A stretch of 64,000 bases of DNA from Elusimicrobiota bacterium. Lineage in GTDB: Bacteria > Elusimicrobiota > Elusimicrobia > F11. Both the position numbers and the translations under genes were made by a program. The notes beneath the pieces are model-generated. The model had not been told where the DNA came from and made no database searches. It worked only from the letters and a program-made list of their open reading frames with translations. The stretch covers positions 96,001 through 160,000 of the forward strand of contig JBGAON010000001.1 of the NCBI GenBank assembly GCA_044221725.1, given 5' to 3'. Positions 1 to 64,000 of the stretch are shown one piece after another; positions within the stretch are counted from its first letter, which is position 1; each line of letters starts with the position of its first letter.

Positions 1-25
1 CCCCGTTTAGGAGCCATTGTCACGC

Positions 26-44
26 CGTTAAGATTTCGTTAAGA
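26..44 (-). promoter_or_regulatory. Putative KdpE (OmpR-family) binding site for a gene left of the window
   Basis: Direct repeat CGTTAAGA at 26-33 and 37-44 (11-bp period) just downstream of kdpE. Confidence 0.5.
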
Positions 45-73
45 CGAGGAGGGTGCTGGGCGGGAAAAAACAA

Positions 74-778
74 TTAATCTTCTGGGGCTTCCAGACGATA
101 ACCGACACCAGGCTCCGTTTTCAGGCATTTGGGCCTAACAGGGTCGGGTTCGATTTTCTGGCGTAGCTGGTGGACAAATATCCGCGCGGTTTCTGGCGTG
201 GCGGTAGCATCGTTTCCCCATACTTCTTTAATCAACATTTTTTGGCTTACCACGCGACCTGCATTACGGACAAGGACTGAAAGAACGTCATATTGCTTCG
301 GCGAAAGATGAGTTTCCTTTTTTCTAACCCACACTTTTCTGGCCACCAAATCGACCTTCAGCCCTTCACGTTCATACACTGGCGGTGAATCGTTTGGGCC
401 TCTGTCAATATGACGAACGGCCACGCGAAGTCTCGCCATGAGTTCGCCCACACTGAAAGGCTTGGTCAAATAATCATCGGCACCAGCGTCTAAACCGGCA
501 ATTTTGTCGTTCTCTTTCCCTCGAGCCGAAATGATAATGACGGGAGCCGAAGTCCATTGGCGCAACGATTTCAAGACGACCAGCCCATCTTGATCTGGTA
601 ATCCAAGATCAAGCAGGATGACATGAGGTTTTTTTGAAGCGGCAGATTCAAGACCCATACGGCCCGTCGTCGCCTCAATAATGTTCCAACCTGTTTTCTC
701 CAACGACGTGCGTAAGAACTGAAGGATCGCGGGTTCATCTTCAATTATGAGAAGTGTTCGTTCAGTGTCCATTTTCAC
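74..778 (-). CDS. kdpE: KdpE-type OmpR-family response regulator
   Basis: Receiver motifs IIEDE, LLDLGLPD, GADDYLTKPF; wHTH end LRQKIEPDPVRP..TEPGVGYR typical of KdpE; overlaps upstream kinase. Confidence 0.9.
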   Translation of the reverse strand: MKMDTERTLLIIEDEPAILQFLRTSLEKTGWNIIEATTGRMGLESAASKKPHVILLDLGLPDQDGLVVLKSLRQWTSAPVIIISARGKENDKIAGLDAGADDYLTKPFSVGELMARLRVAVRHIDRGPNDSPPVYEREGLKVDLVARKVWVRKKETHLSPKQYDVLSVLVRNAGRVVSQKMLIKEVWGNDATATPETARIFVHQLRQKIEPDPVRPKCLKTEPGVGYRLEAPED

Positions 779-2246
779 TCATAGGAAGTGTGAAACGGAA
801 CATGGCCCCGCCTCCCATCCTATTCTCCGCCCATATTTTTCCGCCGTGCGCCGACACGATGGCCCGGCAAATCGCCAATCCCAAACCCGCACCGGAAGAG
901 GAGCGCGCATGGAAAAATTTCTCAAACACACGTTCGACATCAGATTCATTTAATCCAGATCCCCGATCAGCGACAGTTACGCTTACCATTCCCTGCTGCA
1001 GCGTGGCGCCTATATCAATCGCGCTTTTGACAGGAGTATGGCGAATGGCGTTCTCCAACAAATTAATAAATACCTGCTCGATCAACATTCCATCGAGCGG
1101 CACGGCAGGCAAATCCTGAGGTAGTTTTACATCAACCTTTCGATCTTGGAGAGATTTCTCGAGCCGGCCTAACGCGCTTCCGACAATCTCTTCCAACGGA
1201 TAAAGCTCCTTTTTTATTTGCACGGCTCCCGATTCAAGGCGGGTTGCCTCCAACAGATTCTGCACCAACTTTGAAAGGCGCTCTGCTTCCGATTGAATTG
1301 TTTCCAATAGTTCCAAACCCTTGGGGCCTTTCCGCATCTCTTCGTTTCCTATGAGGGTGCTGGCCGACCCCACTATTGCTGTCAGCGGGGTCCGAAGATC
1401 ATGTGAGACTGAACTTAAGAGAGAACTCCGAAGCCGCTCTGTTTCCACTTCGACCTCGACTTTTTTAGCGTTCTCCTGCAATTTGTCGACTTCCAAGGCG
1501 AGCGCGATCTGATGGGCAAAAGAATCGAGCAATAGCCTTTGCTCTTTTACCATCGTTTGATCTTTTACACGCGGACTGATGCTCATGACTCCAACCGAAC
1601 CTTCCGCTCCCACGAGCGGAACATACAAGGAATTTTCTGATGGGACGGATTGAGTGCCCAATCCTGCGGGTTGCTCTTGGTCATAAGCCCATTGAGCGAT
1701 GCCAATCTCTTTTTCCGTTGGGATATTTTTACCCGAGTCTGCATTTGCCACCAAACGATCATTCGAGTTTGGAAGGAATATAACGACATCAGAATTAAAT
1801 ACTTCTGAGATTTGACGAACCGCCATACTCAAAACATCCTCCAATCCTCGCGCTTTGGCAAGCTGTTGAGTGAACGCATGCATCAAAGTCATTCTCGACT
1901 GACCTTGCCGGGCGGCTTCCGCCTCTGATCTCAGGCGAATTGTTAAATGACTAATCACCATCGCGGCGATAAACATGACGATAAAAGTCCAGATATATTG
2001 GGCATCCGATACCGCAAACGAAAAACGCGGCGGAACGAAGAAAAAATCGAAGCAAAGAACACCAAGTGTGGCGCAAAGGGCTGATGGTCCCCGCCCACCT
2101 CTCGTCGCGACGACAAGTGTTCCCAATAAATAAATCATGACGAGGTTGGTAAGTTCGAAAAACGGAAACATCGCGAATGAGACAGCCGTGCATAAGCCCA
2201 CCACGACAATTGAAAAGAGGAATTGATTACGAAGAACTTTATTCAC
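762..2246 (-). CDS. kdpD: KdpD-like sensor histidine kinase (4TM-GAF-HisKA-HATPase) lacking the N-terminal cytoplasmic domain
   Basis: Four TM helices with FDFFFVPPRFSF, H-box SSVSHDLRTPL, NLLENA, GAGLGLAIC; only 494 aa. Confidence 0.85.
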   Translation of the reverse strand: MNKVLRNQFLFSIVVVGLCTAVSFAMFPFFELTNLVMIYLLGTLVVATRGGRGPSALCATLGVLCFDFFFVPPRFSFAVSDAQYIWTFIVMFIAAMVISHLTIRLRSEAEAARQGQSRMTLMHAFTQQLAKARGLEDVLSMAVRQISEVFNSDVVIFLPNSNDRLVANADSGKNIPTEKEIGIAQWAYDQEQPAGLGTQSVPSENSLYVPLVGAEGSVGVMSISPRVKDQTMVKEQRLLLDSFAHQIALALEVDKLQENAKKVEVEVETERLRSSLLSSVSHDLRTPLTAIVGSASTLIGNEEMRKGPKGLELLETIQSEAERLSKLVQNLLEATRLESGAVQIKKELYPLEEIVGSALGRLEKSLQDRKVDVKLPQDLPAVPLDGMLIEQVFINLLENAIRHTPVKSAIDIGATLQQGMVSVTVADRGSGLNESDVERVFEKFFHARSSSGAGLGLAICRAIVSAHGGKIWAENRMGGGAMFRFTLPMSENGH

Positions 2247-2544
2247 GATAAATTCATTTTACTTGTTACCCCTATAAAGAGCATCTGAAACGTCCTCCTT
2301 TTGTGTTGGTTTCGTCGCTTGAAGAAGGTAGTCCTTCCCCGATCAAACAATCCATAAATTGATTCGCCAAATTTCGAGGAGTCGGAATCGATTTGAGTTA
2401 TTGGGCTAGTTTGACGACAAAAGCCCTTGATTGATTCGCGAACTCGCTGTACTTGGGTCCGGACAAAGCGGAAAAATAACCCAAACGGGGCAACGGGTTA
2501 CACGAACGGCGCAACGTGGGCGAGATTAGGAGGCATTTAAGGGT

Positions 2545-2781
2545 ATGCAGAACACCATCAAATTCAAAGTGGACGACTGGGTAGAAATTGTTGAGGCGCT
2601 CGGATCAAAGATCGGCATGATTGAATCCGGCCAGCTCGGGCCGGAGGATCAGCGCGGGCAAGACAAGGAATGGATCGCGCATTTACGCCGGATCATCCGA
2701 AAAATCGAAGGCCCAAAATGCGAAGGCGTGAACTTCGCCGTTTTCAAGAAAACAGTCACAACAAAAAAAGGAGGACGCTAA
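2545..2781 (+). CDS. Small hypothetical protein
   Basis: 78-aa ORF with AGGAGG RBS, first of a tightly coupled run. Confidence 0.7.
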   Translation: MQNTIKFKVDDWVEIVEALGSKIGMIESGQLGPEDQRGQDKEWIAHLRRIIRKIEGPKCEGVNFAVFKKTVTTKKGGR

Positions 2782-2782
2782 C

Positions 2783-3256
2783 ATGAACGCCATCGACGCA
2801 AAAGTAGGTCAGAAGTACCTGTCAAAAAAAGGAACACCTGTCACGGTAGTCGGCCACAAGGGCGACAAAGTAACCCTAAAAATCAGCGGATCCGAAAATG
2901 AAATCGACGTCGTTAAAAACTACGAGTTGAAGCCCTATCGGGACGCGGAGGTCAACAAGGAGGCAAAGATTCTTATCCGCGCCAGTGGTGGCGGTCAGGG
3001 CAAAGGCGGTCGAAAGCCGAGCAAAGAATCGCTCTCCGCTACCATTGACCCCATGCTCTTCGCGGGCGGAAAGACCGTAAAGGAAATTGCGGAACTCGCG
3101 ATTAAAAACGCGCCCGATCTCGTGAAAGGAAAAGATGTCGAGGCCAACGTGCGCGCCCGCATGGTTTCTTTTTCCCGCAAAGGGTGGAAGATCGAGAAGG
3201 ACGATACGAAACACGTATGCGTTATCAAGCCGAAGGAGGTTGCCCATGCGAATTAA
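2783..3256 (+). CDS. Lys-rich hypothetical protein, possible N-terminal SH3/KOW-like and C-terminal winged-helix domains
   Basis: AGGAGG RBS; C-terminal GGKTVKEIAELA..VEANVRARM..GWKIEK resembles wHTH. Confidence 0.65.
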   Translation: MNAIDAKVGQKYLSKKGTPVTVVGHKGDKVTLKISGSENEIDVVKNYELKPYRDAEVNKEAKILIRASGGGQGKGGRKPSKESLSATIDPMLFAGGKTVKEIAELAIKNAPDLVKGKDVEANVRARMVSFSRKGWKIEKDDTKHVCVIKPKEVAHAN

Positions 3257-3557
3257 CCAAGGCGACAAGTTTTGGGTAGTGGTCGACGCCAAATCGACCA
3301 GCGAATTGAGCGACATCCTGTTTGAGACGACCATAGATGGGCTGGAGCGCCAATTCAAAGGAGGGTTGACCTCGGACGACAACGTCACCATCTTCGCAGA
3401 CCATAACGAGGCGGCGATGGAGGCGCACCGACGCATGACCGCCGTCAACGTGGCCGAGGCGATCAAGAACATGGCCTCGGCCGACAGCATGAAGAAGGCC
3501 AAAACAGTCGAATTCAAATCCGCCTCCGGCGCGGTGGTGTTTTCCGTGAAATTATGA
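3246..3557 (+). CDS. Hypothetical protein (start reassigned to MRINQG)
   Basis: AAGGAGG RBS before ATG 3246; ATGA overlap with recombinase. Confidence 0.65.
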   Translation: MRINQGDKFWVVVDAKSTSELSDILFETTIDGLERQFKGGLTSDDNVTIFADHNEAAMEAHRRMTAVNVAEAIKNMASADSMKKAKTVEFKSASGAVVFSVKL

Positions 3558-4444
3558 CGGTTAACGCGGCTCTCTTGGCCCGGTTTCTCACCCATCTCCG
3601 CGTGGAGCGCGGGTTGTCAAAATCTACGGAGATCACGTACCGCCATCAACTTCTCGCCTATCTAAACTTCCTCGACCAGAACCGTCAAAGCGTTGAGTCC
3701 GCGACGCACGATGACGTCATGGCGTTTCAAGAACAACGAAAGAACCTGGGGCTTAAATCCGCCTCCCTTTTCATCTCTGCGGTGACGATACGGCAGTTCC
3801 ACCGCTTCCTCAAAGGCCGGGGCCACGCGTCATCCGACCCGACAAGCGAATTCCGGCTGCCAAAATTCAAGCAGCGGATTCCGCAGCCCATCAACGCGAA
3901 CGATATGGAAAAATTGTTGGAGTCTGCTCCCAGTCAAAAGTTCACGGTCATTCGTAACCACGCCATGCTCGAACTTGCCTTCGGGACGGGCATGCGAGTT
4001 ACCGAACTGACTGGCCTCAATGTCAACCAAATCAATTTGACCGAAGGGTGGGTCCGAGTTTTGGGAAAGGGGTCCAAGGAGCGAATCATTCCGGTGGGCA
4101 CCAAAGCCATCGAAGCTTTGGCCATTTATCTTGAAGCCAGGAAGTCGCGATACCCCAATGAGGACGGGCCTTTGTTTGTTAATTCGAGGGGAAAAAGGCT
4201 AACACGGGCGGGATTCTGGTGGCTTTTGCGAGGGAAGGCCAACCAGAAAGGCATCAAGGCAAGAATCTCTCCACACCAACTGAGGCATAGCTATGCCACG
4301 GCCCTTTTGGAGGGCGGCGCCTCGTTGAGAACAATTCAGGTTTTAATGGGGCACGAGCGACTGGATACCCTGCAAAAATATACTCACGTGAGCGCGAAAC
4401 TTCTGAGAGAAACCTGCCGCAAAAGCCACCCACGATTCTCCTGA
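3554..4444 (+). CDS. XerC/XerD-like tyrosine recombinase
   Basis: N-terminal HLRVERGLS..T..Y; catalytic R (TGMRVTEL), K (GKGSKER), HQLRH, LMGH, Y (QKYTHV). Confidence 0.9.
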   Translation: MTVNAALLARFLTHLRVERGLSKSTEITYRHQLLAYLNFLDQNRQSVESATHDDVMAFQEQRKNLGLKSASLFISAVTIRQFHRFLKGRGHASSDPTSEFRLPKFKQRIPQPINANDMEKLLESAPSQKFTVIRNHAMLELAFGTGMRVTELTGLNVNQINLTEGWVRVLGKGSKERIIPVGTKAIEALAIYLEARKSRYPNEDGPLFVNSRGKRLTRAGFWWLLRGKANQKGIKARISPHQLRHSYATALLEGGASLRTIQVLMGHERLDTLQKYTHVSAKLLRETCRKSHPRFS

Positions 4445-4463
4445 ATGCAGAACTGCGGAATGA

Positions 4464-4513
4464 TGGACTAATTTCACAAACAGTTTTACAAGTAGTCCAA
4501 AACCGTCTAAAAT
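4464..4513 (+). promoter_or_regulatory. Sigma70-type promoter for the ATPase/protease pair with overlapping palindrome
   Basis: TTTACA (4485-4490)-17 bp-TAAAAT (4508-4513); inverted repeat TGGACTA (4464-4470)/TAGTCCA (4493-4499). Confidence 0.6.
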
Positions 4514-4523
4514 CCTCGTTATC

Positions 4524-5627
4524 ATGACGGTGAATCAAGTGGAAGAAAAAACACAGTTGGATTCTAGTTTAGTCCAATTGGCCCGGTTGGCGCTCAGTGG
4601 ACGGCGGCAAGATATTGAACTTTTTATCCGCCGACTCATCCATAACAATGGATTGTCCGTCGATGCCTCAAAAAAGCTGACGCGGCTTCTTCAAGACTCG
4701 CCTACCAAGAACTCTCCGCTTCGCAACGAGACGTTTCCCGCTCTTCCCGTGGATATGGATTCGCGGCTTCAACTCTTACGACAGGAATATCCTGCGGTGA
4801 TCGATCAAGAGCCGATTTGGGCTCCCAGTGTACGGAGCAACCTAGAACAGATCATTCAGGAACGCGAGCAAGAATCGAATTTGATCCGGGCCGGCATTCA
4901 GCCCAGCCGGTCTTTGCTTTTTACAGGAGAGCCGGGCGTTGGAAAATCTTTAGCGGCCCGCTGGCTCGCCAACAAACTCCAACTTCCTCTGTTGATTCTT
5001 GATTTGTCCGCTGTCATGAGCAGTTTTTTGGGGCGCACTGGGGCCAACGTGCGGAACGTGATCGACTACGCCAAGGGGAGCCGTGCAATTCTTCTCCTGG
5101 ATGAATTCGATGCGATTGCGAAACGGCGCGACGACGCCGTAGAGGTGGGCGAGTTAAAACGCCTTGTGACGGTTCTTCTCCAAGAGATAGATGACTGGCC
5201 ATCAACCGGAATTCTCATCGCGGCCACCAATCATTCCAACCTACTTGATCCCGCTGTCTGGCGGCGGTTTGATCTTCTCGTCGAGTTTCCCATGCCAACG
5301 GAAGAACAAGTAGGCGAAAAAATAAAGAATGTTTTTGGCGCTGACTCTGAATTGTCCCAGGAGTGGATTGATATTTTGCGCCTGCTTTTGGCGGGATCGT
5401 CATTCGCGGAAATAGAACGAGAGTTGCTCACCATTCGCCGTCGAGCAATTATTAGTCAATCGTCGCATCAAGACCTGATCACGGAATTTGTTAAAAGCAA
5501 AACACAACAACTCAGGAATAAGACCCGTGTTAATATCGCCCAACGCCTGATCGAGTTGGGCTACTCTCAAAGACGAGCTCATGAATGGACAGGCGTAAGC
5601 CGAGACACAATAAGAAAGACGATCTAG
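4524..5627 (+). CDS. ietA: AAA+ ATPase, IetA-like, with C-terminal HTH
   Basis: Walker A GEPGVGKS, Walker B LLLDEFD, AATNH..LDPAVWRRFD; directly upstream of an S8 protease. Confidence 0.8.
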   Translation: MTVNQVEEKTQLDSSLVQLARLALSGRRQDIELFIRRLIHNNGLSVDASKKLTRLLQDSPTKNSPLRNETFPALPVDMDSRLQLLRQEYPAVIDQEPIWAPSVRSNLEQIIQEREQESNLIRAGIQPSRSLLFTGEPGVGKSLAARWLANKLQLPLLILDLSAVMSSFLGRTGANVRNVIDYAKGSRAILLLDEFDAIAKRRDDAVEVGELKRLVTVLLQEIDDWPSTGILIAATNHSNLLDPAVWRRFDLLVEFPMPTEEQVGEKIKNVFGADSELSQEWIDILRLLLAGSSFAEIERELLTIRRRAIISQSSHQDLITEFVKSKTQQLRNKTRVNIAQRLIELGYSQRRAHEWTGVSRDTIRKTI

Positions 5628-7876
5628 CTTCAGCCCAATCTCCGGCTACCCGGGCCAATTACATCCTGGCTCATGGGGAACGGCTTACCAAACCGGTCAG
5701 TATTCCTCGCGGCGCTGGTGAGAAAGTTCATCCCTATTCCTTCGCCGAGGCCAAAGACCGCCTTCGCCCTCAGATAAAAAAAGTCGTCGAAACCGTTTTC
5801 GCTCTGCCAGCGGACACCTGCCCCAACGATGAAACCGTCATCGGTCTCACGCTTCATCCTTCTTACCTGGCCAAGTCTTATTTCCCAGTCAATCTTCTTC
5901 GCGCCTTAAACTTGCGAGTAGTAGGAAGTCAACGGAAGATGATTTCTCCTGAGAAAACGGTGGGCAAAAAAACGTCAGGAGAAGTTCCGACCGTTGAGTT
6001 ATTTGTGGCAGGACAGCGAAGTGCCATTCAGCGGTTAGCGGAACGGCAAGACAAATGGAATCCTCGATCCACGGAAGCTCAAGACCTGATCCGGATCGAG
6101 AGGATTCAACCCATCAAGCCGGAAGACAAATTTGTTCCTTTTGATTCCAAGGAGGAAGTACCGCTCCTTGAAATTGTTCTCCACGCTTCCAAGAACGCTG
6201 AATCGCGTTACATTGTGGAAGGTTTTTTCAAATTTCTCTCCGGCCTGGGGATCGAGGCCAAGTATTCTGAAAAGAAGCTTTTCGTTGGCGGCTTGTGCTT
6301 TATTCCGCTTCGAGCGCCTCAATCATTGATTCCAAAAATCATCTCCTATTCCTTCTTACGAGTTCTCCGAAAGATGCCGTCTCTGCGGAGCTTCCTTCCG
6401 TTGCTTCGCATGGCCACGAAGACCGAGCCTTTCCCTTTTGATTCTCCTGAGGGAGGCCCTATAAATCCGGATATCCACACAGTTGTTATGGACGGAGGAA
6501 TACCCAGCAATGCAAATCTGAGTCGTTGGGTTCACTACGAAAAGGCTCCTGGCGTAACCGAGGAGGATGAGGATGGACTCAAGCACGGCCTTACCGTCAC
6601 CTCGGCCGTGCTCTTTGGTCCGCTTCAGAAGGACGCTCCGGTTTCCTTTCCGTTCTCACGATTGGATCATTACTGCGTTCTCGGAAAAAACGACCAGGGA
6701 GATTTCATTTACGATGTTCTCGCTCGCGTGATTTCCGTCCTTGAATCCAAGCGGTATGAATTCGCCAACCTAAGCCTCGGACCACGTCTTCCTATCGAAG
6801 ACAACCATGTCGATCCGTGGACATCGGTGATTGACCAAGTGCTCTCGGATGGGAAAATTTTCTTGACAGTGGCCGTTGGCAACGATGGAGACAAAGACAG
6901 GCCCTCCGGCAACGCCCGCATTCAGATCCCTGCGGATTGTGTGAATGCCGTTTCGGTCGGCGCCGCCGATTCATTGTCGAGAATATGGCGGCGGGCTCCT
7001 TATAGTTCCATTGGGCCTGGACGAACACCTGGTTACTTCAAGCCGGATGTGGTTGCGTTTGGGGGGGCGGACGCGGAACCTTTTTGGGTCATCGATCCGC
7101 AGAATCCAGCGTCGACATTTCCAGCGGGAGGGACCAGCTACTCGTCGCCCGCCGCTTTGCGTATCGCTTTGGGCTTAAGATCTCAATACGGGGGCGACCT
7201 TAAACCGCTCGTACTTAAAGCCTTGCTTGTCCATCACAGCGACTCGCTCGGTCACGATAAGATCGAGGTTGGATGGGGAAGGATTCCGGCTTCACTCGAT
7301 GCTTATATGAAGTGTCCCCCGGGCACGATAAAAATTCTCTATCAAGGTGAACTCCCACCCAAAAAATATCTCCGGATCCCCGTGCCGCTGCCGAAGGAAA
7401 CCCTGAAAGGCAATGTGACAATCAAAGCCACTCTGTGTTACGCCACCGAAACCGATCCAGAGCATCCCTTCCATTACAGCCGGAGCGGTCTTGAAGTTAC
7501 TTTCCGGCCGCATTCAAAAGTTCGGTCCCGTCCGGAGCAAGAACAACCAAAAACCACGTCTTTTTTTAGGCCGGACGATCAATACATGACAGAAAGCGCG
7601 TTACGCCGGAGCGCTTTCAAATGGGAATCCACCTTGCATGGGCAGAAGAGAATGAGAGGAGCGAGTCTTGACGATCCCGTGTTCGATGTCCATTACATGG
7701 CGAGAACGGGGGGCAGGCCAGCGAAAGACCCCAAACCAATCGCGTATGCTTTCGTTTTAACGGTCGAAGCGCCCAATCACCCTGACCTCTATGACAACGT
7801 TGTCGTCAGGTATCGAACCCAACTGGAAGCGCTGCGACCTGTGGTTGAGATTCCCATCCAATCTCAGGGAATGTGA
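5585..7876 (+). CDS. ietS: S8 (subtilisin-like) serine protease, IetS-like
   Basis: Triad VMDGG / KHGLTV / GTSYSS, oxyanion AVGND, KPDVVAFGG; no signal peptide. Confidence 0.8.
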   Translation: MDRRKPRHNKKDDLASAQSPATRANYILAHGERLTKPVSIPRGAGEKVHPYSFAEAKDRLRPQIKKVVETVFALPADTCPNDETVIGLTLHPSYLAKSYFPVNLLRALNLRVVGSQRKMISPEKTVGKKTSGEVPTVELFVAGQRSAIQRLAERQDKWNPRSTEAQDLIRIERIQPIKPEDKFVPFDSKEEVPLLEIVLHASKNAESRYIVEGFFKFLSGLGIEAKYSEKKLFVGGLCFIPLRAPQSLIPKIISYSFLRVLRKMPSLRSFLPLLRMATKTEPFPFDSPEGGPINPDIHTVVMDGGIPSNANLSRWVHYEKAPGVTEEDEDGLKHGLTVTSAVLFGPLQKDAPVSFPFSRLDHYCVLGKNDQGDFIYDVLARVISVLESKRYEFANLSLGPRLPIEDNHVDPWTSVIDQVLSDGKIFLTVAVGNDGDKDRPSGNARIQIPADCVNAVSVGAADSLSRIWRRAPYSSIGPGRTPGYFKPDVVAFGGADAEPFWVIDPQNPASTFPAGGTSYSSPAALRIALGLRSQYGGDLKPLVLKALLVHHSDSLGHDKIEVGWGRIPASLDAYMKCPPGTIKILYQGELPPKKYLRIPVPLPKETLKGNVTIKATLCYATETDPEHPFHYSRSGLEVTFRPHSKVRSRPEQEQPKTTSFFRPDDQYMTESALRRSAFKWESTLHGQKRMRGASLDDPVFDVHYMARTGGRPAKDPKPIAYAFVLTVEAPNHPDLYDNVVVRYRTQLEALRPVVEIPIQSQGM

Positions 7877-7882
7877 TGGCAC

Positions 7883-8191
7883 TCACGCGGCGCGATTCTT
7901 TTTCAGCAAAGAGCCGATAGCCGAGAAAAGTCCCGTCAAATTTTTATCAATATCCCGCATGCTCGATGCCGCTCCTCCCGACCCGAGTCCGATCGCCAAA
8001 GACGTGAGCCAATCGTGTCCTTGAGATCGAGCGAATAAGCCGGCTGAAGCGATTCCAATCAAAATGGGTAAAAGAGCGTTCCACCCATGCGCTTTATCAC
8101 CCCACTGCTCGGTCTTCAGGATTTTTTTTGCTGCCGCGGTCACGAATGGAATTAATCCCGTGATCAACGCGATCATACTTGTTGGTTCCAT
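7883..8191 (-). CDS. Putative holin
   Basis: 102 aa, 2-3 hydrophobic segments, basic C-terminus, directly after endolysin. Confidence 0.65.
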   Translation of the reverse strand: MEPTSMIALITGLIPFVTAAAKKILKTEQWGDKAHGWNALLPILIGIASAGLFARSQGHDWLTSLAIGLGSGGAASSMRDIDKNLTGLFSAIGSLLKKNRAA

Positions 8192-8206
8192 CTGATGTTT
8201 CCTCCT

Positions 8207-8773
8207 CTATAACTCGGCTCGGAAAATTTGGAGATTCCATGAATTTCCTGGGCACGACTTTTGTCTTGGAATTTTTAACCGGTCAAACACCTCACGATGG
8301 CCGATGACCTGCTCTTTGGGAATTTTGAATGCGGCCATTAGGGCGCGGGTAACATTGAGGTTGAATTCCCAGAGTTCTGGCAGAGGTGAGATGGCGTCGT
8401 AATTCCCAATGCAACAGATCCCGATGAAATTTTCATTGAAGGCGTTTGATACTCCTGCGACACCGGCATGGGCTCCCACCATCGATAGAAGGCGTCCCCA
8501 CTGAAATACCGGTTTCCCATTCACCAGCTCCGTCCCGCCGTGATATCCCACAGCGTTCCACGGTTTCTGAAACGTTTTTCCTTGATGCACAGTTAATCTC
8601 CGTTCAAATTCTTCCTTGGTTACAATGTCGAAATCAATCCGGTAGCTGGTGTGGTATTTGATGATTGAGTCCCAGTCTCGCGTCACCTTGTCGGGTGATG
8701 CCGAATGGTGCCAACAAATGCCCTTCCATTTTCGTGCGCTGGCTATTGGAATGTTGAGTTTGAAAGCTGTCAT
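8207..8773 (-). CDS. Endolysin, N-acetylmuramoyl-L-alanine amidase (Amidase_2/T7 lysozyme-like)
   Basis: Zn-ligand pattern WHHSA, GYH, GAHA, IGICCIGN, IGHRE, KSCPG. Confidence 0.85.
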   Translation of the reverse strand: MTAFKLNIPIASARKWKGICWHHSASPDKVTRDWDSIIKYHTSYRIDFDIVTKEEFERRLTVHQGKTFQKPWNAVGYHGGTELVNGKPVFQWGRLLSMVGAHAGVAGVSNAFNENFIGICCIGNYDAISPLPELWEFNLNVTRALMAAFKIPKEQVIGHREVFDRLKIPRQKSCPGNSWNLQIFRAEL

Positions 8774-9151
8774 TTATCCTCCCAGAAGCCGGACCCGCAG
8801 AATTTGGTAGGCCATTGCCAAAAGTCCGCCCATAATTCCCGCAAACGACACCCAGAAGATTCCGGCCATAATACGGCCCAACACTTTCTCCAGATGAATA
8901 ACCGTTGATTTCTCCGCCGCGAGTTCATGCTGGATGTCATTTAATTTGACCGCGAGTTCGGTGATCTTGGCGGAGTTTTCCTGACCGGTTTTGGCGACGC
9001 CGAAATCGAGCCGGTTAAACAGGTGATCGATACGCTCCTTGGTAGAGTTGTCCTTTTGGAACAGCTCGCTCACTTGATCTTTCAGCTTGTCGAGCTTTTG
9101 ATCGACGGCGAGATACAAGGAATAGTCGTGACCTTCGGATTCTTTCTCCAA
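8774..9151 (-). CDS. Coiled-coil protein with C-terminal TM helix (lysis-module membrane protein)
   Basis: Heptad-rich N-part, single TM IMAGIFWVSFAGIMGGLLAMAY; abuts endolysin. Confidence 0.6.
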   Translation of the reverse strand: MEKESEGHDYSLYLAVDQKLDKLKDQVSELFQKDNSTKERIDHLFNRLDFGVAKTGQENSAKITELAVKLNDIQHELAAEKSTVIHLEKVLGRIMAGIFWVSFAGIMGGLLAMAYQILRVRLLGG

Positions 9152-9152
9152 T

Positions 9153-9584
9153 TTATTTCTCCTGATAATTTATGACGAAGAAGAATCTCTGCCCTGCGCC
9201 GGCCCCGGCCACAACTACGTTCACCGCTTCGTTCACGTTTCCATCAATATAGACGGGGGCAAGACTGCCCGATTCATCACTCCGGTAAATCTTGTGGATA
9301 AGTTTTCCACTCACCGCGAATCGAATGTCCGCTTCATAACCGGAAGCGGGCTCCGGCGTGATCATCACGCCTCGCACTGCCACTTTTTTTCCAGCGGATG
9401 GTGTCACGAGGGTGACTGTTCCATTGCCCACCTTCTCCAATGTGGCGGTAAGTAGGCCGACGCTATTAGCCGCAAGAACCACCGGAAGTGGATTTACATC
9501 TGATGCACGCCTTGTCTCTCCGTTTTGTTCGTAGAGAATAGTCGGGATACCGTTTCCGTCTCTGATTGCTGATTCGTTTGCCAT
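9153..9584 (-). CDS. Hypothetical virion-associated beta-rich protein
   Basis: 143-aa ORF coupled between tail and lysis genes; NPLPV motif common in phage structural proteins. Confidence 0.55.
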   Translation of the reverse strand: MANESAIRDGNGIPTILYEQNGETRRASDVNPLPVVLAANSVGLLTATLEKVGNGTVTLVTPSAGKKVAVRGVMITPEPASGYEADIRFAVSGKLIHKIYRSDESGSLAPVYIDGNVNEAVNVVVAGAGAGQRFFFVINYQEK

Positions 9585-9586
9585 GT

Positions 9587-12500
9587 TTAAACCTCCGTCA
9601 TCTCCGCCTCGATGGTGTGTCCAGCGGTCTTGAATAAATCAGTGTAGGGAAACGGAATCTCTTCCAATTTCCAAGCGACGTCGAAGATGTCACGCGTTCG
9701 AAACTTTGGCTCCGGCCAGAAAGTGACCAAGGCGTTCGCCTTGAACGTCTCCTCCAAGACATCCTTCAGTTCCTTAGAAACTTGCTCCACGGTCCAGCGA
9801 CTCATGTACTTGTCGCGGCCCCGGAAAGCCACGATTTTTCCGCCCAATGTCCGGAGCGTCCCAGACTCGACCAGCTCGCGCTTCGGCTCGTATCTGGTGA
9901 AGTTGGGCAACGCGACGAGAAGCCGCCCCGCGTAAATCTCGCCCAGCGTTTTCAATTCGTTCGGAGATTGGCTTGTCTCGATGGCGATGATGATTTGCGC
10001 GGTCAATTTCGGCGGGAACGTGATGATGGCGTCGGTCGTCAGCAATTCTCCAGAGAACACCGTTTCAGGATTGTTGGAGTTCAACTCAGTCAGCGTGATC
10101 GTGACCTTTTTGAAATTGGTGTTTCGAAAGATGATGGTATCGATGACTTCCTCAAAGAAAACCGCCCCCTTCTTGAATCCCAAAGTGAGCGACCACGAAA
10201 TTCCAAACCCTTCGAGTCCCGTGGTGGACACCCATTGGGTGCTGGGATCACCGTCTTTTACATTCGGCACGGTGGATTGGTTCTCCGGTTGCGCCGCGCC
10301 AACGGAAGAGGAAACCGCCACCGCGTCGGGCGTTATGGCGTCCAAGGACAGAATAAGCGGAGTGTCATCGATCAGCGGTTCAATTTCCCAAGAGAGCAAC
10401 AGGATCTCCGGCCCGGGCGATTGAGAAAAAAGACTGAGTTCTACTTCAACGAAGGAGCCGGGAGCCACATCCAAATCCAGTTCGTTTCCAAACACACTCG
10501 GAACAAATTGGCCGGAATCTTTGAAGGAAGCGTTGATGAGGTCCGTCACCGAATCAGCGGATCGTGCTTTAATGCTGATGGGCGCGGGATCGGTTTGGAT
10601 AAGGGTAGATGGAATAACCTTGATCGTTCCCAACCGCGCTCGCGCACCAAGAGAGTCTCGAAACCGGATGAACCCGCTGGAGGCCCCGCTTGTTGGTATA
10701 TCCGTCTCAACGGAATCAAAGAGTTGGGTTGTGCCAGACGGCATGTCGGAGAGATCACTGTCTCCCAACACCAGCCACCGCTGATTGTCGTTGATCTTGA
10801 TGTTAAGCGGCTGGGCGCTGGTGTCAAACCGAATGACCGACTGGTCGTCCTCCGCCTTGATGGTCAACACGCTGGCCACAACAGAGACTTCAAATGTCCA
10901 CAACGTGGACTCTTTTCCGGCCGGGATGACTTGATCTCCGGCCCCAGGCACCCATGTTTGCGTCGTCTGGTTCCACCCCACAAACACGCCGTCGGATCGG
11001 CAGGCCACGATCCCAAACCGATGAGATCCGTCACCTCCCTTGGCTCGACGAATGATGATTGTGTGGTGGGTTGTGGATGTTCCCAAGCCGCCGACTCGGA
11101 TATCATTAGGCACTGGAAGCGTCGCGGCATTAAAAACCGAGAAGACGTTGAATGTCGCACCGTTTTGCATGGCGGATATATCTTCCAGCTTCCACCGCAC
11201 AGTGGCGTTGAAGGCGGCGGGAATAGGCGCGGTCTTGACCAGAATCGCGTCAGCGTCGCCGCCCAAGACGTTCATCCGCAGAAACCCCAGTGAGGAGAAC
11301 ACGTTCGCGTTCCGCTGATAGACCGTCCAATCCGAACCGATCACAAACGCGTCGAACAAGTCTTGGAACACGGGGGACAGCGTCGCCATGCCGTTCACAA
11401 TGGCGATGGACGACGATTTCTCAACCGCACGGCCCCAATCACCGTTGGAGTCGATGATGCGCCGGTAGGTGAGAATGGGTTTAGTTTCTTCTGGTTCGGG
11501 AGTGGGCGTGGATTCAGGGGTGAACTCGAGACTGTAAAGTTCAAGGATCGGTGACGGGCTCGCCTTGGTCAGCAAGACTTTCGTCTCGAAATGTTTCGCC
11601 TGGGGAATATTCAGAATCGCCTTCTCATACAGATTCTGCGGATTACCGGGGTCAAACGATCCCGGCTGGGTGGGCACGACGGAACCAAACGCGGCCGCGT
11701 CAAGTTCCGCGATGGTGTTGCCGGACCGGAATTGCAGTTCCACCTTGTCCCCGACCACGGGGATCTGACGCCGAAACTCAAAATTCTCAAGTTTGGTGTT
11801 GACCCCGAAACTATGCCGAAGACGCAAGAAACCCGTCGGAACTTCGACCGGAGGAGAGTTTAAATTCAGAAAGTCGATGTCGAAGGCGACGCCAAACGAT
11901 GAATTAAAAAGGGATGTCGAACCGATCTCGAAAAAAATATCTCCGCCCAAGTTTCGGAGGTTGGGCGAGACGCTGGTTTCCAACAAGATGTTCGCCAAAT
12001 TGTCCGAGTGGTAGAGAAGATATTTGACTCCGTTTCCCACTCGCGTCACTTTTAGGTTGAAGATGTGCGGATCATTGGCGAGAAAACCGTTTTGGACATT
12101 GATGTTCGGCCACGTACCGGAACCGGACGCGTGAATGGTTCCGCTTCCGTCCACCATACGGGCGTCGTAACTGACGTTGAAATTGTTCTGGGTGTTAAAC
12201 CGAAATTCATGAAGAAGTTTAGCGGTCCGCGCGGCGCCGTCATAAGCTCCTCGCGTTCCTTGCAACATCCCAATCACGAATTGACCGGAATTGAATATGG
12301 GCGCCAAACGCCGGAGCCGGAAGCGAAGCTCCATTTCCCAATTGCCTTGGGCCACGTCGCGGTACATGTGAATGTGCTCGCCGGATCCGCTCGTATTCTG
12401 ATACTCAAAACTCAAAAACCCGCCGCCTTCCGTCGGCTTGACGTTTAAGTCGACGGCGCGGTAAACGCGGAACATGAAATCATGCGGGACAAATTGGAAT

Positions 12501-13123
12501 TCCCATTGGCCCGTGCCGGAATTGAGGAACGAGTTTTTTCCGTCGGGATATGGATTATTATTCAGGTCGTAGTACCAGACGATGTGAGTCCCGGATGTCC
12601 CCAGCGGATTCGTGTAGAAAACAATCGCGAGCTTCTGGTTGGCGGGAAGTGTCGGGAGCGACGGAAAATCAAATCCCGTAAATCCGCTTAAGGGAGCCAC
12701 GCTCGAAAAGGGAACCGTGACCGAGGCGAGCACCGTTCCGTTGGGCCGGTCGTCGGCGTTCGCCATTTGAATTTCAACGATTAAATCCGGAGAGAATGAT
12801 CCAATATTGAACTCATCGATTTTCAGTTCGAGCCGGCTAAGCTGAATCGGAATGGGCAAAATGAACGTCTGGGCGAGTTTGATGCGTGGCGGTGCTACCG
12901 CTAGCGGTTCATCAAATGGAGAGATCGGATCGAACTGTGCGATCAGCGAATTGGAAACATGCCCTTTCCATTCCGGAGCGCGCGTACCGTCATTAAAATT
13001 GTCGGCAAGAATAAGCGGCGTTGCGCCAGAAGAAAGGACGCAGCCAGCGTTATCGGTATTGATACCGACATTCTCAACCGCCTGGTCCCATTCCGCTTTC
13101 GTGTCAAAAGTTAGCTTCGGCAT
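9587..13123 (-). CDS. Large tail protein with lectin-like beta-sandwich inserts and possible distal-tail-like C-terminus
   Basis: Start reassigned to MPKLTF (ATG 13123, 1 nt after upstream stop); two repeated modules; position after tail hub gene. Confidence 0.7.
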   Translation of the reverse strand: MPKLTFDTKAEWDQAVENVGINTDNAGCVLSSGATPLILADNFNDGTRAPEWKGHVSNSLIAQFDPISPFDEPLAVAPPRIKLAQTFILPIPIQLSRLELKIDEFNIGSFSPDLIVEIQMANADDRPNGTVLASVTVPFSSVAPLSGFTGFDFPSLPTLPANQKLAIVFYTNPLGTSGTHIVWYYDLNNNPYPDGKNSFLNSGTGQWEFQFVPHDFMFRVYRAVDLNVKPTEGGGFLSFEYQNTSGSGEHIHMYRDVAQGNWEMELRFRLRRLAPIFNSGQFVIGMLQGTRGAYDGAARTAKLLHEFRFNTQNNFNVSYDARMVDGSGTIHASGSGTWPNINVQNGFLANDPHIFNLKVTRVGNGVKYLLYHSDNLANILLETSVSPNLRNLGGDIFFEIGSTSLFNSSFGVAFDIDFLNLNSPPVEVPTGFLRLRHSFGVNTKLENFEFRRQIPVVGDKVELQFRSGNTIAELDAAAFGSVVPTQPGSFDPGNPQNLYEKAILNIPQAKHFETKVLLTKASPSPILELYSLEFTPESTPTPEPEETKPILTYRRIIDSNGDWGRAVEKSSSIAIVNGMATLSPVFQDLFDAFVIGSDWTVYQRNANVFSSLGFLRMNVLGGDADAILVKTAPIPAAFNATVRWKLEDISAMQNGATFNVFSVFNAATLPVPNDIRVGGLGTSTTHHTIIIRRAKGGDGSHRFGIVACRSDGVFVGWNQTTQTWVPGAGDQVIPAGKESTLWTFEVSVVASVLTIKAEDDQSVIRFDTSAQPLNIKINDNQRWLVLGDSDLSDMPSGTTQLFDSVETDIPTSGASSGFIRFRDSLGARARLGTIKVIPSTLIQTDPAPISIKARSADSVTDLINASFKDSGQFVPSVFGNELDLDVAPGSFVEVELSLFSQSPGPEILLLSWEIEPLIDDTPLILSLDAITPDAVAVSSSVGAAQPENQSTVPNVKDGDPSTQWVSTTGLEGFGISWSLTLGFKKGAVFFEEVIDTIIFRNTNFKKVTITLTELNSNNPETVFSGELLTTDAIITFPPKLTAQIIIAIETSQSPNELKTLGEIYAGRLLVALPNFTRYEPKRELVESGTLRTLGGKIVAFRGRDKYMSRWTVEQVSKELKDVLEETFKANALVTFWPEPKFRTRDIFDVAWKLEEIPFPYTDLFKTAGHTIEAEMTEV

Positions 13124-13124
13124 G

Positions 13125-15869
13125 TCAGGCAACACCAACCAGATCAAGTTCAGTCCGCATGTCCATGAGCGAATGGGCGATACCGATAATTCGAGCATCG
13201 AACGGCTGAATGATGAGCCGAGGCGATGTGATGTTGAGGGTCACACGATCACCCAATTCAAGTTCTGGCAGAAATCTGGCGACGACCGTCGCCCGACGAT
13301 TGGGAAGATGGTATCGGGTGAAGTACCGTTTCGCCATGACCGTGGCAAGATCCACGTCAGTTTGAAAAACAAGGTTTCCTCCACCGACAGGAAGCGCCCT
13401 TACTCCAAACCGGTCCATGCTTGTCGGCGAGGCTTCGCCTTCTGTCTCCGAATCAATCTCTTTGGTGAAACTCCCAAAGGACGCGCGGATTTTGTTGTAG
13501 ACGCGATCCCAGCCTGGGGTGGCATTCGCCACCTTTTCAACGTTGGTGTCATCGAGGACAAGGACAGAAGTCGCGGTAATGGTCTTGTTTCGAAAAAAGA
13601 AAGCCCCATCGCCGTCCAAGCCGATTTCATAGTCGGCGATCTTGGCGAGTTCCTTGATCACGTCCAGGATCGATTGCGTTCCGAAGTTCGCCATCGAAAC
13701 TAGGACGCTTCGCGTCTTGAAGTTGATGAGACTTTCCCGTTGGATGGGGGCATTCGCACCGGCGGTGGAGAAAAGGCTTATGAAGATCAGCTTTTCTGTG
13801 CGAACAGCAAAATTATTGAAGGCGTATTCATCGGTCTGGATGGAGTTGCTGGGACCGAGCGCTTGGTAATAACTGAACCCCGATGGTGAGCTCGCCACCG
13901 CCGCCGTGAATCTTTGAATCTGCCCATCATTGGGGACGAATGACCCCTTCCAAGTGTCCCATGAGACCATGCCCGATCCAGCATCGATCACGTTTGATGC
14001 GGCGAGCGCCGGTAGGAACAACCTCTTCACCGCGACCAAATCCGGATCTTCGGTGGCGGTGATTTGAATTTTGAATTTGACGTAACGAGGGAATGTCACA
14101 TTCGTAAAGGCACCCAAATTGGAGCCGTTGGCGACGGATTGCTCAGGCGTGTAACTGCTCCCGTTGGCGCTCCATGAAAAGAAATATTGGAACGTGGACA
14201 CTACGCCTTGGATCTCAGAGAAGAACGCGCCCAACGTTGTTATCAGGGAGAAACTCGTGAGTCCGGCGAGATGAACACCGTAATCGATCACCTTTTCCCA
14301 AGTGCCGATGGGCAACGCCGCTGTCGAGCCGTTGTATCGGAGGTAATCCAATTGAAAATTGGTTTGGGTGAAGGCGAGAGCGTGAAGATAGACGCCCACC
14401 GAGGCTCCCGCTGGCGCAGTCCCTAGAGCGCCTGAGGCAGTCGAAACTCCATCAACGAACAATTGCCACGTGCTCGTCGACATATTCATTTGTAGTCGGA
14501 GGTTTCGGAAGTTCGTGAGGTCAGCGGCGTACGGCCCGAAAGTGGTTCCGCCGGATTGAACCCGGACTTGGTTTGTGCTTTGGATGAGGATCTGCGCCCC
14601 TTTGGAGTTTGAAAGCGCGAACGATCCAATTTCGATCTGCCCGTTAATCTGCGTGACCTTGATCCGAACCGCCACGCAGCGTGAAAGACCGCTTCCATCC
14701 TCTTTGAGATTTTCAATGCGATAAAAACTTGTCGGGGCGCTCACCGATAAAATCCCATTGGCAACTGACCGCGTGACGCCCGCGCCGTCGTTCAAATCCT
14801 CAATCCAGGGATCATTCGACCCCTCTCCAACTTTTTCTTTCTCTTCTTCGGGAAGGAATAGTCCCTCGTACTGGGAAGTCCACTTGGGAGTAATAGAATT
14901 GGAAATGCGATCAAAATTAAGACCCGAATGGGTCGCCGCCTGCCATTTTGATTTGGTGTCGAAGGCATCGATGGTGAGGAGGCCATCGTTCTGCGGCGGA
15001 GATTCTTCCGTTGTCACTTTTGACTGTCGCAACTCGTACAAATTGAAATCGCCTTGAAGCGTGTGGAGAATTTCCCGTTCCACCGGTGGATCGAAAACCA
15101 CCGGTTCCACAACGCCAACTGGCACCTGCGGCACGGTCGCTAGAAGTTGGTTCACCACTTGATGAATTTCTTGATCCCGCTTCCAGACAATGTAGTCGGC
15201 CCGCACATCCTGTCCGGGTCCCGGTTGGGCGGAGATGAAGGTAACCTTGCCGGGCTGGAGCGGATCGTTGAGGTTGGACAAGGAATATCGAAGGCCGGGC
15301 CGGAGCGTCTCGCCGCCCACTCGAATCTCTTTGATTGCCCCAACGGGATACTGCGAGGTCAAAAACTCCGAGGTGACTCCGTCACCGACGCCCAATAATT
15401 CGTTCGTGACCAGAATGCCCGCCGCCTCTCCTGATTGTGTGCGAAGCAAAGCATCGATGCTCTCGACATCAAGCTGAATTGTCGGCGTTGATGAATCTTC
15501 ATTCACATCCTCAATCACACCTGTGAAAGCTGGAAAAGATTCTTCGAGTCCGTTCACCTTCAAGCCGAGCGTGATGCGAATACGAGAGCGGTAAACTAGA
15601 AATCCAGAAAAACGGGACGAAGTCCCATCCCAAAGTCTTTCAGAATTATCGACCTCGATACGGATATTCGAAGCCTTAAATTCATTGAGCGCGTCGGTAT
15701 CCAATTTCCAGGAAAGCCGGTCGAGCCGAACCACTTCCGTCGTAATGTCGATGGGCGTAACTTCCCATCCATTTCCAGAGGCCAATCGACGGAACAATTC
15801 AATTTTTCTCACTGGATAAATGAGGTTTGATTTCTGGATCGCTCTGTAGTCGGCAGAAACGATCTTCAC
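13125..15869 (-). CDS. Tail tip/baseplate hub (Tal-like) protein with internal inserted domains
   Basis: Follows tape measure; N-terminal IEVDNS..FTGVIEDV and C-terminal LDVIKELA..DGDGAFFFR..PELELGDRV hub-type motifs. Confidence 0.7.
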   Translation of the reverse strand: MKIVSADYRAIQKSNLIYPVRKIELFRRLASGNGWEVTPIDITTEVVRLDRLSWKLDTDALNEFKASNIRIEVDNSERLWDGTSSRFSGFLVYRSRIRITLGLKVNGLEESFPAFTGVIEDVNEDSSTPTIQLDVESIDALLRTQSGEAAGILVTNELLGVGDGVTSEFLTSQYPVGAIKEIRVGGETLRPGLRYSLSNLNDPLQPGKVTFISAQPGPGQDVRADYIVWKRDQEIHQVVNQLLATVPQVPVGVVEPVVFDPPVEREILHTLQGDFNLYELRQSKVTTEESPPQNDGLLTIDAFDTKSKWQAATHSGLNFDRISNSITPKWTSQYEGLFLPEEEKEKVGEGSNDPWIEDLNDGAGVTRSVANGILSVSAPTSFYRIENLKEDGSGLSRCVAVRIKVTQINGQIEIGSFALSNSKGAQILIQSTNQVRVQSGGTTFGPYAADLTNFRNLRLQMNMSTSTWQLFVDGVSTASGALGTAPAGASVGVYLHALAFTQTNFQLDYLRYNGSTAALPIGTWEKVIDYGVHLAGLTSFSLITTLGAFFSEIQGVVSTFQYFFSWSANGSSYTPEQSVANGSNLGAFTNVTFPRYVKFKIQITATEDPDLVAVKRLFLPALAASNVIDAGSGMVSWDTWKGSFVPNDGQIQRFTAAVASSPSGFSYYQALGPSNSIQTDEYAFNNFAVRTEKLIFISLFSTAGANAPIQRESLINFKTRSVLVSMANFGTQSILDVIKELAKIADYEIGLDGDGAFFFRNKTITATSVLVLDDTNVEKVANATPGWDRVYNKIRASFGSFTKEIDSETEGEASPTSMDRFGVRALPVGGGNLVFQTDVDLATVMAKRYFTRYHLPNRRATVVARFLPELELGDRVTLNITSPRLIIQPFDARIIGIAHSLMDMRTELDLVGVA

Positions 15870-17785
15870 ACCGCCTCCCGCGCGAATCGATCTTGTTTGG
15901 AGAGAATCGATTTGACCAGCTCTGCGCCCTCAGCTGCTCCTGACCGCGTGGCCTCGGAGATTCTCCGCATGAGCGTTCGCACCTGCTCATCGCTCGATCC
16001 TTGAACCGTGATGGTGTTGTTCTGCGTGACGGTGACATTCACATTGCCACCGAAATTGCCGAGCCGCTCCAACGGGATCACCGCCTCCGGTCCAGCCTCG
16101 CCTACTTGAGCGAATGTCGGACGACGGACAACGCCGCCTTCCGCCAGTTTGATTCCCTTGAAAGCGCCTCCACCAATCGCGCCCACCGCGAATATTCCAC
16201 CAAGCACTCCAAGTCCACCGGTGGATCCGCGTAAGATGGCGGCCTCGATGGCGATGCGCGTAAATGTTTCGATGGCTGTCCGAAGTACGGATTTGAAAAC
16301 AGAATCAAACACCGCCTGCATGTTCTTTCCTTCAAGAATCACATCCGCCATCGCATCACCCACGGAATTGGCGAAGGTGCTGGCGACAGACTTTGCACCT
16401 TCCTCCAGCGCCTTCATGTCCTCATCCAATGATTCGCGGGCTTCTTTGGATTTGAGTTTGGCGATCTCGACCGCGTTGATCCGCGCTTGCGTCAGCGCTT
16501 CCTCCGTCAAAATTCCTTTGGCGGCGATTTCATCCAACTGGCGAAGCCTCTGTTCTTTTTCCAACTCAATCATTTCGAGTTTGGACTCCAGCTTTTCGCC
16601 TTCGAGTTCAAGACGCTCGGAATCCAAACGGGTGAGCGTATCGTGGGCATCTTGCGCGGCTTTCTTTTTTTCCTCGGCTTCCTTGCGCGACTCCTCAACG
16701 GATTTCTGTGTGATGCCGGTTTTGATCCGTTGCTCGTCTTGAGCGATTAACTGACGTTCTTTGGAATATCGCTTGTCGATCTCAGCGGCTTGCTCGGCGG
16801 AGGTTTCTTCAATGGCGGCGAACTCGGCCGCAAACCGCTTATGCCGTTCCTGCGCTCCATCAAAATTGAGCGTGAACACTTCTTTGATGAACTCGGCGAA
16901 ATCTTTGACGTTGAGCCTCGCATGAGCCGCCCAATTGGCGATCACAACGCCCAGGATTTCAAAGAACTGCGTAACCTTGGTTAACGCGCCGAGCAGAAAA
17001 TTAAACGCGGGCAGAACGCCCGCTCCAACCGTCTCTTTGAAGTTACCCAGTTCATTCCGAGAGATAGCCAGTTGCTTGGCGTAGCCTTCCTGGGTTTCCG
17101 CCGCCCCCAAAAATCTCCGGGACAAAACATCCACCACTTCCTGCGCGGTGTTGGCGTTTCCGATGAAAGCGCCGAATTCATTTTTCAATGCGCGGAGGCG
17201 GGTCGCGTCTCCCTGTAGAATGGGACTCAATAAATCGAGGATGCCGCCCAGATCACGGCCGGAAGCGGAGGCGAGTCCAAACGCGAGGCGCGTCGCTTGC
17301 ATCGCCTGTCCCACATCGCCGGTGATCCGTACAAGCCGGCCCATCGCCTCGAAGGTTTGGGTATCGGAGAATTGAGTGAACGCCTGTTGCTGATTGGCGA
17401 AAGCAAGAATGGCCTCTTTGGATTGTTTGAAGGAACCGCCGGTGGCATCGACAGCAAACGCTAGCCTTCGGAGAGCCTCCTCTTCTTCAAGAGCCGCCTC
17501 GGCGGAAGATTTGAAGAAAGTGGTAAGTCCCGCCACCGACGCGATGCCGAGGAGACTGGTCGCCAACTGACTCGTCGCGTCTTTCACCGATTCGATGGAC
17601 TGCTTTGTCTCTTTTCCGCCGCTGGATATTTTCTTGAGGCCGGTATCGATCCGGTTGGAGGAGTCGAAGATTTCTTTGGCGAAGCGGTCGGAATTTTTCG
17701 CCGCCTCCACCATCATCTGGGATAGTTTCTGGATCGTTGGCGAGGCTTGATCAATGGCCTCGAATTGGATTTGAAGGCCGGGCAT
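15866..17785 (-). CDS. Tail tape measure protein
   Basis: Ala-rich helical 639 aa, N-terminal AIDQASPTI, C-terminal LAEGGVV..VGEAGPEAVIPL. Confidence 0.9.
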   Translation of the reverse strand: MPGLQIQFEAIDQASPTIQKLSQMMVEAAKNSDRFAKEIFDSSNRIDTGLKKISSGGKETKQSIESVKDATSQLATSLLGIASVAGLTTFFKSSAEAALEEEEALRRLAFAVDATGGSFKQSKEAILAFANQQQAFTQFSDTQTFEAMGRLVRITGDVGQAMQATRLAFGLASASGRDLGGILDLLSPILQGDATRLRALKNEFGAFIGNANTAQEVVDVLSRRFLGAAETQEGYAKQLAISRNELGNFKETVGAGVLPAFNFLLGALTKVTQFFEILGVVIANWAAHARLNVKDFAEFIKEVFTLNFDGAQERHKRFAAEFAAIEETSAEQAAEIDKRYSKERQLIAQDEQRIKTGITQKSVEESRKEAEEKKKAAQDAHDTLTRLDSERLELEGEKLESKLEMIELEKEQRLRQLDEIAAKGILTEEALTQARINAVEIAKLKSKEARESLDEDMKALEEGAKSVASTFANSVGDAMADVILEGKNMQAVFDSVFKSVLRTAIETFTRIAIEAAILRGSTGGLGVLGGIFAVGAIGGGAFKGIKLAEGGVVRRPTFAQVGEAGPEAVIPLERLGNFGGNVNVTVTQNNTITVQGSSDEQVRTLMRRISEATRSGAAEGAELVKSILSKQDRFAREAV

Positions 17786-17789
17786 GAGG

Positions 17790-18167
17790 TTAGCCCTCCT
17801 TCGTTATTTCCGGCGGTTCGAGGGAGAAATTAACGATTTCGATGAAGAGTCCGGCGGCAAGTTCATGATGCGCGAGAATATGATCAACGCACACCGCGTT
17901 CTCATCGTCTTGAAAGGCCAATTTCGGCGAGGCCACGCCGGACAAGAGAACCCTTTTCATACGCGGCAAAGTGGGGTTCGCGATCAAGTCTTTGATCCGG
18001 CCCGACAGGGCTTCCTTGTCTCGCCGAGCCAAAGCCCACAAATCCTCGTTCTCATCAGCCAAAAGAAGGAGCGGAGCCCTGCGGATTCGAAAATTCGCTT
18101 CGCAAACGCGAACCGTTTTCTCTTTTTTCAGCCTGTTTTTCAGTTCCTCGACGGTAATCGGTTCCAT
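17790..18167 (-). CDS. Putative tail assembly chaperone
   Basis: Position between tail tube and tape measure genes. Confidence 0.6.
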   Translation of the reverse strand: MEPITVEELKNRLKKEKTVRVCEANFRIRRAPLLLLADENEDLWALARRDKEALSGRIKDLIANPTLPRMKRVLLSGVASPKLAFQDDENAVCVDHILAHHELAAGLFIEIVNFSLEPPEITKEG

Positions 18168-18177
18168 GTTTCTCCTA

Positions 18178-19140
18178 TTAATAGGAAGGGACCGCGTTGG
18201 TCAGGATGGCCTGAAGGCTGTATCCAGCCGTAATATTGTAGTGGGCTTCGAAAGTCACCGCCGCACCCAACAGGTCGTCGAGATTCCCAAACGGAAATGC
18301 TGTGTATCGGGCTTCGGGAATCACAAATTCGAGCTGGTTTTTGAAGGCGTCTTCAATGATGTCGCCGGTCAGAATAATGTTAAGCGCGGCCAAACTTGCG
18401 TCCAAAAACTTCTGCCTCTGCGTCTCGGACTCAAAATAAATCTCGAACCCGCCATCGATCACAAACCGCCCTGGGGAGACGATATCTTTGACATCTCGCG
18501 ATTGATTGAGCGTTCTGAGCGCCGCCGATGCGTTGTCGATATTGAGCGTCCAGCTCTTTACGTTCACATCTGATACGCCATCGATCTTGAATTCAGTTTG
18601 AAAAAACATGAGAGGCTTCGGCGAACCATAACTTGGAGTAAAAGCCGAAGCCGCTTCCTCGGTTTTGAAAAGAAGATCGGCATTGACCAATCCTTTTCCA
18701 TCAACCGCGCCGGACAAGGCCAGCTTCTTTATGACCGTGAGCGGATAGCGTTTTTTCGATAGACCTCGATCAACAAAGAATGTGAACGAAGGCATGGCGA
18801 TACCGTTTAATCGGGAAAACGTGTGGCGATACACCGTTGGCGAGTTGGGCGCGTCCGGCTGAACCGTGGCGACTGATCCCAAACATCCAAAGAGAAGATC
18901 TCCCATCGTGGAGGCTTCCGCGTCAATCGTGGCGAGGGTTCCCGTTCCTTCTTTGATTCCTGGAGCGGATGGAAACCGGTCTTTGAATCCCCGGATCCGG
19001 TCGTCGGGAATGAGAACGGAGGAATAATTCAGCTCGCTATCCGATCCAACAGCAAGATATTTCGCGGGGGCCGTTTCCGCGACTCCTCTGCTGGCTTCCT
19101 TTTTAAATCCAAAGCTTTTCCTTTCTGTTGCGAATGGCAT
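18178..19140 (-). CDS. Major tail tube protein
   Basis: 320 aa, GFKKE..G, VYRHTF, PSFTF, SWTLNIDN; strong RBS; no sheath gene. Confidence 0.8.
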   Translation of the reverse strand: MPFATERKSFGFKKEASRGVAETAPAKYLAVGSDSELNYSSVLIPDDRIRGFKDRFPSAPGIKEGTGTLATIDAEASTMGDLLFGCLGSVATVQPDAPNSPTVYRHTFSRLNGIAMPSFTFFVDRGLSKKRYPLTVIKKLALSGAVDGKGLVNADLLFKTEEAASAFTPSYGSPKPLMFFQTEFKIDGVSDVNVKSWTLNIDNASAALRTLNQSRDVKDIVSPGRFVIDGGFEIYFESETQRQKFLDASLAALNIILTGDIIEDAFKNQLEFVIPEARYTAFPFGNLDDLLGAAVTFEAHYNITAGYSLQAILTNAVPSY

Positions 19141-19160
19141 AATTCAATTCCTCCTCAAAA

Positions 19161-19649
19161 TTATTTGCGGCTACTTGTCTCGACGGTAAACACCAAAGCC
19201 GCCGCCGTCATATCGGCATTCACCGATGCCACCAAGTTATCCTCCGTCGGCTCCCACTCAATGGACTTGAGTGTGCTGAAAAGAATCTGGCCGTTTGATA
19301 ACGAGATCCCGCCCAAGTCCACGTTGTCGATCAACAACTCCGCGATCTTTTGAGTCCGGACCGTCTTCTCACGAATGATCTCTTCGTTCGGGGTAAACGC
19401 GCTCACAAACACGATCCGGAAGTTGTAGACGATCCGGTAGGTCTGTCCCGTCGTGATCCGCTCCAAATTCGTGGACGGCGACGGTTTCACGAACACAGCG
19501 GGCACGTTGTCCGCCAATTGTTCCAGAGCCGGAAAAAACTCTAATGCGCCAACCGTGATGATTTTCAAATTCAAATCGGCCGACAGGCCGTTGATCAGTT
19601 CGACAATTCGGTCGGCGATGACCGTTTCATGAAGTCGGGGTGAAGGCAT
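19161..19649 (-). CDS. Putative tail terminator/completion protein
   Basis: Position before tail tube; PAVFV motif, size. Confidence 0.6.
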   Translation of the reverse strand: MPSPRLHETVIADRIVELINGLSADLNLKIITVGALEFFPALEQLADNVPAVFVKPSPSTNLERITTGQTYRIVYNFRIVFVSAFTPNEEIIREKTVRTQKIAELLIDNVDLGGISLSNGQILFSTLKSIEWEPTEDNLVASVNADMTAAALVFTVETSSRK

Positions 19650-20122
19650 TAGCCGCCCGCCTCCGCAATCGCCTCAAGAATCCGTCCCGTAAAAATCAGT
19701 TGAACTCTTGGTCCCGCTTCTTCGAGCGCGGGGGTGAGATACGGTTGCGCTCTGAATCCACGCTTACGAATGGATTCCGCCACGCCATATCCCGCGTGTT
19801 CATCGCCCAACCGCCTGCGCGCCCACACTTTGAGCGCGTCAATGTTGGGACGCCACCCTTGCTCGCGCCCAAACTCCATCACCTTGGCGTAGGGTAAAGC
19901 CGAACCCACGGTTCCGATGATCCGGTCGCCTTCAACCGCCACCGATTGCACGATGGAGGCTCGAAGCAGTCCTCGCCACACCGGCGCGTTTCGTTTCGCC
20001 AAACTCTGAATGATGATGGCTGTGTCCCGCATCCCTTTCAGAAACGCCAGTTTCATTCGGTTCGGAATGAGTTCCATGATCTTCAAAACTTCCTCGCTCC
20101 CTTTAACCGTCACCCGGATCAT
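19649..20122 (-). CDS. HK97 gp10-like tail completion protein
   Basis: AKRNAPV..GLLRASI, YAKVMEFG, AQPYLTPA. Confidence 0.85.
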   Translation of the reverse strand: MIRVTVKGSEEVLKIMELIPNRMKLAFLKGMRDTAIIIQSLAKRNAPVWRGLLRASIVQSVAVEGDRIIGTVGSALPYAKVMEFGREQGWRPNIDALKVWARRRLGDEHAGYGVAESIRKRGFRAQPYLTPALEEAGPRVQLIFTGRILEAIAEAGG

Positions 20123-20469
20123 GATTTCGTCTCCGACAAGGCGACTTCCAAATGGTGCTCAAAAAAGTTCTTTGATTCCGTCACGACAAAACTCTCACCC
20201 GTCGTTTCGTTCACCACCTCGAAATTTTCCTTAATGCCCTCAATCGGCAAATCCGTCTTATTCACAAAGAGCCTCGCTCCGTGCTTGGGGGTCTGACCCA
20301 ACACATTCCGGTCCAGCGCCGTGCCAGCCGGATTGAACCGCGCCTTCACGTTTGTCGCGATCACCTGATGACTGAACACAGGCTTTTTCGTTCCAGCAAC
20401 AAAGGACTGAATAGGCCTTCTGATGGTGATTCGGTCTTTGAGCAACCGATCCGGTATTTTTCGGCTCAC
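20119..20469 (-). CDS. Putative head closure (head-tail adaptor) protein
   Basis: 116 aa, LLKDRITIRR, HHLEV; synteny. Confidence 0.65.
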   Translation of the reverse strand: MSRKIPDRLLKDRITIRRPIQSFVAGTKKPVFSHQVIATNVKARFNPAGTALDRNVLGQTPKHGARLFVNKTDLPIEGIKENFEVVNETTGESFVVTESKNFFEHHLEVALSETKS

Positions 20470-21062
20470 GACGCAAAATCAATGCCCGCGCGAGTGCCCC
20501 ACGCTTCCCAGGCGCGATCCAATTCATCGTTCAGTTTCTTGAAGCTCCGGTTCTGCGAGAAATCTCCAATACTCTCGGAATCAACCAACGCTCCGTTTTT
20601 CGCCGACAGCGCAGTTTTCGCCACGATCAAAGTGGCGATCTTCTCGATCAAGGGCGGGACTTTGTTGTAGCCCGACACGCCCTCGATCACCACATTCTGA
20701 TACCCCTCGGCGAACACGCCGTCCTTAAAAGTAATGCTCCCTGTCCGTTTGTTCACGACGTAGCTCGACGGGCTAAGATCCGCCCCGTCAACCTCGACGC
20801 GACTCACTTCGAGCAATGGGAAGCAACGTGTAAACACTCGAATGAGCGCGTTACCGTCCACCTTGTCCTGAAAATTTATCGGCCGGAAACACATCGCGGT
20901 CCGCCGGTCGATTTCTTCCATCGCTTCTTGAATCCATTCCGACCGAACCTCAAACGGCTGGACTTCACTGTCCGTGACGGCGCTCACCAAATCGGCATTG
21001 GTGTAGGAAAAAGTGGCGGTCGCCGTGACCGTCGCGGACAAAACGGAAACAAGAACAGTCAT
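20466..21062 (-). CDS. Head-tail connector (adaptor) protein
   Basis: IQEAMEEIDR, GYNKVPPLI, SESIGDFS motifs typical of gp6/gp15-like connectors. Confidence 0.75.
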   Translation of the reverse strand: MTVLVSVLSATVTATATFSYTNADLVSAVTDSEVQPFEVRSEWIQEAMEEIDRRTAMCFRPINFQDKVDGNALIRVFTRCFPLLEVSRVEVDGADLSPSSYVVNKRTGSITFKDGVFAEGYQNVVIEGVSGYNKVPPLIEKIATLIVAKTALSAKNGALVDSESIGDFSQNRSFKKLNDELDRAWEAWGTRAGIDFAS

Positions 21063-21379
21063 TTGGATTCCGCCTCGATGCGCTCGTCGTAGGCTTTGAG
21101 TTTTTCCTGAAAGCGGTACTCCAACTCCGACATCGCCTCATCCTTGGCTTTGCGGATAGCGATCAACCGTTCTTCGGACAATTCGCAAACAACGGCAAAT
21201 CGTTCGACGCAGGTAAGCGCCTCGATTAATTTCTGATGATTGTTCTTGAGGTTCTGAACGAACCGGTGGCGTTTGACGGCCGCCGTGGTCAGAGGGGCAT
21301 TCGCGGAATCCGTAAAAACGGACACCTTCGGAATATGGTCTCGGATGCGGTGTTCAATAACCGCCAACTCCCGTTCCAC
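21059..21379 (-). CDS. Hypothetical helical protein
   Basis: 106-aa ORF coupled within head operon. Confidence 0.55.
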   Translation of the reverse strand: MERELAVIEHRIRDHIPKVSVFTDSANAPLTTAAVKRHRFVQNLKNNHQKLIEALTCVERFAVVCELSEERLIAIRKAKDEAMSELEYRFQEKLKAYDERIEAESK

Positions 21380-21385
21380 AAAGGA

Positions 21386-22717
21386 TTACCTTCCACCGGA
21401 GCCGTCACCTACACCCGTGGTTTTCGATGCGGTGGTATCCGCCGCCGGAACGTTCGATGTGCCATCCGACCATGACGTGACGGTGTCCTCGGTTTCCAAT
21501 TTGTAGGCGAAGGTTTGACCGTTTTGCGGGAAAGCCACTTCATTGTCCGGTCTGCGGTTCACAAGATTCCCCGCGCTGTCGTCAAACGAGATTCGGCCTG
21601 TTCCTTTGGGAATCAGCGTTGAATTCACTTTGAGCGCGGACCCTGCGTTGAACACCGCGCCCGCCGAACGGAAGATGTTGTAGCCATTGGCGTTGGGGTC
21701 GGACACCGCATCCCACGACACCACCACTTTGTTGGATGACACTTCCGTGGCGAGATTCTGGCTGACCGACGAGATCAATTCCACGAACACGAGGTGGAGA
21801 TTCTCGGTCATAACTTCGCTCGACAGATTGGAGGCGTTTCCTTGAGAATCCACTGCGAACAGGAAATAGGTGAAGTCTTTTCCGTTATCGGTGTCGACGA
21901 GCGATTGATCTTGGAATGAAGTGGAGGCCGACGAAATCGCGTCGTTCACGGTCACTACGCCAGAAGCCGCGAGGACATTTATTCTCGTGGGAACGGAAAC
22001 AGAGGCGTTGCCCGGCACCCGGTAAAGCTCGTAATGATCCAAATCCTGCAGGGTGGTTTCGTACTTGATCACGATGCGGTTGCCGGCTGTGAATCCGCCG
22101 GTCAATTCGGTGATGACGCCGGTGGGCAAATCAATCGTGTAATGAGTCGCTTCCGTTTTCGAGGCAAGCGTGACTTCTTTAACCACGGAACCGGAAGCGT
22201 GGGAAAAGAAAGGTCCGTTCTTCAAAACTATTTCGCCCGTTCCAGCGTTCACGGATTTCACTTCCGCATACTCTTCTTTGCCGGTGATGCCGTCCTCGAT
22301 CACGATTACGGCGTCCGTCACAATATCCACAGGAACAGGAGTAACAACGTTAATGACGCGCTGACCATGAACCGCACTGGCGGAGAGAGTGGTTTGCAAA
22401 CCGGAGACGGCTGTTCGTTCATAGACGGTAAACGATCCCGCTACGATGGGATCAAATTGGATTTCATGAACCGCACCGTTGGTGCCTTCGGCAAAGTCAG
22501 GCGTGTTGTCAGGGTTCTTGAGAAGTTCACCACCGATGATTTCGTTCCGCGTCGGGGCCGTCCAGTTCAAGGTGATGCGCGTTTTGCCTTTCGGCGTCGG
22601 TCCATCAACGAATTGCAGGGCTTGGATAAGGCCCAAGATGGGCGGCTTCGGGGCGAGAATGTCTGCCGCGAGATTTCCTAGAACTTGCTGTGAAAGTAGT
22701 GACTCAAGAATGGCCAT
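21386..22717 (-). CDS. Fibronectin type III-containing virion protein
   Basis: ITLNWTAP..YELYR..FTYFLFAVDSQGNAS and VVSWDAV..GYNIFRS FN3 motifs. Confidence 0.7.
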   Translation of the reverse strand: MAILESLLSQQVLGNLAADILAPKPPILGLIQALQFVDGPTPKGKTRITLNWTAPTRNEIIGGELLKNPDNTPDFAEGTNGAVHEIQFDPIVAGSFTVYERTAVSGLQTTLSASAVHGQRVINVVTPVPVDIVTDAVIVIEDGITGKEEYAEVKSVNAGTGEIVLKNGPFFSHASGSVVKEVTLASKTEATHYTIDLPTGVITELTGGFTAGNRIVIKYETTLQDLDHYELYRVPGNASVSVPTRINVLAASGVVTVNDAISSASTSFQDQSLVDTDNGKDFTYFLFAVDSQGNASNLSSEVMTENLHLVFVELISSVSQNLATEVSSNKVVVSWDAVSDPNANGYNIFRSAGAVFNAGSALKVNSTLIPKGTGRISFDDSAGNLVNRRPDNEVAFPQNGQTFAYKLETEDTVTSWSDGTSNVPAADTTASKTTGVGDGSGGR

Positions 22718-22735
22718 GAAAGTTTCCTCCCGAAA

Positions 22736-24427
22736 TTAGGTGTTGTTCGCAATCTGATTGGTGCCGGTTCCACTGTTGTTGGTAACGACGACCAAACTAT
22801 TCCCGATAACGACGGCGCTATTTGCATTAAGTTCAAGCAGGATCGTCGAGCCATTGCTCACGTTGGCGACGACAGAACATGCAGTTGAGCCTGACCCGAC
22901 AATGACCGCATTCTTTCCAGATCCCAGCGAAATCATGTTGCCGACTGCCGCTTTTTGAGATGTTGAGAGCCGGATACCGGCGCCAGACATGGAACCGAAA
23001 CTCAACACGAGGCGGCAATTCATGACTCGTCCTGGCTGTTGCATGAAATCGTTGACGTTTCCATTGTTCTGGGCTTCGGTTAATTCGCAACTGTCAATGA
23101 GCTCACCGCCCTGCACCATCGCGGTACTCAACCCATTGCCATTATTCATGATGATGCAATTCCGCATCTGCCCGCCCGTTGACAGGAAGATCCAAGAGCC
23201 AGAAGCTTTGTTGCGGACGAATTGGCAGTTCTCGATAAGACCGTTGGTTCCGCCAAAAGAGATCCCAACAAACGGACTGCCGCCGGCACGACCGGGTTGG
23301 TTTTCGTCAATCTTGAGATCGCGGAGTCCTTGGTTGTTGCCGGAAACGGCAATCGTATTGACCGCTCCCATCGCGGCGTCGCAAAGGATGGTGGTCGCGT
23401 CGCGACCTTGGCCTTGCAAGGTAACTTTGTTGGGAATAGTTAACGTGGCGTTGATGAGGTAGCTGCCTTCTCGAAGCTGAACGATACCGCCGCCAGCGGT
23501 GCCGGCCGCGGCCAAGGCAGCCTGAATATTTGCGGTGTCGGTGGCCGCAACGCCGGTCGGCGCTGCGACGACTTGGGTTTGATAACCGGTCACGCCACCG
23601 CCTGTGGCCGCAATCACGACTTTGTTATTGGGGCCGTCCTGGGTGAGGGAGATATTGGCACCGGCCTCGAGCTTCACGTCACCGGTTAAAGGAGCAACTT
23701 CGCCCAGCTTTCGGACACCCGTCACTCCCGCGTTGGCGATATTGATTTTGTTGTTGGGATCATCTTGCGTAAGAGCAATCCCAGTGCCCTCTTCCAGAGA
23801 AACATTTCCAGTCAACGAGGTCCCAGCGCCGGTTTTCTTGAGCGAGGTCACACCGCCACCACCCACTGTGCTGACAGTGACGTCACCAGTTCCATCCGCT
23901 GGATTCACATTAATGCCCGATCCCGCAATGATTTTTCGGACGGAAGTACGGGCCGCATTGGTTGTGGGAACCGGAATTAAATTGTTGGTGGCTGTGTTCC
24001 CAGTGTCCGTGTGGTTGAGAGTGGACTCTCCCGTCACTTCTACGAGGAATTTTTCCTGCCCGGTCGCGGTGGATTTATAAATCCGGTAGCCGCTTGCTCC
24101 TTTCACGATTTCCCATTGAAGGATCACTGGAAGCGGTGTCACTGGTTGGCTCACCTGCGCTTCAAGCGTAGTGGGAATCTTATTTTCGGTGGTTTCTCCA
24201 GCGGCGTTGATCGCGGTGACCTTGTAGAAATAAATGGTGTTACCGAGAAGTTCGGCTCCGACACCGCCGGAACCGAGCGTGGCAAGAAGCGTTCGCGGTG
24301 GTCGTAGCGTTCCTTGCTGAGAATGCGCGTCGACCAAATCCAGATTGGCATTATGACCCGCTCCCCAATTGAGGTCGCCGGTATCGCGTTTGGTTAATTT
24401 CAGTTTGTCTGTGAATGTCTCAGCCAT
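22736..24427 (-). CDS. Fibre/spike protein: FN3-like domain, 42-aa shaft repeats, pectin-lyase-like beta-helix
   Basis: YFYKVTAIN/GYRIYKS; tandem GVT..LTG.V.LE.G..I.LTQD.PNNK; DTANIQAAL..GIVQLREGSYLI..VTLQGQG beta-helix cap. Confidence 0.75.
   Translation of the reverse strand: MAETFTDKLKLTKRDTGDLNWGAGHNANLDLVDAHSQQGTLRPPRTLLATLGSGGVGAELLGNTIYFYKVTAINAAGETTENKIPTTLEAQVSQPVTPLPVILQWEIVKGASGYRIYKSTATGQEKFLVEVTGESTLNHTDTGNTATNNLIPVPTTNAARTSVRKIIAGSGINVNPADGTGDVTVSTVGGGGVTSLKKTGAGTSLTGNVSLEEGTGIALTQDDPNNKINIANAGVTGVRKLGEVAPLTGDVKLEAGANISLTQDGPNNKVVIAATGGGVTGYQTQVVAAPTGVAATDTANIQAALAAAGTAGGGIVQLREGSYLINATLTIPNKVTLQGQGRDATTILCDAAMGAVNTIAVSGNNQGLRDLKIDENQPGRAGGSPFVGISFGGTNGLIENCQFVRNKASGSWIFLSTGGQMRNCIIMNNGNGLSTAMVQGGELIDSCELTEAQNNGNVNDFMQQPGRVMNCRLVLSFGSMSGAGIRLSTSQKAAVGNMISLGSGKNAVIVGSGSTACSVVANVSNGSTILLELNANSAVVIGNSLVVVTNNSGTGTNQIANNT
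23603..23854 (-). repeat. Two tandem 126-nt (42-aa) coding repeats in fibre shaft
   Basis: Units start at 23854 (GVTSLKK) and 23728 (GVTGVRK). Confidence 0.8.
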
Positions 24428-24436
24428 AAATTTTCC

Positions 24437-24856
24437 TTAGAGGCCATAGGCCTCGCCAAATGGCGCATTTCCAAAACCGAGCAACGGAGATCCGAAAGGC
24501 CGCTGACTAAACGGTGGAAAACTAAACCCCGTGGTGTCGGGATTCCCATAAGGCGCTTCGCCAAATGGACTTTCTCCCGCACCGCCTTCCTCCACCGCGA
24601 CGATGACGTAGTATCGATTGGGCCCTGCTTGCGGATCCGTATCATCGAATTGGAAAGCTCCCGCACCCAGCTGACCTTCGTCCGCAATTTTCTGACCCAG
24701 TTCATCCTTGTTCTCGGAGCGGTAAACCCGAAAACCCAACAACCGGTGACCGTCTTTCACGCTCACCGGATAGTCGGCCCAATTGAGCCTCACGAATCCA
24801 GGTGATCCTTGTGAGACTCTGAAGTTCGGAACAATCGGAAGAGGAAATACAGGCAT
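24437..24856 (-). CDS. Small FN3-like virion protein with C-terminal PFG repeats
   Basis: Start reassigned to MPVFPL; VRLNW..GFRVYRS..YYVIVAV; PFGEAPYG/PFG repeats. Confidence 0.65.
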   Translation of the reverse strand: MPVFPLPIVPNFRVSQGSPGFVRLNWADYPVSVKDGHRLLGFRVYRSENKDELGQKIADEGQLGAGAFQFDDTDPQAGPNRYYVIVAVEEGGAGESPFGEAPYGNPDTTGFSFPPFSQRPFGSPLLGFGNAPFGEAYGL

Positions 24857-24866
24857 AGGAGCTCCA

Positions 24867-25124
24867 TCATCTCCTGTGTTTCTTTTTGGGTTTCGGTGCT
24901 CTTGGGACCGGCTCCATGTGATTGGATCCATTAAGACTTGGGGCCAACTCTGCTTCTTCGGTTTCCATTTCCTCGTAACCGTTCTTAAGAAGATAATCCC
25001 GCGTGGTGTCATGCTCCACATGGCAGAGGCCGTTCACAATCTTGACCTCCTCCGAGTAGGCGTGCTCCCACAAGGGAGATTCCTCGGTCCCAAACGGTGG
25101 GCGTTTCTTTCGAAGATGAAACAC
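24867..25124 (-). CDS. Small hypothetical head-module protein
   Basis: GGAGG RBS, GTG start directly after capsid gene. Confidence 0.55.
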   Translation of the reverse strand: MFHLRKKRPPFGTEESPLWEHAYSEEVKIVNGLCHVEHDTTRDYLLKNGYEEMETEEAELAPSLNGSNHMEPVPRAPKPKKKHRR

Positions 25125-25134
25125 GCCGCCTCCG

Positions 25135-26037
25135 TTACAGGGTGACGCCGGCCAAACGGGAAACCTTGATGTCGTTGCCCAGAACCAGCGTCAAGTCTTC
25201 GAACACGTCGAACTCACTGTACTGGGATGATTTCTGCGCAAGCCGAACCATCTTGAGCGGGGTCAGTTCGCCCACCCATACCGCGCTCGTGTCCAACACA
25301 AAAATGTCGGAGCAAACGTTGGACGTGCCTTGGGTCTGCGTGTCCGAAACGAAAATACTTCGGAAGATCGGAATCCCGTTGTAAACCTGAACCCGGAATC
25401 CGCCATTCACTTCCATCGTGTCCACGAATCGCTGTTGGGCCTGCAGAAGACCGTTCAATTTTCGGTTCGCTTTCTTCGACATGATCAGCATGCCAGGATT
25501 GCCGCGATTCAAATCAATCGCCGAATCCAACAGATCAAGCGTGAGAGGAGCGCCGTTGGCACCGGCCACAAGCACCTGTCCAGCGGGCGTGAGTTTCCTC
25601 AACCCGTCGAACTGCTTCGGGTTCACAGCCGAGTCACCGTTGATGAGTGCGTTCTCTTCCGTGTCACGAACCACTTGAAGCGCGCTTTCGATTTCCTCAG
25701 CTTCGATGTCGAGCAGAGTTTTTCCGACCGCCTGCAACTTCCGCGTCGCCTTACCCCGCTGAATGATTGTCTTGTAGGTGAACTTTTTCTGCAGGTAGGT
25801 GGACTGCGTGTCTGTCGGCTCTTCCGTGTCGTCCACAAAGCCGCCCGTGCCGCGCGCTGTCCGTTGGTTTAAGATCCAATCGGATCCAGACCCAGGTTTT
25901 CTCGGCAGGTTCTGCCGGAGTGGGTTGTTGACCTCGATCAATTCCTGAAGCACCCGGTCAACCAACGGCTGTTGCAGGGTGTTTCCGGCGTTCGCGATGT
26001 TCAGCGCTTTTTTCAACTGCTCTAAATCATTTGTCAT
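25135..26037 (-). CDS. Major capsid protein (HK97 fold)
   Basis: 300 aa after protease; EENALINGD..QFDGL, YNGIPI motifs; AAGGAGG RBS. Confidence 0.9.
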   Translation of the reverse strand: MTNDLEQLKKALNIANAGNTLQQPLVDRVLQELIEVNNPLRQNLPRKPGSGSDWILNQRTARGTGGFVDDTEEPTDTQSTYLQKKFTYKTIIQRGKATRKLQAVGKTLLDIEAEEIESALQVVRDTEENALINGDSAVNPKQFDGLRKLTPAGQVLVAGANGAPLTLDLLDSAIDLNRGNPGMLIMSKKANRKLNGLLQAQQRFVDTMEVNGGFRVQVYNGIPIFRSIFVSDTQTQGTSNVCSDIFVLDTSAVWVGELTPLKMVRLAQKSSQYSEFDVFEDLTLVLGNDIKVSRLAGVTL

Positions 26038-26051
26038 GACGTGTGCCCTCC

Positions 26052-27167
26052 TTAGGCTTGCTGAAGGGCGAGCGCCACTTTCAGCTTCTTCTGGGGCGGC
26101 AAACCCTCAAATGTTTTTTTGAGCTCATCGCCTTGCGGCTCCTGATCAACCAATCCCTTTCGAATGGCCGGGATCTGTTTGAGCATCGGCTCAATTTGTT
26201 TCTTCACTTCGCTGGAAATCATCTCCGCCATCTCTTCTTTGCTGACGGATTTCGGAACTGCGGCCGAGGCGGGCGGCGTCCACTGTTCACCGATCGCTTG
26301 TTTCAGCATGGCCTTGATCTGGATCGCGGTTGGTCCGATCTCGCCGCCCATCGCAATCAAGCGGTCAAGCATCATCCACACAGGTTCAAGCGAGAGGCCT
26401 CCGGCCGAAGGGCCGTTGGCTTTTTTCGTTTCCTTTTCTTTTTTTGGTTTGCTGTCCTTCCCTGCAACTTTTTCGGGCGGCTGATCCTGCGGAGCGGGGG
26501 TTTCTTGGGGCTGGGGTTCCGGTTTGGGATCCGCTGGTTTTTCTTCTGGGACTGGAGCATCAGCGGGTTTTTCGTCGTCCGGCTTGATCTCCTCAATAAT
26601 GGTTTCTTCTTGAGACATGGTGTCTCCTCCTTGGGTCGATGACCCGTTCTGGGAATCGATTTCATCGAGCGCTTTCTGGACGTACCATCCAATGGCGCGG
26701 GCTTCGGGATTGGCAGGCACGGACACAAGCGACACTTCCACGAGCGCCATGCGCTTGATGACGTTCACCACTCGGTCCAAGTCCGGCATGTATTTCTTCT
26801 CACGCTCCAGCACCTGGCCTCGAATGGAAAATTTGTTGAGAACGCCCTCTTTGATTTTCTGAATGATTTCGGGTTCGGTTTGGGAAATGAGGACATCGAT
26901 AAGGAGGCCGTTTTTGTCGAACTCGGCTTTGGTCACTTTGCCGATGGGAATCTTGATGTCGTGGTTTAAGAGGACGGTGGAATTTTTGACGAGGTCGAGC
27001 TGGGAGGCCCGCAGAGCATCTTCGGAGATGATGTCGCCCTGCAGGTCAAAATCCGAGGTGGCGGCGTACCCGACAATATGGAACTCGCCTTCGGTTTCCG
27101 CTTGTTTGGTGATCTCCAGCGGAAAATCGAATGAGATTTTCTCCAGTGTTGCCGTTTCCTGTTCCAT
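26052..27167 (-). CDS. HK97-type prohead protease fused to scaffold domain
   Basis: IVGYAAT..DLQGDII, LLNHD..PIGK, FSIRG, LVEVSLVSVPANPEA; GGAGG RBS before ATG 27167. Confidence 0.9.
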   Translation of the reverse strand: MEQETATLEKISFDFPLEITKQAETEGEFHIVGYAATSDFDLQGDIISEDALRASQLDLVKNSTVLLNHDIKIPIGKVTKAEFDKNGLLIDVLISQTEPEIIQKIKEGVLNKFSIRGQVLEREKKYMPDLDRVVNVIKRMALVEVSLVSVPANPEARAIGWYVQKALDEIDSQNGSSTQGGDTMSQEETIIEEIKPDDEKPADAPVPEEKPADPKPEPQPQETPAPQDQPPEKVAGKDSKPKKEKETKKANGPSAGGLSLEPVWMMLDRLIAMGGEIGPTAIQIKAMLKQAIGEQWTPPASAAVPKSVSKEEMAEMISSEVKKQIEPMLKQIPAIRKGLVDQEPQGDELKKTFEGLPPQKKLKVALALQQA

Positions 27168-27195
27168 GATCCTCCGGGCTTCCGCCCACACACAT

Positions 27196-27266
27196 AAAAA
27201 AAGGCGCTGTCATCTGAAGGTCCCGAAAGACCCACAGACAACAGCGCCTCGACTCAGCTCGACAGC
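27196..27266 (-). terminator. Long-stem intrinsic terminator with overlapping alternative hairpin (element B)
   Basis: Minus strand GGCGCTGT...ACAGCGCC stem with TTCG-capped top, then T7; 5' GCT-GT-CGA-GCTGAG-TCG-A-GGC overlaps the stem base. Confidence 0.75.
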
Positions 27267-27274
27267 GCGCTACG

Positions 27275-27466
27275 TTATGCTTCGATCAATTTTTTCACGC
27301 CTTCTTCCACCAGCGTCTCATGCCGTTTGATGCGGATGATGTGTCCATTTTCAAAATGCGTTTCCACAACTCCGAAGAACTTTTCGTCCTTGAGCTTCCT
27401 GCAGAACGCCTGATAAACCGCATCCGTGACTGCCGATTTCGCATCCATGCCATTATTCTGGATCAT
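27275..27466 (-). CDS. Small DUF2292/YezD-like protein
   Basis: Helix followed by KFFGVVETHFENGHIIRIKRHET; stop 8 nt before element B; family call by eye. Confidence 0.6.
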   Translation of the reverse strand: MIQNNGMDAKSAVTDAVYQAFCRKLKDEKFFGVVETHFENGHIIRIKRHETLVEEGVKKLIEA

Positions 27467-27541
27467 CAATCTATGATTCGTCCATCAACTTTCATTGTGT
27501 TTATTTTTCTGACGAGGAGGGGAGATAGCTCATCGAAATAA

Positions 27542-29257
27542 TTATGAAGACATCTTCTCGACGTAGGTTTCTGACTCCTTGACCGGATAATTTGACACCA
27601 GCAACTCAAATTTATTCCGGTGTCCCAATTGATTCGCGCCCGTCCAAAGGGTTTTCACGCGGTAGGTTTTGAATCCTTTGAATAGGTTCTTTTTCTCCAG
27701 CTCGTAACTCAACAAAAACCGGCCTTTGATGGATTTGAGAACCGGTAACATATCCTCTTCCTTGAAAAACTTTGATCCGACTCCGCCCGTTTCTTTCGGC
27801 CAGTGAAGAGGATACGGCGGATCGAGATAGAAAAAGGCGTCCTTGGAATCGAATTCCTTTATCACGTCTTTCCAATCTTTGTTTATGAGTTTCACGCCGC
27901 GAAGCCGTTCTTTAATTTGCGGAAGCCGCTTCACCAGTTGGATCTCGTATCCCTCGCCTTTCTCTCCGGTTCGCATGCCTTCTATCCGGTCGGTGCGGCC
28001 CCAGTAATTGGCTTTGTTCAGGTAAGCGATCCGGTAAAACCGCTCGCGTGGGGACGATGGCTCGCGGTCGAACACTTTTTTAACGTGGGTACGGGAGATT
28101 GTCCAATACTGCTTCTCCAGCCATTTCTGATCCTCTTCATCCATATGCTTGATGAAGCGATACGCGAAAATGAGATCCGGGTTCACGTCGTTTAAGATTT
28201 CTTCGTTCGACCGTTTCTTATGGAAGAATACCTGGGCACCGCCACAAAAGCCTTCCACGAATGTCTTGTGTTCGGGAATCATGGGGACGAGTTTCTTGCA
28301 GAGGCGAAACTTTCCCCCAGGGCTTTTGAACGCACCTTGAATTTTCTCAACGCCATCATGCCCCTCCAAATGCGGAAAAAGAAGCGGGACGCCTTCTTCC
28401 ATACCTTCTGGTTTGGCGTCCAACTCCTTGTCGATGTAGAGGTGCTTTTTCTCGAGCGGATGTTTTGAAACAAGAAGCTCCGTCACCCACTCCTGATTGC
28501 CACCGGGCCCGCGCATTTGGTTGCGGCGCTTCACGCGATAAACGTTCATCCCTTTGAACGCGTTGGCTCGGTCACCGGTGTAGGACACGATCCAATCACC
28601 TCGAAGGGTTTTCAATTTCTTGATGAACTTCTGTTCTTCAAAACCGAAATCAAAAAGATTGAATGTGCCCGGGTACGGCGGGTCGATGTAGAAGAACGTG
28701 TCCTCCCCGTCATATTTCTTAAGCACCTCGGAATAATCCTTGTTGTGAACAACAACGTTTTTAATCCGCTGTTGGGAGCGGGTGATGTTGTTCTCGAAAT
28801 CAATGATCACGCCTGCGTTGGCCGGATTAAAGGAACCGCCCCGCATCTTCCCGTAGGAGGAGCGTGTCAAATAATAGGCCTTGTAGAACCGGTCCATCTC
28901 GGTGACCGGCTTCATCTTTTTCAACCGCTCGTGCGTTTCTTTGTTGATTTCCCAGTTCCGTTTGGCGAGAGCGGCGCGATCTTCCTTCGTGTGGTCGCGG
29001 ATAAACCGGTACATGAAGGCGATTTCGGAGTCGCGGTCGTTGATGATTTCTTGCGGTGACGGATCTTTGGCGAAAAGAACCGCCGCACCACCAGCAAACG
29101 GTTCAACGTAAGTTTTGTGATAAGGAATGTATGCGGCGATCTTGTGCGCGAGTGCACGCTTGCCGCCGTAGGAGCCGAAGGCTTGCCGAACTCCTTTTTC
29201 TAAATCTGATTCTCCGCTCACCGGCTGATCAGCCGGTGAAATTTCTGTTGGTTCCAT
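27542..29257 (-). CDS. Tandem two-domain Dam-family (D12 class) N6-adenine DNA methyltransferase
   Basis: Domain 1 YGGK/YVEPFAGG/IND/YIDPPY; domain 2 PGGK/FVEGFCGG/LND/YLDPPY. Confidence 0.9.
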   Translation of the reverse strand: MEPTEISPADQPVSGESDLEKGVRQAFGSYGGKRALAHKIAAYIPYHKTYVEPFAGGAAVLFAKDPSPQEIINDRDSEIAFMYRFIRDHTKEDRAALAKRNWEINKETHERLKKMKPVTEMDRFYKAYYLTRSSYGKMRGGSFNPANAGVIIDFENNITRSQQRIKNVVVHNKDYSEVLKKYDGEDTFFYIDPPYPGTFNLFDFGFEEQKFIKKLKTLRGDWIVSYTGDRANAFKGMNVYRVKRRNQMRGPGGNQEWVTELLVSKHPLEKKHLYIDKELDAKPEGMEEGVPLLFPHLEGHDGVEKIQGAFKSPGGKFRLCKKLVPMIPEHKTFVEGFCGGAQVFFHKKRSNEEILNDVNPDLIFAYRFIKHMDEEDQKWLEKQYWTISRTHVKKVFDREPSSPRERFYRIAYLNKANYWGRTDRIEGMRTGEKGEGYEIQLVKRLPQIKERLRGVKLINKDWKDVIKEFDSKDAFFYLDPPYPLHWPKETGGVGSKFFKEEDMLPVLKSIKGRFLLSYELEKKNLFKGFKTYRVKTLWTGANQLGHRNKFELLVSNYPVKESETYVEKMSS

Positions 29258-29261
29258 GTTC

Positions 29262-31370
29262 TTACACCTCGCTTATGAATGTGCACCGGCAATTGGGATG
29301 AATCGGCAGAAGCGTCCTTGCCTCATCCATCGCCAGCGTCTTGCCCAGTTTCTCACCGGGGATTGATTCCGACACCGCCCGGCATTCCGGGCAAGCGTCT
29401 GGCGACAAAAGAAAAACGACCTTCTCAATGCCCGCTTGATTGAGCGCGTCCAGATTGCCTTCGTTGTAGGCGCGGTTGGCCTCGGTTCGGGCGATTAGCT
29501 CCGCCGCCGATGACCGCGATACGCTTCGCGTATGCCCGGTCCGGATAACATTGCCTTGGGCGTCAATGACGGGTCGGACATTCACGGTGGCGAACGCATC
29601 CAACTGTGCCTCGACCCGCGATTGAAGCTGTTGAACGGACTCGTTGGCCGCGATCCCTTCGATGAGCGCTTGACGGAGAGATGCCTTGATCGATTCCGCT
29701 ACATGCCCCGCCAATGTAGAAGCGTTGTTTCGTAAAAGCTCTTCCACCTCGGAGCTAATGTCATCAATGTCTTTGAGCTTGTTCCGTTGCGCCGCCAATT
29801 TCAGCGCTTTCACAGCCGCTTCAAGCGAATGCTTCTCAATAACTCGGGCGAGCCCTTCTTCATCAATCAGCTCCAAGATAACTTCGAGGTCGTCCAACCG
29901 TTTCAGCGCCTCGGGAAATTTAAACTGGTGGAGAGTGATGTCGTGATAGCGAATCACGACCGGCTCGAACGGGAGACTGCCTTTCTCAACTTTGGGTACG
30001 ATCCGTTCCCGAACAATGGTTGGAATTCGTCGTGAGACGGCGTTCTTGATCTGGCGGAACACGTTCTCAAGAGAACGCACGAACCGGTTTTCGATGTCGA
30101 CCACCGCTCGCGTCGCCTGAACAATTGTCTGCGCTGGTGTCAGCGTGCCCTTTTGAATCTCACCCTCGCCCCGAAGAGCCTTTTCCATCTCCGGCATACG
30201 GGGGGCTACAATGCGCCGAACTTCCTCCGGCGAGAACACGCCGCCTTGAAGATAGATGTTGAAGATCTCGGCCTGGTCTTTGTCATCGATGGATCGCTTG
30301 TTGAATTGGAACGCCCAGTCCTGAATCCCGAAGCCCTGTCGGATAATATGCTTGGTGATCTTCTCGGCCAACCGCATTTGAAAAGGAAGAATAGTCTCCT
30401 CATAGAAGGTCTGTGTTTGGTGCTCACCCGTTCCGGCCCCAATGTTTCCCGTCTCGATGATCGACACCTTGCTGGGCGGCACGCCGTAGACCGCGAGGAT
30501 TTCATTTCGCGTGAACTCTCGCAGCGCCAAAAACTCCATGTCCTTTTGGTTGACGCCGATCTGCTTGTATTCGATCTCGCCTTCCAACACCAAATCGGAA
30601 TGGGCGGAGTCCGGGTTCTTGGCGCGAGCCTGCAAATACTCACGGTTCCGCTCCACTTGTTCCGCGGTCGAGTTTTTCATGATGAACGCGCCGCGAATCT
30701 TTCCGCCATTGATAAAGAATGCGCGGTTGTAGATCTGGGCAAATTTGTCCACGGTGACGGGAAGAATGAGGGAGGCGAGAGGCGACAAGCCGTAAAGGGT
30801 CGCGCCCTTGGTGCCAAGCTTAAAGTGAATCACCTCATCCGGCCCGAAATCCACGCGGCCACTTTTCGCGGCCAGGGAATATTTCGGCATCTGGACATAT
30901 CCTTGAATGGCCCCGTGCTCATCGGCCTTGACCCGAACCGTTGTGACGTCCAGATTCCACAGCTCCTTCGGTTTACCGTCCGCGCCCCGAACCACCTCAA
31001 GGAAGGCGTTCCCGAAAACATATTCATCCCGCGTGATGTCATCAAGGATTTCCAGGAGCGTATCGTTGGGGTTGCAGTTGGAGAAAAACTCCGAAAGGAG
31101 TTCGGCGTCTTTGGGGTCGGCGTTTGGCTTGGTCGGGACGAGCGAATAGCCGCGCGCCGTGACCGCCTTGCAGATGACGCCCACCACGGCCCGTACCCAG
31201 GAGGTCTGCTCGTACATCTGGTTGTAGATTTCGAGATCGATCTCCGGCAGAATCCCTTCCGAGGAACTGAGTCCCAAAACATGGGACACCACCTGCCTTG
31301 AGGATTTTTGAATCTCCTCTTTGATCACGTCAGGAAAGAAAAACTTAACGAATCGCTCTTTGATCTTCAT
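29262..31370 (-). CDS. Portal protein fused to MuF (Mu gpF-like) minor head domain
   Basis: FGNAFLEV, EVIHFK..YGLSPL, ILAVYGVPP; C-terminal IARTE..AYNEG, CPEC, PIHPNCRC; ATGA overlap with terL. Confidence 0.9.
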   Translation of the reverse strand: MKIKERFVKFFFPDVIKEEIQKSSRQVVSHVLGLSSSEGILPEIDLEIYNQMYEQTSWVRAVVGVICKAVTARGYSLVPTKPNADPKDAELLSEFFSNCNPNDTLLEILDDITRDEYVFGNAFLEVVRGADGKPKELWNLDVTTVRVKADEHGAIQGYVQMPKYSLAAKSGRVDFGPDEVIHFKLGTKGATLYGLSPLASLILPVTVDKFAQIYNRAFFINGGKIRGAFIMKNSTAEQVERNREYLQARAKNPDSAHSDLVLEGEIEYKQIGVNQKDMEFLALREFTRNEILAVYGVPPSKVSIIETGNIGAGTGEHQTQTFYEETILPFQMRLAEKITKHIIRQGFGIQDWAFQFNKRSIDDKDQAEIFNIYLQGGVFSPEEVRRIVAPRMPEMEKALRGEGEIQKGTLTPAQTIVQATRAVVDIENRFVRSLENVFRQIKNAVSRRIPTIVRERIVPKVEKGSLPFEPVVIRYHDITLHQFKFPEALKRLDDLEVILELIDEEGLARVIEKHSLEAAVKALKLAAQRNKLKDIDDISSEVEELLRNNASTLAGHVAESIKASLRQALIEGIAANESVQQLQSRVEAQLDAFATVNVRPVIDAQGNVIRTGHTRSVSRSSAAELIARTEANRAYNEGNLDALNQAGIEKVVFLLSPDACPECRAVSESIPGEKLGKTLAMDEARTLLPIHPNCRCTFISEV

Positions 31371-32716
31371 GCCAGGTCCTCCACGAAATTGATGCACGGC
31401 TCAATCTTCTTTTCTTGAAACGGGCGCAGAGCCAAATACAGCGCGTCCAAGAGATCGTCTTTGCCGGTTGGAAAATGAATCAGTTGCTCTTCAAGATTTT
31501 CGAGGCGCTCGGGCATCCGTAAGGTCCCGTTTTCAAAATAAGGCGTGAGGCCCCGGATCCGTTCGTGCTTGTCACCTTTGGTGTGGTGGGGCTCGATGGG
31601 GATATTTTTTGTTTCCGGGTCCGATCGAAGGGATTGAACGAGAGAATTCTGATATCCGTTTGTCTCGATGATGACGCGGGTCGGTTTATGAACATGATAG
31701 ATCCGCTCAATCGCTTTCTTCTGTTCCAGAAAACTCAATTGGTCGTGATAGGCGTCCAGCACATAAACATCCCGCGCCTTGCTCACGCCCACCACGCAGA
31801 TTGCGAACCGCGACCCTTCCTCTCTTTTCGTGATGGCCGGATCCACGCCCGCATAAACCGTCAGATCATCAGGCAGCTGCTTGTATCTCGCGGACTCAAT
31901 CCACGCGAGTTTGAAATCCGCCTTTTCGCCGCCCGCCGGATCATTTCGATACAAGCAGTTGTAAGCCAATGTCCCCATTTGAGCCCGGATCAGATTCAGC
32001 TTCTGCTCGTTGAATTTTTCGGGAAAAAGAATGTGGGGGTTCCCCTTCTCATCGATCCAATCCGCCGCCAGGTTTATGACCTTCCAATGGGAAAAGCCGG
32101 GATCCGATTTGATAAAGCCCGCGAGATCCTCCGAGTGCCAACGCGTCATGATCACAATGATCTGCCCGCCGTCGTCCAAGCGGGGCAGAAGATCCCGCTG
32201 AAACCAACCCATCACCTTCGCCCGCTGGTGATAGGTCTGCGTGTTCCGGTTGCTGCAGGGATCATCCACGATGATGAGATTGGGGTGCATCGACACCACG
32301 GTTCCCAAAACCGAGCCCACAGCGATGCTCGGCTCTTTTCGGATCTCGGTGCGGGGAATTTGGATGCGCTCCTCGGTCCAGGTATTGGCTTGGAGATCCC
32401 AATTCCCGTATTTTTCGCGGAACCGCTGGTTCTCCGTCAGGTGCGCTTTGATCTCGCGTAAAAAACCTTTCGACTGATCCAGTATTTCGTTCACGAGTAA
32501 AATTCTCATGTTCGGATCTTCCATGAGCCTGAAGAGCGGATAGGTGATGGTGCAGGCGGAGGTTTTGAAATGACCGACCGGAGCGCACATGAGGATGTAC
32601 TTCTCTCGCAAGAGGATGTCGAACCAGGACAAGTGAAGCTCGGTGAATTGCTTGTAGCCCAGCACGTCGCGGCCAAAGAAAAAGAGTTCCTGGAGGCGTT
32701 CCGAGTGGGATTTCAT
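31367..32716 (-). CDS. terL: Terminase large subunit
   Basis: APVGHFKT Walker A-like, IIVDDP, MTRWHSEDL, GVDPA, IETNGYQ, DDLLDAL; start reassigned to MKSHSE. Confidence 0.9.
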   Translation of the reverse strand: MKSHSERLQELFFFGRDVLGYKQFTELHLSWFDILLREKYILMCAPVGHFKTSACTITYPLFRLMEDPNMRILLVNEILDQSKGFLREIKAHLTENQRFREKYGNWDLQANTWTEERIQIPRTEIRKEPSIAVGSVLGTVVSMHPNLIIVDDPCSNRNTQTYHQRAKVMGWFQRDLLPRLDDGGQIIVIMTRWHSEDLAGFIKSDPGFSHWKVINLAADWIDEKGNPHILFPEKFNEQKLNLIRAQMGTLAYNCLYRNDPAGGEKADFKLAWIESARYKQLPDDLTVYAGVDPAITKREEGSRFAICVVGVSKARDVYVLDAYHDQLSFLEQKKAIERIYHVHKPTRVIIETNGYQNSLVQSLRSDPETKNIPIEPHHTKGDKHERIRGLTPYFENGTLRMPERLENLEEQLIHFPTGKDDLLDALYLALRPFQEKKIEPCINFVEDLA

Positions 32717-32728
32717 CTCCCGCTCCCT

Positions 32729-32835
32729 GTACGAAAAAAAGATGGTTTCGTACAAAAAATGGAAAGCCCTCTTTTCCCTGGTGTGTTTCGTACATAAAAA
32801 AATGGAATGTTTCCCTTGGGCGCGTGCGAAACACA
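32729..32835. repeat. Four alternating-orientation TTTCGTAC-like sites between terS and terL
   Basis: GTACGAAA 32729-32736, TTTCGTAC 32746-32753 and 32786-32793, GTGCGAAA 32824-32831. Confidence 0.65.
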
Positions 32836-32923
32836 ACCAAAGGGGAGGCATACGCGATAATCGAAGGAAATTTTACGCTCGGCGACCGCCGCCGAAAAAA
32901 CGCCGGTCTTCCGTCGAGGAACC

Positions 32924-32952
32924 ACTCGACATAATGGCGCATTATGTCGAGC
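32924..32952. other. dif-like palindromic recombination-site candidate
   Basis: ACTCGACATAA-TGGCGCA-TTATGTCGAGC; 12-bp perfect inverted repeat with CATAA/TTATG inner arms. Confidence 0.6.
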
Positions 32953-32959
32953 AGGGACG

Positions 32960-33535
32960 CTAACCGTTTGCACTGTTTCCCTCCGCCTGCGCCGAGTCAG
33001 GAGCTGGCGCGTCGGCAAGGATTTCAATCGCCGGTATTGGTTCGACGGTGGTGACGGCCTGGCTCTCTTTCATTGGGGACTCCGTCCCGTGGGACTTCGG
33101 CCCGTTTGTTTCCTTTCTTTCCAGAAACTTTTGAACCGTTATTTTCACTTCCTCCGACACCTCCATAACTCTATCGGGAACCGACGTTTTTGCGGTGAGC
33201 GAGCCGAACTGGGCTTGCCGGTCGAAGAGTTCGCTGATGATCTGAACCAGATCCCGAGCCGACGCCTCCGACAATTTCTTTTTGAGAATTTTAAGCGAGG
33301 CGAAAATGATGTCCCACACTTCTCTTGTCAATCGACCTTGAATCCGGACGGCCACCGGGTTATGGCCTGGCTCATCGGGCTGGAACTTGTTCGCATTATC
33401 CAGCCAATATTTGACGGTCGACTTTTGAAGCTGGAGGCTTTTTGCAATATCGCTCAGCTTCATGCCGCCTTCGAATTTTGCGATGGCGGACTGGATCATC
33501 GCCGTCGAGTGGCGTTGGGGGCCTTTCCGTCTCAT
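32960..33535 (-). CDS. Putative terminase small subunit (N-terminal HTH)
   Basis: GMKLSDIAKSLQLQKSTVKYW HTH, helical middle, upstream of terL. Confidence 0.6.
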   Translation of the reverse strand: MRRKGPQRHSTAMIQSAIAKFEGGMKLSDIAKSLQLQKSTVKYWLDNANKFQPDEPGHNPVAVRIQGRLTREVWDIIFASLKILKKKLSEASARDLVQIISELFDRQAQFGSLTAKTSVPDRVMEVSEEVKITVQKFLERKETNGPKSHGTESPMKESQAVTTVEPIPAIEILADAPAPDSAQAEGNSANG

Positions 33536-33846
33536 GAGCGCCGGACTTTGTTTTCCTCGCCGTTCGGATGGGGCGCGTGAATCAACGGGGAAGAGATCTC
33601 CGTTGGCAGACCCATCTTTTTCTTTTCGTCTTTTATGAGCGCCATGGCGATGTTGGTGGCGTTCGCTTTCTGGACGTAGCGATGAAAATCAATGTCGAGC
33701 TTCGCGCTCGAAATGATCTTCCCGACCAGGTTGCAGATTGAATTAGCCCGCGACGGCGTTGACTTCCCATCTTTGACCAACAGAATCTCCTCGGTCAGTA
33801 TCTTCCGTATGTCCTCTGTGTTCTGAATGATGGTTTTTTGATTCAT
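33532..33846 (-). CDS. Hypothetical phage protein
   Basis: Start reassigned to MNQKT (GGAG RBS); RANSICNLVGKIISSAKL helix seen in small phage proteins. Confidence 0.6.
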   Translation of the reverse strand: MNQKTIIQNTEDIRKILTEEILLVKDGKSTPSRANSICNLVGKIISSAKLDIDFHRYVQKANATNIAMALIKDEKKKMGLPTEISSPLIHAPHPNGEENKVRRS

Positions 33847-34717
33847 CTTTTTCTCCTTGCACAGCTTTCTTAAGTTCCTGATTGAGTTTTTTGATCTCGC
33901 GCAATTCAGGGTATCGTGCCACCGGACGCTCCAGGCACCGGCGGCAAAATTCGGTTGGGGTGGATTTATGTTTTGAGCGACCGCATCCAGGGCAAGGAAC
34001 CTTGGCGATGACCCTGTTCGGATGAGTTCTGCGCCATTCCTTGACACAAACCCAGCTGCACTTTTTCTTGTCGTGGCTATCAGTCTGAAAAACCTTTCCA
34101 CAAACCTCACAAGCCACATCTCGAAGCCGGGGTTTGTAAAGTTTGAGTTGAGCCTTGCACTTCGCACACAACCCTTCTTTGGCGCACGATCCTCCACATC
34201 GAGTGCATCGATTCGCAGGGACGAGCTTCGGTCTTCCAGCCAAAAAACAGTTTCTCGAACAATAGACCTTGCCACTGCCTCGAGGCCGATACGGCAACCC
34301 ACAGTGAAGGCAGTACTGTACGTGGAGCTTATGGAGCTCATTTCTTCTTGAGAGTCTCAACAAACGTTCCCATCGAAGCGCTGCGTCTCGCGCAATAAGT
34401 CCCCAGAACGTTTCGGACTCTTCCCAGGCAGGAACTGAATCTCCCATTGCTTGACGTTCTACCTCGTAAAGAGCCCGGGCGAATCGTTTGACGCGATCTT
34501 GCCGGCCTTTGGATGAGACAAGAACATCAGGTTTTTTCTTGACCGGCTCTTCAAATGGTTCCGTAGATTTCTCAATCCAGTACAGAAGCGTGGTTCTGAT
34601 AATTCCCAATTCACGAGCGATCTTGAACGGATCCTCGCCCGCCTCGACTCGCCTCAATGATTCTGCGCGAAGTTCGGGTGAATACTTGCGGTATGTTCTT
34701 GTCCCGTGAACTTCCAT
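33743..34717 (-). CDS. HTH plus multi-zinc-finger protein
   Basis: RKYSPELR..KIARELGI..TLLYW HTH; eight CxxC/CxxxC pairs. Confidence 0.65.
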   Translation of the reverse strand: MEVHGTRTYRKYSPELRAESLRRVEAGEDPFKIARELGIIRTTLLYWIEKSTEPFEEPVKKKPDVLVSSKGRQDRVKRFARALYEVERQAMGDSVPAWEESETFWGLIARDAALRWERLLRLSRRNELHKLHVQYCLHCGLPYRPRGSGKVYCSRNCFLAGRPKLVPANRCTRCGGSCAKEGLCAKCKAQLKLYKPRLRDVACEVCGKVFQTDSHDKKKCSWVCVKEWRRTHPNRVIAKVPCPGCGRSKHKSTPTEFCRRCLERPVARYPELREIKKLNQELKKAVQGEKDESKNHHSEHRGHTEDTDRGDSVGQRWEVNAVAG

Positions 34718-34718
34718 C

Positions 34719-34916
34719 TCAAGTGGACTCAACAGCCCTCCTCAATCGTCTTTGATAATTCCGCTGATATTTTTTCCGCCATGAACGCCAACACTCCGCG
34801 TGATACGTTTGATTGCAAAACCACGGCCACAGTGTTTTTCCACACACGCGACATTTTCGTTTCGGCGGCGCGATCAATTTTCTCTTGCTCCATATTTTGG
34901 CCTTTGGGCTTGTCAT
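34719..34916 (-). CDS. Small basic zinc-finger protein
   Basis: CRVCGK..YHAEC followed by Arg/Lys-rich helix; start uncertain. Confidence 0.5.
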   Translation of the reverse strand: MTSPKAKIWSKRKLIAPPKRKCRVCGKTLWPWFCNQTYHAECWRSWRKKYQRNYQRRLRRAVEST

Positions 34917-34930
34917 ACGTCCATCAACTC

Positions 34931-35377
34931 TCAAACTGTCAACGGCACATTCGCGCACAAGGTGTTCGCCTCGACTTTATCTGAACCGCTATGCAAAGGA
35001 ATCTTGGCGATAACTTCTGAATGCGTGTCGTGCCATACGCCCATCACGCGGGGCAGAATAAATTTGTCGTTCGTGACCACGCCGCCCAATTGCATCGCGT
35101 CGAACAGAATTTTTCCGTAGTTATGCGCGTCGCAATTGGTTCGAGGCAAGATGAACCAGAGATCCACATATGCGTAGGTTTCGATGGGCTTGAACTTCTC
35201 CCGTTTCATCAATATTTTCAGCTCGAGGCCCACAGTCCGGATGTATTGGCGCGCTTCTTGGGTGAGAATCGACCGGCAGTTCCGGCCCATGCGTACCGGT
35301 TGCATTCTTGCGTTGGTAGAAGGGCAAAGCGGAAGAAACAGCAACACGCCGCCTGTGAGGGTTTGCGATGAGATCAT
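34931..35377 (-). CDS. RusA-like Holliday junction resolvase
   Basis: LPLCPSTN, DAHNYGKILFDAM..GVVTNDK. Confidence 0.75.
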   Translation of the reverse strand: MISSQTLTGGVLLFLPLCPSTNARMQPVRMGRNCRSILTQEARQYIRTVGLELKILMKREKFKPIETYAYVDLWFILPRTNCDAHNYGKILFDAMQLGGVVTNDKFILPRVMGVWHDTHSEVIAKIPLHSGSDKVEANTLCANVPLTV

Positions 35378-35404
35378 CGTGGCTCTTCCCCACCCATCCC
35401 CCGT

Positions 35405-35496
35405 TGCAGGGATGTCAGGCATTTTCCATATAGCCCGTCATACGCGCGTGCGCGCGCGCGTAACGCCGATAATGGAGAATCCCTGACATCCCTGCA
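35405..35496. repeat. Inverted repeat around an alternating purine-pyrimidine tract; candidate replication origin
   Basis: TGCAGGGATGTCAGG (35405-35419)/CCTGACATCCCTGCA (35482-35496) flanking CATACGCGCGTGCGCGCGCGCGTA. Confidence 0.7.
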
Positions 35497-35519
35497 GGAG
35501 TTTTGAAAACCGTTGATAA

Positions 35520-37604
35520 TCAATCCTGCCCCCTATCCGTGGGCGCGACCCCAGTAAAAGCGGCATGGCGGGTGCCGGTCACCTTTTGGAACCCCCGATT
35601 GGCCAAATTCTGGGAAAGGCGCTTCTCGGACCCCACATATTCGCCCGCTTCCTCTGCCCATTTTTTCCATGAGGCGTACAGTGCCGCGGTGCGGGATGAC
35701 ACGCTTGGATTTAAAAGACACGCCTCCCCAATCCAGCGGCCCAGCGCGTCTTGGGCTTCAAAATATTCCTCTGTCGCCTCCAAAACGCGCGGCGGCGGAT
35801 TGAGCCCCTGCCTTCGCCATTCACAGCATCCTTGAACCGCCCAGCCGAGAATGCCATCGCGCTCGCGGAGCAGTTTTTCAGAAAGCAATTTGTCGCGCCG
35901 CTCAGGCGGGATGGTCACGGTGAATGGAATCAGGTGGAGACGGCGGCGCATGGCCTCATCCACATCACGAATGGCCGGCTTGTGGTTGCCGGCGATCAAA
36001 AGTTTGAACTGCGGTTTGTAATCGAAAAAATCCTGCCGCATGAAACGTGCGGAGATGGTGTCGCCGCCGGTCAGCACTTTTATTTTTGATTCGTCCCATC
36101 GGTTGTTCTCCGACACTTCCGTCGCGATCACGAGGCGCGCCCCGCGCAATTTGGCCAGATCGGTTGGATGACGGTCGCCTTTCGTCACCATGAACGTGTC
36201 GATGGGCGCGTGCGTGGCATAATCGCCCCACACGGCGGCGAGCGTGTTTACGAAAACCGATTTCCCGTTCGCGCCTGTTCCGTAGAGAAAGAAAAGAACA
36301 TGCTCTGAAGTGATGCCAGTGAGCGCGTACCCTGCCACCCGCGCCAAATAGTTCTGGAGATCCTCGTCCCCCGCCGTCACATCGCTTAGGAATTTGAGCC
36401 AGACAGGACATTCGTTTCCATACGAAGCGGCTGTTATCTTTGTCATGTAGCGTGTTTTCTCATGGGGCAACGATTCGTTGACCAGAAGATTTTGGATTCC
36501 GCTCGGCATATTCAGACTCCACGAATCAATATCCCACTGATCGGTTGTCGCCGCGTGTTTCCGGTCGGCGCGCGCTAGCCGTTCAATGGCGGCGACGGTG
36601 GAGGCGCTCGCAACTTTCGCCGCGATCTTGGATTTCTTGCACCGCGCCGATGCCGCGCGACAGACGAGCCGCGCTAAATCGTAAGCCTGAAGCGTGGTTT
36701 CATTCCGCCAACTCGCGCCATCCCACATAAGCCAGCGCCCCCACGACGCCACATAACGCCACGAATCAGCGTGCTTCTCAGTGAATTCGAGCGCCAAGGC
36801 GTCGTCGGTAAACCCAGGTGGCCTGATTATTTCGTTATCATCCGTTTCAAAATGTTGAGCGGAACCGTTGAGTCCGGGTGGAATATCTTCCGGCGGATAC
36901 CGGGCAATGCTGTCTGAGATATTTTCGATTTCTTTTTCCGAGAGGGGCGGCGAACACCGCTTGGCGTTGACGGTCTTAAGCGCGGCCGATATTTCGTCCG
37001 TGTCCAGGCCGCGCCTTCGCATTGATCCAGCGATGCTGGCCAGGGTCGCGTTCCGCTCGCCTTCGGGGATCGTTCCATTGGTCCCGTTCAGCGGTAGACT
37101 TTGACGATGCTCGCCATTCTCTCTCAACTCGCGGATGACCTCAGGAAGCGCGGCCAGGTGCGTTTCGGCATCGAACCATTCGTAAGGAACGCCGTTAATC
37201 TGGGACCCGGGCGCGACCACATAACCGCCGTCCGCTTTGAGATCCACACCGGGAAGAAGTCCATTCCGGCTTCGGAGTGGCTCGTCCAACAAATAATAAA
37301 GATGCCACCCGCCGCTTGGCGTTCTGGCCATCAAGGTCGGGGTCATGCCTTTTAGTTTTTCGATGGACTCGCGGCCCTTGGCGCCGTTCTTTACATCGAT
37401 ATCCACAACCGCCAATTTCGAAACCATGCCTGTGGCAATCCCGATATTCGCGTCCGGGTATTTCTCCCACCACCGCTTTACGGCATAGACAGATAAGGTG
37501 GCATCCTTGAATCCATTGGGCGTGAGCGGCCGCTTGCCGTTGGGCTCAACGGGGAACACCGGCCAACCGTTATTAACGAAGATAAGCGCTTGCTCCAAAC
37601 TCAT
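35520..37604 (-). CDS. Prim-Pol/PriCT/D5-type SF3 primase-helicase (P4 family)
   Basis: GWPVFP, ANIGIATG, VVDIDVK, TPSGGWHLY, GERNATL, GTGANGKS; ATGA overlap sets start MSLEQ. Confidence 0.9.
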   Translation of the reverse strand: MSLEQALIFVNNGWPVFPVEPNGKRPLTPNGFKDATLSVYAVKRWWEKYPDANIGIATGMVSKLAVVDIDVKNGAKGRESIEKLKGMTPTLMARTPSGGWHLYYLLDEPLRSRNGLLPGVDLKADGGYVVAPGSQINGVPYEWFDAETHLAALPEVIRELRENGEHRQSLPLNGTNGTIPEGERNATLASIAGSMRRRGLDTDEISAALKTVNAKRCSPPLSEKEIENISDSIARYPPEDIPPGLNGSAQHFETDDNEIIRPPGFTDDALALEFTEKHADSWRYVASWGRWLMWDGASWRNETTLQAYDLARLVCRAASARCKKSKIAAKVASASTVAAIERLARADRKHAATTDQWDIDSWSLNMPSGIQNLLVNESLPHEKTRYMTKITAASYGNECPVWLKFLSDVTAGDEDLQNYLARVAGYALTGITSEHVLFFLYGTGANGKSVFVNTLAAVWGDYATHAPIDTFMVTKGDRHPTDLAKLRGARLVIATEVSENNRWDESKIKVLTGGDTISARFMRQDFFDYKPQFKLLIAGNHKPAIRDVDEAMRRRLHLIPFTVTIPPERRDKLLSEKLLRERDGILGWAVQGCCEWRRQGLNPPPRVLEATEEYFEAQDALGRWIGEACLLNPSVSSRTAALYASWKKWAEEAGEYVGSEKRLSQNLANRGFQKVTGTRHAAFTGVAPTDRGQD

Positions 37605-39370
37605 GAGACCGTCCCCGCAGGAACGGACGTTCGTTCGGAAGACGTTTGAGATGGACGGTTGTCCGTCGGACGGTTTTTCAGTTGAAAGGCGTTTAGACAG
37701 CGTTGAATTTTTTGGCAGTTGAATCGCAGATTGAGCAAGCAAGACGCTTTGTACCGCGTCATCGGGCCCTTCATAGATTCGGGTGGCAAATACTGCAACT
37801 GTTTCGGCGTGGGCGGGCTTTGGAGCCAGCGGCGGGATTTGTGCGCCGCCTCTTCTGTCTCATTGGAGTTCATCCAATCATCTGCGGAAGCCAAAGACGC
37901 GATGCGGTCGCCCACATAAAGAACATGCGGAAACTGCCCTTCAACTCCGCCGACGGCGTGCCAGAGCCCTCCGAGCGAATGCCCTTCGGGCGAACGCCCG
38001 TTCAAATTCATGACCAAGGCCCATGCGGTGAATCCCGTTGCCGCAAGAGTGGAGCCGTCACCGTTCACATCGCACCACTGAAACGAGGATCGATTCAACA
38101 GATCGATCTCCGTCATTTCAAAATCCTCCAAAACCTTTTTCTTCGAGCCCGGAAATTCATGGTTACAAAACGGGCATTCCCGAACCTGTATGGGGACCTC
38201 GGCCTCGCATTCGGGACAAATCTTGAGCAGAGGGATGCCGGACCGTTCCTCGTCCTTCTCTTTTTCAACGGAATCCAGATCAATATCCTGCTCCAACGAG
38301 CCGTGGGTGAGGGCGGAGGTGCCGAAATCGAGGATGACGCAATCGGTTTTGATCAGGCCGGGGAAGAGGTTGGGATCAATGGTTCGTAATCCACGACCCA
38401 CCATCTGTACAAACGTTGATTTGTGGGAACAAGGTCTCAGCAGCACGACGCAGGAAATCGGAGGGCAATCCCATCCTTCCGTCGCCACGGCCACGTTGAC
38501 CAAAACTTGCGAAACTCCCTCATGCAATCGGCGAAAAATATCCGCACGCTCATCCGAAGGCGTTTCTCCCGTCACCAACTCCGCCGAAACCCCCGCCTCC
38601 CTGAAGGCTTGCGCCACATGCGCGGCATGAAGCACCGTCGAACAGAAGACCACCGTCCGCCTGTCGCCGGCGTTTTCGCGCCAGTGCCGAATGATTGAAT
38701 CCGTGAGCGGTTTGTGATCCATGATGGAGGCCACTTCTGTCATGTCGAATTCAGAGGCCAACCGGCGCACCTGCTTTAATGAGTCTTGAACTCCCAGGTC
38801 GACGACATATGTGCGGGGCCGGACCAGATGTCCCGACGCAATCAATTCACTGATCGTAATCTGGTCGGCGCAATTGTCAAAAATGTCGCGTAACGGCTTT
38901 CCGTCGCCGCGAAGAGGCGTGGCGGTCACGCCGTAAACCTTCACTTGTGGATTCTTCTTTCGCGCGAAATCAATAATCCGTCGATACGTCGCCGCCTGGG
39001 CGTGATGAGCTTCATCGATAATGATCAGATCAACGGCGGGCATCTCCAGCAGGTTGTTTTCCCGCGCCAACGTTGGAACCATCGCGAACGTGACTTTTCC
39101 AGACCACGATTTGCTTTTCGAATCAACAACGGAAACGCTCATGTGGGGATTAATCTTCAAGAACTTCTCGATGTTCTGGCCGGTGATTTCATCCCGGTGA
39201 GCTAGGATGCAGGCCTTGCTGCCGTTCTCATCCAACATCTCACTGGCCACGGCGGCCAACATCAATGTCTTCCCGCTCGCTGTCGGAGCCACACCCAGCG
39301 TGTTCCCTCGATCTCGGAGTTTTTTGACGCTTCGGTTGACGAATATTTTTTGGCGAGGACGAAGGATCAT
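37601..39370 (-). CDS. SF2 DEAD/DEAH-box helicase with zinc ribbon
   Basis: APTASGKT, DEAHH, TATP, QMVGRGLR, CPEC..CPFC. Confidence 0.9.
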   Translation of the reverse strand: MILRPRQKIFVNRSVKKLRDRGNTLGVAPTASGKTLMLAAVASEMLDENGSKACILAHRDEITGQNIEKFLKINPHMSVSVVDSKSKSWSGKVTFAMVPTLARENNLLEMPAVDLIIIDEAHHAQAATYRRIIDFARKKNPQVKVYGVTATPLRGDGKPLRDIFDNCADQITISELIASGHLVRPRTYVVDLGVQDSLKQVRRLASEFDMTEVASIMDHKPLTDSIIRHWRENAGDRRTVVFCSTVLHAAHVAQAFREAGVSAELVTGETPSDERADIFRRLHEGVSQVLVNVAVATEGWDCPPISCVVLLRPCSHKSTFVQMVGRGLRTIDPNLFPGLIKTDCVILDFGTSALTHGSLEQDIDLDSVEKEKDEERSGIPLLKICPECEAEVPIQVRECPFCNHEFPGSKKKVLEDFEMTEIDLLNRSSFQWCDVNGDGSTLAATGFTAWALVMNLNGRSPEGHSLGGLWHAVGGVEGQFPHVLYVGDRIASLASADDWMNSNETEEAAHKSRRWLQSPPTPKQLQYLPPESMKGPMTRYKASCLLNLRFNCQKIQRCLNAFQLKNRPTDNRPSQTSSERTSVPAGTVS

Positions 39371-39413
39371 GGAACAGCACCTTCCTTCGCTCGCCCTTGT
39401 CCGGGCCGTCGCA

Positions 39414-39896
39414 TTAGAATTTTATTTCGGACTGATCCGGTGACGGTGAGGCCGGCGACGCCGGGGCTTTCGCCGGACCATCTGCTGTCACCGCTTGCGT
39501 TACGGGATCGCCATCCACGTAGAACTTGGAAATCCGGTTTCTTTTCTTTTTGTCGTATTCCTCGATCACCACGTGCGCCTTGCAATATTTGTGCACGTAC
39601 TCGTCGGTGTCGAAGTCGAGGCTTCCGTCGTAAGGAAGCCCCAAGGCATGATTGACCCTGAGCCAAATCCCGTGACCGGGTTCGCCTTTCGGAATAAAGG
39701 TCACGGTGTGAAAACACCGGCCCACGGTTTTACCCTCAAGCGTCATGATGGCGAAAACGAGATCAACCTTCTGACGTTTGGTTTCATTCGTGAGCCCATC
39801 TTCTTTTTCAATCACTTCGACGATGTAATCGTCCTCGGGAGCCAGGGTAAACCCGGCGCTTTCTTGGGATGCGTCCGCTTGAATTTGAACTCTCAT
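39414..39896 (-). CDS. Putative ssDNA-binding protein (DUF669-like)
   Basis: [19 protein letters not shown], Pro/Ala tail ending in F; follows Sak4-like gene. Confidence 0.65.
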
Positions 39897-40687
39897 TTTT
39901 TTGATCCTCCTTGGGGTTTTGTTGACGTTTTTGTTTCGGCGGGAAGCGGCGGTTTTACGGGAGCGGGTTCCGATTTAAAGACGGCCTCGATGGCTGACCA
40001 CTGATTGGCTTTTGGCAACTCGATGACCCTGTCCTCGAGTTCGGGAATCCGGCTTCCGAAAGCGCCCAGCGGCCCGCCGCTGAAACTGACGAAATACTTC
40101 GTCGTGCCGGCCACCTGTTTCTTGTAACAGTGGCCGATCGCATCAGCGGCCGCCGCAATGAAACTAGCTCCCTTGCCCATGACGTTGATGCCCTGCGGCA
40201 CCACGACGACGCCGTTGGCATCGAGCTTGGGCTCTTTCGTATGGGCCAAGAGAACGATGAGCTTCCCGCTCGCTTTGAAATAGCCGACGAGCGCTTCGAT
40301 CCGCTTTCGGAGCTCCGCAAAGAGGCTCCAAGAATCAACGCCTTGCTTGCGCTCAAGGATATTCTCGAGTCCAGCGGCTCGCGCAACCTCGTCTTCCAGC
40401 ATCGACGCCACGGAATCAAGCGTGTCGATGACGATGCACCGAACGTCTGCGGCCGCAACCGCCGCTTTGAGAACGCTCCTGAAATCAGGGAGCGTTGCAA
40501 CTTCCGCTATGCGGCCGCTGACTCTGTCCGCTCCGCCTTTTTCCATCTCAATAATGATGGAGTCTTTGATGCTCGAACCTAATGTGGTCTTACCGACCTT
40601 CTGCATGCCCACAAAGATGAACAGCCCCTCTGTCGGCATGCCCGTCTTGCGCTTGTCGCGCCATTGCGGCAATGTCGTGTCCTCCAT
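39893..40687 (-). CDS. Sak4-like AAA_24 ATPase (single-strand annealing)
   Basis: [21 protein letters not shown]. Confidence 0.75.
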
Positions 40688-41258
40688 TGTTTCCTCCTAT
40701 GATGTGTTTCCATCGCTCTCTCTTAATGATCCTCGCTATGGGGGTTGGCCCCATCCCGTACATCTGCGCGAGTTTGAGATAGGTGTAATGTCCCGTGGCG
40801 TAGAGCGCCCGTATTTCGACAACCTGTTTTTCATTCAATTTGGCGCAGTAATGATCGGACCCGTGGGATAAATTTTCGGGATGGCGGCGCGAGGGACTCA
40901 TGTCTCCTCGAAGAAGCCGCTCGGGATGAAGCCTGGATCCGTTCCGGTCGCCTTTGGCTTGCCTGTTCTTAAAGTCTCGGTCGCGGATGTTGTCGATCTC
41001 CGTTCCAATCCAGAGATGGTCGGGGCGGACGCAGGGCGGGTTGTCGCATTTGTGCAACACGCACATGCCCGGCGGAATCGGACCCCGCTCAAATGTCCAC
41101 GACGCGCGGTGGGCACGCCAATTTCTTCCGTCCATCTTGAACTTGCCGTAACCCCGCTTGCTCCTCGCGCGGAGCCATTCCCAACATCCGCTTGTCCGGT
41201 TGACGTTTCGCCAAAACCGAATCTCGTGGGCAATCCGTGGAAAAACGCCTTTTGGCAT
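40590..41258 (-). CDS. HNH homing-type endonuclease with C-terminal HTH
   Basis: CWEW, GYG, AHRASW, VLHKCDNPPCVRPDHL..N. Confidence 0.85.
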   Translation of the reverse strand: MPKGVFPRIAHEIRFWRNVNRTSGCWEWLRARSKRGYGKFKMDGRNWRAHRASWTFERGPIPPGMCVLHKCDNPPCVRPDHLWIGTEIDNIRDRDFKNRQAKGDRNGSRLHPERLLRGDMSPSRRHPENLSHGSDHYCAKLNEKQVVEIRALYATGHYTYLKLAQMYGMGPTPIARIIKRERWKHIIGGNNGGHDIAAMARQAQDGHADRGAVHLCGHAEGR

Positions 41259-41264
41259 AGCGAC

Positions 41265-42053
41265 CTAAAACGCCTCGTATTGCGGCTTCTCAAGCGCGTC
41301 TTTAAGCGTCTTCGCCGCCAGGAAGGCCCGGAAACTCAAGGCCAGATCAGCCACAGTCTTCACTTCGAATTCATAAGGCGGTTTTTTCCCGAGCCGGAGA
41401 ATGAGCGCTTGGTCACAGGTGATTCCGTAGGTTTCCGAGAGGGCCTGGGAATATGCCGCCACTTGCAAGGCAAATTCCGGCCAGCATCCCGACGAGGTTT
41501 TCAGATCAATCAAGACGTATTTGCCGTTTCGAAATCCCAGCGCGTCCAGAGATCCGGCGTATTGATAGACCAGGCTCGCCACCTTGGTGTCGCCCAGCAC
41601 AATTTCGATGCCGGAATGTTTCCACCAGGCAAGAAACGCCTCGACGGGTGCTTTGATCTCGTCCGGGATCGCGTCGTGCTTCTGGCCTTTCACGATTTGA
41701 TCAACGGTGGAGTGAACTCGGGTTCCAAGATCGGCGGCGGCGTCTTTGATTTGATCCGGCTTCTTTCTCGCGCTGGCGATGACGCTTTGGATCCACGACT
41801 TGTCCAGCGTGATTTGCGCGGAGTCTTGGCCGTTCAGCTGTTTAAGAAGCTCTCCTTCGACGGAAACCACCGCTTCTCTTGCGGCCCAGTTAACAAGCGC
41901 GGGTTTTGCAATGACGCCCAAATAACCGGTGACGCTTTCAAGTCGGTGCACGACTCCTTCTTTCTCAGCTCGATAAATGTGTTTCCGGCCTTCGATGGTC
42001 ATCGTGATGGGGAATATCGGCGTCAACATGGGCGGACGAGAGGAGAGACGCAT
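41265..42053 (-). CDS. PD-(D/E)XK exonuclease
   Basis: SVT..L..IAKPAL..W, GTRVH, YAGSLD, IDLKTS, LQVAAY. Confidence 0.8.
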   Translation of the reverse strand: MRLSSRPPMLTPIFPITMTIEGRKHIYRAEKEGVVHRLESVTGYLGVIAKPALVNWAAREAVVSVEGELLKQLNGQDSAQITLDKSWIQSVIASARKKPDQIKDAAADLGTRVHSTVDQIVKGQKHDAIPDEIKAPVEAFLAWWKHSGIEIVLGDTKVASLVYQYAGSLDALGFRNGKYVLIDLKTSSGCWPEFALQVAAYSQALSETYGITCDQALILRLGKKPPYEFEVKTVADLALSFRAFLAAKTLKDALEKPQYEAF

Positions 42054-42368
42054 TTACGCCCCCGTTGACCCGACATCGGATGGAGATTTCATCGCTTTGG
42101 TGAGAAGGCGCTCCACGCGAAATCCTTCCTCTCCGAACTCTCTAGAAACGGTCGCCGTGAAGAGCTGAGCGAGGTGTTTCCCAACGTCGGTTGATTTGTC
42201 GATGATCACGATCCTCTGATGACGGTCGAAGCAAAAAGAACTGTCCAAGCGGAACCGCGCCTTCCCGAAAATGCTTTCGGTATTGAAGGCCGACCAAAAA
42301 AGGCACTCCTCGATCTCTTTGACCGGAGTGCTCTCTCGAAAGATGAATTTGTAAACGCCGTTATCCAT
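42054..42368 (-). CDS. Hypothetical protein
   Basis: 104-aa ORF directly after sigma-like gene, abutting the next gene. Confidence 0.7.
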   Translation of the reverse strand: MDNGVYKFIFRESTPVKEIEECLFWSAFNTESIFGKARFRLDSSFCFDRHQRIVIIDKSTDVGKHLAQLFTATVSREFGEEGFRVERLLTKAMKSPSDVGSTGA

Positions 42369-42376
42369 AAGGGGTC

Positions 42377-42416
42377 CTACTTATCCTCTATCCCTTTCGC
42401 GGAAAAATTTTCCGGT
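42377..42416 (-). promoter_or_regulatory. 40-bp promoter-like repeat, copy 1 (faces replication operon)
   Basis: ACCGGAAAATTTTTCCGCGAAAGGGATAGAGGATAAGTAG, 35/40 identical to 44437-44476. Confidence 0.7.
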
Positions 42417-43007
42417 TGGCTGGGGGCAGACGGAAAATAATCTTTCAATCTCTCATCTTCCGCGAGGATCCGGCCCATGCGATGGAATTCAGCCTGCAGG
42501 GTGGTTCGGGGCTTTTTTATGAGGCGGCTGATTTCGATGGGCGAATAGCCCGCAATAATTAAGGAACCGATCTCGCGCTGTTCCTTGTTAAGCCGGCGGA
42601 ACATACGTTCGGCGTCATAAAGGAAGTCGGTGTCGGAGAAGGGGCAGGTTGGGCGTCCGCCTAAGCGGCTCGATTCCGAGATGCTTTCGGAGAGTGGCTG
42701 GCGATCTCCATCCTGGTTTTGGATCTCCTGATCCAATGACATGGTTACACACCCGCGACCGCGTTTCAGTGCATCGCGGAGTCTCATCAATTGGAGGATG
42801 GCTTTGTCGAGGATGAAACTTAGGAACTTCTCCTGAGAAGCGCTCGATGCGTGGTCGGGCCGATAGAGCCCGCGCCTTTCAACGATGAAAATTAAAAGTT
42901 GTTGTTCCATGTCTTGGCCATCCTCCTTTGTCAGCCGGAATTTTCGTTTCGCCGCCTCACTCTTTTTTTTTCGCCATCCTCAGTTCCATCTCCGTCAGTT
43001 CTTTCAC
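42377..43007 (-). CDS. ECF/sigma70-like factor, interrupted by a frameshift in an A9 run (intact part 42377-42910)
   Basis: Region-2-like DMEQQLL..Y.P..FLSFI, SLD, region-4 HTH GYSPIEISRLIKKPRTTL; AGGAGG+GTG at 43007 joins in frame only if the run is A8. Confidence 0.7.
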
Positions 43008-43045
43008 GGTTATTCCTCCTGTGGTTTGATTTGTGCCGGTCGGGA

Positions 43046-43116
43046 CAAAAAAATAGGGGCTGCTGGCATCTCGAGAATTTCTCGAGGTTGCCAACAGCCC
43101 CCGTCTTTCGGTCGGC
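43046..43116 (-). terminator. Long-stem intrinsic terminator with overlapping alternative hairpin (element A)
   Basis: Minus strand GGGGCTGTTGGCA..CTCGAGAAATTCTCGAG..TGCCAGCAGCCCC-TATTTTTTT; 5' GCC-GA-CCG-AAAGA-CGG-G-GGC overlaps the stem base. Confidence 0.75.
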
Positions 43117-43161
43117 CGTCGGTCACTAAAAAATGTGATGAGAATTATTTTTTGATTGGCT

Positions 43162-43506
43162 TTATTTTGGGATGCTCCTTTGCTTCTGTCTTTCGCAAAT
43201 GCGAATGGGAGTTCGGTTTTGAACGCAGATCTTCGATAGAGTGATCGTCTTTCCCTTGCAGTAAGTCATCAACCGGTGCCATTCCGGCGAAATCGGATGA
43301 CTGGCGTCAAACGGTGAATTGGATTTGCTTAGGTTCTCGATGAGGCAAGAAGTTTCCATGTCGAAAACCGGTCGAGGCAAGCCAGCTACGATCTCAAGGC
43401 CCAGAATTTCTCCAAAGTAAAGTTGATGGGAAGCTCGGATAACCACCTGCCATTCCGAAGGGAGATCATTAATAAGGACAGGACGGGCGGTTGGGGAGGG
43501 GATCAT
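43162..43506 (-). CDS. Hypothetical protein with two helix+beta-hairpin units (DUF2292-like by eye)
   Basis: PSEWQVVI..YFGEILGLEIVAGLP and SPEWHRLM..LSKICVQNRTP; directly upstream of element A. Confidence 0.55.
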   Translation of the reverse strand: MIPSPTARPVLINDLPSEWQVVIRASHQLYFGEILGLEIVAGLPRPVFDMETSCLIENLSKSNSPFDASHPISPEWHRLMTYCKGKTITLSKICVQNRTPIRICERQKQRSIPK

Positions 43507-43514
43507 GATGGGTG

Positions 43515-43757
43515 TTACCGCCCCGTGATCACAAAGAGGTCGTCAAATTGAAAAAATGGATGGCCTTCGATTTTCTGGGTTGCGTTCAATGCGGCTAGGA
43601 TTCGGGTTCGCACTTCTGGAGAGGGCATTCTTTTTCGCGTCATCAATTGCGACATGTAAGGACTGCTGATGTGCGCTCGGCGGGCGAAGGAGTTATAGGA
43701 TAAGTTCTTTTTCGCCAGGAGCCGTTTCAGGGTTAGGGTTTTAAGTCGAACGGTCAC
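43515..43757 (-). CDS. Cro-like XRE HTH regulator
   Basis: KNLSYNSFARRAHISSPYMSQLM..PS; GGAGG RBS; divergent from repressor. Confidence 0.8.
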   Translation of the reverse strand: MTVRLKTLTLKRLLAKKNLSYNSFARRAHISSPYMSQLMTRKRMPSPEVRTRILAALNATQKIEGHPFFQFDDLFVITGR

Positions 43758-43778
43758 GAAATCCTCCTGTCAATAACA

Positions 43779-43879
43779 TGCTATCTTCTGATAGCAAACC
43801 TTATAGCACAGGAAAACAAGCGTTGTAAAGGCGTTTGATAATTATCTGCTTGCAACAGATAGCAAGACTTTATTAGACT
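43779..43879. promoter_or_regulatory. Immunity switch: two 18-bp operators and divergent promoters
   Basis: TGCTATCTTCTGATAGCA (43779-43796), TGCTTGCAACAGATAGCA (43847-43864); leftward TTTACA-18-TATAAG with TG extension; rightward TTGCAA-18-TAGACT ending 6 nt before repressor ATG (probably leaderless). Confidence 0.65.
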
Positions 43880-43885
43880 CCCTTC

Positions 43886-44386
43886 ATGACAACACGAAAG
43901 ATTGACGAAAAACCAGGTTTACAGGACCGGCGGACAAAAACGGTGCCCCCATCAGAAAGAGGGCCTCGTGCCTACTTGCGGGATGAAAAAAGAAAGGGCC
44001 CAAAAGAAAGACGGGCTCATCCGCGCCCTCATCCAAGCAACTTGGCCGGTTTCCTTAAAAGATTGAGGATGGAACGGGGATTTACTCTGCGACAAGCCGG
44101 TAGCGAGATGGGAATCAACGATGCGTATCTTTGGCAACTTGAAAACGGAAAACGAGAAATACCTCGTCCAGACACCCTGGAGAAGTTGGCGAATGGCTAT
44201 GGCATTCCCCATGATTATCTTTTGCGAATGGTGGGGTACCTAAAAAATCAGGACGCCTATTTCAAAGGCATCGATGAGATGCAGACTTCATACCTCTTTC
44301 GTGATTATCAAAAGTTGTCTAATGAAGGTAAGAAGAAGCTGGAAAGTTTTTTGCGATTCCTACAAAAGGAAGACAAAAAAGAGTGA
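43886..44386 (+). CDS. CI-like XRE repressor without S24 peptidase domain
   Basis: LKRLRMERGFTLRQ..YLWQLENG..P..TLEKLA. Confidence 0.8.
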   Translation: MTTRKIDEKPGLQDRRTKTVPPSERGPRAYLRDEKRKGPKERRAHPRPHPSNLAGFLKRLRMERGFTLRQAGSEMGINDAYLWQLENGKREIPRPDTLEKLANGYGIPHDYLLRMVGYLKNQDAYFKGIDEMQTSYLFRDYQKLSNEGKKKLESFLRFLQKEDKKE

Positions 44387-44436
44387 ACCCGCTTCAACGA
44401 CATTTCCTCTCCCTGCTCTGCTGGTAGTTCCTTCCG

Positions 44437-44476
44437 ACCGGAAAATTTTTCCACGAAATGGATAGATCATAAGTAA
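44437..44476 (+). promoter_or_regulatory. 40-bp promoter-like repeat, copy 2 (faces small ORF and integrase)
   Basis: ACCGGAAAATTTTTCCACGAAATGGATAGATCATAAGTAA. Confidence 0.7.
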
Positions 44477-44496
44477 GAGCCTTCGCGCTCCTACTT

Positions 44497-44679
44497 ATGG
44501 GAACTTCATACCGCCGTATTGATCCGGGGAACATGACCCCGCAAGAACGCTTAAACCGAATCGTGGAATTGTTGGCGGCAGCCTCCGTCCGCCTTGCCGA
44601 AGATGAGATGGGATTAAAGCCCACTGAACCAGTCTCCGATTTGAAACCCGATAGTGTTCTCCAAGCGGAATCCGCTTGA
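44497..44679 (+). CDS. Small protein upstream of integrase (candidate directionality factor)
   Basis: MTPQERLNRIVELLAAASVRL helix; position only, function inferred. Confidence 0.5.
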   Translation: MGTSYRRIDPGNMTPQERLNRIVELLAAASVRLAEDEMGLKPTEPVSDLKPDSVLQAESA

Positions 44680-44732
44680 TCTCCTTGCCAGAAGGAAGGT
44701 AGTCCTATCAAGGGAGCGCTACTGGAGAACCT

Positions 44733-46361
44733 ATGAAAAGCCCTGTTGAACAAAAACCCACCACCTTGTTGTGCGCGGTTTACACGCGTAAATCCACCGA
44801 CGAGAATCTGAATACGGGTTTTACCTCGCTTGATTCGCAGCGCGAGTACTGTCAGGCATTTGTTAAAAGTCGGGAAGGCGAAGGTTGGCGCGTCCACGCC
44901 GAGGAATACAACGATCCGGGATTCTCAGGCGGCAATATGAACCGCCCAGGTTTAAGAAAACTTCTCGCCGATGCTCGCGCCAGAAAATTTCAGGTCGTAG
45001 TTTGCTACAAGTACGATCGGCTAAGTCGCAACACAAAAGATTTTCTTCAAATCCTCGAAGTTTTTGACCGAAGCGGCGTCGCCTTTGTTTCGGTCACCCA
45101 ACCCATCGATACCACCTCTTCCGTCGGAAGATTGATGAGAAGCATCCTTATGGATTTTTCGCAATTCGAGCGCGAGATGATTGCGGAGCGCACCAGAGAC
45201 AAACTTCACGCCATGGCTCAAAAAGGAAAACGCACGGGCGGCTGGCCCGTCATCGGCTACAACATCGATAGCGAAAACCGGAAGTTATCGGTCAACGCCG
45301 AAGAAGGGCTGTGTGTGCGGGAGATGTTTGAAGCCTATCTTCGGACGTTGTCCTTAAGCCAAGCGGCTCAATATTTGAATGAGAAGGGCTATCGGATGAA
45401 GGAATGGATCACCCACAGCAAGAAGCGTCGGGGAGGGCAAAAATTCAACAAGGCCAGCCTGTGGTATCTTCTGCAGAATCCGCTTTATGTCGGGAAGATA
45501 ACGCACCGTCGGCAGGTTCTGCCCGGCGAGCATGAGGCCATTATTTCGCAGGAGATTTTTGACGCCGCGCAAAAGGCTCTTCGCGCCAACGGCAATGGAA
45601 CGAAGAACAAACACGTCCAAGAACGGAAGCGCGATTTTCTTTTGCGCGGACTGATGGAATGCGCCACCTGCAAGACCTCGATGACGCCGAGCTCGGCATT
45701 ACCGAGGAGCAGGCGGGGCGTATCCTATGAGCGCTTCTACTATTACAAATGCCTGTCGGTCGTGAAGATGAATAAATCGGCCTGCAAGATCAGACATGTG
45801 TCGGCGAAATCAATAGAGGAATATGTCGTCAAACGATTGGAATTGCTGAGCGAAAATCAGGAGATTGTGGAACAGATCGTGGCTGAGGCCCAGTCGACAA
45901 CCAGTCAGGAGCTTCCGATTAAGCGGGATGAAAGAAAACGGCTGGCCGCGGAACTGGGAAAACTCGAACTGCAAGCCAAGAGCCTCGTCATGGTCCTCGC
46001 TGATGAAGGGCCAACTTCGTCTATGCGATCTTATGTGAGAGACCAATTGGCCGAGATCGAGGCAAAGAAACAGGAGAGCGGCCCGCGGGTTGCCTCACTT
46101 GATCTTGAAATCGAACGGTTGGAAAAGCGCCAGATCGACGCTAACGTCGTGCGTCGGAATCTTGGCAACTTCCTCAAACTCTTCGCAAAAATGTCCGGCG
46201 ACGAGCGGCAGGAAATGATGGGGCTGCTGGTGGGTCGTGTGATCTACGACGGAGAAAAGTCTCGGGTTCGCATCGCCCTCCGCCCCCTGCCTGAAGCCTG
46301 GGGCGACCTAGATTACCTGGAAGGCGTTTTCTACGACCGTCAAACATCTCTGCCGGACTAG
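44733..46361 (+). CDS. Large serine recombinase (integrase)
   Basis: YTRKST catalytic Ser, YDRLSR, FERE.I.ERT, NPLYVG, HEAIIS, Zn ribbon CATC..YYKC..C, coiled coil. Confidence 0.95.
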   Translation: MKSPVEQKPTTLLCAVYTRKSTDENLNTGFTSLDSQREYCQAFVKSREGEGWRVHAEEYNDPGFSGGNMNRPGLRKLLADARARKFQVVVCYKYDRLSRNTKDFLQILEVFDRSGVAFVSVTQPIDTTSSVGRLMRSILMDFSQFEREMIAERTRDKLHAMAQKGKRTGGWPVIGYNIDSENRKLSVNAEEGLCVREMFEAYLRTLSLSQAAQYLNEKGYRMKEWITHSKKRRGGQKFNKASLWYLLQNPLYVGKITHRRQVLPGEHEAIISQEIFDAAQKALRANGNGTKNKHVQERKRDFLLRGLMECATCKTSMTPSSALPRSRRGVSYERFYYYKCLSVVKMNKSACKIRHVSAKSIEEYVVKRLELLSENQEIVEQIVAEAQSTTSQELPIKRDERKRLAAELGKLELQAKSLVMVLADEGPTSSMRSYVRDQLAEIEAKKQESGPRVASLDLEIERLEKRQIDANVVRRNLGNFLKLFAKMSGDERQEMMGLLVGRVIYDGEKSRVRIALRPLPEAWGDLDYLEGVFYDRQTSLPD

Positions 46362-46420
46362 GATTCGAACCTAGACGAGCAGATTCAGAGTCTGCCATCC
46401 TACCATTAGATGATCCGGCA
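46350..46420 (-). tRNA. tRNA-Gln(CTG), CCA not encoded
   Basis: Acceptor TGCCGGA/TCCGGCA, anticodon arm GCAGA-CTCTGAA-TCTGC, T arm CTAGG-TTCGAAT-CCTAG. Confidence 0.95.
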
Positions 46421-46476
46421 AAAGTGGGACGGGTATGATTATAAATGATCGTGATATACTCTGACACCGAAATCCC

Positions 46477-47271
46477 ATGGCCACGAGTCAAAAACTTCTT
46501 ACGCTGTTGCAAGAGCGGATCTGCGAACGGCTGAAAATCTCCGATTTTCATTACGTGGAAATTGAATCGAAAAAGCGTGTGTTGCCGCGGCAGGCCAAAG
46601 ATCTAAAAAAATATCTGTACAAGAAAAAGAAGGTTGAGCACGATAAGAGCAGTCTGGCGCTCGACCAATTTCTGGACACACCGAACATGGATCTGTTTCG
46701 GTTGGGCGCGAGCCTTCGCTTGCGCTATAAGAAAAACGCAACGCAAGTGTATCTGCAATACAAAGGGCCCGGTTTTAAAGAGCAAGGGCTTCTCTATCGC
46801 TCCGAGTTTTCAACCAAGTCTCTCCAACACTTATCGCTCGAAGAAAGCCATCACGACATTATTCAGTTCACGAAAACGCCGATCAAAAGTATTTTGCGCC
46901 GGAATCTGGGGTCTGACATGGGACGCGCTATGCGCACGCATCTCGGCAGCGACGTGATGAACCATATTTCGGTGAGCCCGATCATCTGCGTGTATCAGAA
47001 GGAAAAATTCAAAGTGGAATTGGGGTCCGCCTTTCTTGAGCCATCGCTCGACCGCATTCTGGCGTTTCACATCAACAAAGATGGTCTGCATCCGCTCTCG
47101 ACATTTTGGGAATACGAAAACGAAGTGAAAACCGATGGGAAATCTCTGAGCGGAAAAATCTTACACGTGCCAGATCTGCTCGAGTTCGACGAAAAGTTAT
47201 GCGAAAGGTTCGATTTAAAACCCGAGCCGCTCGATAAGTATCACCGGTGCTCGTCGATCTTTATGTCTTGA
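46477..47271 (+). CDS. CYTH-like (triphosphate tunnel) protein
   Basis: VEIESK (ExExK), DQFLDT..L....SLRLR, YKGP, EYENE, KY. Confidence 0.7.
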   Translation: MATSQKLLTLLQERICERLKISDFHYVEIESKKRVLPRQAKDLKKYLYKKKKVEHDKSSLALDQFLDTPNMDLFRLGASLRLRYKKNATQVYLQYKGPGFKEQGLLYRSEFSTKSLQHLSLEESHHDIIQFTKTPIKSILRRNLGSDMGRAMRTHLGSDVMNHISVSPIICVYQKEKFKVELGSAFLEPSLDRILAFHINKDGLHPLSTFWEYENEVKTDGKSLSGKILHVPDLLEFDEKLCERFDLKPEPLDKYHRCSSIFMS

Positions 47272-47273
47272 TG

Positions 47274-47353
47274 GTCATCCTGGGAAGTCGTTAGCCAGGA
47301 TCCATGTTAACCGTTGGCAAAGTGGGCCCTGGATAGAGACATTCCAGGGCGAC
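47274..47353. repeat. REP-like palindromic element copy 1
   Basis: GTCATCCTGG..GCCAGGATCCA..TGGGCCCTGGATAGAGACATTCCAGGGCGAC. Confidence 0.85.
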
Positions 47354-47356
47354 GGC

Positions 47357-49498
47357 TTACGGCCTTCCCGCCAAAATTGTGCCTTTGTACCGATTCCGCG
47401 CCAACTCCTCGAACAGGAATTGAGAGCGAATCACTTTTGCGTTCGCGGATGGCGTAATTCGTTCGTACGTGCCGTCCGGTTTTAGAGTCCAGGCCCGTTC
47501 GTTGTCGGCCAAGCTGTTTGCGAGCACGACTTCACGTATGTATTTTTTAAGCACCGGGTCTTTCACGGGGAACGCCACCTCGTACCGCGCGTAAAAATTG
47601 CGCGGCATCCAATCGGCGCTCGAAAGAAAAATCTTTTTCGCTCCGTCGGCGCGGAAATAATAAACGCGGCTGTGCTCCAGGAAACGGTCGACGACACTGA
47701 TAACTTTAATGTTCTCACTGAGCTCTTTGACGCCGGGTCGAAGGCAACAGATCCCGCGAACGAGCAGTTCCACTTTTACGCCGGCCATAGATGCTTGATA
47801 CAACGCTTCGATCACCGCCGGATCCACGAGCGAATTCATCTTCGCGATAATGTGGCCCTTGCCGCCGCGTTTTTGGATTTCGGTCTCTTCTCGGATCAGT
47901 TTTAGAAACCGGGGTTGAAGTTGATCCGGTGCCGCCATGATTTCTTTTAAATCTATTTTCGTTTGGTGCGCGGCCATCGCTTGGAACATCGTGCGGATTT
48001 CTTTGCCCAGCTCCGCGTCGCACGTGAGCAACCCCAAATCGGTGTATTGGCGCGCCGTTCCCGGATGGTAATTGCCGGTTCCCAAATGCAGATAAGAAAC
48101 ATCCATGCCTTTTTCTTGGCGCCAGACTTGGGTTAGCTTGCAGTGGACTTTGTAACCGGTGAGCGCACGAATCACTTTTACACCGGCTTTCCGCAATTCC
48201 TCGGCCCACTTCACGTTGTTTAACTCGTCGAAGCGCGCTTTGATTTCGATGTAAGCGGTGACTTTCTTTCCATTTTTCGCGCCCTCTTTGAGCGCTTCCA
48301 TAATGGGCGATTCGGCGCTTGTCCGGTACATTGTTTGCGCGATGTGCGTCACGTGGGGATCTTTGGCTGCGGTCTGCAGAAACTGCACGATTGTGTCGAA
48401 CGAATCGTAAGGATGATGCAGCAGAATGTCACGCGCGCGAATTGCTTCGAACATCTGCTGTTTCTGAAACATGGGTGGGATTTCGGGTTTGATGGGCGGG
48501 TAACGAAGGTGCGCGAGCGATTCAATGTTGTACAGCCGCGCCAACGTTCGCAAATCAAGCGGCAAGTCGAATCGGTACAGGGACGCGGAATCGAGCCGCA
48601 ACGACGACGCGAGAAACAACGCGCCTTCCGAATAGTGCGGAGCATCCACCTCAAGCCGTACCACGCGGGCGCGGCCGCGGCCTTGCACGGCTTCGACAAT
48701 CTGTTCTTCGAGCGAGTCTTCATCATCGGGACGGTAGCGCAGGTCGGCATCGCGAATGATTTTGAATGGAAACGCTTCGATTACCTCGTGGTTCGGAAAA
48801 AGTTGCCGGGCGCGGGCCGCAATCCAGCGTTCCAAAAGTGCGTAGCGCAGAGGTTCGTTGGCTCCGCTCAGTTGCAAAAGGCGTGCCGACCGGTCATCAA
48901 GCGCGATGATGGCGTTCGAGTCCGGAAATCGCACGAACACGTGCAGCCGGTCGCTCAAAAGCGGAGGCAACGGCTCGCTGTTGCGGCGAATCACGAATTT
49001 TAAATCCGGCAGATTTTTTTGAATTTCGGCATCGAGCGCGGGATCCTCGGGAAATTCCGAGTGGATCGTGATGCCTTCTTTGGCAAGCACCGTGAACAAA
49101 TCTTTCAGCACAACCGCTTGCCGCGCCTTTTGGTTTAACACATGATTTCGAATCTGTGACAACAAGCGCTGCGCCGAAAAGTTATCGACGTGAGAGTGCG
49201 AGCGTTGTTGGTGTGACCGGCGAACCACCTCGGCGACGCGCACCATAAAGAACTCGTCGAGATTTGAACTTACTATCGCCGCGAAGCGCAGTCTTTCCAG
49301 TGGAGGAACGGTCGGATTGGCTGCTTCGCTGAGCACACGGTCATTGAACGAAAGCCAGCTGAGTTCACGGTTGAATCGCCGCCCGGGTTTGTGCAACGGA
49401 GCGGGCAGATTTTCTTTCTGCGGAGCCCCATTGGCTTTTAAATGCTCGGAAAATGGTCTCCAAATTTGGTTCGGATTCTCGGGTTTCGGTGTTGTCAT
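47357..49498 (-). CDS. ppk1: Polyphosphate kinase 1
   Basis: FNRELSWLSFNDRVL, SSNLDEFFMVRVA, DILLHHPYDSF, KARFDE, LEHSR, SSADWM.RN. Confidence 0.95.
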   Translation of the reverse strand: MTTPKPENPNQIWRPFSEHLKANGAPQKENLPAPLHKPGRRFNRELSWLSFNDRVLSEAANPTVPPLERLRFAAIVSSNLDEFFMVRVAEVVRRSHQQRSHSHVDNFSAQRLLSQIRNHVLNQKARQAVVLKDLFTVLAKEGITIHSEFPEDPALDAEIQKNLPDLKFVIRRNSEPLPPLLSDRLHVFVRFPDSNAIIALDDRSARLLQLSGANEPLRYALLERWIAARARQLFPNHEVIEAFPFKIIRDADLRYRPDDEDSLEEQIVEAVQGRGRARVVRLEVDAPHYSEGALFLASSLRLDSASLYRFDLPLDLRTLARLYNIESLAHLRYPPIKPEIPPMFQKQQMFEAIRARDILLHHPYDSFDTIVQFLQTAAKDPHVTHIAQTMYRTSAESPIMEALKEGAKNGKKVTAYIEIKARFDELNNVKWAEELRKAGVKVIRALTGYKVHCKLTQVWRQEKGMDVSYLHLGTGNYHPGTARQYTDLGLLTCDAELGKEIRTMFQAMAAHQTKIDLKEIMAAPDQLQPRFLKLIREETEIQKRGGKGHIIAKMNSLVDPAVIEALYQASMAGVKVELLVRGICCLRPGVKELSENIKVISVVDRFLEHSRVYYFRADGAKKIFLSSADWMPRNFYARYEVAFPVKDPVLKKYIREVVLANSLADNERAWTLKPDGTYERITPSANAKVIRSQFLFEELARNRYKGTILAGRP

Positions 49499-49563
49499 AA
49501 AGATTGGAAATGGAAACTTGCAAAATCTCGTCGGCAAAGTAAACGACGGCCATGTAAAAAGCT

Positions 49564-49643
49564 GTCATCCCGGCACGTCTTTGGCCAGGATCCAATTTTA
49601 CCTCAGTCAAAGTGGACCCTGGATAGAGACATTCCAGGATGAC
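49564..49643. repeat. REP-like palindromic element copy 2
   Basis: Same 80-bp layout, ends CCTGGATAGAGACATTCCAGGATGAC. Confidence 0.85.
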
Positions 49644-49651
49644 GACGTTTT

Positions 49652-49690
49652 CTGTCATACGACTGTCATTTGCCTGACATGCGCTGTCAA
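49652..49690 (+). promoter_or_regulatory. Pho boxes upstream of phoB
   Basis: CTGTCAT 49652, CTGTCAT 49663, CTGACAT 49674, CTGTCAA 49684; matches E. coli CTGTCAT 11-bp repeat. Confidence 0.8.
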
Positions 49691-49712
49691 TGTGAATTGA
49701 TATAACGTCGGC

Positions 49713-50396
49713 GTGGCCAAAGAAAAAATTTTAATCGTTGAGGACGAGAAAGACCTCGTCAAAATCCTCAAGTACAACCTCGAAAAGGAAAGTTACCGTG
49801 TGCTCGTGGCGACCGACGGAGAGGCAGGGTTGTCGATATTTCGAAAAGAAAAACCGGATTTGGTGGTGCTCGATATTATGTTGCCACGCATGGACGGCTA
49901 CGAATTTTGCAAAGCGGTGCGCCAGGATTCCAAAACACCGATCCTCATGTTGACCGCGAAAGCCGAAGAAGTCGACCGAGTTTTGGGCCTTGAGCTTGGC
50001 GCCGACGACTACGTCACCAAACCTTACAGTGTTCGTGAGGTGACCGCACGGATTAAAGCGATTTTGCGCCGCTCCACGGGTTCGAGCGAAGAAAAAACAT
50101 TTGTGCGGGCGGGTGGGCTTGAGATCGATTTGGAACGCTACGTAACGAAAGTGAACGGGCAATCTGTTTCGCTAAGTTCAAAGGAATTCGAATTTCTAAA
50201 ATGTCTGATCGGCGCGAAAGGACGGGTGCTGACCCGGGATCAATTGTTGGAACGGGTTTGGGGCTACGATTCTTCGCTCGAAATTGATACGCGCACTGTG
50301 GATCAGCACATTGCGCGCCTGCGCGAGAAACTGGGCGACGAAGCGAAGCGCGTGATCACCGTTAAAAATGTTGGGTACCGAATCAAACTCGATTGA
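49713..50396 (+). CDS. phoB: PhoB/PhoP-type response regulator
   Basis: LDIMLP, GLELGADDYVTKP, TRTVDQHI.RLR; context. Confidence 0.85.
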   Translation: MAKEKILIVEDEKDLVKILKYNLEKESYRVLVATDGEAGLSIFRKEKPDLVVLDIMLPRMDGYEFCKAVRQDSKTPILMLTAKAEEVDRVLGLELGADDYVTKPYSVREVTARIKAILRRSTGSSEEKTFVRAGGLEIDLERYVTKVNGQSVSLSSKEFEFLKCLIGAKGRVLTRDQLLERVWGYDSSLEIDTRTVDQHIARLREKLGDEAKRVITVKNVGYRIKLD

Positions 50397-51414
50397 TCCT
50401 GTAAACTCGATTCTTTCCAATATGATGGAAGGTGTCGTGGCCGTGGACACCAGCGCACGCGTGTTGTTTTTAAACGAAGCGCTGGCCCGGCTTTTCGAAG
50501 TCGACTCCTCCACCGCCAAAGGGAAGCACTTGCTGGAAGTGGTGCGTCAAAACCAAATCAACACCCTTTTGCAAAGCGTGCTGCAGGAAAAAAAGCCGAC
50601 GTCGGACGAAATTCACACGTTTGCTCCGGACGAACGGATATTTGAAGCGATTGCCGCACCGCTTCTTCAACAAGGTAAAAGCATGGGCGCCTTGCTTGTG
50701 TTGCACGACATCACAAAAGTGCGAAAGCTCGAGCAAGTTCGCCGTGATTTTGTAGCGAACGTGTCACACGAGTTGCGCACGCCGCTGGCTTCGATTAAAG
50801 GTTTTGCCGAGACCTTGCGAAACGGTGCGCTGAGCGATGCAACGGTCGCAAATGAGTTTTTGAAATCCATCGAGAAACACACCGATAACATGACCGCGCT
50901 CGTGGACGATTTGTTGAGTTTGACCGCCATCGAGTCCGGTCAACGCGCGCCGAACAAGGAGTCGCTGCGTTTGAGCGAGGCCGTGAGCGAAGTGATAAAA
51001 GGTTTGGCTCCGATCGCGAACAAGAGCAAGGTCGAAATTCAAAACCGCGTTGCAACAGATATGGCGTGCGTTTTAATGGATCGCGGACATTTGAAACAAA
51101 TTATTGTGAATTTACTTGAGAACGCGATCAAATTTAATCACGAAGGCGGGTGGGTAAAACTGGAAGCGAGCCTGGATGGAGATTGGATCTCCTTATTAAT
51201 TATAGATTCCGGCTCCGGCATCCCAGCGCAAGACCTGCCGAGAATATTTGAGCGATTCTATCGCGTGGACAAGGCGCGTTCGCGCGCGCTCGGAGGAACG
51301 GGTTTGGGCTTGTCGATTGTCAAACATCTGGTGGAAGTCAATGGCGGTTCTGTGTCAGTCGACAGCTCCGCGACGAAGGGGTCAACATTTACGGTGAAGA
51401 TGCCATGCGCGTAA
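50368..51414 (+). CDS. phoR: PhoR-type PAS histidine kinase without TM segment
   Basis: DFVANVSHELRTPL, RIFERFYRVDKARSR..GGTGLGLSIVKH. Confidence 0.85.
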   Translation: MLGTESNSIDPVNSILSNMMEGVVAVDTSARVLFLNEALARLFEVDSSTAKGKHLLEVVRQNQINTLLQSVLQEKKPTSDEIHTFAPDERIFEAIAAPLLQQGKSMGALLVLHDITKVRKLEQVRRDFVANVSHELRTPLASIKGFAETLRNGALSDATVANEFLKSIEKHTDNMTALVDDLLSLTAIESGQRAPNKESLRLSEAVSEVIKGLAPIANKSKVEIQNRVATDMACVLMDRGHLKQIIVNLLENAIKFNHEGGWVKLEASLDGDWISLLIIDSGSGIPAQDLPRIFERFYRVDKARSRALGGTGLGLSIVKHLVEVNGGSVSVDSSATKGSTFTVKMPCA

Positions 51415-51956
51415 TTCGTCTGAGCTTAGCGTTGATGTTGATCGGAGTGGGTTTCGCATTTGCCGAGAAGCAGCCGCAGCCGATCGAGTGGGTATTAAAG
51501 AACTCTCGCACGCGTGCGCGTGTGCTCGTGCAAGGCACGATTACCAAACAAATCGATTTCGATAATTTAATCCTCACCGATAGTGGCGGATCGCTGCGTT
51601 TGGATGCTTTCCGCGTGCATCAATATCTTTCCAAGGGCGATAAAGTGATCGTTTATGGTCTTTACCTCGGGCGCATCACGGAAGATTCGGCAAGAGGCAA
51701 ACTTGAAGTGTTGGATTTTTTGCCGATCAAAGCGTCCGACAATCCAGAAAAGGCGCGGCAATTTATTGAGAAATACGGCAGCGACCCGGTGCCCGCAGTA
51801 AAATCGGATCCCGTTCCAGCCGCCAACCACCCTGCCAAGGCCACCGATAAAACTGTCGAGTCCCGACTTAAAGAACTCGACGACCTCAAAGCGAAGAATC
51901 TTCTCTCCGACGAAGAATATAAGGAACAACGCAAACGCATCCTCGGTAGCCTCTAG
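51405..51956 (+). CDS. Exported OB-fold-like protein with C-terminal SHOCT domain
   Basis: Signal peptide; V.VQGTI..LTDSGG; RLKELDDLK..LLSDEEYKEQRKRIL. Confidence 0.65.
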   Translation: MRVIRLSLALMLIGVGFAFAEKQPQPIEWVLKNSRTRARVLVQGTITKQIDFDNLILTDSGGSLRLDAFRVHQYLSKGDKVIVYGLYLGRITEDSARGKLEVLDFLPIKASDNPEKARQFIEKYGSDPVPAVKSDPVPAANHPAKATDKTVESRLKELDDLKAKNLLSDEEYKEQRKRILGSL

Positions 51957-51962
51957 AGCGCC

Positions 51963-51992
51963 GTCGCCTGGATAGAGACATTCCAGGATGAC
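51963..51992. repeat. REP-like element, half copy 3
   Basis: GTCGCCTGGATAGAGACATTCCAGGATGAC. Confidence 0.8.
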
Positions 51993-51997
51993 GACAA

Positions 51998-52015
51998 CTG
52001 TCACGCCGCTGTCAT
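51998..52015 (+). promoter_or_regulatory. Pho box upstream of porin-pst operon
   Basis: CTGTCAC 51998 and CTGTCAT 52009 (11-bp period). Confidence 0.75.
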
Positions 52016-52093
52016 ACAGGCTTTACTCTCCCGCCATGGTTGTCGGTCTCTCGCCTTGCCACAATGCTCATGTAACAAAAATGAATTAGGAGG

Positions 52094-53299
52094 ATGTACA
52101 TGAGAGTTTCAAGACGAGGACGGGCGATCGGCTTTGCAGCACTATCGGCGCTCTGCATGACGGGTCTGGTAAATCAATCATTTGCCGATGCCGATTTGCA
52201 GTTTGCGAAGTACGTGCAATTTGTGAAATGGAGTGGCGATTATCGCTTACGCTTTGATAACGAACACTTCCGAAATCCGTCGACGACGATGGACCGCGGA
52301 CGCTTCCGCATGCGCTTGCGGCTGGGCACGGACATTGGATTGCCTGGAAAATTAACAATCAAAACTCGCTTGGCCTCCGGCGTTGGTGAGCAAACCTCCA
52401 CGAACCAAACATTCGGTTCTCTCGGAACCCAAAAGGGAATTTTTATTGATCGCGCTTACTTGGAATGGAAACCGAAAGACTGGGCAACCCTCATGGGCGG
52501 AAAAATGGCAAACCCGCTTTGGACCACGTACGCCAGCGATGCAATTTGGGATGCGGACTTTAATCCCGAAGGCGCCGGCGAACAGTTCTCCTATTTATTG
52601 GGTGGTTTTAATTTGTTTGCGAACGGTCTGCAGATGGTCGCCGATGAAAGCAATGGCTCAACGCACGCAACGGCAAACGATCAATACGTGTTAAGCGAAC
52701 AGGTTGGTTTTGAAACCCGCTTGCCTCTTGAATCGCGTATCAAAATTGCTTACGCGAACCACTACTGGAGAGATGCCGCTACAAACGCTTTCACCGGAGT
52801 GGCCATTACAAACGGTGGAACGAGTCCGGAGAAAAGTCAGGAAGGGAATCGCAAATCCGGTGCGAGCTTGGCCAACGATTTTCGGGTTGATGAAGTCGCC
52901 GGCGAACTTTCGACGTGGCTCTTCCGCATTCCTGTTTCGCTTCAAGGTGTCTATTTAAAGAACAATTGGGTGCGCACGCCGCAATTTAATAATGCGTTGA
53001 AGGACACCGGTTATCAAGCTGGAACCATCATCGGTAAAGCGGGCACAGCGAAAGGTTGGGAAGTGGCGTACTTCTATAAATACATCGAAGCGGATGCGAC
53101 CGTCGCAGACGCCGCGGATTCTGACTTTGGTGATGGGGGAACAAACCGCAAGGGGCACATCATGTGGGCCGCTTATTCGCCATTCGATTACCTGACGTTA
53201 CAAGCGAAATATTTCCAAACAAAGAATATTGATCCAACCATCTCGGGTTCGCTCGGTTCAATGGATCGCGTACAAATCGATACCGTGATCAAGTGGTAA
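52094..53299 (+). CDS. Putative outer-membrane porin
   Basis: Signal peptide, GDYRLR, RFRMRLRLG, SDFGDGGTNRKG, terminal W; heads pst operon. Confidence 0.75.
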   Translation: MYMRVSRRGRAIGFAALSALCMTGLVNQSFADADLQFAKYVQFVKWSGDYRLRFDNEHFRNPSTTMDRGRFRMRLRLGTDIGLPGKLTIKTRLASGVGEQTSTNQTFGSLGTQKGIFIDRAYLEWKPKDWATLMGGKMANPLWTTYASDAIWDADFNPEGAGEQFSYLLGGFNLFANGLQMVADESNGSTHATANDQYVLSEQVGFETRLPLESRIKIAYANHYWRDAATNAFTGVAITNGGTSPEKSQEGNRKSGASLANDFRVDEVAGELSTWLFRIPVSLQGVYLKNNWVRTPQFNNALKDTGYQAGTIIGKAGTAKGWEVAYFYKYIEADATVADAADSDFGDGGTNRKGHIMWAAYSPFDYLTLQAKYFQTKNIDPTISGSLGSMDRVQIDTVIKW

Positions 53300-53326
53300 C
53301 GGTTCTTAAATAAGAAGGAGGACATC

Positions 53327-54349
53327 GTGCAAAAAACAAAACTAAACACACTGGTCGGGCTCATTGTCTCGGCAGCGTTCTTGGCGGTTCCGTTGTTGCA
53401 AAGTTTCGCGGACACGACCTTGAACGGTGCGGGGGCGACGTTCCCGTTCCCAATTTACAGCAAATGGTTTGACGACTATCACAAAGCCAAGTCCGATGTG
53501 AAAATTAATTATCAATCGATCGGTTCGGGTGGCGGCATTAAACAGTTCACCGCAAAAACCGTGGACTTTGGTGCCAGCGATGGACCAATGACGGATAAAG
53601 AGCTGTTCGCCGTCGATGGAAAACCACTCCATATCCCCACGGTTCTTGGTGGTGTGGTCATCACGTGGAATGTGCCAGAGGTGTCCGAGCTCAATCTCAC
53701 CGGCGATGTGATTGCAAAAATCTTTATGGGCGACATTAAGTCGTGGGACGATGCGGCGATCAAAACGCTGAATCCGAACGCGAAGTTGCCGGGGGTTCCC
53801 ATTACAGTGGTGCACCGCGCCGACGGTTCGGGAACAACCTATTGTTTCACGGATTACCTTGCGAAAATGAGCCCGGCGTGGAAAAGCAAAGTGGGTCAGG
53901 GCAAAGCCGTCAATTGGCCGGTGGGTTTGGGTGGCAAGGGAAATGAGGGTGTGGTGGGCTTGGTGAAGCAAACGGTCGGTTCGATTGGCTACACCGAACT
54001 CGTTTACGCCTCGCAAAACAGATTGCCCACCGCTGCCGTTCAGAACAAAGCGGGCAAGATAGTGAAATGCTCGATTGAATCCGTCACGGCGGCCGCTGCG
54101 AACGCGAACATGCCAAAAGACTTTCGTGTTTCGATTGTGAACGCCGGTGGTGACAATTCTTATCCGATTGCAACGTACACGTGGCTTTTGGTGTATCAAT
54201 CGAACAGTGGGAATGTCGGCAAAGTGTTAAAGGACTTTCTTAACTGGATGATAGACGCCGGCCAGAAATCGGCGCCGGAACTTGGTTACGCGCCGCTTCC
54301 GCCATCCGTCCAAACCATGGTCAAGAATGCAATTTCGTCGATAAAGTAA
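53327..54349 (+). CDS. pstS: Phosphate ABC transporter substrate-binding protein
   Basis: GAGATFP, YQSIGSGGG, DFGASD, RADGSGTT, GKGNEGV. Confidence 0.95.
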   Translation: MQKTKLNTLVGLIVSAAFLAVPLLQSFADTTLNGAGATFPFPIYSKWFDDYHKAKSDVKINYQSIGSGGGIKQFTAKTVDFGASDGPMTDKELFAVDGKPLHIPTVLGGVVITWNVPEVSELNLTGDVIAKIFMGDIKSWDDAAIKTLNPNAKLPGVPITVVHRADGSGTTYCFTDYLAKMSPAWKSKVGQGKAVNWPVGLGGKGNEGVVGLVKQTVGSIGYTELVYASQNRLPTAAVQNKAGKIVKCSIESVTAAAANANMPKDFRVSIVNAGGDNSYPIATYTWLLVYQSNSGNVGKVLKDFLNWMIDAGQKSAPELGYAPLPPSVQTMVKNAISSIK

Positions 54350-54358
54350 GATTCGGAC

Positions 54359-55351
54359 GTGACGTTAACTCAAGATAAATCGACAGCAATTCCGTCCCCG
54401 GCCGCTCCTCCTAGCCCCCTTAGGAGAATCCGTTCTCGCGAGCGTGCCGGGGATCGGGCGTTTCGGTACGTGATGCTCGGTTTCGGATTCCTCGTGATTG
54501 CGTTGGCCGCCGGAATATGTTGGAAGTTGCTGCAGAATTCCCGCGAAACATGGCACACGTTCGGCTGGCGCTTTATTGTGAGTCAAACCTGGAATCCCGT
54601 GGAAGATATCTATGGCGCCCTGCCGTTTGTTTACGGAACCATCGTTTCTTCGGCCATTGCTCTATTGATTGCGGTGCCGCTCGGCGTTGGCTCCGCGATA
54701 TTTTTGGCGGAAATGGCGCCAAAACGGTTGGCCAATGTCGTGACCTTCCTCATTGAATTGTTGGCCGCGATTCCGAGCGTGATTTTGGGACTCATGGGGA
54801 TTTTTGTTCTGGTTCCCGCGGTCAAATGGGCTCAGCCCGGCATCACGAAGGTGTTGGGCTTCCTTCCATTTTTTCGGGGCACGCCCTACGGTGTTGGGCT
54901 TTTTACGGCCGGTTTAATTCTCGCGCTCATGATTTTGCCTTACATCACGAGCATTTCGCGCGATGTCATTTTGTCGGTGCCGACAATTCTCAAAGAAGCG
55001 GCGCTCGGCTTGGGCGCGACGCATTGGGAAATGGTCCGCATGGTGATTCTTCCGTTCTCGAAAGCGGGGATTATGGGTTCGATTTTTCTCGCTTTGGGAC
55101 GTGCGCTCGGAGAAACCATGGCTGTCACGATGGTCATAGGGAATTCGCCTCGAATCTCAGCGTCCTTGTTTGAACCCGCGTACAGCATGTCGGCCGTGAT
55201 TGCGAACGAATTTGCGGAAGCCGCCGCCGGGCCTGGACTCAGTGCGCTCTTTGCGATCGCGTTTGTTTTGTTCGGGATCACGGTTGTGGTGAACGGGTTG
55301 GCGCGAATCCTTATTTATAAAAACAAATTTCGGTCACGGAGAAAGGCATGA
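54359..55351 (+). CDS. pstC: Phosphate ABC permease
   Basis: ELLAAIPSV, RALGETMAVTMVIGN, IANEFAEA. Confidence 0.95.
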   Translation: MTLTQDKSTAIPSPAAPPSPLRRIRSRERAGDRAFRYVMLGFGFLVIALAAGICWKLLQNSRETWHTFGWRFIVSQTWNPVEDIYGALPFVYGTIVSSAIALLIAVPLGVGSAIFLAEMAPKRLANVVTFLIELLAAIPSVILGLMGIFVLVPAVKWAQPGITKVLGFLPFFRGTPYGVGLFTAGLILALMILPYITSISRDVILSVPTILKEAALGLGATHWEMVRMVILPFSKAGIMGSIFLALGRALGETMAVTMVIGNSPRISASLFEPAYSMSAVIANEFAEAAAGPGLSALFAIAFVLFGITVVVNGLARILIYKNKFRSRRKA

Positions 55352-56193
55352 ACAATTTCGCGCGTCGACGGTGGATTAACAATTTTATGTTCGCGATGAC
55401 CGGCGTTTTCACGGTGCTCGCGGTATCAGCGCTTTTTTTCATTCTTGGTTACATCGCGTACCACGGAATTTCGTCAATCAGCTGGAATTTTTTCACAAAG
55501 GTGCCGGTGCCGCTTGGTGAAACCGGCGGGGGAATTGCGAATTCCATCATCGGTTCGTTGAAGGTTGTGGGTCTCGCCTGTGTGATCGGTTTGCCAATCG
55601 GAATTTTTGGCGCGGTGTACCTCGCTGAATACGGCAACGGCAAAATCGGGTTCATTATTCGGTATTGCGCCGACGTGTTGAACGGAATCCCGTCAATCGT
55701 CATGGGAATCTTTGCCTACGCAATGGTGGTGTTGCCCATGCGGCACTTCAGTGCGTTGGCCGCCAGTGTCGCGCTCGGCATCATTATGATTCCGCTCGTG
55801 CTTCGCACGACAGAAGAATTTATTCGACTCGTGCCTGGAAACATTCGCGAAGCGGCGCTCGCTCTCGGTATTCCGCAGTGGAAGGTCATTCTTAAGGTAG
55901 TGATCCCAACAGCATCGCGCGGAATCGTGACCGGGAGCATCCTCGCTGTTTCGCGCATCGCCGGCGAAACGGCGCCGCTTATTTTCACAGCGTTTGGAAA
56001 CCGGTACTGGGATGACGGAATCTTAAATCCGATCGCGACGTTGCCTCACACAATCTACACCTACGCTATTTCGCCGTACGAGGACTGGCATAAGCAAGCC
56101 TGGGCCGCCGCTTTTGTGCTGATGTTGGTGGTGCTCATCGGAAATATCTGCGCGAGAATGCTTATGAGAACCAATCAAGGAGCCGCGCGCTAA
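55348..56193 (+). CDS. pstA: Phosphate ABC permease
   Basis: [23 protein letters not shown]. Confidence 0.95.
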
Positions 56194-57041
56194 TGGGAAT
56201 ACTTATGGAAAACAAAACTCTAATTAATAAGATCAGCCCCGTTCCCTCCGTGGTGCCAAAGGCGAACATATCTATGCAACCTCAAACAAAAACCATTGCG
56301 ATCCAAACCATTGATCTCGAAGCAAGTTATGGCCATGGCCCGATTTTAAAGGGCATCAACATTTCCATTTATGGAAACCACATCACGGCGATCATTGGTC
56401 CTTCGGGATGTGGGAAATCAACACTGGTGCGATGCATGAACCGTATGCACGAGGTCCATCCGCTCGGTTCAACCAAAGGCTCCGTTCTGCTTGGAGACAA
56501 AAACATTTTCGAAATGGATCCGGTGTTGTTGCGCCAAGAAGTGGGAATGGTGTTTCAGCGGCCAAACCCTTTTCCAACGATGACGATTTATCAAAACGTG
56601 GCCTCCGGTCTTGTTTTGAACGGCGTAAAAGAAAAACAAACGCTGAATGAAATTGTGGAGAGGAGTCTCAAAAACGCAGCGCTGTGGGACGAAGTGAAAG
56701 ACAAGCTGCATCAATCGGCGTTTAATTTGTCCGGTGGTCAACAGCAGCGCTTGTGCATCGCCCGCGCGCTCGCGGTAAGCCCAAAGGTTTTGCTGCTGGA
56801 CGAGCCGTGTTCGGCGCTGGATCCTATCGCAACCGCGCGTATCGAAGAATTGCTGATTGAACTAAAAAAGGATTTAACGATTGTTATCGTGACGCACAAT
56901 ATGCAGCAGGCCGCACGGTCTTCTGACTTCACGGGTTTCATGTTGAGCGGCGATTTGGTGGAATTTGGTGTAACCGAGAAAATATTCACGAACCCAGACA
57001 ATCAAAAAACACAGGATTACATCACCGGCAGGTTTGGATAA
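56193..57041 (+). CDS. pstB: Phosphate ABC ATPase
   Basis: [38 protein letters not shown]. Confidence 0.95.
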
Positions 57042-57044
57042 TTT

Positions 57045-57725
57045 ATGAAACGGCATTTTGAAGAACTCGAAGAGGAATTGAAATATCGTTTGCTGCATAT
57101 GGGAAGTCTCGTTGAAGAGATGATCCATATGGCCGTGCTCAGCCTTCTTGAACGATCGGACAAACCGCTGCAAAAGGTTCACGAGAACGAAAAAGAAGTG
57201 AATCAGCTTCATATTGAAATCGACGATCGTTGCTTGAAATTGTTGGCGCTTTATCAGCCTGCCGCCGCAGACCTTCGATTTATCGTTGGGGCTCTGAAAA
57301 TCAATTCGGATCTTGAACGCATTGGAGACCAAGCGGTCAACATTGCACAGACATCGGCGTTGTTGCTGAACCAGCCTCAACTCGAGAAAAAACTTTTTGA
57401 TATTCCCCGCATGGCCGAATTGGCAAAACGCATGGTAAAAGACAGCCTTGATGCTTACGTGAAACGCGATGTGGACCTAGCGCGTTTGGTCGTATCGCGC
57501 GACGCGGAGGAAGATAAGTTGAAAAGCGAAGCGTTTCATGAGCTCATGCATCTCATGCAATCGGATTCGTCGACGATCAATCGCGCGTTGAGTCTTATCC
57601 TTATTTCCCGAAACCTGGAGCGCATAGCCGATCATTCCACGAACATTGCCGAGGACGTGATCTTTATGGTGCTCGGAAAAGATATTCGCCATCACGTGGG
57701 CGACCTCACGTCCATTAAGATTTAA
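57045..57725 (+). CDS. phoU: Phosphate signalling protein PhoU
   Basis: QPAAADLR, DLERIGD, LERIADH.TNIAE. Confidence 0.95.
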   Translation: MKRHFEELEEELKYRLLHMGSLVEEMIHMAVLSLLERSDKPLQKVHENEKEVNQLHIEIDDRCLKLLALYQPAAADLRFIVGALKINSDLERIGDQAVNIAQTSALLLNQPQLEKKLFDIPRMAELAKRMVKDSLDAYVKRDVDLARLVVSRDAEEDKLKSEAFHELMHLMQSDSSTINRALSLILISRNLERIADHSTNIAEDVIFMVLGKDIRHHVGDLTSIKI

Positions 57726-57789
57726 CCCTCTTATTTAGTATCTTCCCGCCTCTACAGCCGACGTATATCCCACAACAGAGGTGTTGTTT

Positions 57790-58416
57790 ATGTTTTCGTC
57801 TTTCATCCCGCGCGAAGAACAATTTTTCGATTTGCTTGAGAACGCTGCCGTTAACGCGCACAAAGCAGCCACCACGTTTAAATTACTCATGCACGAGTGG
57901 AACGAAAAGTCCGATTTGTTTGAAAAGATTCGGTCTATCGAGAGCGAGGGCGACATGCTCACGCACGAAATCATCGACAAATTAAACCGCACGTTCGTTA
58001 CGCCGCTCGATCGCGAAGATATTCATAATCTCGCTGGGCAAATTGACGATGTGTGCGATATTCTTCAGGCCCTTTCCGACCGTATGCAGCTCTACGATCT
58101 CGGAACGAAAATGCCCGAAACCATGGTCAAAATGGCCGACTTGCTGGAAGATAGCGCGCAAAGCATGGAAATGGCCGTCAAAGAGTTCCACAATTTTCGC
58201 CGAACCAGTCGCGTGCACGATCATTGCATCCAAATCAAAGGCATTGAGAATGCCGCGGACGATTTGCTGAAGCATGCATTGGCCGCGCTCTTCAAGTCGT
58301 CGGATACGATGATGGTTATTAAATGGAAAGAGATTTATGAAACGATCGAAGACGCGCATGACAAGATGTCCCACATCGCGAACACGCTTGAAGGCATCAT
58401 CGTTAAAAACGCCTAG
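57790..58416 (+). CDS. DUF47 (PhoU-like) Pit accessory protein
   Basis: FVTPLDREDI, IENAAD, IKWKEIYE; precedes pit. Confidence 0.85.
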   Translation: MFSSFIPREEQFFDLLENAAVNAHKAATTFKLLMHEWNEKSDLFEKIRSIESEGDMLTHEIIDKLNRTFVTPLDREDIHNLAGQIDDVCDILQALSDRMQLYDLGTKMPETMVKMADLLEDSAQSMEMAVKEFHNFRRTSRVHDHCIQIKGIENAADDLLKHALAALFKSSDTMMVIKWKEIYETIEDAHDKMSHIANTLEGIIVKNA

Positions 58417-58429
58417 CAATTAAGTCCGT

Positions 58430-59422
58430 ATGACGCACACCTACATTCTCTTCCTTATTATCGCGGTCGCGCTGACCTTTGATTTCATCAACGGTTTCCA
58501 CGATTCCGCAAATTCCATAGCCACCGTTGTTTCCACGCGTGTGTTGTCACCGCGCTCGGCCGTGGTTTGGGCGGCGTTCTTTAATTTCGTGGCGGCGTTC
58601 GCATTTGAAGTGAAGGTGGCGACGACGATCGGGAAAGGCGTTATTCACGCGGGGGTTCCCGACGCGCGCGTTATATTGGCGGGGCTGTTGGCCGCGATCA
58701 TTTGGAATTTGCTCACGTGGTATTGGGGATTACCGTCAAGCTCATCGCACACGCTCATTGGTGGTTTTGCAGGAGCGGCTGTCATCAAGGCGGGTTGGGG
58801 CGCCATCATCATGGCGGGTTTCTTAAAAATTGCGGCTTTCATTATCATTTCGCCGGTGCTGGGCTTCGTGTTTGGTTTTCTTTTAATGGCTATCGTTTTG
58901 AATATTTTCCAGCACATGGCGCCGGACCGCGTTGATCGATATTTCCGCCGTGGCCAACTTTTTTCGGCAGCGTTGTACAGTCTCGGTCACGGTACGAACG
59001 ACGCGCAGAAAACCATGGGCATCATTTATATTTTGCTGATTTCAACCGGACATTTGGCGGATCACGCGCCGGTTCCTGTCTGGGTGATCCTCGCTTGCCA
59101 CGCGGCGATGGGTGTTGGCACATTGTTTGGGGGCTGGCGGATCGTCAAAACCATGGGACAGAAAATGGTGAAACTGAAACCTGTTGGCGGATTCTGCGCT
59201 GAAACCGGAGGCGCCGTCATGCTGATCGGAACAGCGCTCGCCGGAATCCCCGTAAGCACGACGCATACCATTACCGGTGCCATCATGGGCGTCGGCGCTA
59301 CGCACCGCGCTTCGGCCGTTAAATGGGGCGTCGCAACAAAAATTGTTTGGGCGTGGATTCTAACGATTCCTGTTTCTTTTGCGGTCGGAGCATTGATCTA
59401 CAAGCTTTCTTTCGTTTTTTAA
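58430..59422 (+). CDS. pit: Inorganic phosphate transporter (Pit family)
   Basis: NGFHDSAN, GLPSSSSH, HGTNDAQK, PVSTTH. Confidence 0.9.
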   Translation: MTHTYILFLIIAVALTFDFINGFHDSANSIATVVSTRVLSPRSAVVWAAFFNFVAAFAFEVKVATTIGKGVIHAGVPDARVILAGLLAAIIWNLLTWYWGLPSSSSHTLIGGFAGAAVIKAGWGAIIMAGFLKIAAFIIISPVLGFVFGFLLMAIVLNIFQHMAPDRVDRYFRRGQLFSAALYSLGHGTNDAQKTMGIIYILLISTGHLADHAPVPVWVILACHAAMGVGTLFGGWRIVKTMGQKMVKLKPVGGFCAETGGAVMLIGTALAGIPVSTTHTITGAIMGVGATHRASAVKWGVATKIVWAWILTIPVSFAVGALIYKLSFVF

Positions 59423-59460
59423 TTCCATAAAATAACCGTCCCTCGAAAGGATGGTCTTGC

Positions 59461-60477
59461 ATGAAGAAGATTCAAAACCCGCCGAATCCGTTCGATTCGA
59501 CCGAACGCGAATTGTTGGAGCCAGCACCGGACGCGCGACTCGAAATCTACGACGATGCCAGCCGCAGTATTCTCACGCACAACGATAGCCCGGATTTAAA
59601 TTTCAAATGGAGCGTGAATCCGTACCGCGGATGTTTCCACTCGTGCGCGTACTGCTACGCACGGCGTTACCACGAATATCTTGATATGGGCGCGGGAACG
59701 GATTTTGAGTCAAAGCTCGTCCTTAAGCGCGATGCGGCGACGCTCTTGCGCGCCGAGTTTCTGAAAAAATCGTGGAAGGGAGAAAATGTCGTCTTCTCGG
59801 GCATCACCGATTGTTATCAGCCCATCGAGGCCGTGTACAAACTTACGCAGCAATGTTTGACCGTTTGTCTCGAATTTCAGAATCCCGCATCGATTATCAC
59901 CAAGTCGTTTCTCGCCACGCGCGACGTCGAATTGTTTGCCGAGCTTCATCGCCGCTCGTATTTTGCGGCGGTGGTCAGCATTCCGTTCGCGACCGATGCG
60001 ATGGCGAAAAAGATCGAGCCCCAAGCTTCAAGCGCAACGAAACGGTTTAAGACCATTGAGATGCTGGCGAAGGCCGGCATTCCCGTTGGTGTTTCGCTTG
60101 CTCCCACGATTCCCGGTTTAAACGAAAATGATATTCCAGTCGTTATGAAACGCGCGAAGGACCTGGGGGCGCGGTTCGCTTTCCATACATTGGTTCGGCT
60201 GTCCGGAAGTGTGTTGCCGGTGTTCGAAGAAAAGATCAAGGCGGCGCTTCCGGCGGAGCGCGTTGATCGAATTCTGAAACGAATCAGAGATACGCGCGCG
60301 GGCCGCATGAACGATTCGAGTTTCGGATCGCGTCAACGCGGCACGGGCACGTACTGGAAATCCATCGAAGACATGTTCCGGATTTCGCAAGAAAAATTCG
60401 GGTTAAATGATTTTCCGCATTCGCCGTCTCCGTCGAAGTTTCGTGTTCCTTCCGCCCAATTGGAATGGCAGTTTTGA
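59461..60477 (+). CDS. Radical SAM protein (PA0069/Rv2578c-like)
   Basis: SVNPYRGCFHSCAYCYAR, TDCYQPIE. Confidence 0.85.
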   Translation: MKKIQNPPNPFDSTERELLEPAPDARLEIYDDASRSILTHNDSPDLNFKWSVNPYRGCFHSCAYCYARRYHEYLDMGAGTDFESKLVLKRDAATLLRAEFLKKSWKGENVVFSGITDCYQPIEAVYKLTQQCLTVCLEFQNPASIITKSFLATRDVELFAELHRRSYFAAVVSIPFATDAMAKKIEPQASSATKRFKTIEMLAKAGIPVGVSLAPTIPGLNENDIPVVMKRAKDLGARFAFHTLVRLSGSVLPVFEEKIKAALPAERVDRILKRIRDTRAGRMNDSSFGSRQRGTGTYWKSIEDMFRISQEKFGLNDFPHSPSPSKFRVPSAQLEWQF

Positions 60478-60491
60478 TATAGTCCGCCCCT

Positions 60492-61979
60492 ATGAGTGAC
60501 GGTTTAATTATTCCACGGGTGATGAGCACCCAACATCCGGACAACGCGCACGCGCCTTTTTTCTCACAAGGTCCGCAGCTTGGCGGCGAAGAGGAAGTCA
60601 AAGAGGCGTTTTATGTCTATGACTCGCTGGGTTGCGATGAGCAAATGTGGGACCACGAAGGAAAAGAAGTTGACGCCCATGTTGTTCCGAAACTACTAAG
60701 CCAACACAGCCAATTTTTTCGAAAGAAAAAACTCGGCAAAAAAGTTTTCTTGACGCTGCGCGTGCCGAACCCGGCGCGCGAACGCTCGTCGGCGAAAGGA
60801 TTGCTCGAGATTTTGGAAAGCATTCCGCGCTCCTACGACGTGGCGCGCCAATTCTACCGACAAGACATCGCGCCCATTTTCGAAATTATTTTGCCGATGA
60901 CGACGAACGCCACGGAGCTCAATCGAATTTGGAATTACTACCGCGACTATGTTTCCGGAAAGTCCGACCGTCCGGTGTTGCCCGGCGACATCACGTTTAA
61001 AGATTGGATTGGTGATTTTGCTCCGAAGACCATCAACGTAATCCCGTTGATCGAAGACAAGCCATCGCTGATCGCATCCGACCGCATCGTTGAGGATTTC
61101 ATTGCAGGTAAGGAGATTTCCCATCAGCGCGTATTTTTGGCGCGCTCCGACCCAGCGATGACGTACGGTTCGACCAGCGCCGTTCTGTTGATAAAACTTG
61201 CGTTGCACAAACTGCATCAGCTGGAAGTCCGTCGAGGGATCCCGATTTATCCCATTGTTGGACTTGGGTCGGCTCCTTTCCGCGGAAACTTCAAGCCCAC
61301 CAACGCAAAAAGCCGTCTGGCTGGTTATCCGTCCGTTCAAACGTTCACGGTTCAGTCCGCGTTCAAATTCGATTATCCCGAAGAGCTCGTGCGCAAAGCA
61401 ATTTCCACGATTAAAAAAGCGCGGCGTCGTGCGCCGGTACCGATTGAGAACGAGGAAGAATTCGTCGGTCTCATAGACAAGATCTCGGCCACGTATGCAC
61501 GGCAGGTCGAAAAACTTAACTCGCACATCAATACCATGGCGAAGTTCGTTCCGCCGCGTCGCAAACGAAAATTGCACACGGGCCTCTTTGGCTACACGCG
61601 CGCTGTGGCCGGTAAGCGTTTACCGCGGGCCATCAGTTTCTGCTCCTCGCTTTATTCATGGGGCCTTCCACCCGAATTGCTCGGGCTCGCCGATCTAAAG
61701 CCGTCGGACTTGAAACATGTTGTGGAACACTACCCCAACTTCTACAGTGATTTGGGCGAGGCCATGGTGTACTACGACCCGCAGTGCCTGTCCATGTTGC
61801 CGCCAAAAGTGGCTGATGAAATTCGCCACACGGTACGTATCTTAAAGATGGACGTTCAATCGGACCTTATTCATCAGTCGCTCACGCGCGCGATGCGGAA
61901 CTTGTTGGCGAAGAATCACACCGATACGTTGACAGACCTCGTGACACAAGCCGCACGGGAGCGCCGCTTCCTCGGCTGA
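60492..61979 (+). CDS. ppcA: Archaeal-type phosphoenolpyruvate carboxylase
   Basis: IPRVMSTQHPDN, EQMWDHEGK, RVFLARSDPA, GSAPFRG, LPRAISF, RRFLG. Confidence 0.9.
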   Translation: MSDGLIIPRVMSTQHPDNAHAPFFSQGPQLGGEEEVKEAFYVYDSLGCDEQMWDHEGKEVDAHVVPKLLSQHSQFFRKKKLGKKVFLTLRVPNPARERSSAKGLLEILESIPRSYDVARQFYRQDIAPIFEIILPMTTNATELNRIWNYYRDYVSGKSDRPVLPGDITFKDWIGDFAPKTINVIPLIEDKPSLIASDRIVEDFIAGKEISHQRVFLARSDPAMTYGSTSAVLLIKLALHKLHQLEVRRGIPIYPIVGLGSAPFRGNFKPTNAKSRLAGYPSVQTFTVQSAFKFDYPEELVRKAISTIKKARRRAPVPIENEEEFVGLIDKISATYARQVEKLNSHINTMAKFVPPRRKRKLHTGLFGYTRAVAGKRLPRAISFCSSLYSWGLPPELLGLADLKPSDLKHVVEHYPNFYSDLGEAMVYYDPQCLSMLPPKVADEIRHTVRILKMDVQSDLIHQSLTRAMRNLLAKNHTDTLTDLVTQAARERRFLG

Positions 61980-62233
61980 TGCCGGATGTTGATTTATCGC
62001 AGCAGATCCCGCCGAACGCACGTTGGCTTAAGATCCGTTACGAAATGAAACCGCTCAAGGAAGGGGCCAATCTTATTGCTAGGATTTGGTCGGGCAAGCT
62101 GGACGATGCTGTTGTGATCAGCGGCGCAAGCGGCGACGTGTTTGTGCGTCTCGATGCACCGCAAAAAGTATCGTACCAACGGCCCGTAAACATCGATTTG
62201 AAATTAAAAGTTGTCGCGTACAAGGTCGTTTAA
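61979..62233 (+). CDS. Small hypothetical protein
   Basis: 84-aa ORF coupled to ppcA stop. Confidence 0.55.
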   Translation: MPDVDLSQQIPPNARWLKIRYEMKPLKEGANLIARIWSGKLDDAVVISGASGDVFVRLDAPQKVSYQRPVNIDLKLKVVAYKVV

Positions 62234-62236
62234 GTC

Positions 62237-62317
62237 GTCGTCCTGGCCTGCTTTCAGCCAGGATCCAATTTAACTGAAGATTAAAATGGGCCCTGGATAG
62301 AAACGTTCCAGGGCGAC
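62237..62317. repeat. REP-like palindromic element copy 4
   Basis: GTCGTCCTGG..GCCAGGATCCA..TGGGCCCTGGATAGAAACGTTCCAGGGCGAC. Confidence 0.85.
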
Positions 62318-62334
62318 GAGATCAGGAGGATGTG

Positions 62335-62511
62335 ATGTTGCCGAACATAGGAATGGGAGAATTGTTAATCATATTGGTGATCGTTTTGGTGCTGTTCGGA
62401 GCGAACCGCGTGCCGGACGTGGCGCGCAGCTTGGGCAAATCAATTAAGGCATTCAAAGATGGACTCAAAGAAGGAATGGAAGATACCGACGATAAGTTAG
62501 AGAAGAAATAA
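62335..62511 (+). CDS. tatA: Twin-arginine translocase TatA/E (58 aa, absent from ORF track)
   Basis: Manual translation [41 protein letters not shown]..; AGGAGG RBS. Confidence 0.9.
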
Positions 62512-63503
62512 TGCAGATCGGAATAATAGGCCTCGGGCGCATGGGCATGAACATGGCCCGTCGATTAATGGCCGCGAAACACGATGTCGTTGTTTATAAC
62601 CGCACCGCGGCAAAAGTGGAAGAAATGGTTAAAGAAGGGGCGGTCGGCACAACGACGCTGTCGGAATTCGTAAAGAAGTTGGCCGGGCCGCGAGTGGTTT
62701 GGTTGATGTTGCCCACCGGAGACGTTCTTGAAGACCACATCGAACAACTTTCCAAGCTTCTCTCGAAGGACGACCTCATCATCGATGGCGGCAACAGTTA
62801 CTACAAAGATGACATTCGCCATGCCGAACACCTGAAAAAATTTGGAATTAAATATCTCGACGCCGGCGTTTCCGGCGGAATTTGGGGACTCAAACTTGGT
62901 TACTGCACAATGGTTGGCGGAGACGCAGCAGACTTTAAACGCATTGAGCCATTGCTGAAAGATTTGTCTCCGAAAGATGGTTACTTGTATTGCGGCGGTA
63001 CCGGTGCGGGTCACTTTGTGAAAATGGTGCACAACGGCATTGAATACGGCATGATGCAAGCGTACGGCGAAGGTTTCGAAATTTTGCAGGCGTCCCCGTA
63101 CAAACCTGACGCGGCAAAAGTAGCGAAACTTTGGAATCAAGGAAGTGTGGTTCGTTCCTGGTTGTTGGAACTGGCCGCCGAAGCGCTTTCGAAAGATTCT
63201 CAACTCTCCGGCGTGGCGGGTTACGTTGAAGATTCGGGTGAAGGTCGGTGGACGGTCCAACAAGCGGTGGAGTCCGGTGTCGCCGCGCCTGTCATCACGC
63301 TGTCGTTGTACCAACGTTTTTTGTCGCGGCAGAAAGATTCGTTCTCGAACAAAGTTCTCGCGGCGCTGCGTGCGCAATTCGGCGGTCATGCCGTTTTGAA
63401 AGACGCTGACGCAAAGCGCACATCGACGGCCGGCGCGGGTGGAATGACCGCGGCTACAGCGCAAGCGGGAGTCAACCCCGCGGGTTTCGACAATAAGAAA
63501 TGA
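62511..63503 (+). CDS. gnd: 6-phosphogluconate dehydrogenase (short type)
   Basis: GLGRMG, IDGGNS, GVSGG, GAGHFVKMVHNGIEYG, FGGHAV. Confidence 0.95.
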   Translation: MQIGIIGLGRMGMNMARRLMAAKHDVVVYNRTAAKVEEMVKEGAVGTTTLSEFVKKLAGPRVVWLMLPTGDVLEDHIEQLSKLLSKDDLIIDGGNSYYKDDIRHAEHLKKFGIKYLDAGVSGGIWGLKLGYCTMVGGDAADFKRIEPLLKDLSPKDGYLYCGGTGAGHFVKMVHNGIEYGMMQAYGEGFEILQASPYKPDAAKVAKLWNQGSVVRSWLLELAAEALSKDSQLSGVAGYVEDSGEGRWTVQQAVESGVAAPVITLSLYQRFLSRQKDSFSNKVLAALRAQFGGHAVLKDADAKRTSTAGAGGMTAATAQAGVNPAGFDNKK

Positions 63504-64000
63504 CCCCATCGCTGCAGCTTTCGAACGTTGTCACCAAAGAGCAACTTTGTGTGATGGACGAGAAATCCGAAAGCTGCGCGATCATTATTTTTGGTGCCTC
63601 GGGTGATCTGACTCACCGTAAGCTTCTCCCTTCTCTCTATTACCTTTTCGTTGAGAAGCATCTTCCGAAAAATTTCTACATCCTCGGCGTCGCGCGCACC
63701 GAAATGTCGAACGATCAATTCCGTGCGAGAATTAGGGCGAACCTGCCTTCTTTGAATGGTGCTTCGCAGCTGGACGAATTTTTGGACCGATTGTTTTATC
63801 GGGCTGGGGATTATGATGCGCCTGAAGTGTATCGCTCGTTGCGCGACACGCTACGCCAGCTCGACCAAAAATTTCAAGTCGGTCCACGCCGGATTTTTTA
63901 TTTATCGACGCCGCCGACATTGTACGCTCCGGTGATCAATCAGCTGGGTCGTTCGGACCTTGCGTACGCAAACTTGAACGATCCAAAAAGCTGGGTGCGC
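63500..64000 (+). CDS. zwf: Glucose-6-phosphate dehydrogenase (runs off window)
   Basis: Manual translation IIIFGASGDLTHRKLLPSLY; ATGA overlap with gnd. Confidence 0.9.
   Translation, partial: MTPSLQLSNVVTKEQLCVMDEKSESCAIIIFGASGDLTHRKLLPSLYYLFVEKHLPKNFYILGVARTEMSNDQFRARIRANLPSLNGASQLDEFLDRLFYRAGDYDAPEVYRSLRDTLRQLDQKFQVGPRRIFYLSTPPTLYAPVINQLGRSDLAYANLNDPKSWVR

Follow-up and report, generated by a model that had tools for sequence, protein, structure and literature searches.

The window analysed here is a stretch of 64,000 nucleotides, C3:96001-160000 of the Elusimicrobiota genome G000, and feature coordinates below are window positions unless a contig is named. It holds a prophage which spans from a serine recombinase gene beside tRNA-Gln (44733-46421) to about 7883, with genes ordered as repressor/cro, replication, packaging, head, tail and lysis. 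At two places in this prophage, copies A and B, a small open reading frame is followed by a hairpin that overlaps a predicted intrinsic terminator, an arrangement referred to below as a gate. The features concerned are as follows.

43886-44386, plus strand: repressor-like gene, which forms with the next feature a divergent helix-turn-helix (HTH) pair (Pfam HTH) heading the early operon
43515-43757, minus strand: cro-like gene
43162-43506, minus strand: ORF A, 114 aa, two DUF2292-like units in tandem, behind the cro-like gene
43097-43116, minus strand: hairpin A, 'GA/G' type, conserved with its terminator in three related prophages
43047-43101, minus strand: predicted intrinsic terminator A before the replication genes, with U7 at 43053-43047
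34894-34942, minus strand: second copy of the late-promoter motif (-35 at 34923), heading the packaging operon
27455-27503, minus strand: predicted late promoter P_B, a conserved motif
27275-27448, minus strand: ORF B, 57 aa, a remote DUF2292/YezD/OscA-family protein and candidate antiterminator
27244-27268, minus strand: hairpin B (core 27266-27246), 'GU/A' type, a putative antiterminator identified by fold and covariation
27196-27250, minus strand: predicted intrinsic terminator B, stem 27248-27203 and U7 27202-27196
26052-27167, minus strand: prohead protease (PF04586), first gene of the gated capsid-tail-lysis operon

The capsid-tail-lysis operon behind gate B includes an amidase gene and extends to the prophage end at about 7883. 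Behind terminator A lie replication genes (AAA, helicase, primase-polymerase and RusA), and the packaging operon comprises terminase, portal and methylase. Between the portal gene and the late promoter, a gene at 27542-29257 (minus strand) encodes 571 aa that include two D12 adenine methyltransferase domains.

P_B is composed of an imperfect palindrome (27503-27485), an abutting -35 element TGGACG (27484-27479), 18 nt and a -10 element CAGAAT (27460-27455). The same layout, palindrome, TGGAC, 17–18 nt and a -10 hexamer with an ATG 6–9 nt further on, is found upstream of most ORFs of the ORF B family, and P_B (site at 27484) is the genome's best match to a promoter matrix whose training set left out this genome's own sites and included close relatives. 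Two promoter copies 7–8 kb apart also occur in eight related prophages. No hairpin gate follows the copy at 34923, and the RNA model returned only copies A and B on the window. A LexA box was rejected as the likely reading of the palindrome: the host lexA leader carries another palindrome, the recA leader lacks the palindrome, and two phage operons begin with the motif. The palindrome-TGGAC element resembles a late promoter of the phage more than a LexA box of the host, and we infer that transcription starts from it. The palindrome over the lexA promoter, CCTAC-N4-GTAGG at G000:C5 about 363100 (L252), is itself a candidate LexA box of the host lineage. The product of the first large gene after gate A (42377-42910, minus strand), 177 aa long, is weakly similar to sigma factors (phrog_1740, E 0.002) and is a candidate activator of the palindrome-TGGAC promoters.

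The ATG at 27448 stands 6 nt past the -10 and is most likely the start of ORF B, giving 57 aa and probably a leaderless mRNA. A longer start with an 'MMIQNNG' extension was set aside, since it overlaps the conserved promoter and two of three database relatives begin at Met 27448.

Immediately downstream, the preliminary description had reported the ORF stop, an 8-nt spacer, a hairpin and a long terminator with U7 before the protease-capsid-tail-lysis genes, and all of these are in place: the ORF B stop (27277-27275) is followed by 8 nt and then by hairpin B. The 21-nt core reads GCU-GU-CGA-hexaloop-UCG-A-GGC, with two more GC pairs possible, out to 27268-27244. The hairpin itself stood as described, whereas the internal loop assigned to it did not, as pairing is possible between the U of 'GW' and the A that precedes GGC, which gives a 4-bp stem with one bulged G. 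The 3′ arm of hairpin B shares its bases with the basal pairs of terminator B. Folding energies were -40.2 kcal/mol for terminator B, -33.0 for the hairpin-enforced state and -12.4 for the nascent hairpin alone. The two folds had been called mutually exclusive, and this holds for the base of the terminator, where the hairpin takes 3–5 bp, but the upper stem persists, shifted away from the U tract. Under established terminator mechanics, loss of the basal pairs beside the U tract should suffice to block termination. A switch of this kind needs a stabiliser of the hairpin. The built-in terminator scan misses both gates, whose stems are long and interrupted. An Rfam search of the window gave only a tRNA, with chance miRNA-level scores in the hairpin region.

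A recurrence of this architecture had been noted at 43046-43116, and hairpin A (43116-43097), its terminator and U7 are indeed present there, with a stop-to-hairpin spacing of 39–45 nt. Orthologues of ORF A were found in two related genomes, G002 (two) and G005, and ORF A is kept together with copy A in three related prophages. Copy A would gate the replication genes behind a tandem-repeat paralogue of ORF B. A short ORF ending in an A run lies immediately past terminator A (43006-42957, minus strand) and is kept in three related prophages.

Neither ORF A nor ORF B was assigned a family in direct Pfam, PHROGs and NCBIfam scans. ORF B had no PF10055 match at E ≤ 10 (the Pfam cut-off is 22 bits) and scored 12.7 bits against NF033785, for which the cut-off is 85; a single-protein search of viral sequences with ORF B gave no match. 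At the profile level the picture differs. Single-sequence matches to ORF B were found in 9 of 101 relatives and profile matches in 14 of 301 genomes of the phylum, the profile collecting 138 cluster-representative matches, although the broad family alignment was too divergent for locus searches. In hhalign, the ORF B profile aligned with PF10055 proteins over 32 columns (prob 95, E 3.9e-8), and PF10055 was reached at E ≤ 0.001 by 11 of 137 profile matches, five of them over the cut-off. ORF B carries a helix followed by an aromatic-G-x-hydrophobic beta hairpin, as DUF2292 does, which fits remote homology. The earlier assignment as DUF2292-like is therefore sustained by profiles, and not by PF10055 scores of either window ORF alone. 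For ORF A, hhalign against PF10055 proteins gave prob 86, with prob 74 and 78 for the single halves; one comparison was negative, profile A3 giving prob 0.4 against the single sequence.

ORF B is under purifying selection (pN < pS in 11 of 11 pairs), and both motif and fold are conserved in its family. AlphaFold models it as alpha-beta-beta-alpha (pLDDT 90.4) and ORF A, with moderate confidence, as two alpha-beta-beta units (pLDDT 62). The ORF B monomer matched no solved structure at Z ≥ 5 (best Z 3.0) and nothing in Foldseek at E ≤ 0.001, the best viral hit being a 65-aa protein at E 0.029; the ORF A fold search likewise gave no convincing match (best Z 2.6). Such searches show neither a new fold nor an absence of relatives. 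Because a tandem paralogue exists in ORF A, the single-unit proteins, ORF B included, probably act as dimers.

Linkage of the hairpin to DUF2292-like ORFs, suggested in the preliminary description as a check, was borne out in both directions. Starting from the protein, 21 of 29 distinct ORF B family loci carry the hairpin with a full inner stem; these loci come from one phage lineage, so the counts are not independent. The terminator overlap is kept in all 21, and prohead protease is the next gene in 18. The remaining eight loci comprise three with recognisable variants and five with none directly downstream. Two hairpin-less homologues (L035 and L038) directly precede an excisionase-like HTH gene. 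Starting from the RNA, each of nine viral pattern matches (eight distinct sequences) has the family ORF directly upstream, ending within about 10 nt, with a pattern that was derived from the ORF B lineage itself. A genome-wide scan with the RNA pattern, used only as a control, returned at least 121 matches, mostly chance; among those listed, only two have the family ORF, both with a full stem and a strong terminator, and two are named records with the element, both Elusimicrobiota. The 28-position RNA model is weak genome-wide, and its matches above E about 0.02 in relatives are mostly coding and without terminators. Among 24 further model matches in relatives, two precede a terminator (by eye), both 34–35 nt after a DUF2292-profile ORF.

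The same hairpin follows canonical members of the protein family. Anchors defined by sequence alone, with no demand for pairing, were sought up to 100 nt from the stop codon and were present at 24 of 29 ORF B family loci and at 23 of 46 canonical PF10055 genes from four other bacterial groups, one of which was represented by 30 of its 47 matches. All 23 of the latter pair, and 18 overlap a terminator; several of the 23 PF10055 loci missing strict anchors have variants by eye. Across the 47 anchored loci, inner pairs were complete (3/3) in 44, compared with 24 of 430 control anchors. A structural scan of the PF10055 loci was positive at 23 of 47 (two distant and probably chance) against 0.43 expected from shuffles, and at 0 of 47 on the opposite strand. 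Covariation had also been predicted, and a 43-sequence alignment showed changes on both sides in six of eight pairs, outer GC pairs included, with none of 500 shuffles reaching its score, although the rows are related and were picked with a pattern demanding pairing, and the copy A row is off by one column; the anchor test is hence the fairer measure.

Hairpin type follows protein subfamily. The GU/A type, in which U pairs with A and one G is bulged, is seen in 21 of 21 ORF B family hairpins, the GA/A type in 23 of 23 PF10055 hairpins, and copy A has GA/G. This fixed difference fits protein-specific recognition, which would separate early and late gates, but it could equally stem from lineage alone. 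The hairpin might instead bind a host factor or metabolite, or the protein might bind it for mRNA stability or translation control, and some DUF2292 hairpins (L199 and L202) do lack a terminator and adjoin a ribosome-binding site. We consider such readings unlikely, as the hairpin tracks the protein family in the sulfur operons of several phyla as well as in phages and a satellite-like element, and the W position switches with the subfamily. Given the PF10055 loci that miss the strict anchors and the terminator-less hairpins, the DUF2292 family may have other roles as well.

At several loci in Bacilli the hairpin gate is accompanied by a riboswitch upstream of the DUF2292 gene, either SAM (L206, L207, L211, L214-L216 and L218) or cobalamin (L196), which would place two tiers of control on one operon. 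Rfam, run on 20 of the 47 PF10055 loci, detected these riboswitches and no family over the hairpin. At L219 the DUF2292 stop codon lies inside the 5′ arm of the hairpin.

Gates also occur without an adjacent ORF of the family. A scan for a hairpin with an overlapping terminator on both strands of the 2.8-Mb genome found six sites, compared with two in an equal amount of reversed/complemented sequence, and all six lie after family ORFs or before cyclase genes. Three follow the genome's only three family ORFs, namely A, B and one at C2:310690. The last precedes a primase-polymerase gene, behind a family ORF and a GU-type hairpin, in a satellite-like element (G000:C2:304707-313024) with integrases and genes resembling terminase, small and large; genes for head or tail were not seen in it. 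A similar element is present at G001:C14 (L301).

The other three gates, which have no ORF, precede class III nucleotidyl-cyclase genes (C3:78311, minus strand; C2:326913 and C2:322755, plus strand), the one at C2:322755 standing before an apparent frameshifted cyclase start. Ten full-length cyclase loci were collected, two in G000, six in G002, one in G343 and one on a metagenome contig (cyclase gate loci are also labelled L256, L258-L262 and L302). A strict or near-GU-type gate is present in eight, a variant in one and none within the 250 nt read in one, and the stems of these gates differ yet pair. The cyclase was detected in 3 of 301 genomes, all with an ORF B family match (incomplete at G343), and the six family ORFs of G002 lie away from its cyclase gates. 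At the ends of prophages, several cyclase copies neighbour lysis or integrase genes and cargo. The late-promoter motif was absent from the three cyclase leaders tested; several ORF-less gates have a TATAAT-like hexamer only about 20–25 nt upstream. Pycsar systems combine the cyclase PycC with a TM or TIR effector encoded next to it. The gated cyclase weakly matches the PycC profile (E 6.6e-5) and aligns to the adenylate cyclase 5o5k, the alignment keeping an Asp pair, which we take to be metal-binding, and an N..R motif. No shared neighbouring effector ORF of at least 80 aa was found among seven full-length cyclase loci compared.

These gates bear on translation-coupled attenuation, which the preliminary description had offered as an alternative and in which the ribosome finishing ORF B would select the fold, the protein sequence being incidental. 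The tight stop-to-hairpin spacing of the ORF B lineage, 2–13 nt, falls within a ribosome footprint and would suit such coupling. Against this, spacing runs from -5 to 62 nt at PF10055 loci and is 39–45 nt at copy A, and the protein motif and fold are conserved. ORF-less gates, several with their own promoter-like hexamer close by, cannot depend on a ribosome on a cis ORF, which makes them the strongest argument for a diffusible factor, and they argue for action in trans. Translation coupling is thus disfavoured, and we regard it as very improbable.

Two-way linkage, covariation, conserved terminator overlap and ORF-less copies all support the protein–RNA antitermination proposed at the outset. 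Gate B is probably a non-processive protein–RNA antiterminator, comparable with but unrelated to LicT/RAT, by which the phage would time its genes; we infer both binding and read-through from sequence comparison. The locus is arranged as a short transcript unit of late promoter, ORF B and terminator B, the latter favoured by about 7 kcal/mol. The late promoter would give a short transcript carrying ORF B and stopping at terminator B. Protein B, probably a dimer, would bind the bulged hairpin as the RNA leaves RNA polymerase and hold it; the held hairpin would remove the terminator's basal pairs beside the U tract and let polymerase enter the protease-capsid-tail-lysis genes. Because the protein comes from the terminated transcript itself, the gate would act as a threshold or delay. 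The module would serve at two points, replication genes being gated by the tandem ORF A and a GA-type hairpin and structural genes by ORF B and a GU-type hairpin, with ORF A acting earlier and opening the replication genes in the same way. If the protein acts in trans, the ORF-less GU-type gates before the cyclase genes would open with protein B. A point against this reading is that so few basal pairs are taken from a very long terminator.

The closest parallel is that of BglG/SacY/LicT/GlcT and the RAT (PMC7430163), where, as in gate B, a bulged hairpin that is unstable by itself shares bases with an intrinsic terminator and is the less stable of the two folds. Hairpin stabilisation by the protein, which gate B would share, is described for that system, as is the separation of paralogous systems by RNA/protein specificity (PMC7430163). 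BglG and LicT consist of a CAT RNA-binding domain and two PRDs, whereas ORF B is a stand-alone protein of 57 aa with no Pfam match and no room for PRDs, and neither sequence nor fold comparison (Foldseek E ≤ 0.001; structures Z ≥ 5) matched it to CAT. Control of gate B appears to be by protein amount from the late promoter during phage development, rather than by phosphorylation as in BglG/LicT. HutP/hut resembles gate B in having the regulator gene directly upstream of the controlled terminator, and HutP is a hexamer that is activated by His and Mg and recognises NAG repeats (PMC7430163). Gate B is without NAG repeats and ORF B without a HutP fold match. In phage lambda, N/nut and Q/qut work through N and Q modifying RNA polymerase processively. 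The prophage shares with lambda the logic of two gates, an early one ahead of replication genes and a late one ahead of structural genes; in contrast to lambda, the evidence here favours competing RNA folds, each at a single terminator.

Processive modification was nevertheless weighed, in which the small protein would load at the hairpin, as at lambda nut/boxB or conAn2, and alter RNA polymerase. Processivity could be of use to a late operon of 19 kb, and the order of genes resembles conAn1/conAn2 of pLS20, where a long operon of a mobile element likewise begins with a protein gene and then an RNA element (PMC8191782). There, conAn2 spans 260–600 nt, is active alone, becomes processive with ConAn1 and acts only in cis (PMC8191782), whereas the 21-nt hairpin of gate B stands 8 nt past the stop, is also found without an ORF and appears to respond in trans. 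Moreover, the hairpin overlaps its own terminator throughout the ORF B family, each gate has its own hairpin, single cyclase genes included, and terminator-like sites inside the late operon (35, against 26.9 ± 5.0 in shuffles) show no excess. Processive loading is accordingly an unlikely account.

No description of the protein–hairpin pair was found in the literature on DUF2292/YezD/OscA or on phage antitermination, subscription papers and bioRxiv supplements aside. The hairpin matched no Rfam family and the protein no solved fold, and the gate appears to be built from undescribed parts that exert a known kind of control. PMC2996968 describes OscA solely as a small protein whose function is unknown, which is transcribed together with sbp and is required for resistance to chromate. 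ORF B shares remote homology and the downstream hairpin with DUF2292/YezD/OscA, and differs in scoring below family cut-offs, in its GU/A RNA variant and in its phage rather than sulfur context. Our analysis offers a testable function for this widespread family of unknown function and delimits a cis-regulatory RNA of 21 nt that is absent from Rfam. It suggests that phage late-gene timing is possible without a processive change of RNA polymerase. The genetic switch would also be very compact, since it consists of a protein of 57 aa and an RNA of 21 nt and comes in two flavours that seem distinct.

The ORF-less gates indicate how unlinked genes could be wired to the phage late phase. An analogue is Lactococcus AbiD1, activated by phage Orf1, an RNA-binding protein that recognises a single RNA motif both within the operon encoding it and in the leader of a gene elsewhere (PMC2661086), yet activation there is translational and the protein unrelated. 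A broader reading is possible, though we hold it to be doubtful: DUF2292-like proteins would form a large undescribed class of RNA-binding antiterminators in orthogonal protein–RNA pairs, the phage would run a cascade of two gates, in which the tandem pseudo-dimer A acts on a GA hairpin to open replication genes and B on a GU hairpin to open structural genes, and the GU-gated satellite-like element and several cyclase genes of the same chromosome would read the late protein as a signal of lytic onset, starting cyclic-nucleotide synthesis.

At its far end the prophage carries an IetA/IetS defence pair (AAA ATPase and subtilase; 4524-7876, plus strand), adjoined by a tyrosine integrase gene (3554-4444).

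What the first reader, a model, noticed from the sequence alone, without database searches (positions are those of the whole stretch)
32924..32952. Symmetric dif-like site beside terS plus a phage Xer recombinase: possible Cre/loxP-like circularisation system
Seen: ACTCGACATAA-TGGCGCA-TTATGTCGAGC lies 7 nt past the terS stop, and the element encodes an intact Xer-like enzyme (3554-4444) in addition to its serine integrase. Known: E. coli dif is GGTGCGCATAA-TGTATA-TTATGTTAAAT, and P1 uses loxP near pac with Cre to circularise terminally redundant DNA and resolve dimers. Here the arms are mutually symmetric and the spacer is 7 bp, fitting a single recombinase. Inference: a site near the packaging start would be duplicated in headful DNA and allow site-specific circularisation or multimer resolution.
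Basis: partly seen in the sequence, partly recalled or inferred. Interest (0 to 1): 0.75.

Follow-up and report, generated by a model that had tools for sequence, protein, structure and literature searches.

The report
Phage recombination site inside packaging signal
A family of bacterial viruses and their parasites carry a conserved DNA palindrome inside their packaging region that comes and goes together with their own XerD-derived recombinase, so it is most likely a loxP-like site for closing packaged DNA into circles, though no experiment has yet shown this.

Summary
The palindrome is real: 11-bp arms (10 of 11 symmetric), 7-bp spacer, 7 nt past the terS stop, single copy in the genome. 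It lies in a 44-kb prophage of a lineage whose named relatives are Elusimicrobiota. The same site follows terS in 40 of 41 related prophages and satellites (the 41st has an N gap there). Arms are conserved like XerD arms and the spacer centre is free. Mismatches show no G-U bias, which argues against an RNA hairpin. An intact XerD-derived recombinase lies on the same contig in 22 elements. Arm similarity follows recombinase identity (rho 0.72), not TerS (0.28) or TerL (0.33). Three terminase-less elements keep site plus recombinase; one complete satellite keeps terS and its boxes but has neither. Best reading: the core site of the element's own recombinase, set within the packaging region, resolving terminally redundant or concatemeric DNA into circles. 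No recombination, binding or genome end was observed. Headful packaging is inferred from 25% TerL identities; a cos nick site remains the main rival. New variant of the Cre/loxP-Xer kind.

The parts
32924..32952 (.). Core site: two XerD-type 11-bp arms in inverted order round an asymmetric 7-bp spacer
32968..32977 (-). AACRGYGCAA motif about 15 bp outside the terS-side arm, conserved as DNA regardless of the terS frame; candidate accessory site
32848..32918 (-). Conserved block motifs (CTCGACGG 32911-32918, GCGTAAAA 32871-32878, CGCGTATGC 32848-32856); also kept in satellites that lack the palindrome
32729..32831 (.). Four T-tract-anchored boxes (32824-31, 32786-93, 32746-53, 32729-36) whose sequence changes with TerS type; inferred TerS binding sites
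33040..33064 (-). Upstream conserved motif with one more TerS-type box, inside the terS coding region
32960..33535 (-). Small terminase candidate (N-terminal HTH)
   Evidence: by position
31367..32716 (-). Large terminase; probable start at 32716, not 32851
3554..4444 (+). Element-encoded XerD-derived tyrosine recombinase, catalytic residues intact
2783..3256 (+). orfB: SH3/KOW-like plus winged-helix protein that usually precedes the recombinase gene; candidate accessory or autoregulatory protein
2484..2515 (+). Two tandem copies (21-bp period) of the AACGGNGCAAC motif upstream of the orfA-orfB-orfC-xer operon; tandem form seen only in elements from the host's genus
44733..46361 (+). Large serine integrase overlapping the 3' end of tRNA-Gln (46349-46421, minus): the integration enzyme, right end of the prophage
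39893..42053 (-). AAA_24 (Sak4-like, label recalled) and exonuclease genes: a homologous-recombination route open to the phage; not found in the satellite loci tested

Best explanation
The palindrome is the core recombination site of the element's own XerD-derived tyrosine recombinase, acting as a single enzyme on two XerD-like arms as Cre does on loxP. The asymmetric spacer centre gives direction. The site sits within the TerS-bound packaging region. Shown: anatomy, conservation, co-occurrence, co-variation, joint retention and joint absence. Inferred: binding and recombination (about 0.8); that the products are unit circles made from terminally redundant phage DNA or concatemer-packaged satellite DNA after injection, or from replication multimers, which the separate integrase then inserts (about 0.6 overall); that the AACGG motif and orfB act as accessory parts (about 0.35).
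For: Site after terS in 40 of 41 distinct elements (38 by pattern; L017 by eye; L064/L138; one N gap); background 39 of 2000 random windows. 20 of 20 viral loci with TerL >=44% have it, 0 of 12 with TerL 23-36%. Scan of 393 genomes: 27 matches, 26 at this junction, control 2. In 46 seven-bp cores inner arm bases carry 1.4-2 bits, spacer positions 4-5 about 0.15 bits; spacers are 6 or 7 bp. Recombinases form a clade beside host XerD (99/99; closest solved structure XerD). Intact gene on the same contig in 20 paired elements plus 2 viral ones. Two changed arm types each map to one recombinase clade (6 of 6, 3 of 3, support 100) with changed residues in the helix matching XerD's TRQTFW; one of them is rejected as a TerL clade (AU p=2e-8). 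Arm similarity vs identity over 136 pairs of 17 elements: Xer 0.72, TerS 0.28, TerL 0.33; partial 0.68, 0.08, -0.06. Terminase-less elements keep site and Xer: L398/L417, L448, G036:C47 (degenerate site). A complete 7-kb satellite (L490, 91% copy L489) keeps terS and all boxes but has no palindrome and no Xer. In L138 a divergent XerD-like gene lies directly behind the site.
Against: No recombination product, binding or genome end was seen. The pair correlations are not independent and rest largely on two satellite clades, which are also single clades in TerS. TerS-type boxes flank the palindrome on both sides, as they would a cut site. Seven genomes with a clade recombinase showed no block hit (G019, G327, G328, G005, G006, G225, G323; genes at contig ends or on short contigs). 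Three site-bearing elements lack an intact Xer in the DNA held: L156 has only about 30 codons of the L138-type gene, G036:C65 a broken remnant, L116 none in 12 kb; L488 and L449 end at contig edges. The loss-of-both case is one complete lineage plus one truncated contig (L491). The phage has its own exonuclease/annealing genes, so it may not need site-specific circularisation. Headful packaging rests on 22-33% TerL identities.
Confidence: 0.72

Rival explanations
1. The palindrome is a cosN-like terminase nick site; the 6-7 nt spacer (or a longer core) is the cohesive overhang and the Xer gene has another job.
For: It lies between TerS-type boxes; the inner AAT..ATT is nearly invariant; the portal scores at the HK97 cut-off; terminase-less satellites keeping it would also fit a cis packaging signal.
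Against: Arms follow Xer, not TerL or TerS. Satellites with terS and all boxes lack it. Spacer length varies between sister TerLs (L100 vs L058). TerL neighbours include LP041, reported circularly permuted (PMC6033974, passages), and the portal carries an SPP1 gp7-like domain. All 22 true hits of right-half pattern scans also carried the left arm (weak, mostly cellular DNA).
Confidence: 0.11
2. It is a pdif/cer-like site worked by host XerC/XerD, or by a host-phage heteromer, with the flanking block as accessory sequence.
For: The common arm shares TTATGT with the host dif candidate beside xerC (C5:383283); 6-8 bp centres and ~180-bp accessory DNA are known for cer/psi (PMC5357621, passages).
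Against: Both arms are XerD-like; one host carries two arm types (G000; G365) each with its own enzyme; satellite arms depart from the host arm; spacer does not match host dif and the elements integrate elsewhere by their own integrases.
Confidence: 0.07
3. It is an operator: the Xer-like protein or another dimer binds it to control terL and late genes or to gate packaging, without strand exchange.
For: It lies at the head of the late genes; the neighbouring AACGG motif also stands upstream of the xer operon; in L138 the HxxR histidine is replaced.
Against: Catalytic residues are intact across the clade; a 29-bp 11-7-11 layout with a free centre is recombinase-like; it is kept where no late genes follow.
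Confidence: 0.07
4. It is an RNA hairpin (terminator, processing or translational signal) in the terS-terL message.
For: Symmetric double changes occur (for example L024, L038, L156) and the window sequence folds as a stem.
Against: Of 104 arm mismatches 16 are G-U on the coding strand, 21 on the other, 67 neither, as chance gives (includes two mis-picked rows); primary sequence is conserved; no terminator call at the site; no Rfam match.
Confidence: 0.03

Closest known systems
Phage P1 Cre/loxP
   Same: One phage-encoded tyrosine recombinase, symmetric arms, asymmetric spacer; P1 is a headful packager with Cre (PMC8026635, passages). Its use in circularising redundant DNA near pac is recalled, not from a call.
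   Different: Here arms are 11 bp and dif-like with a 6-7 bp spacer (loxP 13-8-13, recalled); the enzyme is XerD-derived; the elements integrate by a separate integrase; gene and site are usually 5-46 kb apart; satellites carry their own pairs.
Chromosomal XerCD/dif and plasmid cer/psi
   Same: 11-bp arms, TTATGT inner arm, 6-8 bp centre, flanking conserved DNA (PMC5357621, passages); enzyme closest to XerD.
   Different: Two XerD-type arms, one enzyme, below the XerD and XerC family cut-offs (283.6 vs 329.6; 263 vs 335.15 bits); the host has its own xerC, xerD and dif candidate.
Single-recombinase systems XerS/difSL, XerH/difH, XerA
   Same: One enzyme on both arms.
   Different: Those are chromosomal and mostly adjacent to their site; P0001 scores far below XerS and below XerA cut-offs.
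Xer-family genes of plasmid prophages and Tyrovirus gp50
   Same: Phage Xer-like genes are common in plasmid prophages; Tyrovirus gp50 has an 11-6-11 perfect repeat beside it (PMC9703825, passages).
   Different: Those were read as plasmid dimer resolution or attP, untested; none was placed in a packaging region of an integrating phage in the passages seen.
Concatemer-packaged satellites (PICMI)
   Same: Small satellites filling a helper capsid as headful concatemers (10.1101/2023.07.18.549517, passages).
   Different: The word recombinase does not occur in that text; these satellites keep a Xer and site, and many carry terS and terL.

Membership tests
Tyrosine-recombinase core site (loxP/dif type) | Two inverted 11-13 bp arms round a 6-8 bp centre | tested here: met
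   11-7-11 in 46 and 11-6-11 in 7 correctly picked cores of 55 (two rows mis-picked)
Tyrosine-recombinase core site (loxP/dif type) | Arms conserved, centre free and asymmetric | tested here: met
   spacer 3/5 symmetric in 7 of 46, centre 0.15 bits
Tyrosine-recombinase core site (loxP/dif type) | Cognate catalytically intact enzyme linked to the site | tested here: met
   linkage is comparative, with unresolved cases listed under evidence against
Tyrosine-recombinase core site (loxP/dif type) | Binding, cleavage and strand exchange | not testable with these tools
   needs biochemistry; no joint at the site in contigs of 4 runs
XerCD/dif (chromosomal) | Distinct XerC and XerD arms, 6-bp centre, host enzymes | tested here: not met
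   both arms XerD-like, 7-bp centre; host dif candidate is elsewhere
XerD equivalog (TIGR02225) | Score above the curated cut-off | tested here: not met
   283.6 vs 329.6 bits; host XerD 334.9 passes
P1-type Cre/loxP circularisation | Headful packaging with the site inside the terminal redundancy | tested here: inconclusive
   TerL neighbours only 22-33% identical; only contigs, no raw reads
P1-type Cre/loxP circularisation | Cre-family enzyme and plasmid prophage | tested here: not met
   enzyme is XerD-like; element is integrated at tRNA-Gln
cos site | Symmetric nick site flanked by TerS boxes | tested here: inconclusive
   layout fits but the palindrome is absent from terS-box-bearing satellites and does not follow TerL
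cos site | Fixed cohesive ends in virion DNA | not testable with these tools
   no virion reads available
IMEX attP (integration at dif) | Site at the element's ends, centre matching host dif | tested here: not met
   site is internal; spacer differs from the host dif candidate; ends lie at tRNA or other loci
Intrinsic terminator / structured RNA | U-tract, G-U-biased covariation | tested here: not met

The most novel reading that the evidence does not exclude
Integrating phages of Elusimicrobiota turned a copy of host XerD into a self-sufficient Cre-like enzyme and built its site into the packaging signal, so that TerS boxes, the AACGG motif and the winged-helix protein orfB tie recombination to packaged DNA without FtsK; their satellites then evolved orthogonal enzyme/site pairs (three arm types) to unpack concatemers without recombining with the helper.
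Probability: 0.35. Interest if true: 0.82.

Novelty: new variant of a known kind. Interest (0 to 1): 0.68.

Why it matters
It would give a function and a target to the 'extra' Xer-like genes of integrating phages, and show a site-specific route from packaged linear DNA to circles outside P1. XerD normally needs XerC and FtsK (PMC5357621, passages); a natural XerD-only system with 55 site variants and matched enzymes is a ready test set for how Xer specificity and activation are encoded. Three arm types with matched enzymes are candidate orthogonal recombinases. It also shows satellites keeping a recombinase after losing the terminase.

Tried and rejected
orfB as an FtsK-gamma-like activator: the model gave only generic SH3/KOW and winged-helix matches (best Z 6.8; FtsK gamma not among the 50 rows), Pfam gave a weak winged-helix hit in 11 of 23 members, and the complex job with the recombinase returned no answer (score 0.00); left open. 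Physical ends or joints at the site: only contigs were available, none showed a joint there. TerL has no solved relative by sequence. A single-protein TerL scan of viral contigs found nothing; the alignment did. The rest of the L398 contig could not be reached, so its other genes are unknown. Two exact viral matches to the window's arms (L011, L012) have a 6-bp non-T..A centre and no terminase hit; set aside as unrelated. The loose pattern had as many control hits as off-target hits; only hits confirmed by the profile were used. G255:C419 and G082:C7 treated as chance. A host-dif pattern in 5 genomes was not above control. Paper searches found no description of this family or layout; the library lacks most subscription papers, supplements were not read, and the XerD base-contact residues could not be sourced. 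Earlier-findings look-ups were empty.

Full report
Observation. The sequence at 32924-32952 is as described: 11-bp arms, 10 of 11 symmetric, round a 7-bp spacer, 7 nt beyond the stop of the HTH gene upstream of terL. It is unique in the window and in the genome, and contigs of two other studies' runs cross it unchanged. It lies in a prophage running from about 2300 to tRNA-Gln at 46349-46421, with a serine integrase at the right end and an orfA-orfB-orfC-xer operon at the left. The host has its own xerC and xerD and a dif candidate just upstream of xerC on another contig. Named relatives are Elusimicrobiota (14 of 16 loci).

Conservation. A second element in the same genome (C2, about 11 kb, no portal or capsid hit) has its own Xer, terS, terL and a different palindrome at the same spot. 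Of 41 distinct elements with TerL above 40% identity, 38 gave one pattern hit behind terS (background 39 of 2000 windows), two more were read by eye and one has an N gap. All 20 close viral loci have it and none of 12 distant-TerL loci; many viral loci duplicate genome loci. A pattern scan of 393 genomes gave 27 matches, 26 at this junction, against 2 control hits. A profile found 59 distinct contexts and 55 cores; two rows were mis-picked by the script. Inner TTATGT and an outer G are held on both arms, the spacer starts with T and ends with A, its centre is free. Arm mismatches are 16 G-U on the coding strand, 21 on the other and 67 neither, as chance gives, so selection acts on a double-stranded site and not an RNA stem; there is no terminator or Rfam match.

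Which protein. The site sits in a block of about 330 bp: a motif inside terS, an AACRGYGCAA motif, the palindrome, three further motifs, then T-tract boxes up to terL. The boxes change with TerS type, while the common arm type is shared by TerS proteins whose first 60 residues are only 17-28% alike. The recombinases form one clade next to host XerD, with catalytic residues intact. An intact gene lies on the same contig in 20 paired elements and two more viral ones; one more has the 3' part at a contig edge and one a broken remnant; the other contigs end too soon. Two satellite groups have changed arms (TTGAA/TTCAA with 6 bp; CCTAA/TTAGG with 7 bp); each is one recombinase clade with changed residues in the helix that aligns with XerD's TRQTFW (that this helix reads the arm is recalled). 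The TTGAA group is rejected as one TerL clade (p=2e-8) but is one TerS clade. Across 17 of the 20 paired elements (3 dropped for incomplete TerS or TerL), arm similarity follows Xer (0.72) far more than TerS (0.28) or TerL (0.33); the pairs are not independent.

Natural experiments. L398 and its relative L417 keep the whole block, with an intact clade recombinase ending right behind the last box, and no terS or terL in the DNA held. L448 is a satellite of Xer, primase, block and integrase without terminase; its enzyme is sister to the TTGAA clade yet keeps the common helix residue and the common arms. G036:C47 is similar, with a decayed site. The reverse case: a 7-kb satellite found in two genomes at 91% identity keeps terS and all boxes, has a different tandem motif where the palindrome should be, and has no Xer; L491 is alike but cut by a contig end. 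In L138 a divergent XerD-like gene lies between the boxes and terL. Against: L156 keeps a near-perfect site with only a stub of that gene (17-kb fragment); L116 shows no Xer in 12 kb; seven genomes with a clade gene gave no block hit, all with the gene near a contig end or on a short contig.

Mechanism. Most likely the enzyme binds both XerD-like arms and recombines two sites in direct repeat, the spacer centre setting direction. The surrounding block is the packaging signal. TerL's nearest annotated relatives are distant (22-33%) but include LP041, reported as circularly permuted, and the portal carries an SPP1 gp7-like domain, so headful packaging is likelier than cos. If the first cut falls on the terS side, the site is repeated at both ends of phage DNA; in satellites packaged as concatemers (known for PICMI) it is repeated once per unit. 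The incoming DNA must then bring its own enzyme, which explains why terminase-less satellites keep xer and why the satellite loci tested, lacking the phage's exonuclease/annealing genes, keep it too. If the cut falls on the other side, the job is multimer resolution during replication. These steps are inference. The AACGG motif also stands twice before the xer operon in elements of the host's genus; orfB is a winged-helix candidate for binding it, untested.

Comparison. It works like P1 Cre/loxP but is not a member: the enzyme is XerD-derived, the site dif-like, the prophage integrated. It is not chromosomal dif or an IMEX attP. Phage Xer-like genes and one adjacent 11-6-11 repeat have been reported (passages), without this packaging context. 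Nine paper searches found no description of this family; all papers were seen as listings or passages only, no supplements.

Verdict. New variant of a known kind, directly testable; interest 0.68.

Noticed in passing
window 42372-42419 and 44434-44481: 48-bp inverted repeats (85% complementary) 2 kb apart, bracketing the repressor/cro-like genes: operators or an invertible segment.
   Followed up: no
window 35405-35496: Long imperfect hairpin (44-bp arms) between the primase and RusA-like genes; possible origin or processing site.
   Followed up: no
window 47274-47354, 49564-49644, 51967-51995, 62232-62318: About 80-bp REP-like intergenic repeat with dozens of copies on all five contigs.
   Followed up: no
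window 4524-7876: AAA ATPase plus S8 peptidase pair as cargo behind xer; resembles a known defence/toxin-antitoxin pairing (label recalled).
   Followed up: no
window 46345-46361 and 2282-2290: The serine integrase ends inside the tRNA-Gln 3' end; a shared CATCT at both ends may be the att core, so the protein's C-terminus would change on excision (by eye).
   Followed up: partly
G000:C5:383283-383310 (L003): Host dif candidate lies about 60 bp upstream of xerC; GC skew there is ambiguous.
   Followed up: partly
L490/L489 and L491, site position of the block: Satellites without the palindrome carry a tandem GCTAC(C)GGTC-like motif instead; binder unknown.
   Followed up: no
L240:6717 and L266:9547: Symmetric 11-6/7-11 sites about 70 and 430 bp upstream of Xer-like genes in unrelated viral contigs (2 of 5 symmetric hits in 1.15 Mb); such modules may be wider spread.
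   Followed up: no
G002: One genome holds six elements with near-identical cores, three in direct orientation on one contig; the enzyme must be silent or topologically restricted in the lysogen.
   Followed up: no
L449 (G350:C35): Two decayed copies of the block in tandem before a serine integrase at a contig end.
   Followed up: partly
window 27542-29257: Adenine methyltransferase gene inserted between portal and prohead protease.
   Followed up: no
L005 (G000:C3:2150-3151): A further tyrosine recombinase whose N-terminus looks like an integron integrase (by eye, label recalled).
   Followed up: no

Follow-up and report, generated by a model that had tools for sequence, protein, structure and literature searches.

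A conserved hairpin-terminator element and its neighbouring tandem DUF2292-like gene as a candidate antitermination gate in the early operon of an Elusimicrobia prophage

In the present study, a stretch of 64,000 nucleotides from an Elusimicrobiota bacterium (assembly GCA_044221725.1, contig JBGAON010000001.1, positions 96,001 to 160,000), here called the window, was analysed. The window carries a temperate siphovirus-like prophage with a divergent cI/cro pair and, at the right end, a serine recombinase and a tRNA. After cI/cro, the minus strand holds a single run of replication, packaging, head and tail genes (Table 1). Two similar elements, each consisting of a small gene, a short hairpin and an intrinsic terminator that overlaps the hairpin, lie in this run and are called gate A and gate B. 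The early operon behind gate A encodes a conserved protein of 104 aa, a PD-(D/E)XK nuclease, an HNH protein, an AAA_24 protein, an SSB-like protein, a helicase, a primase-polymerase and RusA. The HNH gene (40590-41258, minus strand) is missing from the two related prophages compared. In nearly all these elements the 104-aa gene, for which no Pfam or NCBIfam family was found, comes next after the sigma-like gene. The named relatives of this gene and of gene A belong to Elusimicrobia. At the left end of the prophage, genes for an AAA ATPase and a subtilase of family S8 stand side by side (4524-7876, plus strand) and presumably resemble ATPase-protease pairs of the defence or toxin-antitoxin kind. 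The gene between portal and B (27542-29257, minus strand) encodes a 571-aa protein with two stretches of D12 adenine methyltransferase. A 27-nt near-repeat of the tRNA end was seen at 46325-46351 and at positions 76707-76733 of contig C3, 65 kb away, and a loose contig end at 46325 has letters that match the flank of C3 76707-76733. From these repeats, the integrated element may be about 65 kb long, with kdp-like genes included.

Table 1. Positions of the prophage features in the window.
Feature	Position	Strand	Remark
cI-like repressor (HTH_3/HTH_31)	43886..44386	+	family searches
Putative early promoter, -35/-10-like	43800-43829	-	by eye; not in strict promoter scan
18-bp inverted repeat, candidate operator	43779-43796	-	by eye
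cro-like HTH gene	43515..43757	-	8 nt before gene A
Gene A, 114 aa, tandem DUF2292/YezD-like domains	43162..43506	-	candidate gate-A RNA-binding antiterminator
Partial repeat (GACCGA) of the hairpin A 5' arm	43117..43124	-	just upstream of hairpin A
Hairpin A, 20 nt, predicted antiterminator	43097..43116	-	about -6.7 kcal/mol
Intrinsic terminator A	43046..43102	-	6 nt common with hairpin A
SD and GTG, 16-codon leader ORF, sigma-like N-terminal helix	42957..43007	-	
A9 run, switch of the sigma-like gene to the +1 frame	42963..42971	-	
Main frame of ECF-like sigma gene	42377..42961	-	
104-aa conserved gene	42054-42368	-	directly after the sigma-like gene
Gated early operon	34931..42368	-	family searches
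Late promoter-like element 1, before packaging genes	34894..34942	-	box, TGGACG, 18 nt, CAAAAT
Late promoter-like element 2, before gene B	27455..27503	-	box, TGGACG, 18 nt, CAGAAT
Gene B, 57 aa, single DUF2292-like domain	27275..27448	-	ATG 27448; longer starts at 27466/27469
Hairpin B core	27246..27266	-	
Intrinsic terminator B	27194..27250	-	before the prohead protease gene
Prohead protease gene	26052-27191	-	directly after terminator B
Large serine recombinase	44733..46361	+	end at tRNA
tRNA	46350-46420		overlaps the recombinase end

The sequence-only reading had described gate A as cro, a 114-aa ORF, a hairpin overlapping a terminator and a sigma-like gene in this order, and both the coordinates and the folding bear this out. 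Hairpin A, 46 nt past the stop codon of gene A, has the form GCC-GA-CCG-AAAGA-CGG-G-GGC, in which two stems of 3 bp are separated by a GA/G internal loop and closed by a 5-nt loop. Its last 6 nt are also the base of the long terminator stem, which is followed by a T run, and these nucleotides can belong to only one of the two structures at a time. In folding, terminator A reached -38.8 kcal/mol (z -7.76), a value equalled by none of 200 shuffles. Hairpin A gave -6.7 kcal/mol and the long terminator hairpin -43.2 kcal/mol; because of this difference, hairpin A would need a stabiliser. When hairpin A was enforced, the upper terminator stem persisted, about 7 nt away from the U tract. Copy B repeats the layout with the compensatory differences that the same reading had claimed, namely two double changes in the inner stem. 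Its hairpin shares 5 nt with the terminator, and the stop codon of gene B lies less than 10 nt from the hairpin.

A loose 6-pair hairpin overlapping a terminator was found at 25 of the 124 terminator-like sites in the whole genome, and since such hairpins are common, the geometry alone is weak evidence. The stricter form GC..G..GC was present at 3/124 sites, two of which are A and B, whose matches are expected because the pattern was written from them. In viral contigs, the short bare motif gave 56 matches, none with a terminator, which were taken as chance, and the long DNA pattern gave none. Only A and B, both of them training sequences, scored below E 2 when the window was searched with the covariance model. 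A scan of the prophage found these two as the only strong short-loop terminators on the minus strand. An Rfam search of 24000-47000 at E 1 returned the tRNA and one chance match, and no family. RNA contigs from two runs of one study had a depth of 0-3 on both sides of gate A; such contigs cannot show where transcripts start or end, and may be DNA.

Proteins A and B were difficult to place by direct searches. Neither matched Pfam (E 0.01), NCBIfam or a useful PHROG, homolog searches with the single sequences were nearly empty, and all atlas matches were under 0.9. Fold searches gave nothing at E 0.001 against viral proteins and nothing clear in the wide PDB search (best Z 2.7), where absence does not imply a new fold. 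The two helix and beta-hairpin units that had been read by eye in the 114-aa ORF are supported by an AlphaFold model (pLDDT 82.7), with helices at 17-27 and 74-83 and strands at 31-40, 43-56, 88-96 and 99-105. They are further supported by the match of the two halves to each other (hhalign 89.7%; none of 40 column shuffles as high). The set of single-domain relatives matched the halves of A with profile probabilities of 97.5% and 96.7%, again with 0/40 shuffles for each. On these profiles, A is a tandem duplicate of a DUF2292/YezD-like domain, linked through its single-domain relatives. One of these, at L005, scores 22.0 bits against the PF10055 cut-off of 22 bits, and another is just below. 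A distant group of 108-aa tandem proteins also matches A, at 95% profile probability.

In the model of B, the confidence of which is low (64.5), the elements are ordered as in A; a homodimer prediction for B scored 0.38 against a mark of 0.42. A profile built from 7 B-like sequences found no match. When 19 sequences were used, the profile matched the single-domain early proteins at 75% (E 2.5e-5; 0/40 shuffles), and PF10055 was matched by 7 of the 19 proteins at E up to 1 (best 1.2e-6). The same family was not matched by A and B themselves, and the B profile found no convincing match among PDB sequences. By these profile links B is a single-domain, distant member of the DUF2292-like group. A and B thus fall into one distant family through the single-domain set, and the direct match of the B profile to A is weak (4%, E 0.009), above all 40 shuffles for the N-terminal half of A and not for the C-terminal half. 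Because the links run via relatives, A and B are best called distant DUF2292-like paralogues and not PF10055 members. In the literature searched, which comprised titles and the openings of abstracts with few subscription journals, no link of DUF2292/YezD to antitermination was found, and the listings named no function for the family.

Since direct searches with A and B failed, the neighbouring 104-aa gene was used as the lead, and by this means relatives were traced in 20 of the 401 genomes of the phylum as well as in viral and genome collections. In front of the sigma-like gene, these loci encode either a protein of the tandem A-type, single-domain (62-66 aa) or zinc-ribbon kind, or nothing recognisable, so that tandem and single-domain forms share one slot. 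In a scan of 40 loci, the RNA model matched 16 of the 18 scorable loci with an upstream DUF2292-like gene and none of the 19 loci without one. These same sequences were the source of both the model and the hairpin register, and 11 of the 16 matches are training sequences and 5 come from outside the training set. Three loci were left out before counting: L119, whose hairpin was unscorable, L013, which overlaps the L051 region and has no sigma gene placed, and L027, which carries a B-type gate. Duplicate loci (L113-L118, L125, L126, L132, L135) and the truncated L123 were not scanned. The model missed L011 and L051, which are LexA-type with tandem proteins, despite their terminators and GGCTGA boxes. 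At L049 and L051, a LexA-like repressor is followed by a 150-aa tandem protein, several GGCTGA boxes, a terminator and the sigma gene, and one of the boxes lies inside the 3' end of the tandem-protein gene.

Among 13 aligned hairpins, 77 of 78 cells pair and four of the six base pairs change on both sides. None of 500 shuffles reached this score and slid controls were 26-60% paired, counts that are not to be read as probabilities because the sequences are related and the proposed structure served to anchor their alignments. As the stem is nearly invariant in the early Elusimicrobia gates, most of the covariation comes from the comparison between groups. B-type hairpins taken separately (n=12) pair in 95/96 cells. 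A U-tract terminator overlaps the hairpin at 10/10 folded Elusimicrobia loci of A-type or single type and at 4/4 B loci, and the overlap was always 5-7 nt across the loci folded. The apical loop ranges from 3 to 9 nt with no conserved sequence. One position pair separates the two kinds of gate, being an A opposite a purine in 10/10 early hairpins of A-type or single type and a U-A pair in 11 of 12 late B-type hairpins, and it is a candidate specificity switch. The GACCGA repeat upstream of hairpin A is kept in L003, L022 and L112 and absent in L009 and the five single-domain loci printed. The pairing of gene and hairpin is kept across distant groups at 8-18% protein identity. Four of four distant tandem loci that were folded keep the hairpin and the long stem without a U tract. 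This arrangement was seen at L120, L128, L130, L131, L133 and L134, where the ribosome-binding site of the sigma gene is folded into a second hairpin, and translational control is possibly at work in these six. Overall, the hairpin-terminator feature of gate A is real and conserved.

In many loci without a DUF2292-like gene, this slot is taken by a zinc-ribbon gene with another kind of leader. This second class of gate was seen before the sigma-like gene at L004-L008, L012, L016, L019 and L028-L030, and L029 and L030 have tandem leaders of this type. By eye, it consists of a Com-like zinc-ribbon ORF, a leader with GAGCC repeats and a long hairpin; at L014, L017 and L023 the leader was seen without a zinc-ribbon ORF beside it. 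In L005, L007, L008 and L028, gates of the single-domain and the zinc-ribbon type are chained before sigma. One of the zinc-ribbon proteins matches Mu Com (PF10122) over the cut-off, and Com is described as an RNA binder and translational activator (PMC6483171). B-type gates are commoner and are also present in prophages whose early slot is of zinc type or empty. A terminator accompanies 17 of the 20 B-like loci, and 13 of the 17 precede a prohead protease gene. At L150, L155 and L166, a B-like gene and gate stand with no head genes after them, and at L155 the B-like gene directly follows a 104-aa-like gene. An orphan B-like hairpin with a terminator was seen outside the window (L169:2283-2317, near 78293 of C3, minus strand), before a gene with an adenylate/guanylate cyclase domain (PF00211). 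It has a weak model score (10.9 bits, E 1.2) and no DUF2292-like gene nearby, and could be a target of B in trans. Scans of metagenomes yielded no usable locus.

The gene gated by A is sigma-like through its relatives. On a profile of these, its protein scores 96 bits, and the match to a PHROG sigma family is weak (E 0.002). No sigma family of NCBIfam, TIGR02937 included, was matched directly by the frame in the window; against the cut-off of that family (42.9 bits), the syntenic L010 scores 51.1, L008 40.9 and L050 40.8. The position of the gene directly after gate A agrees with the sequence-only reading, which missed its split. A strong SD precedes GTG 43007, the start of a 16-codon ORF whose end comes directly after nine As; no other A/T run of at least 9 is present in the window. 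The remainder of the gene is in the +1 frame relative to this leader. With an X placed at the break, the protein can be aligned to 15 intact relatives; the alignment begins at profile position 11 and is ungapped at the break, and reading through gains about 8 bits. The start is likely GTG 43007 and not the called ATG 42910. The latter has an internal SD of its own and gives a 177-aa form lacking the first helix. Since an SD and a start codon are kept at this place in all four prophages compared, such a truncated form is likely made.

The same A9 run and stop are present in L003, L022 and L112, that is, in 4/4 prophages. Downstream of the run, synonymous sites differ at 62-75% among the four, with dN 0.12-0.26 and dS 1.3-4.0, and dN/dS is far below 1. 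Of the degenerate codons for invariant amino acids, 6 of 7 in the leader and 17 of 82 further downstream are the same in all four. Changes in the spacer fall mostly on third positions of the +1 frame (2/6/10). A contig from another study bridges the run without a gap and lists no indel, although contigs drop rare variants. An assembly error is ruled out, since four prophages and one independent contig show the same run. Either shared decay or a leader for translational coupling is possible; decay was judged unlikely from the conservation in four prophages and the codon pattern. The split is probably a programmed recoding site that acts by slippage or frameshift. Runs of nine As or Ts are described as sites of efficient polymerase slippage in bacteria, and in Thermus dnaX and Shigella mxiE, the second of which is likewise a regulator gene, the extended product needs a change of frame at an A9 run (PMC5009743). 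The present case differs from the descriptions given there in that slippage is putative and the gene, sigma-like and from a phage, stands directly after a candidate attenuator and keeps an internal start. As read from these alignments, a start of the sigma-like gene upstream of the called ORF and its split at a conserved A9 appear to be new here.

The window has exactly two copies of a 16-nt motif, and two related prophages (L136 and L137) have two each; in all three, the copies lie before the packaging genes and before B. All six copies have CA(G/A)AAT 18 nt downstream, and the chance mean per prophage is 0.03-0.07. The motif looks like a promoter with an upstream box, which the sigma-like protein or another activator may read; a strict promoter scan listed neither the early nor the late promoter-like sites. 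Since late element 2 ends 6 nt before the ATG of B, this gene may be leaderless. The box in front of B appears palindromic in more distant relatives, where the ATG is often 6-7 nt past a -10-like hexamer. One promoter-like motif before both late modules in three prophages is, on this comparison, also new here. The cascade that had been proposed (repressor release, gate A, sigma, replication and excision, gate B, virion genes) is supported in part: both gates stand in the same order in two related prophages, and the motif before packaging and B fits a sigma step. Its excision step was not borne out: family searches recognised no excisionase in the gated early operon, and the recombinase is on the plus strand, opposite to that operon. 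Gate B precedes the prohead protease and then the head and tail genes as claimed, but terminase and portal lie upstream of it.

We consider it fairly probable, from these sequence comparisons, that gate A is a RAT-like, protein-dependent attenuator run by the tandem DUF2292-like protein and the first of two paralogous gates. After repressor release, the transcript from cro to A would stop at terminator A until protein A accumulates. Protein A, acting as a fused pseudo-dimer, would then bind hairpin A, and the held hairpin would deprive the terminator stem of its base, adjacent to the U tract, so that RNA polymerase could continue into the sigma-like and replication genes. Such a circuit would set a positive-feedback delay between immediate-early and delayed-early genes. 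Full-length sigma-like protein would come only from transcripts or ribosomes that slipped at A9, and may drive both late promoter-like elements. B would be made from the second of these and would in turn open gate B, in front of the head and tail genes. The position pair and the differences in the inner stem would let each protein read its own gate.

Other explanations were weighed against this attenuator. The hairpin could be a loading site, like lambda nut or, as a DNA site, like qut, at which A makes the polymerase resist several downstream terminators. The operons are long, the stem is as sequence-invariant in the early gates as a binding site in DNA or RNA would be, and A follows cro in a manner analogous to N after the early promoter. 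However, the hairpin always overlaps the terminator, its base pairs covary and its loop is not conserved; since the minus strand has only two strong short-loop terminators, processivity would not be needed, and we regard a loading site as improbable. Action of the protein in the negative sense, or on the translation or RNA stability of the downstream gene, is similarly improbable. A stabilised small hairpin can only weaken the terminator base, and because the terminator wins by default in folding, a further repressor would be redundant. In favour of control at another level are the distant tandem loci without a U tract, where the ribosome-binding site lies in a second hairpin, and the action of Com in translation (PMC6483171).

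It might also be supposed that a host protein, a ribosome, an antisense RNA or a small ligand opens the hairpin and that the small gene is only a co-inherited neighbour. An adjacent gene and hairpin would move together in module exchange regardless of function, and the stop codon of B is close to its hairpin, but that of A is beyond a ribosome footprint. Furthermore, the type of hairpin follows the type of protein and the pairing persists across distant groups at low protein identity, and we hold this explanation to be quite unlikely. Conservation, covariation and co-occurrence with one protein family argue against an ordinary leaky terminator that sets the expression level, with the small hairpin as a chance fold; the presence of a loose overlapping hairpin at 20% of the terminator-like sites in the genome speaks for it, and its probability is very low.

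Among known systems, the attenuator proposed here can be compared with that of phage lambda, in which terminators after cro and before the virion genes (N/nut/tR1 and Q/PR'/tR') order immediate-early, delayed-early and late expression. The terminators in the present prophage have the same places and would order the phases likewise. Lambda N and Q make a processive change to RNA polymerase at sites that lie apart from the terminators, and the boxB hairpin of nut has a conserved loop, whereas here the sites overlap the terminators, the loops vary in length and sequence, and two paralogues with a sigma step between them are predicted. The gates also resemble the RAT hairpins of BglG, SacY and LicT, which are described as sharing 6-10 nt with a stronger intrinsic terminator (PMC5393181). 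In both cases a short hairpin with an internal loop shares its 3' nucleotides with the stronger structure, a two-unit protein is expected to stabilise it, and paralogous systems differ at few RNA positions; the RAT described there has two internal loops and the present hairpin one (PMC5393181). A and B have no CAT or PRD domain even at E 10, binding is predicted, and the setting is a phage life cycle and not sugar use. Since they lack a sensor domain, the likely input is the amount of protein. As in hut, the regulator gene is first in the operon with the target terminator directly behind it, but HutP, described as a histidine- and Mg-activated hexamer binding NAG repeats, has an unrelated fold, and here the hairpin is the likely site (PMC12591593). 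In conAn, too, a cis-acting RNA comes after a protein gene at the head of an operon of a mobile element. conAn2 of pLS20, which lies in a 383-bp intergenic region, is reported to exert processive antitermination itself (PMC8191782), and conAn is a large RNA element separate from the terminators that it overrides; the present element has 20 nt, lies 46 nt past a stop codon and overlaps one terminator. Gates A and B are not members of BglG/RAT, conAn or N/nut. With DUF2292/YezD (PF10055), A shares the unit of a helix and a beta-hairpin, and its syntenic single-domain relatives reach the Pfam cut-off, but A is a tandem fusion that directly falls below it.

As a tentative wider proposal, to which we give somewhat less than an even chance, DUF2292/YezD-like proteins may be an unrecognised family of minimal RNA-binding antiterminators. 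Temperate phages would chain orthogonal protein-hairpin pairs, interchangeable with Com-like zinc-ribbon pairs, as a plug-in developmental timer, with, in this prophage, a fused-dimer early gate, a slippage-limited sigma, a single-domain late gate and an early/late code of one base pair. If so, a widespread family of unknown function would gain a role, and the early-to-late timing problem of lambda would have a second answer, which is non-processive. RNA specificity can be tested directly, since one genome carries two paralogous pairs, and the natural swaps with zinc-ribbon modules suggest that the gates are exchangeable parts. At the commitment point, the conserved A9 split may add a step that is damping or stochastic. 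Proteins of 57-114 aa with sites of 20 nt would then be compact orthogonal transcription switches.
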